The notes under the pieces: model-generated
Told to the model about the DNA's origin: nothing
The model's database searches: none
What the model saw: only the letters and a program-made list of their open reading frames with translations
Shown: positions 1-32,000 of the stretch, in pieces
Layout: every line of letters begins with the position of its first letter
Numbering within the stretch: position 1 is the first letter of the stretch
Translations under genes and position numbers: made by a program
From: Candidatus Methylomirabilis limnetica
GTDB taxonomy: Bacteria; Methylomirabilota; Methylomirabilia; Methylomirabilales; Methylomirabilaceae
Assembly: GCF_003044035.1 (NCBI RefSeq)
Contig: NZ_NVQC01000020.1
Coordinates: 1 to 32,000, forward strand
Reading direction: 5' to 3'
Length of the DNA stretch: 32,000 bases

Positions 1-163
1 GCTTGCAGGTGACGGCGACGTTCTGCTTGAAGACGCCAGAGGCGGGATCGGCAGCTCGTCGGATCTCGTGAGCGCCATGGCAATCGGTGCAGGTTGCGGC
101 AGTGAGATTGCCTTTCTGTAGGATGGCCAAACAGGAGACAGGACAGGGGGCGGTGCGAAGCAT
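1..163 (-). CDS. multihaem c-type cytochrome fragment (3' part runs off the window start; native 5' part apparently missing)
   Basis: The minus-strand frame from ATG 163..161 reads MLRTAPCPVSCLAILQKGNLTAATCTDCHGAHEIRRAADPASGVFKQNVAVTCK... CTDCH is a CXXCH haem-c motif in the context typical of paired-CXXCH multihaem cytochromes. The frame is open to position 1, so it is absent from the ORF track. Confidence 0.4.
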   Translation of the reverse strand, partial: MLRTAPCPVSCLAILQKGNLTAATCTDCHGAHEIRRAADPASGVFKQNVAVTCK

Positions 164-581
164 CGCGAATCAGGTATTTGATGTTTTCCCCTACAGCGCC
201 ACGGTAACCCAGGTAATGATATTGTGACAAGAGGCAGTTGAACAGCGCATAATCCTCCGATTTGAGGCTTACAACCGTGATCCGAAGGGGAATCAATGCC
301 TTGAGACTGTCGCTGATCCCTTCCTTTCGATATGGAACAGATGGATAAGAAGGACGGGACGTAAAAGTAAGTTTCCCCTGGCGGGGAGGCAACACAATAG
401 AGCCAGCTCGCTCCAGTTTCAGCAGGAGGCTGCGGCAGGCCATGTCTTTGTATTGCCCTGTGGGACTTTGCCAGTTCCACAACCTGCAAATCTCCAAAGA
501 GAGGCGGGTGCGGTGCCAGTCGGGGTTGGCAGTAAGCAGCTGTCGGATTTGCTGGACATTTACGGTCATGGATTGTTCCAT
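126..581 (-). pseudogene. DUF4338-family protein, N-terminal ~150 aa only (truncated or fused)
   Basis: Minus-strand translation from ATG 581..579 gives MEQSMTVNVQQIRQLLTANPDWHRTRLSLEICRLWNWQSPTGQYKDMACRSLLLKLERAGSIVLPP...ALFNCLLSQYHYLGYRGAVGENIKYLIRDASHRPLSCLLFG. This matches my memory of the DUF4338 N-terminal half. Family-like sequence stops at ~126, and the frame then runs on as arginine-rich nonsense. Confidence 0.6.
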
Positions 582-1103
582 GCCGTGGAATATCACATAA
601 AAAAACGCGTGAGTCCAGCAAAAATGAAGGGGTTCATGAAACTTTTTTAAGGGGTATTCCGTCAGGAAGAAATCACACCTGTTTTATTACTCCATGCTCA
701 GTAGCGGCAAATTATGTGCCGAACAGTATTGGGACAGACACTATTATCGTGACGATTCGTGGTGTGTGCGGTCATGATCGTGCCTGTTACGGATTACCCA
801 AACCGTTGCACCAAGTCACCCGTATCATGTGAGGCAACGAGGGAATGATCGCCAGACGGTCTTTCGGAACGACAGCGATTCGAAGGCACACGATGATAGA
901 GCGGCCACTGCGAAGAGACGGGATCATCTGGGAGGTGCGAAGGAAACTGGACGAGTAATACACGTGTTGCAGAGGGGAAGACCAAGAAGGGAAGTCAATA
1001 AAGGAGTGTCTGTCCCTATTTACCTATTTCTCGGGTGCTCGCAATGACGCGAGGAATCGAGTAGTTGCGAAGTCTATCGCTGTTCTTGGGACGGCCTGCA
1101 TCC

Positions 1104-1132
1104 TTGACAGGAATGAGGTTGGTTACTATGTT
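1104..1132 (+). promoter_or_regulatory. sigma70-like promoter (TTGACA-17 nt-TATGTT)
   Basis: TTGACA lies at 1104..1109, followed by an exact 17-nt spacer and TATGTT at 1127..1132. It sits ~200 nt upstream of the CBS gene start. Confidence 0.35.
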
Positions 1133-1246
1133 TATCGTGAAGGCGGCAATGTGTAAGCGTGCCCCATGGAGAGGAGGTGGGTCCGTGGGGGCGGTGTGGA
1201 AGTAGAAATGTCTGAGCGGTCGAATTCGCAAGAGGTCGAGGTGAGT

Positions 1247-1295
1247 GTACAGCCCTTTAGGTCCTGCCGCCTGCCTAGGGGGCTGTACTATTTTT
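1247..1295 (+). terminator. intrinsic terminator / attenuator hairpin in the leader of the CBS gene
   Basis: A 15-bp stem pairs GTACAGCCCTTTAGG (1247..1261) with CCTAGGGGGCTGTAC (1274..1288), including two G-U pairs. The loop is 12 nt, and TATTTTT follows. The hairpin lies 45 nt upstream of the ATG at 1340. Confidence 0.6.
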
Positions 1296-1339
1296 GAGAA
1301 GGGATGGTCGAAAGGAGCAGCTGGAAGGAGGGATGTAAG

Positions 1340-1804
1340 ATGAAGGTGCGAGACGGCATGGTGACCAAGTTGGTGACGGCTTCACCGCGGGAGACCGCTG
1401 CCGAGGTGGCGCGCAAGATGCGCGACTACAAGGTGGGGTGCGTTCTGGTCTCCAACGAGGGCAAGCTTCTCGGCCTCATTACCGACCGAGAGATCGCCCT
1501 CAGGTGTGTCGCCGAAGCGCGGAACCCGCAGACTACACGGGTTGAGGAGATCATGACCCGCAACCCCTTCACGATCACTCCCGATTTCGAGATGGCTGAG
1601 GCCGCGCGGCTCTTTGGCCAGCGCAAAGTCAGGCGCTTCCCTGTTGTCGAGGATGGCCAGAAGCTGCTTGGTATCCTCTCCGTCGCCGATGTGGCCCCCG
1701 ACTTTAAGGCGTACTTTGACGGGATCTTCCACGAGCTCGTCGAATGGCGCCATGTGGCAAAGGGCCGGTTAGATGGATGGGAGGGCGCCTCGTGGGTCCG
1801 CTAG
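1340..1804 (+). CDS. CBS-pair domain protein
   Basis: GGAGG lies 8 nt upstream of ATG 1340. The sequence MKVRDGMVTKLVTASPRETAAEVARKMRDYKVGCVLV...GLITDREI...VRRFPVVEDGQKLLGILSVADV shows two tandem CBS motifs. The track start at 1304 has no RBS. Confidence 0.85.
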   Translation: MKVRDGMVTKLVTASPRETAAEVARKMRDYKVGCVLVSNEGKLLGLITDREIALRCVAEARNPQTTRVEEIMTRNPFTITPDFEMAEAARLFGQRKVRRFPVVEDGQKLLGILSVADVAPDFKAYFDGIFHELVEWRHVAKGRLDGWEGASWVR

Positions 1805-1874
1805 GAGATCTTAGGCAAAACCGAGATACCCATCGTGGGGGGGTGTTACTGGCCCCAAGGGGTCGGGAAAGACG

Positions 1875-1926
1875 GCTATCAGCTATAAGCTGTCAGCTAA
1901 GCTTGTTGCTGATAGCTGCTTTTTTA
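1875..1926. terminator. hairpin between convergent genes (probable bidirectional terminator)
   Basis: GCTATCAGC (1875..1883) pairs with GCTGATAGC (1908..1916), with an inner AAGC/GCTT stem. TGCTTTTTT follows on the plus strand. Confidence 0.5.
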
Positions 1927-2469
1927 GAGGAGCCCAAGATTACACTGGGCGTCCTGCTCCAGGAGCCGCCGCATGGTAGCGAAATCCTGCGGGGGCAACA
2001 CTTCGGGCAAGTGGTGGAGGCAGAGAGGGCTTCGGTCGGCCACGACCTTGCCCTCAATGACGTCAGCCAGGTAAAAGAGGTGAGCCCCAGTATCGAGGAC
2101 TGTTCTGACCTCGCACTCCAGGTAGCCGACAGTCCCTAGCAGGAGTGGGCTGCCGGTCACCCCGCGCTCAAAGGGGACGGTCGCAAACTTATCCATATCT
2201 CGGCCGGACCGAAAACCGAAGTGGGCCACCAACGGCCATTGATCCTTCCCGAGGAGGTTCAACGCAAACCTTCGGCTGACCTCGATAATCTCACGGGTAA
2301 AGGTCGTCCTGCCAATCCCGACCAGAATGCGGGGGACCTTCGTGACGATCGTCGTCGGTACCACCCAGCACACAATCTGGCCACTACATCGGTCCTGATG
2401 GGCGGCGGTAAGGACAAAGATCTCAAAATCCAGCTTACCGAGTACCGCCGCAACACTGTTTTCGTCCAT
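1924..2469 (-). CDS. flavin reductase-like FMN-binding (split-barrel) domain protein
   Basis: AGGAGGTG RBS precedes ATG 2469. The sequence ...FVLTAAHQDRCSGQIVCWVVPTT...FALNLLGKDQ...GSPLLLGTVGYLECEV resembles the HpaC/flavin reductase family. The longer track start at 2556 has no RBS. Confidence 0.85.
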   Translation of the reverse strand: MDENSVAAVLGKLDFEIFVLTAAHQDRCSGQIVCWVVPTTIVTKVPRILVGIGRTTFTREIIEVSRRFALNLLGKDQWPLVAHFGFRSGRDMDKFATVPFERGVTGSPLLLGTVGYLECEVRTVLDTGAHLFYLADVIEGKVVADRSPLCLHHLPEVLPPQDFATMRRLLEQDAQCNLGLL

Positions 2470-2558
2470 GGGCACCTCCTTGCTCGAAGGCAGGAAACTA
2501 GCTAACTCTAGCACGCACCCTGTCAAGGGCCAAGCCTGAGCCCAACAATGGCTCACAC

Positions 2559-2615
2559 AGTAGGGGGGCTTTATGCCCTCCCGATCAACGGGCGGGGATC
2601 AACCCCGCCCCTACG
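2559..2615. repeat. GC-rich REP-like palindrome
   Basis: GGGCGGGG (2590..2597) pairs with CCCCGCCC (2603..2610), nested inside GTAGGGG...CCCCTAC. A related GC-rich palindrome, GGGGCGCCCC, lies at 26580..26589. Confidence 0.3.
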
Positions 2616-2794
2616 AAGATGTCATGACAGGCCAATGAACGGGTTGCGCTGTTAGTCGCTATTCTGGTCATCGTGTCGCACTTTACAAGTCGCAGCGTCC
2701 ATGATAGCCTAAGCGCAGTCGCTCTACATCACGTGTCGGCATAACCCTTGCTTCTGCTTCTGGGTGAAACTCAAGATCGTAAGGGAAGGGAAAC

Positions 2795-3067
2795 ATGCCC
2801 GTGAGAGCACTGGGCCATCACAAGACCATCACAAAGTTCGTCCTGATAGCTGTTCTCGCCGTGGGCTTATGCATGACCCCCTGCGGTATGGCCGCACACC
2901 ACGGATCGACGAGTGCCCCCTCCATGCTTTGCACCGTTGATCTCGCCAAGGTCTTCCAGCTTGTGATCGTGATGAATGTGCTTCTCTTTGCCCTTTCAGC
3001 GTTGATCGTTGTTCCCCAGGCCCCCGCTTTTTCTCTCCTTAAACCCCCTCGGTTCGCCTTTTTCTAA
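2795..3067 (+). CDS. small hypothetical membrane protein (His/Cys-containing) at the head of the efflux module
   Basis: The 90-aa ORF has a weak GGGAAGGGAA RBS. It has two hydrophobic segments, an AAHHGS motif and the C-terminal sequence LLKPPRFAFF. I recognise no family for it. Confidence 0.45.
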   Translation: MPVRALGHHKTITKFVLIAVLAVGLCMTPCGMAAHHGSTSAPSMLCTVDLAKVFQLVIVMNVLLFALSALIVVPQAPAFSLLKPPRFAFF

Positions 3068-3182
3068 CTGACGGCTCGCTGGACTCTCGCTTTAGCAATC
3101 AGGACGGCGCAGGAAGTTCCATGCCCCGAAAGATCGCTGTAGAAGGTTCTAGCGTAGTGTATCCAACGCTTCTTTACACATT

Positions 3183-3261
3183 CCGTTCGCCCTGAGCGTG
3201 TCGAAGGGTGAAGTATTTCAATGGGTTCCGTTCATGGATTCGACAAGCTCACCACGAACGG
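3183..3261. repeat. REP-like inverted repeat (family E, 'TTCGACA.GCTCA' type)
   Basis: CCGTTCGCCCTGAGCGTGTCGAA (3183..3205) pairs with TTCGACAAGCTCACCACGAACGG (3239..3261), with ~19 of 23 positions complementary. A shorter relative lies at 12601..12637. Confidence 0.5.
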
Positions 3262-3368
3262 ATTGTAAAGGGATTTGTGAGACACTACACTAGCCGTAAC
3301 TCCCAATTCGGATCAATCGGGATTGTAGGCCGAGCGGCAGGTTTGTACGTAAGAATGGAGAGGTGGAG

Positions 3369-4670
3369 ATGACCAGAGCCTTGAAAATCGGTGTTCTTAT
3401 CCTTGTTGCCGGCATTGCGAATGTTGGGCTGGGAGGAGCGGCGGTCGCAGAGGAGGAGATGCTCCGCCTTCAGCCACTCATCCAGGAGGCCCTCGCTGCG
3501 AATCCGGAGATCAGGGCTGAGGGGCAGAGATGGGATGCGGCGAGAGAACGGCCTCCGCAGGAAGGGTCGCTTGACGATCCGATGCTGGGCTTTGAGATCG
3601 AAAACCTCCCCACCCACTCTTTCAGCTTCACACGGGAAGATATGACGATGAAGAAGCTCAGCGTCTCTCAGGCGCTTCCCTTCTTCGGGAAGCTGGGCCT
3701 GCGAAGCGAGGTTGCCCAACGGGAGGCCAACGCGATCGGCCTGGCGTATCGGGATAAGCGAAACGAGATCGTGCGTCGGGTCAAAGAGGTCTTCTACGGA
3801 CTGTACGCCATCGACCACTCACTGGAGATCGTGGAGAAAAATCGTGAGCTACTGAGAGAATTCGTCACAATCACTGAGACGAAATACAGTGTCGGCAAGG
3901 GGATTCAGCAGGATGTCCTGAAGGCGCAGGTGGAACTGTCGAAATTGCTGGACGAGCAGATCCGGTTGGAACAGAGCCGTGAGGCTGCAGGCGCCAGGTT
4001 GAATGCAATCCTGAACCGTCCCTCCCAAACGCCACTTGGTCGGACTGGGGAGGTGTCGAAGGCCGAGTTGCCGATGGACCTCACGGAGCTCCAGACCAGA
4101 GCCCTGGAGAACCGGCCTTTGCTTAAGGGGCTTCAGGAGGAGATCGAGCGGAGTAAGGCGGCCAATGCGCTTGCCAGGAAGAGATACTTCCCGGATCTCA
4201 CGATGAGCCTGGGCTATGCTTTTCGCGAAGACTCTACCATCGCAAAGCATTCTGACTTCTTCTCAGCGGGGTTTTCAATCAACATCCCCCTCTACTTCAG
4301 GACCAAACAGGACCGGCAGGTCGCAGAGACATCGGCTTTGATCAATTCGGCCAAGGAGCAGTATCAGGCCACCAGAAACGAGGTGTTCTCGATGGTGAAG
4401 GAATTGGTGGCCGATATCGAGAAGGGACACAAGCTCATTGATCTGATCGAGACCGGCCTGATTCCACAGGCCCGACTCTCACTGGACTCTGCCGTTGCCG
4501 GCTATCAGGTGGGTAGGGTCGATTTTCTCACCCTTTTGGATAGCCGACTGACGCTCTTCAATTTCGAGAAAGAGTACTACCGGACGCTGGGAGAGCACCA
4601 GATAAGCCTGGCAAGGTTGGAGTGGGTCGTCGGCGCCCGGTTACATGAAGGAGAACCGAATGAGGAATAA
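3369..4670 (+). CDS. outer-membrane efflux protein (TolC/CusC/CzcC family)
   Basis: GGAGAGG RBS precedes ATG 3369. The protein has a signal-like N-terminus and two-repeat OEP architecture (...LQPLIQEALAANPEI...LDSRLTLFNFEKEYY...). It overlaps the next gene. Confidence 0.9.
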   Translation: MTRALKIGVLILVAGIANVGLGGAAVAEEEMLRLQPLIQEALAANPEIRAEGQRWDAARERPPQEGSLDDPMLGFEIENLPTHSFSFTREDMTMKKLSVSQALPFFGKLGLRSEVAQREANAIGLAYRDKRNEIVRRVKEVFYGLYAIDHSLEIVEKNRELLREFVTITETKYSVGKGIQQDVLKAQVELSKLLDEQIRLEQSREAAGARLNAILNRPSQTPLGRTGEVSKAELPMDLTELQTRALENRPLLKGLQEEIERSKAANALARKRYFPDLTMSLGYAFREDSTIAKHSDFFSAGFSINIPLYFRTKQDRQVAETSALINSAKEQYQATRNEVFSMVKELVADIEKGHKLIDLIETGLIPQARLSLDSAVAGYQVGRVDFLTLLDSRLTLFNFEKEYYRTLGEHQISLARLEWVVGARLHEGEPNEE

Positions 4671-5925
4671 CACGCATCAGGGCAAGTGGGTTATCGCCTG
4701 GGTTGTCCTGGTTGCTGCCTCCGCAGGGGTCTTCTTTGTGTGGTATGCCGGCGGCACGCGACTCAGGGAGCGCGGCGGCGGCCTACCACCCCCTCGCCAA
4801 CCGATGGCCCAGGCCCCGGCCAAGGGCGAGCACGTTGGACGCGAGGCGTTGCCGCCGCCGGCTGCATCCGAGATGCAGATGGCTCCCGGAGCGGTGATGG
4901 TCAGCTCGGAGCGACAGCAGTTGATCGGGCTGAAGACCGGCCTGGTCGAATACCGGTCGATTGAGCGGACGATTCGGACGGTCGGGGTGGTGGAGTTCGA
5001 CGAACGACGTCTCGCCGACGTCAACATCAAGATCGAGGGGTGGATCGAGAGCCTGCTTGTGAACTTTACCGGGGAGGCAGTTAAAAAGGGTCAGCCGCTC
5101 CTCACCATTTACAGTCCGGATCTGGTCTCGACCCAGGAGGAGCACCTGCAGGCGTTGCGAGCGAGGGAGACGCTGGCCAAGAGCCGCTTCGCGGATATCG
5201 TCTCTGGGGCGGAGACGCTGGTGAATGCCTCGAGGCGGCGTCTGCAGTACTGGGACATCAGCGACGAGGATATCGCCACCCTTGAGCGAACAGGGACGCC
5301 ACGCAAGAGCTTGACGATTTACTCGCCAATCGATGGGGTTGTCATCGAAAAGATGGCTGTTCGCGGCAAGAAGGTGATGCCCGGTGAGAGCCTTTACAAG
5401 GTTGCCGACCTTTCCAACGTCTGGGTCCAGGGTGAGATTTACGAATACGAGGTTCCCGCGGTCAAGCTTGGCCAGGCGGCGAGCGTGACCCTAGCCTCTT
5501 ACCCCGGAGAGCTCTTTCGCGGCAAGGTGAGCTACATCTACCCGGTCCTGACGGAGAAAACCCGCACGGTGAAGGTCCGCTTCGAGTTCTCCAACACAAA
5601 AGACTGGAAACTCAAGCCTCAGATGTATGCCAACGTTGAGCTGAAGATCCCGTTTGGCAAGCGTCTCGTTGTGCCCGATGAGGCGCTCATGGACAGCGGG
5701 ACAAGACAGCTCGTCTTCATCGATAAGGGACAGGGGACCTTCGAGCCGAGGGACGTGAAGGTGGGCGCGCGTGTGGAGGGCTACGCCGAGATCCTGACTG
5801 GTCTTTCGGCCGGCGAGCGGGTAGTGACCTCCGCGAACTTCCTGATCGACTCCGAGAGCCAGCTCAAGGCTGCCGTCGGTGGGATGGGCGGCATGTCCGG
5901 CATGGAGATGGCCCCGAAGAAGTAG
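4660..5925 (+). CDS. RND efflux periplasmic adaptor (CusB-like membrane fusion protein)
   Basis: GAAGGAG RBS precedes ATG 4660, which overlaps the upstream stop. HlyD_D23-type sequence is present (LLTIYSPDLVSTQEE..., IYSPIDGVVIEK). The N-terminus (SEMQMAPGAVMV) and the tail (GGMGGMSGMEM) are Met-rich. Confidence 0.9.
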   Translation: MRNNTHQGKWVIAWVVLVAASAGVFFVWYAGGTRLRERGGGLPPPRQPMAQAPAKGEHVGREALPPPAASEMQMAPGAVMVSSERQQLIGLKTGLVEYRSIERTIRTVGVVEFDERRLADVNIKIEGWIESLLVNFTGEAVKKGQPLLTIYSPDLVSTQEEHLQALRARETLAKSRFADIVSGAETLVNASRRRLQYWDISDEDIATLERTGTPRKSLTIYSPIDGVVIEKMAVRGKKVMPGESLYKVADLSNVWVQGEIYEYEVPAVKLGQAASVTLASYPGELFRGKVSYIYPVLTEKTRTVKVRFEFSNTKDWKLKPQMYANVELKIPFGKRLVVPDEALMDSGTRQLVFIDKGQGTFEPRDVKVGARVEGYAEILTGLSAGERVVTSANFLIDSESQLKAAVGGMGGMSGMEMAPKK

Positions 5926-5954
5926 GGGCGCTGCTTGCTGCGCCCGGTGCAAGG

Positions 5955-6007
5955 TGCAAAACCCCCCTCAACCCCCCTTTGCAAAAGGGGGGGACGGGGG
6001 ATTTGGT
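5955..6007 (+). repeat. REP family A (palindrome CCCCCCTTTGCAAAAGGGGGG)
   Basis: The near-perfect palindrome core lies at 5972..5993. An inverted second copy is at 12330..12374, and both read as the PPFAKGG pseudo-peptide in the ORF track. Confidence 0.7.
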
Positions 6008-6018
6008 ACGATGTGTGG

Positions 6019-6303
6019 GGTGCGTTCGGCGTACCGCGTCCATTGCGTGCAACGTAACGCAACAAACGCAATCGACACAAATGAACTACCCCGCGGCAAG
6101 CTACGGGGTATCGTATTCTGTTCTGGCCCGTCATTCCGTGCTTGACGAGCCTGCCCCGTACTGGATACGTGGGAATCCAGTCGGGCCCTCTGGATACCGG
6201 CTTCCGCCGGTATGACGAACTCGCGGCAAGCCGCGGGGTATCAACCCTCAAGGGAATGAACGCAACAAACGCAATAACGCGATAGACGCAAGGGACGCAA
6301 CTG
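6019..6303 (+). repeat. repeat family D ('AACGCAA' heptad-rich element), split by the family B insertion
   Basis: The segments 6019..6078 (TGCGTTCGGCGTACCGCGTCCATTGCGTGCAACGTAACGCAACAAACGCAAT...) and 6262..6303 resemble 25607..25690. AACGCAACAAACGCAAT occurs on both sides of the inserted element. Confidence 0.55.
6079..6261 (-). mobile_element. MITE-like element, family B, copy 1 (~183 bp)
   Basis: By eye it is roughly 90% identical to the reverse complement of 17540..17714. It contains the hairpin ATACCGGC-TTCC-GCCGGTAT, and both ends carry AATGAAC. It has no coding capacity. Confidence 0.7.
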
Positions 6304-9300
6304 ATGATATCGAGATTGATAGAGTGGAGCGCCACCAACCGATTCATCATCGGCCTCTTCACCCTCTTCGCTATCGTCTGGGGGATCTGGGCTCTGCGGA
6401 ACACGCCCTTGGATGCCATCCCTGACCTGTCAGACGTTCAGGTTATCGTTCAAACGGAGTGGGCAGAGCGGAGCCCGACGTTAGTTGAAGATCAGGTGAC
6501 CTACCCCATCGTGACCTCGCTCCTCTCGGCCCCCAAGGTCAAGGCGGTCCGGGGTTTCTCCTTCTTTGGCATCTCCTTTGTGTACATCATCTTCGAGGAC
6601 GGCACGAACCTCTACTGGGCGAGGTCACGCGTGCTTGAGTATATGCAAGGGGTTCAAGGCAGGTTGCCCCAGGGTGTGACCCCGATTCTGGGGCCAGATG
6701 CGACCGGCGTGGGCTGGGGGTTCGAGTATGCGCTTGTAGACGAGACCGGCCGGCACGACTTGGCCGAGCTCCGGACACTGAACGACTGGTACGTTCACCA
6801 CTGGCTCTTAGCGGTGCCGGGGGTGGCCGAGGTGGCGCGCGTGGGCGGCTTCGTCAAGCAGTATCAGGTCTCGATCGATCCCGCCACTCTTCTGGGTTTT
6901 AAGCTGCCTCTGGAGCGGGTGATCGAGGCGATCCGGAAGGGGAACAAGGATACCGGAGGCCGGGTGGTGGAGTTTAACGGACGCGAGTACATGGTTCGTG
7001 GCCTCGGCTACATCAAGTCCCTCAAAGACATCGAGGCGATTGCCGTCGGGACTGACGAACGCGGGACCCCGATCCTCGTCCGGGACATCGGCCGGGTCGG
7101 ACTCGGTCCGGATATTCGCCGTGGCGTCGCCGAGCTGAACGGCCAGGGTGATGTGGCCGGCGGGATCGTCGTGATCCGGTACGGCGAGAACAGCCTGGAC
7201 GTCATCCAGCGGGTCAAGGCCAAGATTCAGCAGATCGCGCCTTCGTTGCCGGAGGGCGTCAAGATCGTCACCACCTACGACCGATCCGACCTGATCTACC
7301 GCTCCATCGCCACACTCAAGGAGAAGCTGATCGAGGAGAGCCTGATCGTCAGTCTCGTGATCATCGTGTTCCTCTTTCATTTTCGGAGCGCGCTGGTGGT
7401 GATCCTGACCCTACCGGTCGCCATCCTGATGTCGTTCATCGCCATGTACTACATCGGCGTCGGCTCGAACATCATGTCGCTGGGGGGGATCGCCATTGCG
7501 ATTGGCGCTATGATCGACGCTGCCATCATCATGGTAGAGAACGCCCACACGCGGCTGGAGGAGTGGGAGAAGGAGGGGCGTCCGATCGACCGGACCCGCC
7601 TCCTGATCGAGGCGGCCCAACAGGTGGGGCGTCCGCTCTTCTTCTCATTGCTGATCATTACGGTCTCCTTCCTTCCGGTCTTCACGCTGGAGGCACAGGA
7701 GGGCCGGCTCTTCCGCCCACTGGCTTTTACGAAAACATTCTCCATGTTCTTTTCGGCCTTCCTCGCCGTCACGCTTGGGCCGCTGCTCATGGTCCTCCTT
7801 GTCCGGGGAAAGATCCAGCCTGCGGAGAAGAACCCGATCAACCGATTCCTGATCTGGGTCTACCAGCCGGTGGTCCACCTCGCGCTCAGGTGGAAAAAGA
7901 CCGTCCTCGGTATAGCCCTCCTTGCCATGGCGGCCACTGTGCCGGTGTTCCTTCAATTTGGCTCGGAGTTCATGCCGCCCCTCTACGAAGGGACCCTTCT
8001 CTACATGCCGACGGCGCTACCCGGCGCCTCGATCACTCAGGTCTCCCAGCTCCTGCAGATCCAGGACCGGATCATCAAGCACTTCCCGGAGGTCGAGTCG
8101 GTTTTCGCCAAAGGGGGGCGCTCCACCAGCGCCACCGACCCGGCGCCCCTGGAGATGATTGAGGCTGTGATCAACCTGAAACCGGAGGAGCAGTGGCGGA
8201 AGGGGATGACGGTCGAGAAGCTGATCGACGAGATGGATAAGGCGCTGCAGATCCCTGGCGTGACCAACGCCTGGACGATGCCGATCAAGGCCAGGATCGA
8301 CATGCTCAGCACCGGGATCCGGACCCCTGTAGGGATCAAGGTGCTCGGGCCGAAACTGGAGACGATCCAGAGCATCGGCCTGGAGATCGAGGCGGCGCTC
8401 AAGCATGTCTCGGGCACCCGGAATGTCTTTGCGGAGCGTGTGGCAGGAGGCTACTACCTCGATTTCGAGATCAAGCGGGACGAGATCGCCCGCTATGGCC
8501 TCACCGTGACCGACGTAGAAGACGTCATCGAGACCGCCATCGGCGGCAGCACCGTCACGACAACGATCGAGGGGCGTGAGCGGTTCCCGGTCAACGTCCG
8601 CTACTTCCGTGGCCTGCGGGACAGCCTGGACGGTCTGAGGCGCGTGTTGGTTTCGACCCCGATGGGCGCCCAGATTCCCATTACGCAGCTCGTTGACCTC
8701 AGGATGTCAAGCGGAACCACCCTGATCCGGAGCGAGGGTGGCGAGCTCGTAGGTTATGTCTATGTCGATGTTGCCGACCGCGACATCGGCAGCTACGTCG
8801 CCGATGCCCAACGCGTGGTCGCCGAGAAGGTGACGCTCCCCCAGGGGTATCATCTCGTCTGGAGCGGGCAGTTCGAGTACATGGAGCGGGCCAAGGAGCG
8901 GCTAAAGATCGTCATCCCGCTCACCTTGCTGATCGTATTCGTCCTCCTGTACTTCAATACGGCGAGCGTTACGAAAGTGTTCATCGTCCTGCTCGCCGTG
9001 CCCTTCTCTCTCATCGGCGCCTTCTGGCTCATCTATCTGCTCGACTACAACCTAAGTGTCGCGGTCTGGGTCGGAATCATCGCCCTGGCCGGCGTCGATG
9101 CTGAAACAGGGGTCATCATGCTCCTCTATCTCGACCATGCGTACGAGAAACGGCGCAACGCGGGGCGCATGCGCACGATGGAAGACCTCCAAGAGGCGAT
9201 CAGCGAGGGGGCGGTGAGGCGGATTCGGCCGAAGATGATGACCGTCATGGCGATCCTGATGGGGTTGCTCCCGATCATGTGGAGCCATGGAGCCGGGGCC

Positions 9301-9450
9301 GACGTGATGAAGCGGATCGCCGCTCCCATGATTGGCGGGGTCATCACGTCGTTCATCCTCGAGCTGATCGTGTACCCCGTCATCTTCGAGGTCTGGAGGG
9401 GCCGGCAGCTCGCGCGAACTGGTGCGACACAGACTCTTCCCCTTTTTTAA
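6304..9450 (+). CDS. cusA: Cu(I)/Ag(I)-type heavy-metal efflux RND pump, CusA family
   Basis: The 1048-aa protein is collinear with E. coli CusA as I remember it (DALPDLSDVQVI, GIAIAIGAMIDAAIIMVEN, LEAQEGRLFRPLAFTKT). The three-Met metal-site contexts are conserved (LLYMPT, PLEMIE, RIDMLSTG). Confidence 0.95.
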   Translation: MISRLIEWSATNRFIIGLFTLFAIVWGIWALRNTPLDAIPDLSDVQVIVQTEWAERSPTLVEDQVTYPIVTSLLSAPKVKAVRGFSFFGISFVYIIFEDGTNLYWARSRVLEYMQGVQGRLPQGVTPILGPDATGVGWGFEYALVDETGRHDLAELRTLNDWYVHHWLLAVPGVAEVARVGGFVKQYQVSIDPATLLGFKLPLERVIEAIRKGNKDTGGRVVEFNGREYMVRGLGYIKSLKDIEAIAVGTDERGTPILVRDIGRVGLGPDIRRGVAELNGQGDVAGGIVVIRYGENSLDVIQRVKAKIQQIAPSLPEGVKIVTTYDRSDLIYRSIATLKEKLIEESLIVSLVIIVFLFHFRSALVVILTLPVAILMSFIAMYYIGVGSNIMSLGGIAIAIGAMIDAAIIMVENAHTRLEEWEKEGRPIDRTRLLIEAAQQVGRPLFFSLLIITVSFLPVFTLEAQEGRLFRPLAFTKTFSMFFSAFLAVTLGPLLMVLLVRGKIQPAEKNPINRFLIWVYQPVVHLALRWKKTVLGIALLAMAATVPVFLQFGSEFMPPLYEGTLLYMPTALPGASITQVSQLLQIQDRIIKHFPEVESVFAKGGRSTSATDPAPLEMIEAVINLKPEEQWRKGMTVEKLIDEMDKALQIPGVTNAWTMPIKARIDMLSTGIRTPVGIKVLGPKLETIQSIGLEIEAALKHVSGTRNVFAERVAGGYYLDFEIKRDEIARYGLTVTDVEDVIETAIGGSTVTTTIEGRERFPVNVRYFRGLRDSLDGLRRVLVSTPMGAQIPITQLVDLRMSSGTTLIRSEGGELVGYVYVDVADRDIGSYVADAQRVVAEKVTLPQGYHLVWSGQFEYMERAKERLKIVIPLTLLIVFVLLYFNTASVTKVFIVLLAVPFSLIGAFWLIYLLDYNLSVAVWVGIIALAGVDAETGVIMLLYLDHAYEKRRNAGRMRTMEDLQEAISEGAVRRIRPKMMTVMAILMGLLPIMWSHGAGADVMKRIAAPMIGGVITSFILELIVYPVIFEVWRGRQLARTGATQTLPLF

Positions 9451-9571
9451 GACTGATGCTCCCAAAACACCGATCTTGATGTAGAATGGAGTAGAACACG
9501 ATGGGTGTTGGGCAGGTTCACTGCCTGGTATGGTTTTAATGGTAACCCTTTTGGAAGAAGGAGGAACGCGC

Positions 9572-9934
9572 ATGAATCCCTTGAAGTTTGCGGGTACGTT
9601 GGCGGTAGCTATGGTGTTTATGACGGCAGCGTCCGTGCTGGCGCAACAGTCTCAGCCCTGCATGATGATGAAGGATCACCAAATGGGTGGAATGCAGCAG
9701 GGTGGGATGCCTGGTATGGGCATGATGAAGCAGGGTAAAGAGATGGGCGGGATGCAGAACTGTATGATGATGGAGGAAATGAAGGACCAGCAACAGCTCA
9801 TGCAGGAGATGAAGAAACATATGCGAATGATGGATGAGATGATGGATAAGCTGATGATGCAGCGCCAGCAGGGGATGGCACCTCCAGGATCAGAATCCAA
9901 ACCTCAAGAACACCACCCTGGCGAGAGTAAGTGA
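9572..9934 (+). CDS. secreted methionine-rich protein (putative periplasmic Cu(I)/Ag(I) binder)
   Basis: GGAGG RBS precedes ATG 9572, and the signal peptide is ...AASVLAQQ. Of 120 residues, 28 are Met, and 25 of those fall within residues 31-102. It has two xCMMM motifs and an HH pair, and lies directly downstream of cusA. Confidence 0.7.
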   Translation: MNPLKFAGTLAVAMVFMTAASVLAQQSQPCMMMKDHQMGGMQQGGMPGMGMMKQGKEMGGMQNCMMMEEMKDQQQLMQEMKKHMRMMDEMMDKLMMQRQQGMAPPGSESKPQEHHPGESK

Positions 9935-9985
9935 GCCCCCAGAACAGCGATAGAAAGTTGTCACTGCGAACGAAGTGAAGCAATC

Positions 9986-10136
9986 GTAACTACGCAGGTA
10001 GATAGGCTGAAGGCTGAGGGCTTTTAGGGGTAACCACAGGGTTTCCGAAAGAAGAGTTACCGAGAAGGTCTTGAATGGCTTGATTCGTGCTTTGCGAGAT
10101 AATTCAGAGCCTTCAGCCTAAACACCTTGTAGTTAC
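9986..10136. mobile_element. MITE-like element, family C, intact copy (151 bp)
   Basis: Terminal inverted repeats are GTAACTAC...AGGCTGAAGGCT and AGCCTTCAGCCT...GTAGTTAC. A second copy at 17453..17789 carries a nested insertion. Confidence 0.7.
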
Positions 10137-10145
10137 AGTGGAAGT

Positions 10146-10221
10146 TGGTGGAGGGTAGGGGATTCGAACCCCTGGCCTCAGCGTTGCGAACGCTGCGCTC
10201 TCCCAACTGAGCTAACCCCCC
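10146..10221 (-). tRNA. tRNA-Ala (anticodon CGC)
   Basis: The reverse complement is GGGGGGTTAGCTCAGTTGGGAGAGCGCAGCGTTCGCAACGCTGAGGCCAGGGGTTCGAATCCCCTACCCTCCACCA. It folds as a 76-nt cloverleaf with a G3:U70 pair, anticodon loop TTCGCAA, a GTTCGAATC T-loop and an encoded CCA. Confidence 0.95.
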
Positions 10222-10389
10222 ATCTCTGACTATTTTTCGCGGATCGACGCTGGGGAATCTCGTTTCTGCCCTGACGCGCGAAGGGTCTTAAGATTAGCGA
10301 AAAGCGCCTCGATTGTCCAGCGGGTTATTTCCCAGGGTGGGACAGCCGCCATCTGCGTGCGGCCATGTCTTCCCCGCAGAGACCGATCG

Positions 10390-11127
10390 CTAGAGGATCC
10401 CGGCGATCGATTTTGCCAGACCTTCCGTCAAGGAAGGCAACGCCTCTTCCAGCTTCAGGTTCACCTGATTGGCCGTTGAGGCGATCCGTGTCTGATATCG
10501 TTTCCTTTCTGCAGTAGTCCGGCTGGTCTGTCTAATGGCAGAGCCGCTCCCCTGCTGGAGATTAGACTGTACCGTTTGCTCGACCGCCTCCTTGGACCTT
10601 TCTGAGATCATAAGGTCGGTGACGATGGTGTAGGTGACATCTTTCACCATAGAGCCCGCGATCATCTCGGCCCCGGCGAACACCAAGCCGCCGATGCCAG
10701 CGCCGTATAGCGCGCCTGAGCCACCACCCGCGGCTCCGCCGATCAGGGCGCCGCCCATGGCGCCTGCTAATGTGCCGCCGTACCCAGCAGCAACCGCTGC
10801 TCTCAACGCCGAGGGATCGGCCTGTCCCACATAGAGGACATTGCCCTGCAGAATATAGAAGGCCTCCTTCGGATTCGTGGTGACCTTGTAGCCGTTCGCC
10901 TGCAGCCTGCTGATGACAAGGGGCTTGATGTCAAACTCCTTGTCTGAGGTGTTCTTGATATCGATAAAGACCGTTCGTTCCGCCTGATTCTCGATATCCA
11001 GGAAGATGGTGTCGGACATCCTGGTTTCTACCTTGAGATCTTTCTTTTCCAGGGCAACCTGCATCGCCGAGCAACTGGCCAGTAGAACGGCAATCAGGAC
11101 CAAACCGGCGCACTTCAGCATCTTCAT
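10390..11127 (-). CDS. traT: TraT-family outer-membrane lipoprotein (complement resistance / surface exclusion family)
   Basis: GGAGGTG RBS precedes ATG 11127, and the lipobox is LLASC. The protein is collinear with F-plasmid TraT as I remember it (ERTVFIDIKNTSDK, VKDVTYTIVTDLMISER, KRYQTRIASTANQVNLKLEEA...LAKSIAGIL). Confidence 0.85.
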   Translation of the reverse strand: MKMLKCAGLVLIAVLLASCSAMQVALEKKDLKVETRMSDTIFLDIENQAERTVFIDIKNTSDKEFDIKPLVISRLQANGYKVTTNPKEAFYILQGNVLYVGQADPSALRAAVAAGYGGTLAGAMGGALIGGAAGGGSGALYGAGIGGLVFAGAEMIAGSMVKDVTYTIVTDLMISERSKEAVEQTVQSNLQQGSGSAIRQTSRTTAERKRYQTRIASTANQVNLKLEEALPSLTEGLAKSIAGIL

Positions 11128-11200
11128 CGGGCCGTCACCTCCTGTAAAGAACCTGCACGCATGGGAACGACTACGAACGCTCGCAATGACCCCGCGAAGC

Positions 11201-11815
11201 TTACCCCACCTGGCCTGCAACTCGCATCAGATCCTCGGTGGTGTAAATCGACTCTAGGCCATACCCACTTTTCTGCAACTCTTCGCGGCCGCCCTCCTGG
11301 CGATCAACAAGGGCCAGTACTTTGGCGATCGCAAAGCCTGCATGCAGCGCGCCTTCAATCGCTTTGAGGGTCGAGGCGCCGGTGGTGACGACATCCTCAA
11401 TGATCACAACCCTCGCACCTGGCTGCTCGAATCCTTCCACCCATTTCTGGGCTCCATGCCCTTTCGGTTCCTTTCTGACACTGAAGGCCTGAATTGGTTC
11501 ACCTGCGAGGGCGCTGTGATAGGCGATGGCGTACGCAATCGGGTCTGCGCCAAGCGTGAGTCCCCCGACGGCGGTGATCTGCTTCCCACCTGTTTGTTCA
11601 ATAGCCTTGATCTGCTCGAAGAAGAGCTGGCCGAGAAGCGGCATCGCCTCCGATAGGAATGTCGTCTTCTTGCAGTTGATGTAGTAGCGGCTCTTTCGGC
11701 CGGAGGCCAAGGTGAAGACGGGCTCGGCGCTGTGCTGGAAGGAGTGCTGAACCAGCAATCTCAGGAGCTTGTCCCAGCATGCTTTAAGCGGGGATTGGTC
11801 TCTTGGGGTATCCAC
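11201..11815 (-). CDS. pyrE: orotate phosphoribosyltransferase
   Basis: The sequence includes FTLASGRKSRYYINCK and the PRPP-binding loop ARVVIIEDVVTTGAST. Confidence 0.9.
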   Translation of the reverse strand: MDTPRDQSPLKACWDKLLRLLVQHSFQHSAEPVFTLASGRKSRYYINCKKTTFLSEAMPLLGQLFFEQIKAIEQTGGKQITAVGGLTLGADPIAYAIAYHSALAGEPIQAFSVRKEPKGHGAQKWVEGFEQPGARVVIIEDVVTTGASTLKAIEGALHAGFAIAKVLALVDRQEGGREELQKSGYGLESIYTTEDLMRVAGQVG

Positions 11816-11848
11816 GGGGGTGAGAATACACGAGGAAGGCGAGGTTGT

Positions 11849-12319
11849 CTAGATTGTACAGCGAGATTGAGCCCGCTTCTTCAGGTATTGCTGGTGGTAC
11901 TCCTCTGCCCGGTAAAAGGTCGAGGCTGGTGTCATCTCGGTCACGATCGGCTGCTGGTGTCTTCCGCTGAGTTCCAGCATCCGTTTGGACGCGAGTGCGG
12001 CATCCTGCTGGTCGGCATCGTGAAAAAAGATCGCCGAGCGGTATTGCGCGCCGAGGTCCGGCCCCTGACGATTCAGGGTGGTTGGGTCATGGATCGACCA
12101 GAAGAGAGCGAGGAGTTCGTCGTAGGAGACCTGCGAAGGGTCATATTCTATCTCGACAACCTCCGCATGGCCGGTCGTGCCGGAGCAGACGTCTCGGTAG
12201 GTCGGGTTCTCGAAGGCGCTACCCATGTACCCGACTGCCGTTGAGACGACACCAGGCACCTGACGAAACGCCGCCTCGACACCCCAGAAACAGCCTGCTC
12301 CAAACGTGGCCTTTTTCAT
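11849..12319 (-). CDS. msrA: peptide-methionine (S)-S-oxide reductase
   Basis: It carries the GCFWG active-site motif ([15 protein letters not shown]) and the sequence [13 protein letters not shown]. Confidence 0.93.
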
Positions 12320-12329
12320 CGCAATACCT

Positions 12330-12374
12330 GAAATCCCCCCCGCCCCCCCTTTGCAAAGGGGGGATTTGGGGACG
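12330..12374 (-). repeat. REP family A, copy 2 (inverted relative to 5955..6007)
   Basis: The palindrome core CCCCCCTTTGCAAAGGGGGG lies at 12344..12363, and its flanks match copy 1 in reverse complement. Confidence 0.7.
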
Positions 12375-12418
12375 TGCGGCGAAAGAGTAAGCTGACCCCT
12401 GTTACACGATACCAGTTG

Positions 12419-12577
12419 CTACTCAACGACCTGGACGCCTTTCCAGAACGCGACACGGCCGGTAATTTGCTTCGCGGCATCCTCTGGCGAAGGGTAGTAC
12501 CAGGCCGCATCAGGATTCACTGCATCGCCGATAACGAGGTCGTATTAGCTGGCTTCGCCCTTCAAGATGGCCTTCAT
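12419..12577 (-). pseudogene. DUF427-family gene remnant (C-terminal ~40 codons, in-frame TAA)
   Basis: The minus strand reads MKAILKGEAS*YDLVIGDAVNPDAAWYYPSPEDAAKQITGRVAFWKGVQVVE*. The part after the stop matches the DUF427 C-terminus (..KG.ASYYDV.V.G..N.DAAWYYP.P...A..I...VAFW.GV.V). The TAA at 12547..12545 sits where a Tyr is expected, and the N-terminal ~60 codons of the family are absent. Confidence 0.6.
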
Positions 12578-12600
12578 GCTTCTGACTCCCTGGCCGCCTC

Positions 12601-12637
12601 TTCGACATCGCTCAGGCTGCGCACTGAGCCTGTCGAA
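12601..12637. repeat. REP-like hairpin (family E, short form)
   Basis: The sequence is TTCGACATCGCTCAGG-CTGCGCA-CTGAGCCTGTCGAA. It occupies the position where the 5' half of the DUF427 gene should be. Confidence 0.5.
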
Positions 12638-12660
12638 GTGACAGGTTCCCGCATCGTGGG

Positions 12661-13467
12661 CTACTTTTTCTGGTCGGTCAAGAAGATCTTCAAGATGTCG
12701 ATCGGGATCGGGAAGACGATCGTGGAGTTCTTCTCTGTGGCGATCTCGGTGAGCGTCTGCAGATATCGAAGCTGGATGGTGACAGGTTCTACGGCCAGGA
12801 TTCTGCCCGCCTCCGCCAGCTTTGCGGAGGCCATCAGCTCACCCTCGGCGTGGATGATCTTCGCCCGCTTCTCCCGCTCGGCCTCCGCCTGCTTGGCCAT
12901 GGCCCGCTGCATCTCGTGCGGGAGGTCCACGAGCTTGATCTCCACTACGGTCACCTTGATCCCCCATGGATCGGTGTGTTGGTCGATAATCTGTTGGAGC
13001 CGCTGGTTGAGCCGCTCGCGCTCGGCCAGTAGCTCGTCCAGCTCGGACTGTCCGAGGACGCTCCTGAGGGTGGTTTGGGCGATCTGCGAGGTAGCGTAGA
13101 GGTAATTCTCGACCTGGACGATGGCGCGCTCCGCGTCGACCACCCGAAAGTAGATCACGGCATTCACCTTGACCGACACATTGTCCTTGGTGATGACGTC
13201 CTGGGAGGGAACTTCTATGGCCACGGTCCGGAGACTCACCTTCGTCATCCGATCAATCATTGGGATAAGGAGGATCAGTCCCGGGCCGTTGCCGGATCCG
13301 CCCACATTCACGATCGCCTTGGCGAGACGGCCTAGACGGAAGATCACGGCCCGTTCGTACTCAGGAAGTATACGGACCGAGCTGGCAAGGATGAAAAGCG
13401 CCAGGATGAGGAGAAAGAGTATCGGGACCAAGCCGAAAACAGTTGAGAGAATCTCCACGGGATTCAT
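12661..13467 (-). CDS. SPFH/band-7 (stomatin-like, slipin) protein
   Basis: It has an N-terminal TM segment followed by a PHB domain ([11 protein letters not shown]...[25 protein letters not shown]). An ATGA overlap links it to the upstream NfeD gene. Confidence 0.9.
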
Positions 13468-14834
13468 ATCCGCCCTCCCTGTCGCTGTTGCGTTGACATT
13501 GCATCGGCTTCAACGGCCGCTGCCCCATTATCTTTGCTGACGAATAACATGAGCCCCTTCACCGACAGGACCCTGATCTTGTCGCCAGGCTCAGATCCCT
13601 CCTCACATTGAGCCGACCAGAGCTCACCCCCCACCAGGACGCTTCCCTCCGGTTTGAGCGGCGTCATGACTGTGCCGATCTGCCCGATGAGGCCCTCTGC
13701 GCCGGTGGTGGTCTTTTGGCGCTGGGCCCTGAGGGCCATCGTGACGATGAAGCCGAAGAAGGCCGCCGTTGCCGCGGTGGTCAACAGGATGGCGCCCAGT
13801 GAGATCCGCATGAACGGTTCGGGACTCCTGATCAACATTAAGGAACCGAGGATCATGGCGACAATTCCGCCCACGGTAAGCATTCCGTAAGAGGTAACCT
13901 TCACCTCGGCGATGAACAGAATGATCGCCAGCAGGATGAGGAGCAGTCCGGCGTAATTGATGGGCAGGGTCTGGAAGCCGTAAAAGGCCAGAATCAGGCA
14001 GATCGCCCCGAGGACCCCTGGCAGGATGGCGCCGGGTGTCGAGAGCTCGAAGTAGAGCCCGGCCAGGCCCAGCATTAACAGCATGTACGCAATGGTCGGA
14101 TCGGAGATCACCTTCAGGATCTTATCCCGAAGGCCCATCTCGATCCGAGTGACCTCAATCCCCTTGGTGTGCAGCATGACCTTGCCGTGGGCCGTCGTGA
14201 CCTCCCGGCCATCCAGCGCCACAAGCAGGTCATCCAGCTTATCCGCCACGAGGTCGATGACCTTGAGTTGCAGCGCCTCCTTCTCGGTCGCCGAGACGCT
14301 CTTGCGCACGGCATCCTCGGCCCACTGGGCATTCCTGCCGCGCTGCTCGGCGATAGTCCGGATATAGGCGGCCGCGTCGTTGGTGACCTTCGTGCTCATC
14401 TCTTTGTCCATCGGGCCCCCCAAATTGACCGGGTGGGCGGCGCCGATGTTGGTTCCCGGTGCCATGGCGGCCACATGGGCTGCCAATGTGATGAAGGCGC
14501 CGGCGGACGCAGCGCGGGCCCCGCCTGGCGAGACGTACACCACGATCGGCCGCTCAGCCGCCAGCATCTCCTTGATGATGGAGCGCATCGAGAGATCAAG
14601 GCCACCCGGGGTGTCCAGTTCGATGATCAGGGCCTGGGCCACCTCGTGGTCTGCCTGCTTGATGGCGCGGATGATATAGTCGGCTGCGCTAGGGGCGATG
14701 ACCCCTTCCACCTGGATCGCCAGCACTGGACGAGCAGCGCGCTCCGGCCGGGAGTAGGTGGTGGCAGGCCACGCGAGCGCGACACCTATCAGCGCAAGCC
14801 ATACGACGAGCCGTATAATCATTCGCCTACTCAA
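13464..14834 (-). CDS. NfeD-family membrane-bound ClpP-class serine protease (stomatin operon partner)
   Basis: It has a signal/TM segment, a ClpP-like domain ([18 protein letters not shown]...[11 protein letters not shown]), a multi-TM block and a C-terminal OB-fold NfeD domain. Confidence 0.9.
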
Positions 14835-14855
14835 TTCATGGATGGCCCAAAAATG

Positions 14856-15665
14856 TCATGCGCCAGAGGAGCGGGTATGGTTCTTGGCTTGCTCCCACAG
14901 CCCGTCCATCTCCTCGATGCTCATCTCTTTAAGACGACGACCATCTTGCTGTAGCCCCTCCTCCATATGCTGGAACCTGGTCGTGAACCGTGCGATACTC
15001 CTTCGAAGGGCGTCCTCTGCGCTCAGGTTCAGGAACCTGGCGAGATTGACCATGCTAAACAGGACGTCTCCTAATTCTTCCTCAACTGCCTCTGGCACAG
15101 CAGATCCGATGGCCTCCTTAAGCTCGCCAAACTCCTCTTCCACCTTTGCCATCGCCCCCGAGATCTCAGGCCAGTCAAATCCGACTCGCGAGGCCTTGTC
15201 CTGTAGCCGCTGGGCACGGAGGAGGCCAGGCAACTCTCTCGGGACGCCATCCAGGGCTGACGCGGGGATTGCGGCCACAGTATTGCGTTCCTCGCGCTTC
15301 AGTTCCTCCCATTGCTCCAGGACCTCACGAGTTGTGGAGGCCGTGCCGTCGCCAAAGACGTGAGGGTGGCGGCGCACCATTTTGTCGGCCGTCGCCGCCA
15401 GGACCTGCCCAATGGTGAACTCGCGCCGCTCAGCCGCGACCTGTGCGTGGAACACCACCTGGAAGAGGAGATCGCCGAGCTCCTCCATGAGGTGCTTGGG
15501 ATCCCCCTCGTCGATTGCCTCCACCACTTCATAGGCCTCCTCGATCAGGAACGGCTTCAGGGTCTCCCGCGTCTGCTCCCTATCCCATGGGCATCCGTTA
15601 TCCGCCCGGAGTCGCTCCATGATGTGCACCAACGCATCAAACTGCTCTCCGCTTGCTTCCGCCAT
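14856..15665 (-). CDS. mazG: nucleoside triphosphate pyrophosphohydrolase MazG
   Basis: AAGGAGG precedes ATG 15665. Tandem MazG domains are present (CPWDREQTRETLKPFLIEEAYEVVEAI and EELGDVLFSMVNLARF). Confidence 0.9.
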   Translation of the reverse strand: MAEASGEQFDALVHIMERLRADNGCPWDREQTRETLKPFLIEEAYEVVEAIDEGDPKHLMEELGDLLFQVVFHAQVAAERREFTIGQVLAATADKMVRRHPHVFGDGTASTTREVLEQWEELKREERNTVAAIPASALDGVPRELPGLLRAQRLQDKASRVGFDWPEISGAMAKVEEEFGELKEAIGSAVPEAVEEELGDVLFSMVNLARFLNLSAEDALRRSIARFTTRFQHMEEGLQQDGRRLKEMSIEEMDGLWEQAKNHTRSSGA

Positions 15666-15709
15666 TAGGCCTCCTTGACGCTGTGAGATCTGCATGTCTT
15701 TTCAGCTCG

Positions 15710-15737
15710 ATTATACCTCCAGCAGCCCTCCCGGCAA
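15710..15737 (-). promoter_or_regulatory. sigma70-like promoter for mazG (TTGCCG-16 nt-TATAAT)
   Basis: On the minus strand, TATAAT lies at 15715..15710 and TTGCCG at 15737..15732. The promoter is ~45 nt upstream of the mazG start, in the divergent intergenic region. Confidence 0.35.
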
Positions 15738-15841
15738 AGCGAATCCCCCCGGGTGGTCCGGCACAACGACAAATGCTTTGACAAGGGGGGAGACGAACAG
15801 CTACCTTACGCTTTCACCGACTATCCCACGAGGCGACAACA

Positions 15842-16579
15842 ATGGACTCTTTCTACATCAGCCTGGCCTTCGGCAGCGCCGCTGCGGCCGCGAATGTGGT
15901 GGGCGGGCTCCTGGTCACGATTAAACAGCAATGGGACGAGGTGCTGCTGAAGTACTTCGTTGCCCTCGGGGCCGGCTTCATGCTGGGGGCTGCCTTCCTT
16001 GGCATGGTTCCCGAGAGTATGAGTCTCACAGACCGCGCCCCCCTGCTTATTCTGGCCGGTTATCTCTTGATCCATTTTGCTGAACACATACTGGCCTCAC
16101 ATTTTCACTTCGGTGAGGAGACCCATGTGGAGGCTGTCTTAGCGCCCTCGGCAAGCCTATTCGCCCTTGTGGGCCTGTTGATCCATACCTTCTTCGATGG
16201 AGTATCGATCGCGTCAGGTTTCCATGTCAGCATGGGATTGGGGGTCTTAGTCTTTGTCGCCGTTGCCCTTCATAAGATCCCCGAGGGGTTTACGGTCGGC
16301 TCGATCATGCTGGCTGCGGGCAGGTCTCGCGGGATGGCGATGGCCTCGTCGATTGCCCTGGGTGTATCGACTATGGTTGGCGTCATATTTGCGTCCTACT
16401 TCCAGGGGTTGCTGGGGTATCGGCTGGCCTTATCGGCAGGAGTCATGATCTATGTGGCGGCGTCCGACCTGATGCCAGAGGTAAACCGCGAGAAAGGTTT
16501 CCTTATGGCGCTCATGGTATTCGTCGGCGTTCTGCTATACTACCTGACCGAGCGGCTGCTCTCGAGTTTCGGCTTCTGA
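15842..16579 (+). CDS. ZIP-family divalent metal transporter (ZupT-like)
   Basis: It is a multi-TM protein with the signature HKIPEGFTVGS and the motif HTFFDGVSIASGF. Confidence 0.88.
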   Translation: MDSFYISLAFGSAAAAANVVGGLLVTIKQQWDEVLLKYFVALGAGFMLGAAFLGMVPESMSLTDRAPLLILAGYLLIHFAEHILASHFHFGEETHVEAVLAPSASLFALVGLLIHTFFDGVSIASGFHVSMGLGVLVFVAVALHKIPEGFTVGSIMLAAGRSRGMAMASSIALGVSTMVGVIFASYFQGLLGYRLALSAGVMIYVAASDLMPEVNREKGFLMALMVFVGVLLYYLTERLLSSFGF

Positions 16580-16611
16580 GGCAAAGGTGGGCGGATTGGG
16601 CCTGCATCCTG

Positions 16612-17412
16612 ATGCCGAGTCTGTTATACTGTGGAGATTGCGGCGATCGGTTACGACTAGGAGGCGGTGTGAGCAAACGAGGGGCAATCGCGAGCGTGCT
16701 TGCAGGCTTGGTTCTGCTGTCAGCAGGGCCGGCACTGGGCGAGATCTATTACCAGACCGACGAGAACGGGATCGCCCGTTTCACCAATGCGCCCACGACA
16801 CCGCAGTACAGGCTGCTCCAACCAGGGGTGTTACCTCGCACTGCCAGGCTCACCGCCGCGAATATGTCAGAGCTGATCGATGCTTTCGCCGCCGAGTACG
16901 AGCTTGACCCTGGCCTGATTCGAGCCGTAATTCAGGTGGAGTCGAACTTTAACCGTAAGGCCGTCTCACCCAAGGGAGCGCAAGGGTTGATGCAGCTCAT
17001 GCCGGCCACCATCTGGCGCCTCTCAGTGGGGGACGCCTACGATCCTCACGAAAATATCGGGGCCGGCGTCCGCTACCTTCGTCAGCTCATGGACCGGTTC
17101 CAGGGTGACTTGACGCTTGTGCTCGCCGCCTATAATGCCGGAGAGAACGCAGTCCTTCGGTACAAGGGGGTGCCTCCCTACAAGGAGACCCGTGATTACG
17201 TGACGAAGGTTCTGAGTCTGTACCAGCGTGGGCAACGGGAGCGTTCCACAAATGGGGTGATCAAGCCTGTCCCCGACTCCTATCGGGGAGCGGTCGCACG
17301 GGTAGTCGCTACGCCGCCGCCCGCTCCTGCGCCGCCACAGCCCATCTACAAGGCGGAGGCGTCCGGTACCGTTATGTACTCCAATATCCCGCCGATCGTC
17401 CATTCCCCTTAG
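16612..17412 (+). CDS. lytic transglycosylase (SLT domain) protein
   Basis: The catalytic motif reads IRAVIQVESNFNRKAVSPKGAQGLMQLMPAT...AAYNAGENAV. The start is uncertain, because GTG 16669 after AGGAGG is an alternative. Confidence 0.85.
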   Translation: MPSLLYCGDCGDRLRLGGGVSKRGAIASVLAGLVLLSAGPALGEIYYQTDENGIARFTNAPTTPQYRLLQPGVLPRTARLTAANMSELIDAFAAEYELDPGLIRAVIQVESNFNRKAVSPKGAQGLMQLMPATIWRLSVGDAYDPHENIGAGVRYLRQLMDRFQGDLTLVLAAYNAGENAVLRYKGVPPYKETRDYVTKVLSLYQRGQRERSTNGVIKPVPDSYRGAVARVVATPPPAPAPPQPIYKAEASGTVMYSNIPPIVHSP

Positions 17413-17452
17413 GTGATGACGCGTCGCCGTCACGTGCCGTTGTAGTTCAAGA

Positions 17453-17789
17453 GTAACTACAAGGTAGATAGGCTGGAGGCTGGAGGCTTTTAAGGGTGAG
17501 TCATGCGTAATCACACAAAATTTCGAAAAGGTCTTGAATCTACTGGGGTTCATTCCCTGCGGCTTGCCGCGAGTTCGTCATACCGGCGGAAGCCGGTATC
17601 CAGAGGGCCCGACTGGATTCCCCCGTATCAAGTACGGGGCAGGCTTGTCAAGCACGGAATGACGGGCCAGAACAGAAGACGATACCCCGCAGCTTGCTGC
17701 GAGGTGGTTCATTTGGCTCGATTCGTGCCTTGCGAGATAATTTAGAACCTTCAGTCTTCAGCCTTCAGCCTAAACACCTGAGTAGTTAC
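17453..17789. mobile_element. MITE-like element family C, copy 2, interrupted by a family B element
   Basis: It has the same termini as 9986..10136 (GTAACTAC / GTAGTTAC). Collinearity with copy 1 breaks between CTTGAAT and GGCTCGATTCG, exactly where 17540..17714 is inserted. Confidence 0.7.
17540..17714 (+). mobile_element. MITE-like element, family B, copy 2 (175 bp, nested)
   Basis: It is the reverse complement of 6079..6261 at ~90% identity by eye, and lacks a ~16-bp segment present in copy 1. Both ends carry GGTTCATT. Confidence 0.7.
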
Positions 17790-17821
17790 AACCGAAATGT
17801 TCAACGACAGAGGGAAAAAGC

Positions 17822-17850
17822 TTGACACGATGATCTGCTCAAATTAGATT
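17822..17850 (+). promoter_or_regulatory. sigma70-like promoter upstream of fae (TTGACA-17 nt-TAGATT)
   Basis: TTGACA lies at 17822..17827, followed by a 17-nt spacer and TAGATT at 17845..17850, about 85 nt upstream of the fae start. Confidence 0.45.
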
Positions 17851-17934
17851 ATGTGCTTCGCGGTTGAGCAACGATAGATCGTTTTGAACGGCAACGTAAA
17901 CCGGTAAGGTTGGAAGGGAGAAGGAGGAATGTCT

Positions 17935-18429
17935 ATGCGAGAGATCATGGTTGGCGAGTCATTGGTAGGTGATGGCAACGAGGTAGCACACGTCGATCTG
18001 ATGATCGGCCCCAAGAACGGCCCAGTCGGACACGCCTTTGCACAGTGCCTCGCTCGGCAGTCTGCGGGCCACAACGCCCTCTTGGCGGTCCTGGCGCCGA
18101 ATGTCCCAGCGAAGCCTTCGACGGTAATGTTCAACAAGGTGACGATTAAGGGGGCGACCCAGGCGGTTCAGATGTTCGGTCCAGCCCAGGCGGGTGTGGC
18201 GAAGGCCGTGGTGGATAGCGTTGCTGAAGGCGTGATCTCCGCGAAGGATGCTGAAGACTTGGTTGTCATTGTCGGCGTCTTCATCCATTGGCAGGCGACG
18301 GATAATAAGAAGATCTACGACTACAACTATCAGGCGACCAAAGAATCAATCCAGCGGGCATTGGCAGAGCAGCCCTCGATGACTGACGTACTGGCGCAGA
18401 AGGATAAGGCCAAGCATCCGTTTGCGTAG
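17935..18429 (+). CDS. fae: formaldehyde-activating enzyme
   Basis: The protein is collinear with M. extorquens Fae as I remember it ([53 protein letters not shown]). GGAGG lies 7 nt before ATG 17935. Confidence 0.95.
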
Positions 18430-18477
18430 TCGGATCGATAAGCGGCAGGAGTAAAGAACGGGATCGCGTGTAACGAA

Positions 18478-18540
18478 GGGGCTGCCGGGCGAGCGCTGAG
18501 AACCTGATCGGTCTCTTGCCCGTCAGCTCCCTCGATTTTG
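18478..18540 (+). terminator. possible partial terminator / attenuator after fae
   Basis: An imperfect 13-bp stem pairs GGGGCTGCCGGGC (18478..18490) with GCCCGTCAGCTCC (18518..18530). A weak T-tract (CTCGATTTTG) follows. Confidence 0.3.
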
Positions 18541-18554
18541 CTGAGTGAGGACCT

Positions 18555-19439
18555 ATGGCGACAGAGCGAAAGCATCTTCTCTATTTTCTAACGACTGATT
18601 CCCACCCTAGTCCTTTCGACATCAATATGGCGTATGACGCAGGTTTCCACGCCGTCATCCCGTATGGTGACGTGACCGAGGAGTTAGCAGTCCTCCTGGT
18701 GCAGGATATTATCTTCTCTCGAGGGCCGAAAGGGGCCAAATTCAGCGCGCTCTTCATCGGGGGTAACGATATGGAGATCGCTGAGCGGGTCCGTCACGCC
18801 GCTGTGAAGAGCATGTTCCCCCCCTTTCAGGTGTCGATGATGATCGATCCCAAGGGGTCCTATACGACGGCCGTGGCACTCGTCGCCAAGGCGGAGAAGG
18901 CGCTAGGTGGGTTGCAGGGCAAGCTGGTGGCGATCCCGGGTGGAACGGGCCCCGTAGGTACGGTTGCCGCCACCCTCTGCGTGAAGCTGGGAGCCGAGGT
19001 GATCATCGGCTCCAGACAATTGAGCGGCGTAGAGCGTCTGGCGCAGCAATTGTCGGCGCGGACCGGTGGCTCCGTAAAGGGCGCTGCGATGGCAACGGAT
19101 GAGGAAAAGATCTCGCATCTGCGAGGTGCTGACGTGATCCTCACGACGGGCAAGGCGGGTATTCAGATGATTTCTGAAGCGGTCCTGAAAGCGCTTCCGC
19201 CGGGTAAGCTTGTGGCCGACGTTAATGCCGTTCCCCCGACTGGTATCTACGATCTGTCGCCGCATGATGACCTGAAGGAGATCGTCCCCGGGATCAAGGG
19301 AATTGGGGCTCTCGCCGTTGGGGTCCTGAAATACGATGTCGAGATAGAAATGCTCGAGACGATCCGGACCTCGGATAAGTGTGTGGTTCTTGACGAGAAT
19401 CAGGCCTTGGAGATTGCTCAGAGGCGTCTTTCCGTATAG
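18555..19439 (+). CDS. mtdB: NAD(P)-dependent methylene-tetrahydromethanopterin dehydrogenase
   Basis: Recalled MtdB motifs are present: SPFDINMAYDAGF, DIIFSR, LFIGG, VADVNAVPPTGI and GIGALAVGVLKY. Confidence 0.88.
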   Translation: MATERKHLLYFLTTDSHPSPFDINMAYDAGFHAVIPYGDVTEELAVLLVQDIIFSRGPKGAKFSALFIGGNDMEIAERVRHAAVKSMFPPFQVSMMIDPKGSYTTAVALVAKAEKALGGLQGKLVAIPGGTGPVGTVAATLCVKLGAEVIIGSRQLSGVERLAQQLSARTGGSVKGAAMATDEEKISHLRGADVILTTGKAGIQMISEAVLKALPPGKLVADVNAVPPTGIYDLSPHDDLKEIVPGIKGIGALAVGVLKYDVEIEMLETIRTSDKCVVLDENQALEIAQRRLSV

Positions 19440-19452
19440 GAGTGAGAATCAG

Positions 19453-19791
19453 GTGTCCGAGACACAGTTTATATTGATCACTGGCCGATCGACCAAGCAG
19501 GGAAGGGCGGTCCATCTTGGCAAACAAGCCCAAGAGTACCGGGACGAGATCTCGACCCTGCAGATTAACCTCAAGGATATTGAAGCCTTAGGGGTGCAGG
19601 ATGGGGGTCAGGTGAAGGTATCATCGAACTACGGTTCGATGGTGGTAAAAGTAAAAAAGTGGGATATTCCGCAAGGGATAATCTTTATCCCCTACGGGGA
19701 AGTGAGCAATGCCCTGATCGGTTCGGATACCCAGGCAACAGGAATGCCGGATTCAAAAGGGATCAAGGTGGAGGTTGAACGCTATGACTGA
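19453..19791 (+). CDS. formylmethanofuran dehydrogenase subunit D-like protein (molybdopterin-dinucleotide-binding barrel domain)
   Basis: The GTG start at 19453 is preceded by AGGAG. The sequence FILITGRSTKQGRAVHLGK...LGVQDGGQVKVSSNYGSMVVKVKK...GIIFIPYG matches my memory of archaeal FwdD/FmdD. It overlaps fhcB by 8 nt. Confidence 0.8.
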   Translation: MSETQFILITGRSTKQGRAVHLGKQAQEYRDEISTLQINLKDIEALGVQDGGQVKVSSNYGSMVVKVKKWDIPQGIIFIPYGEVSNALIGSDTQATGMPDSKGIKVEVERYD

Positions 19792-21124
19792 GAGCGTTGC
19801 CGTAAAAGAACCGTATGTGATGACGGGCGTCGTGTGTCCTTATTGCGGCGTGACGTGTGACGATCTTGAGGTTCGGGTTGAGAATGGGAAGATCACGGAG
19901 GTTAAAAACGCCTGCGTCCTGGGTAAGGACACCTTTCTCCATCACCTGGAGGGATTGTCGACCCCGAGGCTGTATGGCAAACCGGCGACGATTGATGAGT
20001 GTATCGATGCGGCGGCAGAGATTCTTGCGAAGGCCAAGTATCCACTTATCTATGGACTAGACTCGACTGAGCTGGGCGCGCAGCGGGCATCGATCGAGCT
20101 GGCCGATCTGATCGGCGCGAATATCGATCACACCTCTTCTGTCTGCCACGCGCCGAGCTATCAGGCGGTAATGACGGTCGGCATCCCGACATGCACGTCG
20201 GGAGAGACGAAGAACCGAGCCGATCTGGTGATCTTTTGGGGATGTAATCCTGCTGAGGCCCACCCCAGGCACGCTACTCGTTATTCGGTGACCCCAAAGG
20301 GAATGTTCACCCCCAAGGGGAAGAAGGACCGGATGGTCATTCAAGTCGACGTCAGGCCAACGCCGACCACGCGAATAGCCGATGCCTTTATCCAAATGAA
20401 ACCGAACTCTGATTATGAGGTCATCTCTGCCCTCAGGGCTCTCCTGAAGGGCCACGAACTGGAACAGGCCGAGATCGGAGGAATAGCGGTCGATGAACTG
20501 AAAGCTCTTGTAGAAAAGATGAAGAGCTGTAAGTTCGGGATCGTCTATTGGGGGATGGGCCTGACCCAGACCAGAGGAAAATATCTAAATCTCGTTGCGC
20601 TGCTCAAGCTTGCTCAAGATCTCAACGAGTTTACAAAGTTTTCGTGTGCGGCGATGAGGGGCCATGGCAATGTGGTGGGCATGGCTCAGGTGTTGACATG
20701 GCAAACGGGCTATCCCTTTCACGTGAATATGAGCCGTGGGTATCCTCGATTCAACCCTGGGGAATTCTCGGTGGTAGATCTGTTGGCCCGTAAAGAGGTC
20801 GATGCCGCGCTGATTATTGCTGGTGACGCCATCGGGAACTTTCCAGGGAGCCTGGCAGAGCATCTGCGATCGATTCCGTTGATTGCCATTGATCCCAAAG
20901 AGAGCGATACGACCAAAGTAGCCGACATCGTGATTCCGTCAGCGCAGGGTGCAATTGGTGCCGGGGGGATGGCGTACAGGATGGACCATATCCCCCTGAT
21001 GTTCAAAAAGGTAGTTGAGTCACCCTACCCATCGGATCGGGAGATCATCGACCGCATCATCGCGAAGGTGAAGGCGATGAAGAGCCGCGGCAATGGCGCT
21101 CCCGCCCCGGCCGGTAGAGGCTGA
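19784..21124 (+). CDS. fhcB: formylmethanofuran dehydrogenase subunit B homologue (FhcB/FwdB)
   Basis: GGAGG lies 9 nt before ATG 19784. It is a MopB-family protein with the N-terminal motif CPYCGVTCDD...NAC, SSVCHAPS at Cys121-His122 and AAMRGHGNVVG at Arg292. Confidence 0.9.
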   Translation: MTESVAVKEPYVMTGVVCPYCGVTCDDLEVRVENGKITEVKNACVLGKDTFLHHLEGLSTPRLYGKPATIDECIDAAAEILAKAKYPLIYGLDSTELGAQRASIELADLIGANIDHTSSVCHAPSYQAVMTVGIPTCTSGETKNRADLVIFWGCNPAEAHPRHATRYSVTPKGMFTPKGKKDRMVIQVDVRPTPTTRIADAFIQMKPNSDYEVISALRALLKGHELEQAEIGGIAVDELKALVEKMKSCKFGIVYWGMGLTQTRGKYLNLVALLKLAQDLNEFTKFSCAAMRGHGNVVGMAQVLTWQTGYPFHVNMSRGYPRFNPGEFSVVDLLARKEVDAALIIAGDAIGNFPGSLAEHLRSIPLIAIDPKESDTTKVADIVIPSAQGAIGAGGMAYRMDHIPLMFKKVVESPYPSDREIIDRIIAKVKAMKSRGNGAPAPAGRG

Positions 21125-21135
21125 GGATAATCGAC

Positions 21136-22776
21136 ATGGGACGTTCGTTAAGAATCACCGGTGGTGAAGTCTATGATCCGGCCAACGGGATCAACGGGGA
21201 GATCAAGGAGATCTGTGTTGAGGATGGAAAGATCGTGCGGTCCTGCACCGGGCCCGCTGAGGTCATTGATGCCGCCAACCTGGTCGTGATGCCTGGTGGT
21301 GTCGATATTCATACCCATGTTGGCAGTCCGGCGGTCAACGCGGCCCGCGGGTTCAGGCCAGAGGACCACCGGCATATGCATTTCAGCGCGAAACCCGGTA
21401 TGAGATCCGGCGTTGGTTCAACTGTCCCTTCCACGTTTGCGACTGGCTACCTCTACGCTCAGATGGGCTATACCACAGTGATGGAGGGCGCTAACGCTCC
21501 CATCGGCGTTCGGCACACCCATGAGGAGTTGATTGATATCCCGATCGTGGATAAGGGGCTGTATATCGAATTGGGGAGTAACGAGTTTATTCTGAAGTTC
21601 ATCAAGGCGGGCGAGATCGATAAGGTCAAGCGATATGTGGCCTGGCTCCTCCGTTCACTGAAGGCGTACGGCATCAAGCTGGTGAACCCCGGCGGCGTGG
21701 AGGCGTGGAAGTACGGGAAGGATGTCGAAACTCTGGACGACAAGGTCCACTACTTCGATGTCACGCCGCGCCAAATCCTGAAGACGCTCGCTTCAGTGAA
21801 TGAAAGCCTCGGATTGCCCCATTCGATCCACGTGCATGCCAACCGGCTGGGTACACCCAATAACTACCTGACAACCTTAGAGACGATGCAGACACTCGGG
21901 AACGCCAGGGTCCATATGGCGCACGCCCAGTTTCATAGTTACGGCGGGAAGAACTGGGGTGGCTTTTGCTCAAAGGCGGCTGAGATCGCGGAGTATATCA
22001 ACACCCATCCTAACGTGACGACAGACATCGGCCAGATTGTCTTCGGCGACGCCACCACGATCACGGCGGACGGCCCGTGGCAGTACCGGTTGTACAAGCT
22101 CACCAAAAATAAATGGTACAACCAGGACATAGAGGTAGAGTCGGGGTGTGGGATCGTCCCGTACACATATCGAGAGAATAACTTTGTAAACTCCCTTCAA
22201 TGGGCCATTGGACTGGAGCTCTTCCTCCTGATTCGTGATCCGTGGCGGGTATTCCTCTCCACCGATCATCCAAACGGGGGCCCCTTCTACTTCTATCCCT
22301 GGATTATCAAGCTGCTCATGGACAAATCGTTCCGGGCTGAGATGTTGAAGCGTGTCCATAAGCGTGTGATGCCGGAGACCATCCTGCCGACTCTTGACCG
22401 CGAGTATACCCTTTACGAGATCGCCATCATCTCCAGGGCTGGACCAGCAAGAGCATTGGGGCTGAAGCATAAAGGCCACCTGGGAGTCGGGGCGGATGCC
22501 GATATTACTATCTATTCCAAGGATAGCGATAAGGAACAAATGTTCGAACATCCAGTCTATGTCATTAAGGCCGGCGAGACGGTTCTTCGAGATGGTGAGA
22601 TCGTTCACAGTCCCCATGGAAAGACCATATTTGTTGTCCCGCCTGACGTCGGCGAGATGGACCCAACCTTTAAGACCGAATTCGAAAACTACTACACGAT
22701 TCGGTATCAGAATTTCCCGATCGATATCGAGGACATCCCCAATCGAGAGGCGATTCCTGCGGGAGCTCCTCGATAA
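21136..22776 (+). CDS. fhcA: formylmethanofuran dehydrogenase subunit A homologue (amidohydrolase, FhcA/FwdA)
   Basis: It has the amidohydrolase metal motif PGGVDIHTHV. Its length (546 aa) and its position in the cluster fit FhcA. Confidence 0.92.
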   Translation: MGRSLRITGGEVYDPANGINGEIKEICVEDGKIVRSCTGPAEVIDAANLVVMPGGVDIHTHVGSPAVNAARGFRPEDHRHMHFSAKPGMRSGVGSTVPSTFATGYLYAQMGYTTVMEGANAPIGVRHTHEELIDIPIVDKGLYIELGSNEFILKFIKAGEIDKVKRYVAWLLRSLKAYGIKLVNPGGVEAWKYGKDVETLDDKVHYFDVTPRQILKTLASVNESLGLPHSIHVHANRLGTPNNYLTTLETMQTLGNARVHMAHAQFHSYGGKNWGGFCSKAAEIAEYINTHPNVTTDIGQIVFGDATTITADGPWQYRLYKLTKNKWYNQDIEVESGCGIVPYTYRENNFVNSLQWAIGLELFLLIRDPWRVFLSTDHPNGGPFYFYPWIIKLLMDKSFRAEMLKRVHKRVMPETILPTLDREYTLYEIAIISRAGPARALGLKHKGHLGVGADADITIYSKDSDKEQMFEHPVYVIKAGETVLRDGEIVHSPHGKTIFVVPPDVGEMDPTFKTEFENYYTIRYQNFPIDIEDIPNREAIPAGAPR

Positions 22777-22785
22777 CTAGGCGGG

Positions 22786-22876
22786 AGTTTCGGGTTCTGA
22801 GTTTCGAGTTTTGAGTTGCTGGTAGAGAGGCTTCGGATTTGACCCGAAACACGTAACCCGAAACCCGAAACTTTTT
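22786..22876 (+). repeat. intra-operon inverted repeat of GTTTCGRG units with a T-tract (REP / attenuator-like)
   Basis: AGTTTCGGGTT (22786..22796) pairs perfectly with AACCCGAAACT (22862..22872), and TTTT follows. Internal GTTTCGGG/GTTTCGAG units face CCCGAAAC units. The repeat ends 12 nt before the fhcD ATG. Confidence 0.5.
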
Positions 22877-22887
22877 GTGGAGCGGCA

Positions 22888-23799
22888 ATGGAGATTAACG
22901 GCGTTTGTATCGACGAGACATATGCGGAGGCATTCAACATGTATGCCAGCCGTGTGTTGATTACTGCCTGCAATAAGCAGTGGGCCCTGGTGGCGGCACA
23001 GAACATGGCGGGTTTCGGCACATCGGTCATTGGCTGTGGCTGTGAGGTCGCGATTGAGGGCGTCGAGCCGACGGAGACGCCCGATGATCGCCCTGGCGTG
23101 AGTGTCTTACTATTCGCCCCGTCGAAAAAGGCGGTTCAGGAGCAGCTCATCAATCGAATCGGCCAGTGCGTGATGACCTCTCCCACCTCGGCCTGTTACA
23201 ACGCCCTGGAGGCGGAAGATCGCCTTTCGGTAGGGGGTAAGCTCCAATTTTTTGGAGACGGATTTCAGATCAGTAAGCGGCTCGACTCACGGATGACCGG
23301 AAATGGGAGCAACCCTAGGCGTTTCTGGCGAATTCCCGTGATGGACGGCGAGTTCATAGTCGAAGACCGGTTCGGTGTACAGAAGGGGGTAGCCGGCGGC
23401 AACTTCTTGCTGTTGGGGAGCGATCAGGCTCTGGCCCTGCAGGCTGCAGAGCGGGCGGTCGAGGCGATGCGGAAGATACCGGATGTCATCATGCCGTTCC
23501 CAGGTGGTATCGTAAGGTCTGGCAGTAAGGTTGGCTCGCGCTACAAGTTCCTTAATGCCTCAAGCAATACGGCCTTCTGCCCATCGCTGAGGCGGACGGT
23601 CAAGAGCGAGCTGCCAGAGGGGGTTGAGGCGGTCTTCGAGGTCGTCGTCGATGGCCTGACGCCGGAGGCGGTAGGGGAGGCAATGCGGGTTGGCATCCTG
23701 GCCGCGTGCGGTCCCGGCGTTGTACAGATCACCGCTGGTAACTACGGTGGGAAGTTGGGGAAGCATCACTTTTACCTTCATCAGCTCCTTTCGAGCTGA
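22888..23799 (+). CDS. fhcD: formylmethanofuran:tetrahydromethanopterin formyltransferase (Ftr/FhcD)
   Basis: It has an Ftr-type N-terminus (MEINGVCIDETYAEAFNMYASRVLITA), and its ~300-aa length fits. Confidence 0.92.
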   Translation: MEINGVCIDETYAEAFNMYASRVLITACNKQWALVAAQNMAGFGTSVIGCGCEVAIEGVEPTETPDDRPGVSVLLFAPSKKAVQEQLINRIGQCVMTSPTSACYNALEAEDRLSVGGKLQFFGDGFQISKRLDSRMTGNGSNPRRFWRIPVMDGEFIVEDRFGVQKGVAGGNFLLLGSDQALALQAAERAVEAMRKIPDVIMPFPGGIVRSGSKVGSRYKFLNASSNTAFCPSLRRTVKSELPEGVEAVFEVVVDGLTPEAVGEAMRVGILAACGPGVVQITAGNYGGKLGKHHFYLHQLLSS

Positions 23800-23817
23800 C
23801 AGAGACCAGAGGGCAAC

Positions 23818-24627
23818 ATGCCACCAGTCGTGCTTCGTATGAAAGATGCCCCGACGAGTATTCCGCTTGAGGCCGAGGCGATCTCACCTGACATGTTCGT
23901 AGAGCGGAGTCAGGGGGAGATAGAGGCCCTGCCAGTAGCGTTGGGGAATGAGACCCACCAGCTTGGTGACTTCTTCAGCATTGAGGGAGAGCGATCGGAT
24001 GAGATCGTTATAGAGGGCTCCACGGGCCGGGTTAAGTGGATCGGCTCGGGAATGACGCGGGGTCGGATTGTAGTCCACGGCGACGTCGGGATGCATGCCG
24101 GATCTTACATGCAAGGTGGCGAGATCCTTGTCGAAGGGAATGCGGACGACTTCCTCGGTGTCGAAATGAAAGGCGGGCTGATCCGGGTCAATGGCAATGC
24201 AGGGCATCGTGCCGGGGCCGCCTATAGGGGGAGCAAGTACGGCATGCAGGGCGGGATCATTCTGGTCGATGGAAACGTCGGGCACGAAGTAGGCGCCTAT
24301 ATGCGAAGAGGTCTCATTGTCATCAAGGGGAATGCCGAGGACTTCCTGGGGGCCATGATGGCGACCGGGACAATCTGTCTCTTCGGCCAGGCAGGCATCA
24401 GAACAGGAGGCGGAATGCAGAAAGGGACGATCCTCTGCATGCACCCTGTCGAAATGCTGCCGACCTTCGTCTACGACTGCTCCTACGCGCCGGTCTTTCT
24501 CCGGATTCTGTTCAAGGGGCTCAAGCATCTCGGGGTGGAGTGCCCCGCGGGGGCGAATGGCCTCGTTCGACGCTATCACGGGGACCTGGCCGATGTTGGC
24601 AAGGGCGAAATCCTGATCGCCGCCTGA
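23818..24627 (+). CDS. fhcC: formylmethanofuran dehydrogenase subunit C homologue (GXGXG beta-helix, FhcC/FwdC)
   Basis: It contains repeated G..G...G..M.GG.I.V.GN turns (VHGDVGMHAGSYMQGGEILVEGNADD, VNGNAGHRAGAAY..., VDGNVGHEVGAYMRRGLIVIKGNAED). Confidence 0.9.
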   Translation: MPPVVLRMKDAPTSIPLEAEAISPDMFVERSQGEIEALPVALGNETHQLGDFFSIEGERSDEIVIEGSTGRVKWIGSGMTRGRIVVHGDVGMHAGSYMQGGEILVEGNADDFLGVEMKGGLIRVNGNAGHRAGAAYRGSKYGMQGGIILVDGNVGHEVGAYMRRGLIVIKGNAEDFLGAMMATGTICLFGQAGIRTGGGMQKGTILCMHPVEMLPTFVYDCSYAPVFLRILFKGLKHLGVECPAGANGLVRRYHGDLADVGKGEILIAA

Positions 24628-24640
24628 GGAGGATGCGACC

Positions 24641-25591
24641 TTGTCTCTTAGTCTGAATCGCCGGGCCGGCGAGATACTTGATCGGATAGCGGAGCAGAGT
24701 GCGGCGCTAGGGATCTCGGTTTCGACGCTTACGAATGGCGCCAGGCTTGTCGATTTCGGGGTGAAGGTTCCCGGTGGCCTGCTCGCAGGGAAGGGGCTGT
24801 CTGAGATCTGCCTTGGTGGACTGGGGGAGGTGGCGTTTCTTCCACTGAGCTATGGCGACTTTTCGCTTCTCGGCGTCAGCGTGGCGATCGACGGCCCGGT
24901 GTTACCCTGCCTTGGCTCGCAGTATGCCGGCTGGAAGATCCAGCGTGGGAAGTTCTTTGCGATGGGTTCCGGTCCGGCCAGGGCGATGGCAAGGACCGAG
25001 AAGCTGTTCGAGACGATTCGTATCCAGGATGAGGCCGACTCGGCAGTCCTCGTTCTGGAGAGTGGTCGCCTACCTACCGAAGAGGTGGCCGACTATGTAG
25101 CGGAGAAGTGCGGTATCAAGCCGGATCGGGTCTCCTTGGCGGTCGCTTCCACGCGAAGCATGGCCGGGGCGGTACAGATCGCTGCGCGTTCCGTAGAGAC
25201 CGCGATGCACAAACTTCTGGAGTTGGGATTTGACGTGACTAAGGTGCTGAGCGGCTTCGGGGTCTGCCCCATCGCGACTGCTGCCGCCGATGACCTGACC
25301 GCGATTGGACGGACCAACGACTGTGTCCTGTATGGCAGCGAGGTGTTCCTGACGGTCTCAGCAACCGATGGTGAGATTGAGGCCCTGATCGATAAGATCC
25401 CCTCGTCCTCGTCGCGAGACTACGGACAGTTATTCGGTGAGCTCTTCAAGCGGTATGATGGGGACTTCTATAAGATCGATCCATTCCTCTTCAGCCCGGC
25501 CAAGACTTCCATCACTAACGCCGCCAGTGGCAGAACCTATAGGGCCGGGCGCTTCAATGCCGAGCTGCTCCGGGCCTCCCTCCTCGGATAA
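24641..25591 (+). CDS. mch: methenyl-tetrahydromethanopterin cyclohydrolase
   Basis: The TTG start at 24641 lies 8 nt after GGAGG. The sequence is Mch-like (LNRRAGEILDRI...NGARLVDFGV...GGLLAGKGLSEICLGGLG). Confidence 0.9.
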   Translation: MSLSLNRRAGEILDRIAEQSAALGISVSTLTNGARLVDFGVKVPGGLLAGKGLSEICLGGLGEVAFLPLSYGDFSLLGVSVAIDGPVLPCLGSQYAGWKIQRGKFFAMGSGPARAMARTEKLFETIRIQDEADSAVLVLESGRLPTEEVADYVAEKCGIKPDRVSLAVASTRSMAGAVQIAARSVETAMHKLLELGFDVTKVLSGFGVCPIATAAADDLTAIGRTNDCVLYGSEVFLTVSATDGEIEALIDKIPSSSSRDYGQLFGELFKRYDGDFYKIDPFLFSPAKTSITNAASGRTYRAGRFNAELLRASLLG

Positions 25592-25606
25592 TCAAAAAAC
25601 GCTGTC

Positions 25607-25690
25607 ATGCGTTCCGCGTTCATTGCGTGCAGCGTCCCGCGTTTATAATGGACACAACGAACGCCGCACGCAACGAACACAATAGACGCG
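25607..25690 (+). repeat. repeat family D, copy 2
   Basis: TGCGTTCCGCGTTCATTGCGTGCAGCGT...ACGAACGCCGCACGCAACGAACACAATAGACGCG resembles 6019..6078 plus 6262..6303. It abuts the ATG at 25691 and contains TTGCGT-15 nt-TATAAT (25623..25649). Confidence 0.5.
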
Positions 25691-26560
25691 ATGAAGATCG
25701 GGATCCTGGCCGATAGAAGAGGATGGCACGTCGAGGCCCTCGCGAAAGCGCTGGCGCAACGCGGCTGCCAGGCCGACTTTATGCCGATTACACGGCTGGT
25801 GGCCCGTGCTCCAGGTAATCCTCTTATCACGATCAATGGTCAACCCCTCGAATCCTACGATGCGCTACTGATCCGGACGATCCCGGAAGGATCGCTGGAG
25901 CAGATCATCTTCAGGATGGATGCCCTGCACCGACTGGAGGCGGCGGAGGTTCGAGTTATGAATCGGCCAGCTTCCCTTGAACGGACGGTTGACAAATACT
26001 ATACGTCTAGCCTTCTCGCATCGAGCGGCCTGCCGACTCCGAGGACCGTAGTAGCTGAGGGGTTCGACGAGGCGATGGAGGCGTTCCGCGAATTCGGTGA
26101 TGTGGTGGTGAAGCCGCTCTTTGGCGCCGGTGGGAGGGGGATAGCGCGGATCAGCGACGCCGATGTCGCTTACCGAACCTTCCGTGTCCTCGCCATGACT
26201 CGGAGCATCTTCTACATCCAGGAATTTGTTCCACACGGCGATTACGATCTCAGGGGTCTGGTGATAGGGGGTCGGGTGGTCGCAGCCATGCGCCGGTGGT
26301 CGGAGGGCTGGCGGCATAATGTCTCTCAGGGCGCGCGGCCGGAGCCTCACGCCATGGACGAAGAAGCGACCGGTCTCTGCCTCGAGGCCAGTCGACTGCT
26401 TGAGACCGATTATGCTGGGATCGATCTGCTGAGGACTCCTCACGGCTATACAGTAGTAGAAGTCAATAGCATCCCAGGCTGGTCCGGCCTGCAGCGAACC
26501 ACGGAGATCGACATCGCTCAGGAGATCGCAGACCACCTGCTGAGTCAGCTTGGACACTGA
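25691..26560 (+). CDS. RimK-type ATP-grasp ligase (H4MPT/methanofuran glutamate-ligase class, MptN/MfnD-like)
   Basis: It shows ATP-grasp motifs (VVVKPLFGAGGRGI, FYIQEFV, AGIDLL...VVEVNSIPGW) and sits in the cofactor gene neighbourhood. Confidence 0.85.
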   Translation: MKIGILADRRGWHVEALAKALAQRGCQADFMPITRLVARAPGNPLITINGQPLESYDALLIRTIPEGSLEQIIFRMDALHRLEAAEVRVMNRPASLERTVDKYYTSSLLASSGLPTPRTVVAEGFDEAMEAFREFGDVVVKPLFGAGGRGIARISDADVAYRTFRVLAMTRSIFYIQEFVPHGDYDLRGLVIGGRVVAAMRRWSEGWRHNVSQGARPEPHAMDEEATGLCLEASRLLETDYAGIDLLRTPHGYTVVEVNSIPGWSGLQRTTEIDIAQEIADHLLSQLGH

Positions 26561-26619
26561 ACAGCACAGGGGGTGCGTAGGGGCGCCCCTTGTGGGTGCC
26601 CTCTCATGTGAGGTGCACA

Positions 26620-27498
26620 GTGCGACTGAATCCCCTATCCTCTGATACTGTCTCCCTCGCCGCACAGCTCGCATGCCTCCTGGAGGTGAGCGCTAACAAG
26701 CCTGGTAACGTCACCCCGTTCGCCGACTTCGCCGATACCTGCTACACCGACTTTCTGGCCAGCTCCGTCATCCTGGGGCGAGCCCTGCGGAAGACTGCAA
26801 CGGTCGCCACCGGTTCGCTGGTCCTCGATGCGGTTCGAGAAACCAAGCGGCTGGTCGGCCGGAACACCAACCTTGGGATCGCGCTCCTCTTCGCTCCACT
26901 GGCAAAGGCGGCCCTGCGTAAAGGACGCCGCCCGCTTCGGTCACGCCTTCGTAGCGTACTGACCTCCCTGACGCCCTACGATGGGCAAAGGGTCTATGAG
27001 GCGATTCGGCTTGCCCAGCCCGGAGGGCTTGGGGACGCTAACCAGTTCGATGTCCGGGCGACCCGTGGCAGAGTGCCGCTTCTCGGTGCGATGCGCTTGG
27101 CGATGGATCGGGACTCGATTGCGCGTGAGTATGCCACCGACTTCGAGATCACCTTCACGATCGGTGCTCCGACCCTCGAGCGGTCTCTCCAGGAGTCGAA
27201 CGATTCGGGAAGCTCGGTCATTCAGACCTACCTGACGCTTCTCTCTCGGGTTCCGGATTCTCTTGTTGAGCGCAAATGTGGCGCGCGCGAGGCTGGCAGA
27301 ATCTCACGGGAAGCGGGAAAGATTCTGGCCATCGGTGGGGCGTTTTCGGAGCAAGGCAAGCGAAGGCTGGCTCGGTTAGACCACACTCTCCGGCAGAATG
27401 GGAACCGGCTGAATCCGGGGACTACCGCGGATCTCACCGCCTCAGCCCTTTTTGTTGTGATGTTAGAGAGAGGGATCGAGTTCGTGCTGGGAAAGTGA
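26620..27498 (+). CDS. triphosphoribosyl-dephospho-CoA synthase (CitG/MdcB) family protein
   Basis: LEVSANKPGNVTP...NTNLGIALLFAPLA resembles the CitG family. The start is uncertain: GTG 26620 follows GAGGTG, and the track start is TTG 26590. Confidence 0.75.
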   Translation: MRLNPLSSDTVSLAAQLACLLEVSANKPGNVTPFADFADTCYTDFLASSVILGRALRKTATVATGSLVLDAVRETKRLVGRNTNLGIALLFAPLAKAALRKGRRPLRSRLRSVLTSLTPYDGQRVYEAIRLAQPGGLGDANQFDVRATRGRVPLLGAMRLAMDRDSIAREYATDFEITFTIGAPTLERSLQESNDSGSSVIQTYLTLLSRVPDSLVERKCGAREAGRISREAGKILAIGGAFSEQGKRRLARLDHTLRQNGNRLNPGTTADLTASALFVVMLERGIEFVLGK

Positions 27499-27554
27499 GC
27501 TACAGAGGCTCTTCAGTGTCGTGCGGCCAAGGCGAACATTATGGGAGGACCCCG

Positions 27555-28505
27555 CTAAGCGACTTGGAGGCGGCCCTGGCTAACGGACTGGAGCGCAAAA
27601 AATTCAATCAGGTGGTCGGCAACGGCTTTTTTCTGCTTATCCACCGTGATCACGTGGTAGCAGTCATCGAGTAAGATCAGGAGCTTCTGTATCGAAGCAA
27701 TGTCATTGTACACCAGCTCGCCATTACGAGGACCGGTGATGTCGTCTTCGCGGGCCTGGAGGATCAAGGTGGGCGCCGTCACCTCACCCAAGCGACTACG
27801 GACGAGCGTGGAGAGCCGGTCTATATTGGTCAAGGTCTTCAACGGAAAGATCGGATACCCCATCGTGGCTGCCAAAGGGGCACTGATCGCTTGGTCAGCA
27901 GTATGGTTCATGCGAGTCCACAAACCCATGATCCATCGACGCAGGAGCGAAACGGAACCATACGACGCCCGCTTGTGGGCCTGAAGCCGTCTCTCCTTAA
28001 TTCCAAAGGGTGGACCATCCTGGTGGAAGAGGAGATAGCCCAAAGGAGCCACCTTCATAACAAAGGGCAAGAGTGCCCTGGTCCAAGGTGTCTTCCACCC
28101 ATCATAGAAAAAGGTGGGCGAGAAGACTCCGATTCCATCAACATTCACGGTCAGTGAGGAGTCCAAGGCCAGGAGTCCTCCCGCGCTCAGGCCGGCCACA
28201 TAGAGGTGGTCGTACCGTTCACGTGCGAAGGCCAGTTGCATCTTCACGTGCGTGAGCCAGTCCTCCTCGGACGTTCTCACAAGATCCCTGAGCCGCGTGC
28301 AGTGGCCCGGGAGAGTCGTGGCATAGACGTCCCATCCATGGCGCGCCAACCGCCGTCCAAGGTAGCCCATCTCGGTCGGTGTCCCTGTGACGCCGTGAAT
28401 CAGATACACCAAGGTGCGTGAGTCGGTGTGGAAGGCAAGGTCGGTCGGCTGACGGCCGACCATCTCATCAAGAGGACCAGGCCGCGTGGTCAGTTGTCGG
28501 CTCAT
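27555..28505 (-). CDS. alpha/beta-hydrolase fold protein (esterase/lipase-like)
   Basis: It has the motif LIHGVTGTP and the nucleophile elbow GLSAG. ATG 28505 forms an ATGA overlap with the aminotransferase stop, and the longer track start at 28586 lies inside that gene. Confidence 0.85.
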   Translation of the reverse strand: MSRQLTTRPGPLDEMVGRQPTDLAFHTDSRTLVYLIHGVTGTPTEMGYLGRRLARHGWDVYATTLPGHCTRLRDLVRTSEEDWLTHVKMQLAFARERYDHLYVAGLSAGGLLALDSSLTVNVDGIGVFSPTFFYDGWKTPWTRALLPFVMKVAPLGYLLFHQDGPPFGIKERRLQAHKRASYGSVSLLRRWIMGLWTRMNHTADQAISAPLAATMGYPIFPLKTLTNIDRLSTLVRSRLGEVTAPTLILQAREDDITGPRNGELVYNDIASIQKLLILLDDCYHVITVDKQKKAVADHLIEFFALQSVSQGRLQVA

Positions 28506-29896
28506 GGCTTCTCTGTGCAGTGGGTGAACAGCCAGTCCAGTAGTTCTATGGCCAGATCGATCTCGCCTTTGGTGATATCCAGGCAAGGTGCAAGGCCGAA
28601 GACGTTCTTGTAGTGTCCCACGACGTTTAACACTAGCCCCATGGGGCCACGGGATGTTGGAATTCCCCCGGCCAGACCCAACTCGAAGATCCGGTCTGCG
28701 AGGGCCCTGTTGGGGGTGATCCGGTCCGCCTGCGTCACTTCAATACGAAGAGCTAAGCCCAAGCCGGCGACGTCCCCGATAGCGGTATGTCGTTTCTTGA
28801 GGTCTTCGAGCTGCCCCAGAAAATAGGCTCCCGATTCGGCCACCTTCCGCTCATAATTCTGCTGCTCGATCCACTGCAGTGTTGCCAAGGCTGCGGCCGT
28901 GCCCAGTGGATTGGACGAGAATGTGGAATGTGACGACCCCGCCGGAAAGGCCTGGGGAGAGATGAGGGGTTCCTCAGCCCATAGCCCAGAGAGGGGATTC
29001 AGGCCATTAGTCAATGTCTTTCCAAAGACGACGATGTTCGGCTTGACGCCGAAGTGCTCGATCCCCCAAAACTTCCCGGTTCTGAAAAATCCCATCTGGA
29101 CCTCGTCGTCCACCAGGAGAATCTTCCGCTCATCCAGAATCTTCTTGAGCCGCAGGAAATACTCGGGGGGCGGCACAATATATCCTCCAACGCCCTGCAC
29201 CGGCTCCACATAGAACGCGACAAACTCAGGCTCCTCAGCCTTAGCATCCCAGAATGAGTTGTACTCCGTCTCGAACAGCCGCTCGAACTGTTTGACGCAG
29301 TAATAGTCGCAGCTCTCCAGTTTCATGTCGTATGGGCATCGATAGCAGTACGGGAAGGGCACAAAATGTGCTCGGTTCGAGAAATGGCCGAAGCGTCGGC
29401 GGTATCGGTAGCTGGAGGTGATCTCGGAAGCTCCGAGGGTCCTGCCGTGGTACCCCCCCGTAAAGGCCATGAAGAGGGATTTGCCGGTAGCAATACGCAC
29501 GAGTTTAATCGAGTCTTCAATGGCCTGGGAGCCCCCCACGTTGAACTGCACGCGCCCTTTGATTCCGAAGGCTCGGAGGCACTCGATCGCCAATTTCTCG
29601 GCTGTCAGGACCTTTTCTTCATGGAGATACTGGCCGGCCAATTGTGGCAATTGCTCGAGCTGCGCTATCACCGCCTCTACGATGCGCTGGTTACGATAGC
29701 CGAAGTTGACCGTCGAGTACCACATCTGGAGGTCGAGGTATGGCTTGTCCTCGCGGTCGTAGAGAAAGCTTCCTTCACAGCCTTGAAAGAACTTCGGCTT
29801 GGGAGAGTAGTGCGCCGTATCGCCATGCGAGCAGTACTGCGCTTCCTTTTCGCGGAGTACTGCTTCGCTGAGTGGGATCTTATCTATGCGATTCAT
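28502..29896 (-). CDS. class-III PLP-dependent aminotransferase
   Basis: Motifs include GGSQAIEDSIKLVR, GGYHGRTLGA, LLVDDEVQMGFFRTGKFW and VVFGKTLTNG (PLP lysine). An ATGA overlap links it to the upstream HAD gene. Confidence 0.9.
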   Translation of the reverse strand: MNRIDKIPLSEAVLREKEAQYCSHGDTAHYSPKPKFFQGCEGSFLYDREDKPYLDLQMWYSTVNFGYRNQRIVEAVIAQLEQLPQLAGQYLHEEKVLTAEKLAIECLRAFGIKGRVQFNVGGSQAIEDSIKLVRIATGKSLFMAFTGGYHGRTLGASEITSSYRYRRRFGHFSNRAHFVPFPYCYRCPYDMKLESCDYYCVKQFERLFETEYNSFWDAKAEEPEFVAFYVEPVQGVGGYIVPPPEYFLRLKKILDERKILLVDDEVQMGFFRTGKFWGIEHFGVKPNIVVFGKTLTNGLNPLSGLWAEEPLISPQAFPAGSSHSTFSSNPLGTAAALATLQWIEQQNYERKVAESGAYFLGQLEDLKKRHTAIGDVAGLGLALRIEVTQADRITPNRALADRIFELGLAGGIPTSRGPMGLVLNVVGHYKNVFGLAPCLDITKGEIDLAIELLDWLFTHCTEKP

Positions 29897-30564
29897 GCGA
29901 AACAGCCCACCCCTTGAAAGAGACGTTCAGTGACTTCGGTGAGCGTCTCGAACGGTTCACAGGCGATTCCCTGGAGATCACACCACTCTCGCAGCCCCGC
30001 CTTCGCGTAGACCTTTTGTGCCATGGTCGAGATGCAGCGGTCGGATCGTCCATCTCCGATATACATTGTCTCCTTAAGCGAGAGGCCGAAAAAGCTGGCG
30101 ACGGCACATTTACACGTCCCGGCCCCAACCAGACAGTCGGGTGAAGCATATGGGGAGCCGAGCGAGAGGGACCCGTTCCCATCGCAGGCCAGGCGATTAG
30201 AGATGACGGGAATGTAGGACAGACCGTGCCGACGCAGTACCGCCTCGATAAACCGATCGACGCCGTCGCTGACGATGATAAGCGGGATACCGTATTGTGC
30301 GCACCGTTGCGAGAGCGTCACGATGCCCTCGTCGATAGGGAGATCAGCCGCAAACCGCATGAGTGTTGACAGATCTGCCTGAATCAACTCCACCTGTCTA
30401 GCCATACACTCTCGGCTGGTGATCTCACCCCGCTCCCATCGGCGCTCCCATTCACGGAATTCCGGCAGGGCAAAGGCTTCGAGGATGGCGAGCGTGGCAT
30501 CTGTTTTGGTGATGGTCCCGTCAAAATCGCAGAGGACTTGAAAAGCCGGCAGACCGCTAGGCAT
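29893..30564 (-). CDS. HAD-IB phosphatase, MtnX/PHOSPHO-like
   Basis: HAD motif I is LCDFDGTITKTD, and GDGRSDR lies near the C-terminus. The start was chosen at ATG 30564 so that motif I is N-terminal. No clear RBS is present, and the track start is at 30669. Confidence 0.75.
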   Translation of the reverse strand: MPSGLPAFQVLCDFDGTITKTDATLAILEAFALPEFREWERRWERGEITSRECMARQVELIQADLSTLMRFAADLPIDEGIVTLSQRCAQYGIPLIIVSDGVDRFIEAVLRRHGLSYIPVISNRLACDGNGSLSLGSPYASPDCLVGAGTCKCAVASFFGLSLKETMYIGDGRSDRCISTMAQKVYAKAGLREWCDLQGIACEPFETLTEVTERLFQGVGCFA

Positions 30565-30795
30565 GCGCAGAGATCGAGAACTCGCTGCCGATTTTTCTAG
30601 CTTGGGAGGACTGATCGTTGAAGGAAAGGCTTGATCCATACCCATATTGTAGAATAACATAACCAGCAAGAAAGATACAAGTAAAGCCGCTACTGTCCGG
30701 CTATCGAACGACTCGACACCCGATCACCATGGGCTATCTCATTGCCGGCAAGCTGAAGTTTGTCTTACCCACATGAAACAGCGAGGAACTACAAA

Positions 30796-31494
30796 TTGAG
30801 AGTTAAAATATTCGCAGATGGCGCAGACAAGACTGGCATCCTGGAAATGTACTGTAACCCGCTGATAAAAGGGTTTACCACCAATCCGACGCTGATGCGT
30901 AAAGCCGGAGTCTCTGACTATCAGGCATTTGCGCTTGACATCCTCCGAGCCATTCCCGATCGTCCCATCTCCTTCGAAGTCTTCTCAGACGACTTCACCG
31001 AGATGGCCCGTCAGGCCCGCAAGATCGCAGGATGGGGCGAGAATGTCTATGTGAAGATCCCCGTCACAAACACCCAAGGCGAGTCGTCCGCAAAGCTGGT
31101 CCATGATCTCGCCCGAGAAGGGGTCAAGCTGAATGTGACAGCGCTGACGGCACTGGATCAGGTACGCGAGATGAGTGCCGCTCTAGCAGAGGGACCTCCG
31201 GCTATTGTGTCGGTTTTCGCCGGGCGTGTCGCGGATACAGGCAGAGACCCGGTGCCGCATATGGCGGCAGCCGTGGAGTGTGTGCGTTCGTACCCGAATA
31301 TTGAATTGATCTGGGCCAGCCCTCGTGAACTGCTCAACATCTTTCAAGCCGACGCCATTGGCTGCCATATCATTACCGTGACACATGACATTTTAAAGAA
31401 ATTGAACCTGATTGGTAAGGACCTGCATGAGTTCTCACTCGACACTGTCAAGATGTTTCACGATGATGCCATGAAGGCCGGTTATACGCTGTAG
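30796..31494 (+). CDS. transaldolase-family (class I aldolase) protein
   Basis: The TTG start at 30796 lies 8 nt after GAGGA. The sequence is RVKIFADGAD...GFTTNPTL...VYVKIPVT...KLNVTAL. Confidence 0.85.
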   Translation: MRVKIFADGADKTGILEMYCNPLIKGFTTNPTLMRKAGVSDYQAFALDILRAIPDRPISFEVFSDDFTEMARQARKIAGWGENVYVKIPVTNTQGESSAKLVHDLAREGVKLNVTALTALDQVREMSAALAEGPPAIVSVFAGRVADTGRDPVPHMAAAVECVRSYPNIELIWASPRELLNIFQADAIGCHIITVTHDILKKLNLIGKDLHEFSLDTVKMFHDDAMKAGYTL

Positions 31495-31601
31495 AGGCCG
31501 GATGGTCCTGCCTACTGGTGAAGGAGGCCAGTCCTGCATTGATTAAGATTCAGGGATCTACCGCGGGCGGCTCCATCGGACGTTTAACAGGGAGAACCTG
31601 C

Positions 31602-31679
31602 ATGACGATCGCGCTGATCACGGGAATCACCGGGCAAGACGGCTCCTACCTGACCGAGCTGCGGCTCATGACAATTTAG
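31602..31679 (+). pseudogene. gmd: GDP-mannose 4,6-dehydratase N-terminal stub (25 codons)
   Basis: MTIALITGITGQDGSYLTELRLMTI* begins with the Gmd Rossmann signature ALITGITGQDGSYL.E, then stops. Its TAG overlaps the stop of the convergent mptG. Confidence 0.6.
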
Positions 31680-32000
31680 CTAATCTCGGCCCCTCTATTG
31701 GAGGCCTTTGCTAAGAAGACGATCGCTTCAATTTTCCCTTGCATAGCCTGCATGAGACGATGCTTCAGGTGATCGGCTTGGTCCTGATCCATAGTCAGCC
31801 CATAGACCGCCGGTCCCCAGGAACTCTGCCCTACCCCTAACGCCCCAGCCCTTCGCATCGCCCTGGCCAGTTCCGCCCCCTGCGTGGTGGCAAAGGTTCC
31901 GCCCTGGACGGATCTGAACCAGTTTCCGACAATGCGCTGAATCCTGGTAAGCGCCTCACCGAATACAACGGGGTCGCGCTCGAGCACCGCCGGGAGCATC
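31676..32000 (-). CDS. mptG: beta-ribofuranosylaminobenzene 5'-phosphate synthase (GHMP-kinase fold), C-terminal part; 5' end outside the window
   Basis: The C-terminal 107 aa carry ALGVGQSSWGPAVYGL, the GQSSWGP variant of the GHMP motif that I associate with RFAP synthase. It lies next to other H4MPT genes. Confidence 0.65.
   Translation of the reverse strand, partial: MLPAVLERDPVVFGEALTRIQRIVGNWFRSVQGGTFATTQGAELARAMRRAGALGVGQSSWGPAVYGLTMDQDQADHLKHRLMQAMQGKIEAIVFLAKASNRGAEIS

What the first reader, a model, noticed from the sequence alone, without database searches (positions are those of the whole stretch)
19453..21124. The 'Fhc' cluster carries an FwdD subunit and an FhcB with intact pterin-enzyme active-site signatures: possibly a true formylmethanofuran dehydrogenase
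Seen in sequence: a 113-aa FwdD-like gene overlaps by 8 nt an FwdB homologue. That homologue has an N-terminal CxxCxxxC...C motif (CPYCGVTCDD...NAC), a Cys-His pair in SSVCHAPS (Cys121-His122, TGC codon) and an Arg in AAMRGHGNVVG (Arg292). Established knowledge: in the formate-dehydrogenase-like module of archaeal Fwd/Fmd, FwdB plus FwdD bind the W/Mo bis-pterin. From memory, the M. wolfeii structure has a metal-ligating Cys118, His119 and Arg288, and the generic motif is ..V(C/U)HGPS.. / ..RG..NVQG... Also from memory, the M. extorquens formyltransferase/hydrolase complex is FhcABCD only, contains no Mo/W and releases formate. Inference: this organism may oxidise the formyl group directly to CO2 through a pterin cofactor, or run the reaction reversibly, rather than hydrolysing it. 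That would change the electron and formate balance assigned to its C1 pathway.
Basis: partly seen in the sequence, partly recalled or inferred. Interest (0 to 1): 0.7.

Follow-up and report, generated by a model that had tools for sequence, protein, structure and literature searches.

The report
Bacterial formylmethanofuran dehydrogenase with built-in formyltransferase
This methane-oxidising NC10 (Methylomirabilis-type) bacterium carries an archaeal-style formylmethanofuran dehydrogenase with every sequence signature of an active Mo/W-pterin site, so it probably burns the formyl group to CO2 instead of releasing formate; this had already been suggested for its close relatives and has never been tested biochemically.

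Summary
A 112-aa FwdD gene (19453-19791) overlaps by 8 nt a 446-aa FwdB gene (19784-21124). Cys121, His122 and Arg292 of that FwdB, and its four N-terminal cysteines, align exactly with Cys118, His119, Arg288 and the [4Fe-4S] cysteines of M. wolfeii FwdB.

FwdB is 44-50% identical to structurally solved archaeal FwdB but only about 24% identical to hydrolase-type FhcB. Three hydrolase-type FhcB proteins (M. extorquens, Azospirillum, Thiodictyon) lack Cys, His and Arg. The Azospirillum and Thiodictyon clusters, read here, also have no fwdD.

The operon fae-mtdB-fwdD-B-A-ftr-fwdC-mch is conserved in NC10. The fwdD-fwdB(Cys/Sec) pair occurs in at least 10 bacterial phyla, and two relatives encode selenocysteine at the ligand position.

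The C subunit matches M. extorquens FhcC through its Ftr-docking C-terminus. The likely enzyme is thus a hybrid of Ftr and FwdABCD.

Open points are the missing electron-transfer subunit, the metal and the activity.

Novelty is low. Earlier work noted fwdD in NC10 (2016) and called the M. oxyfera orthologues (Damo_0456-60) a "formyl/formate oxidation system" (2018). The same operon with Cys118 was described in Actinobacteria (2020).

The parts
17929..18429 (+). fae, formaldehyde-activating enzyme. It is the first gene of the H4MPT oxidation cluster.
   Evidence: Pfam PF08714, E=1e-71. It holds the same position in related NC10 contigs.
18555..19439 (+). mtdB-like NAD(P)-dependent methylene-H4MPT dehydrogenase.
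   Evidence: Pfam PF09176 Mpt_N, E=1.5e-29.
19453..19791 (+). fwdD, 112 aa with a GTG start. It corresponds to 'domain IV' of formate dehydrogenases, the beta-barrel that caps the bis-pterin cofactor.
   Evidence: PF01568, E=1.4e-15. PDB FwdD chains 2ki8, 9sfi_S, 8rja_D and 5t5i_D, E=5e-22 to 4e-17. NCBIfam NF042908 FwdD, E=4.8e-28. An AGGAG lies 10 nt upstream.
19784..21124 (+). fwdB (annotated fhcB in some records), 446 aa. It is the Mo/W-bis-pterin catalytic subunit and its start overlaps fwdD by 8 nt.
   Evidence: PDB FwdB hits at E=2e-130 and 4e-124, against 2e-15 for M. extorquens FhcB. TIGR03129 scores 542 bits against a cut-off of 327.8. The AF2 model has TM 0.80-0.81 to 8rja_B/5t5i_B and 0.61 to 6s6y_B. 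There are only 1-4-residue indels relative to M. wolfeii FwdB.
19835..19915 (+). N-terminal [4Fe-4S] motif C18-x2-C21-x3-C25...C44.
   Evidence: These residues align with M. wolfeii Cys9/12/16/35. They are conserved in 118-119 of 120 homologues; the exceptions are gaps.
20144..20149 (+). Cys121 (TGC) and His122, the predicted metal ligand and catalytic histidine.
   Evidence: They align with Cys118/His119 of 5t5i_B. The codon was read. The pair is conserved in 119/120 metagenomic homologues and in all 80 species-representative loci, two of which have TGA (Sec) at the Cys position.
20657..20659 (+). Arg292 within the MRGHGNV motif, the predicted substrate-orienting arginine.
   Evidence: It aligns with Arg288 of 5t5i_B and is conserved in 119/120 homologues. 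It is replaced by G or A in proteobacterial FhcB, and the M. extorquens stretch (LADPFQG) has no Arg.
21136..22776 (+). fwdA (fhcA), the amidohydrolase that cleaves or forms formyl-methanofuran.
   Evidence: PF07969, E=4e-62. TIGR03121 scores 750 bits against a cut-off of 393. PDB FwdA hits score 494-531 bits, against 351 bits for M. extorquens FhcA. An HxH motif lies at residues 59-61.
22888..23799 (+). ftr (fhcD), formylmethanofuran:H4MPT formyltransferase. It is encoded between fwdA and fwdC, as in fhcBADC operons.
   Evidence: PF01913 and PF02741. PDB hits 1ftr_A at 7e-94 and 6s6y_D at 3e-90.
23818..24627 (+). fwdC (fhcC), a beta-helix subunit whose C-terminus resembles that of FhcC.
   Evidence: PF01493. 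Residues 33-268 align with M. extorquens FhcC 27-263, whereas archaeal FwdC alignments stop at query residues 207-234. The AF2 model (pLDDT 93) fits 6s6y_C best, with TM 0.90/0.92 and rmsd 2.1.
24641..25591 (+). mch, methenyl-H4MPT cyclohydrolase.
   Evidence: PF02289, E=3e-121.
25691..27498 (+). A RimK-type ATP-grasp gene (25691-26560) and a CitG-like gene (26590-27498). They are conserved neighbours and are probably involved in H4MPT or methanofuran cofactor biosynthesis (inference).
   Evidence: PF08443 and PF01874. The same pair follows mch in NC10 and Acidobacteriota contigs.

Best explanation
The genes fwdD-fwdB-fwdA-ftr-fwdC encode one complex that completes the H4MPT-linked oxidation of formaldehyde. 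The proposed sequence of steps is as follows.

1. Ftr moves the formyl group from H4MPT to methanofuran.
2. FwdA hydrolyses formyl-methanofuran.
3. The formate is passed internally to the FwdB/FwdD module, by analogy with the tunnel seen in the M. wolfeii structure.
4. A Mo- or W-bis-pterin centre oxidises it to CO2. The metal is ligated by Cys121, with His122 and Arg292 assisting.
5. Two electrons leave through the N-terminal [4Fe-4S] cluster to a partner that is not encoded in the operon, most likely a soluble ferredoxin.

Shown here: the homology, the intact residues, the FwdD partner, the operon and their conservation. Inferred: cofactor occupancy, formate channelling, docking of Ftr on the FhcC-like C-terminus of FwdC, and the electron acceptor.

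The complex is best seen as a hybrid between archaeal Fwd and the proteobacterial formyltransferase/hydrolase (Fhc). It keeps the dehydrogenase that M. extorquens-type Fhc has lost.
For: - **Active site.** The residues align residue for residue with M. wolfeii FwdB.
- **Invariant columns.** The window keeps 121 of the 172 columns that are invariant in three solved archaeal FwdB proteins. Hydrolase-type FhcB keeps 63-65.
- **No extra loops.** There are no inserted loops relative to FwdB. M. extorquens FhcB, by contrast, has three loops that clash with the pterin (PMC6926001).
- **FwdD.** It is present and translationally coupled to fwdB.
- **Purifying selection.** Cys, His and Arg are kept in 119/120 homologues down to 53% identity. 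They are also kept in all 80 species-representative loci from about 10 bacterial phyla, 74 of which have fwdD next to fwdB.
- **Selenocysteine.** Two bacterial relatives have an in-frame TGA at the ligand position, which makes little sense for a mere scaffold.
- **Curated model.** The FwdB equivalog model is passed, and FhcB fails it.
- **Fold.** The fold match favours FwdB over FhcB.
- **Ferredoxin in relatives.** In 11 proteobacterial MAG loci a 7Fe-type ferredoxin gene follows fwdC directly.
- **Literature.** The M. oxyfera orthologues Damo_0456-60 are described as the highest-transcribed of three "formyl/formate oxidation systems" (PMC6094997).
Against: - No FwdF/FwdG polyferredoxin or any CxxCxxCxxxC ferredoxin ORF lies in the 32-kb window. 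The gene tables of five related contigs show none either. The electron outlet is therefore unknown.
- NC10 genomes also encode NAD(P)-linked formate dehydrogenases, which would fit release of free formate.
- The Azospirillum and Thiodictyon FhcB proteins keep the four Fe-S cysteines without an active site. Conserved cofactor motifs can therefore outlive catalysis.
- The AF2 model has low confidence exactly at the active-site loops, residues 118-134 and 293-327. No pocket geometry could be checked.
- There are no metal or activity data.
Confidence: 0.7

Rival explanations
1. It is a formyltransferase/hydrolase (Fhc) in the M. extorquens sense. FwdB/FwdD would serve only as a scaffold. Formate would be released and then oxidised by the separate NAD(P)-dependent formate dehydrogenases.
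For: The gene order B-A-ftr-C and the FhcC-like C-terminus are Fhc features. There is no electron-transfer subunit in the operon. Additional Fdh systems exist in all four NC10 genomes compared in PMC6094997. Many papers annotate the step as Fhc.
Against: Every feature that Hemmann et al. used to explain loss of dehydrogenase activity is reversed here. Those features are Cys118 replaced by Ser, loss of His119 and Arg288, loss of the Fe-S domain, absence of FwdD and clashing loops. The residues are conserved over a wide divergence range, and relatives carry Sec variants. The window protein passes the FwdB equivalog cut-off that true FhcB fails.
Confidence: 0.12
2. The enzyme is catalytically intact but the module works mainly as a formate dehydrogenase or CO2 reductase exchanging free formate. 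Alternatively it runs in the reductive direction, fixing CO2 into formyl-methanofuran, rather than as a tightly channelled formyl-to-CO2 oxidase.
For: Archaeal Fwd is reversible (PMC11656701). Homologous operons occur in anaerobes with Wood-Ljungdahl genes, such as Hakubella and Desulfosporosinus. XoxF and the H4F route can also supply free formate in NC10.
Against: The cluster sits between fae/mtdB and mch, which are the genes of the oxidative formaldehyde route. It is highly transcribed in a methane oxidiser. No formate transporter or formate-handling gene lies nearby. Channelling itself was not testable here.
Confidence: 0.13

Closest known systems
Tungsten formylmethanofuran dehydrogenase FwdABCDFG of Methanothermobacter wolfeii (PDB 5T5I) and the Fmd of Ca. 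Ethanoperedens (PDB 8RJA)
   Same: The A, B, C and D subunits are all present. FwdB is 45.5% identical to 5t5i_B and 50.1% to 8rja_B. It has identical [4Fe-4S] cysteines, Cys118, His119 and Arg288, and almost no indels. FwdD is a separate small subunit. FwdA is of the archaeal type at 527-531 bits.
   Different: The window has no FwdF/FwdG polyferredoxin and no F420-reductase module. ftr is encoded inside the operon. The C-terminus of the C subunit resembles FhcC rather than FwdC. The host is a bacterium running the pathway oxidatively, with fae and mtdB.
Formyltransferase/hydrolase complex FhcABCD of Methylorubrum extorquens (PDB 6S6Y)
   Same: Both belong to an H4MPT-linked formaldehyde-oxidation pathway in a methylotroph. 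The gene order B-A-ftr(D)-C is the same. The C subunit is alignable to its end, including the region that docks FhcD.
   Different: M. extorquens FhcB has no Fe-S domain, Cys118 is replaced by Ser, His119 and Arg288 are absent, it has no FwdD, and it has loops that clash with the pterin. It contains no dehydrogenase activity and releases formate (PMC6926001). The window FwdB matches it only at E=2e-15, about 22% identity and TM 0.61.
Damo_0456-60 of Ca. Methylomirabilis oxyfera and its orthologues in M. lanthanidiphila, M. limnetica and CSP1-5
   Same: This is the orthologous five-gene set within the same H4MPT cluster of the same phylum. NC10 FwdB homologues are 74-94% identical to the window protein, with the same neighbours. 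It has been described as a highly transcribed "formate/formyl oxidation system" (PMC6094997).
   Different: Nothing substantive differs. The window comes from a different Methylomirabilota genome: the closest species-representative locus is 94% identical, and identical DNA is found only on metagenome contigs.
The fwdDBA-ftr-fwdC operon of Ca. Hakubella thermalkaliphila (Actinomycetota)
   Same: The operon order is the same. FwdB has the N-terminal [4Fe-4S] domain and Cys118, and there is no fwdE/F/G (PMC7325909). Its FwdB is 55% identical to the window protein (L019).
   Different: The host is an anaerobe with Wood-Ljungdahl genes and no recognised H4MPT biosynthesis genes. Its cluster lacks fae, mtdB and mch.

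Membership tests
Fwd/Fmd formylmethanofuran dehydrogenase (Mo/W-bis-pterin type) | FwdB has the metal-ligating Cys or Sec (M. wolfeii Cys118) together with His119 and Arg288. | tested here: met
   Window Cys121, His122 and Arg292 align to these positions. The Cys codon is TGC.
Fwd/Fmd formylmethanofuran dehydrogenase (Mo/W-bis-pterin type) | FwdB has an N-terminal domain with four cysteines for a [4Fe-4S] cluster. | tested here: met
   C18, C21, C25 and C44 align with Cys9/12/16/35. This feature alone does not discriminate, because the Azospirillum and Thiodictyon FhcB proteins keep it.
Fwd/Fmd formylmethanofuran dehydrogenase (Mo/W-bis-pterin type) | A separate FwdD subunit (formate dehydrogenase domain IV) caps the pterin. 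| tested here: met
   The ORF at 19453-19791 matches PF01568 at E=1.4e-15, PDB FwdD chains at E down to 5e-22 and NF042908 at E=4.8e-28.
Fwd/Fmd formylmethanofuran dehydrogenase (Mo/W-bis-pterin type) | The curated equivalog models for subunits B, A and C are passed. | tested here: met
   TIGR03129 scores 542 bits (cut-off 327.8), TIGR03121 scores 750 (392.75) and TIGR03122 scores 270 (130.65).
Fwd/Fmd formylmethanofuran dehydrogenase (Mo/W-bis-pterin type) | A dedicated electron-transfer subunit (FwdF/FwdG polyferredoxin or equivalent) is encoded with the enzyme. | tested here: not met
   No CxxCxxCxxxC ORF exists in any frame of the window. The gene tables of related NC10 and Acidobacteriota contigs show none. 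This feature is not universal in the family: fwdDBAC and fwdABCD sets without F/G are reported in archaea (PMC7325909).
Fwd/Fmd formylmethanofuran dehydrogenase (Mo/W-bis-pterin type) | The enzyme contains Mo or W bis-MGD and oxidises formyl-methanofuran to CO2. | not testable with these tools
   This needs metal analysis and enzyme assays on the purified complex.
Fhc formyltransferase/hydrolase complex (M. extorquens type) | FhcB is degenerate: it has no catalytic Cys, His or Arg and no pterin site. | tested here: not met
   The window protein has all three residues. M. extorquens, Azospirillum and Thiodictyon FhcB have none (PMC6926001).
Fhc formyltransferase/hydrolase complex (M. extorquens type) | FwdD is absent. 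| tested here: not met
   fwdD is present and overlaps fwdB. It is absent from the two proteobacterial fhc clusters read here.
Fhc formyltransferase/hydrolase complex (M. extorquens type) | The formyltransferase gene lies inside the operon between A and C. | tested here: met
   ftr lies at 22888-23799, between fwdA and fwdC.
Fhc formyltransferase/hydrolase complex (M. extorquens type) | The C-terminal region of FhcC docks FhcD. | tested here: inconclusive
   The sequence aligns with FhcC to residue 268 but with archaeal FwdC only to residues 207-234. The model fits 6s6y_C slightly better (TM 0.90, rmsd 2.1) than archaeal FwdC (TM 0.81-0.89). The model shows one helix at 226-237, not a clear helix-loop-helix. 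No complex was modelled.
Fhc formyltransferase/hydrolase complex (M. extorquens type) | Formate is released as the product, and methylofuran is bound as a prosthetic group. | not testable with these tools
   This needs biochemistry.

The most novel reading that the evidence does not exclude
The NC10 enzyme would be a self-contained five-subunit Ftr-FwdABCD machine. It would carry a C1 unit from formyl-H4MPT all the way to CO2 without releasing formate. It would hand low-potential electrons directly to a soluble ferredoxin, with no polyferredoxin subunit. This dehydrogenase-competent form, and not the M. extorquens hydrolase, would be the common state of the 'Fhc' cluster across bacteria, including Planctomycetota and many Gammaproteobacteria MAGs.
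Probability: 0.4. Interest if true: 0.6.

Novelty: already known. Interest (0 to 1): 0.35.

Why it matters
If the enzyme is active, the last steps of methane-carbon oxidation in nitrite-dependent methanotrophs differ from what is usually drawn. They would yield CO2 and two low-potential electrons (E0' about -530 mV for the formyl-MFR/CO2 couple, PMC11656701). The usual scheme has free formate followed by NAD(P)H. That difference changes the energy and redox balance.

The survey made here suggests the same holds for many bacteria whose clusters are routinely labelled 'Fhc'. The complex would also be a living intermediate between the archaeal CO2-fixing Fwd and the bacterial formate-producing Fhc. 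That makes the evolutionary path proposed by Hemmann et al. testable.

The core idea is already in the literature for this lineage. The value here is confirmation and breadth, not discovery.

Tried and rejected
- **Exact look-up.** A look-up of FwdB with the upstream TTG start found nothing. The ATG start is the one used in public gene calls.
- **Electron partner.** I searched the window in six frames for ferredoxin-type CxxCxxCxxxC motifs and found none. I also ran tblastn with the ferredoxin that follows fwdC in proteobacterial MAGs and found nothing below E=0.5.
- **Cofactor genes.** Pfam scans of the rest of the window found no moa/moe/mob, mod/tup or polyferredoxin genes.
- **Pterin-contact residues.** These could not be scored individually. 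No coordinates are available through the tools, and the AF2 model has low confidence in the active-site loops. As a substitute I counted columns invariant in three solved FwdB proteins.
- **Papers not held.** Adam et al. 2019 (Nat Microbiol) and Reimann et al. 2015 are not in the library. What they say about NC10 Fwd is known only through citing papers.
- **FwdC fold comparison.** It favours FhcC only marginally, so I do not treat Ftr docking as shown.
- **Tree.** The NJ tree of FwdB/FhcB is rough. I use it only to say that degenerate FhcB proteins form a separate long-branch group.
- **Flavin-reductase gene.** I considered the gene at 1924-2556 as an electron partner. I rejected it for lack of any linkage beyond loose synteny.
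Full report
**1. What is in the sequence**

The + strand between 17.9 and 27.5 kb carries one tightly packed cluster:

| Gene | Coordinates |
|---|---|
| fae | 17929-18429 |
| mtdB-like | 18555-19439 |
| fwdD | 19453-19791 |
| fwdB | 19784-21124 |
| fwdA | 21136-22776 |
| ftr | 22888-23799 |
| fwdC | 23818-24627 |
| mch | 24641-25591 |
| RimK-type ATP-grasp | 25691-26560 |
| CitG-like | 26590-27498 |

fwdD starts with GTG ten bases after an AGGAG. It ends with TGA at 19789-19791, and the fwdB ATG lies at 19784, so the 8-nt overlap is real. FwdD is 112 aa, not 113. Public gene calls on identical metagenome DNA give the same 112-aa and 446-aa products. The quoted motifs are present, and Cys121 is encoded by TGC at 20144-20146.

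**2. Source organism**

The best FwdB matches, at 91-94% identity, come from Methylomirabilota/NC10 MAGs. A cluster named "fhcB [candidate division NC10 bacterium]" is 81% identical. The whole arrangement, including flanking genes, recurs in NC10 assemblies GCA_028864815 and GCA_001443495. The window is therefore the orthologue of the H4MPT cluster of Ca. Methylomirabilis.

**3.

*Do Cys, His and Arg superpose on the Fwd active site?* Yes.
- phmmer pairs svCHaps with svCHgps, and mRGHgNV with mRGHyNV, in 8rja_B and 5t5i_B.
- In a MAFFT alignment the window residues fall on M. wolfeii Cys118, His119 and Arg288. The four N-terminal cysteines fall on Cys9/12/16/35.
- These are the residue numbers that Hemmann et al. 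give for the catalytic residues (PMC6926001).

*Do hydrolase-type FhcB proteins carry the same residues and an FwdD partner?* No.
- I fetched two proteobacterial fhc clusters from plasmids, Azospirillum oryzae (L001) and Thiodictyon (L002).
- I reconstructed M. extorquens FhcB from the PDB alignment.
- At the three positions they have S/L/G and A/L/A. M. extorquens has ...PVSGPSVY... and ...LADPFQG....
- Neither cluster has an annotated fwdD, and tblastn with the window FwdD finds none.

*Quantitative comparison.*

| Measure | Versus archaeal FwdB | Versus hydrolase-type FhcB |
|---|---|---|
| Identity of window FwdB | 43.6-50.1% | 24-26% |
| Invariant archaeal columns kept (of 172) | window keeps 121 | FhcB keeps 63-65 |
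| Indels relative to M. wolfeii FwdB | 1-4 residues only | not applicable |
| NCBIfam TIGR03129 (cut-off 327.8 bits) | window scores 542 | FhcB scores 228 and 261 |
| TM-score of AF2 model (pLDDT 75.8) | 0.80-0.81 | 0.61 to M. extorquens FhcB |

With so few indels, there is no room for the three pterin-clashing loops described for FhcB. FwdA is also of the archaeal type, at 494-531 bits to archaeal FwdA chains against 351 bits to FhcA.

The Azospirillum and Thiodictyon FhcB proteins retain it while lacking the active site.

**4. Evidence for functional constraint**

- Among 120 metagenomic homologues at 53-94% identity, 119 keep Cys, His and Arg.
- A scan of species-representative genomes with FwdB-specific peptide patterns found at least 595 matches. 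The best 80 comprise 75 bacterial loci and 5 archaeal loci.
- The bacterial loci include 34 from Planctomycetota, 13 from Gammaproteobacteria and 7 from Methylomirabilota. Chloroflexota, Acidobacteriota, Bacillota, Actinomycetota, Nitrospinota, Gemmatimonadota and others make up the rest.
- All 80 keep the four Fe-S cysteines, His and Arg. Seventy-eight have Cys at the ligand position. Two, Desulfosporosinus lacus and a Nitrospinota MAG, have an in-frame TGA there, which is very probably selenocysteine.
- fwdD lies next to fwdB in 74 of the 80. Five of the six exceptions have less than 700 nt of sequence upstream of fwdB; three of those have only 15-35 nt.

Maintaining a Cys or Sec ligand and a separate capping subunit across this depth argues strongly that the module is catalytic in this family.

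**5. The Fhc-like side of the complex**

- ftr lies between fwdA and fwdC, as in fhcBADC. This order recurs in NC10, Acidobacteriota, proteobacterial MAGs, Hakubella and even a Bathyarchaeota MAG.
- FwdC aligns with M. extorquens FhcC over residues 33-268. That span includes the C-terminal stretch which, in the Fhc structure, forms the platform for FhcD. Alignments to archaeal FwdC stop at residues 207-234.
- Its nearest non-NC10 relatives are full-length Anaerolineae and Gemmataceae proteins.
- A confident AF2 model (pLDDT 93) superposes best on 6s6y_C, with TM 0.90/0.92 and rmsd 2.1 Å. The margin over archaeal FwdC (TM 0.81-0.89) is small.

I therefore regard docking of Ftr as plausible but not shown.

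**6. Mechanism proposed**

The route is formaldehyde, then Fae, MtdB and Mch, giving formyl-H4MPT. Ftr transfers the formyl group to methanofuran. FwdA hydrolyses it at its binuclear metal site. Formate then moves to the FwdB/FwdD Mo/W-pterin centre and is oxidised to CO2. Electrons leave through the [4Fe-4S] cluster.

Homology, residues, subunit set and conservation are shown. Cofactor loading, the tunnel, Ftr docking and the acceptor are inferred.

The acceptor is the main gap. There is no polyferredoxin or ferredoxin ORF in the window, and none appears in the gene tables of five related contigs. In 11 proteobacterial MAG loci a roughly 105-aa 7Fe-type ferredoxin (Fer4 plus DUF3470) follows fwdC directly. 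This points to ferredoxin as the partner in relatives.

bis-MGD supply is plausible, because Methylomirabilis genomes encode Nar, Nap and Fdh enzymes (PMC6094997).

**7. Rivals**

A scaffold-only hydrolase (confidence about 0.12) is supported by two facts. The operon has no electron-transfer subunit, and NC10 genomes contain extra NAD(P)-dependent formate dehydrogenases. It is contradicted by everything in sections 3 and 4.

A catalytically active module that exchanges free formate, or that runs reductively (about 0.13), cannot be excluded. Channelling and direction are not readable from sequence. The flanking fae, mtdB and mch genes and the high transcription in a methanotroph favour oxidation.

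**8. Comparison with the literature and novelty**

- Versantvoort et al. (2018, PMC6094997) describe Damo_0456-60 as the first and most highly transcribed of three "formyl/formate oxidation systems" of M. oxyfera. They report it conserved in M. lanthanidiphila, M. limnetica and CSP1-5, and cite Reimann et al. 2015.
- Merino et al. (2020, PMC7325909) describe a fwdDBA-ftr-fwdC operon whose FwdB has an N-terminal [4Fe-4S] domain and Cys118, without fwdFG, in Actinobacteria.
- Wells et al. (2023, PMC10100899) count 149 bacterial FwdB-family sequences.

No biochemical test has been published in the library searched. Many genome papers still draw the step as Fhc followed by Fdh.

- a residue-level confirmation;
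- the demonstration that true FhcB proteins fail the same tests;
- the breadth of the fwdD-fwdB(Cys/Sec) pair, which includes Planctomycetota and Proteobacteria, contrary to the 2016 statement;
- the Sec variants;
- the linked ferredoxin in proteobacterial MAGs;
- the FhcC-like C-terminus.

**9. Verdict**

Novelty is low and interest is moderate to low (0.35). The main remaining value is as a well-defined target for metal analysis, enzyme assays and structure determination.

Noticed in passing
L001:3635-4987 (Azospirillum oryzae plasmid) and L002:3287-4585 (Ca. Thiodictyon plasmid): These hydrolase-type proteobacterial FhcB proteins are 450 and 432 aa. They keep all four N-terminal [4Fe-4S] cysteines although the Cys118, His119 and Arg288 equivalents are lost. 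M. extorquens FhcB, by contrast, lost the whole domain. An Fe-S cluster may therefore persist in a non-catalytic scaffold.
   Followed up: partly
L062:6001-7266 (Desulfosporosinus lacus DSM 15449) and L058:2512-3810 (Nitrospinota MAG): Both bacterial FwdB genes have an in-frame TGA exactly at the Cys118 ligand position (...SSY*HGP..., ...SSV*HSP...). This is a probable selenocysteine. SECIS elements were not searched.
   Followed up: partly
L041:10840-11154, with equivalents in L036, L043, L057, L060, L061, L067, L069, L073, L083 and L087: A roughly 105-aa 7Fe-type ferredoxin gene (Fer4 plus DUF3470) lies directly downstream of fwdC in Gamma- and Alphaproteobacteria MAG clusters. It is a candidate dedicated electron acceptor. 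The window has no homologue.
   Followed up: partly
L020-L092 (genome-contig scan): fwdD together with an fwdB that has intact Cys, His and Arg occurs in 30 or more Planctomycetota MAGs. It also occurs in 13 or more Gammaproteobacteria MAGs, including USCg_Taylor (L054). This contradicts the 2016 statement that fwdD is absent from Planctomycetes and Proteobacteria.
   Followed up: partly
L080 (Bathyarchaeota MAG) and L023 (Hadesarchaea MAG): The order fwdD-B-A-ftr(-fwdC) also occurs in non-methanogenic archaea. Linkage of ftr to the fwd genes is therefore not a bacterial invention.
   Followed up: no
window 25691-27498 (+), and 28502-29896 (-): The RimK-type ATP-grasp and CitG-like genes follow mch here and in NC10 and Acidobacteriota contigs. 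A class-III aminotransferase also lies near the cluster here, and in L008 it sits beside a pyridoxal-dependent decarboxylase. These are probably methanofuran or H4MPT biosynthesis genes.
   Followed up: no
window 3363-9450 (+): An operon of the CusCBA/RND type: an outer-membrane factor (3363-4670), a membrane-fusion protein (4645-5925) and an AcrB-family pump (6304-9450). It is unrelated to the finding.
   Followed up: no
window 10390-11220 (-): An ORF with a full-length match to the enterobacterial TraT complement-resistance family (PF05818, E=1e-72). This is an unusual find in an NC10-type genome.
   Followed up: no
L007:9356-9814: In one JGI metagenome contig a DUF1097 gene is inserted between fwdB and fwdA of an otherwise identical operon.
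   Followed up: no
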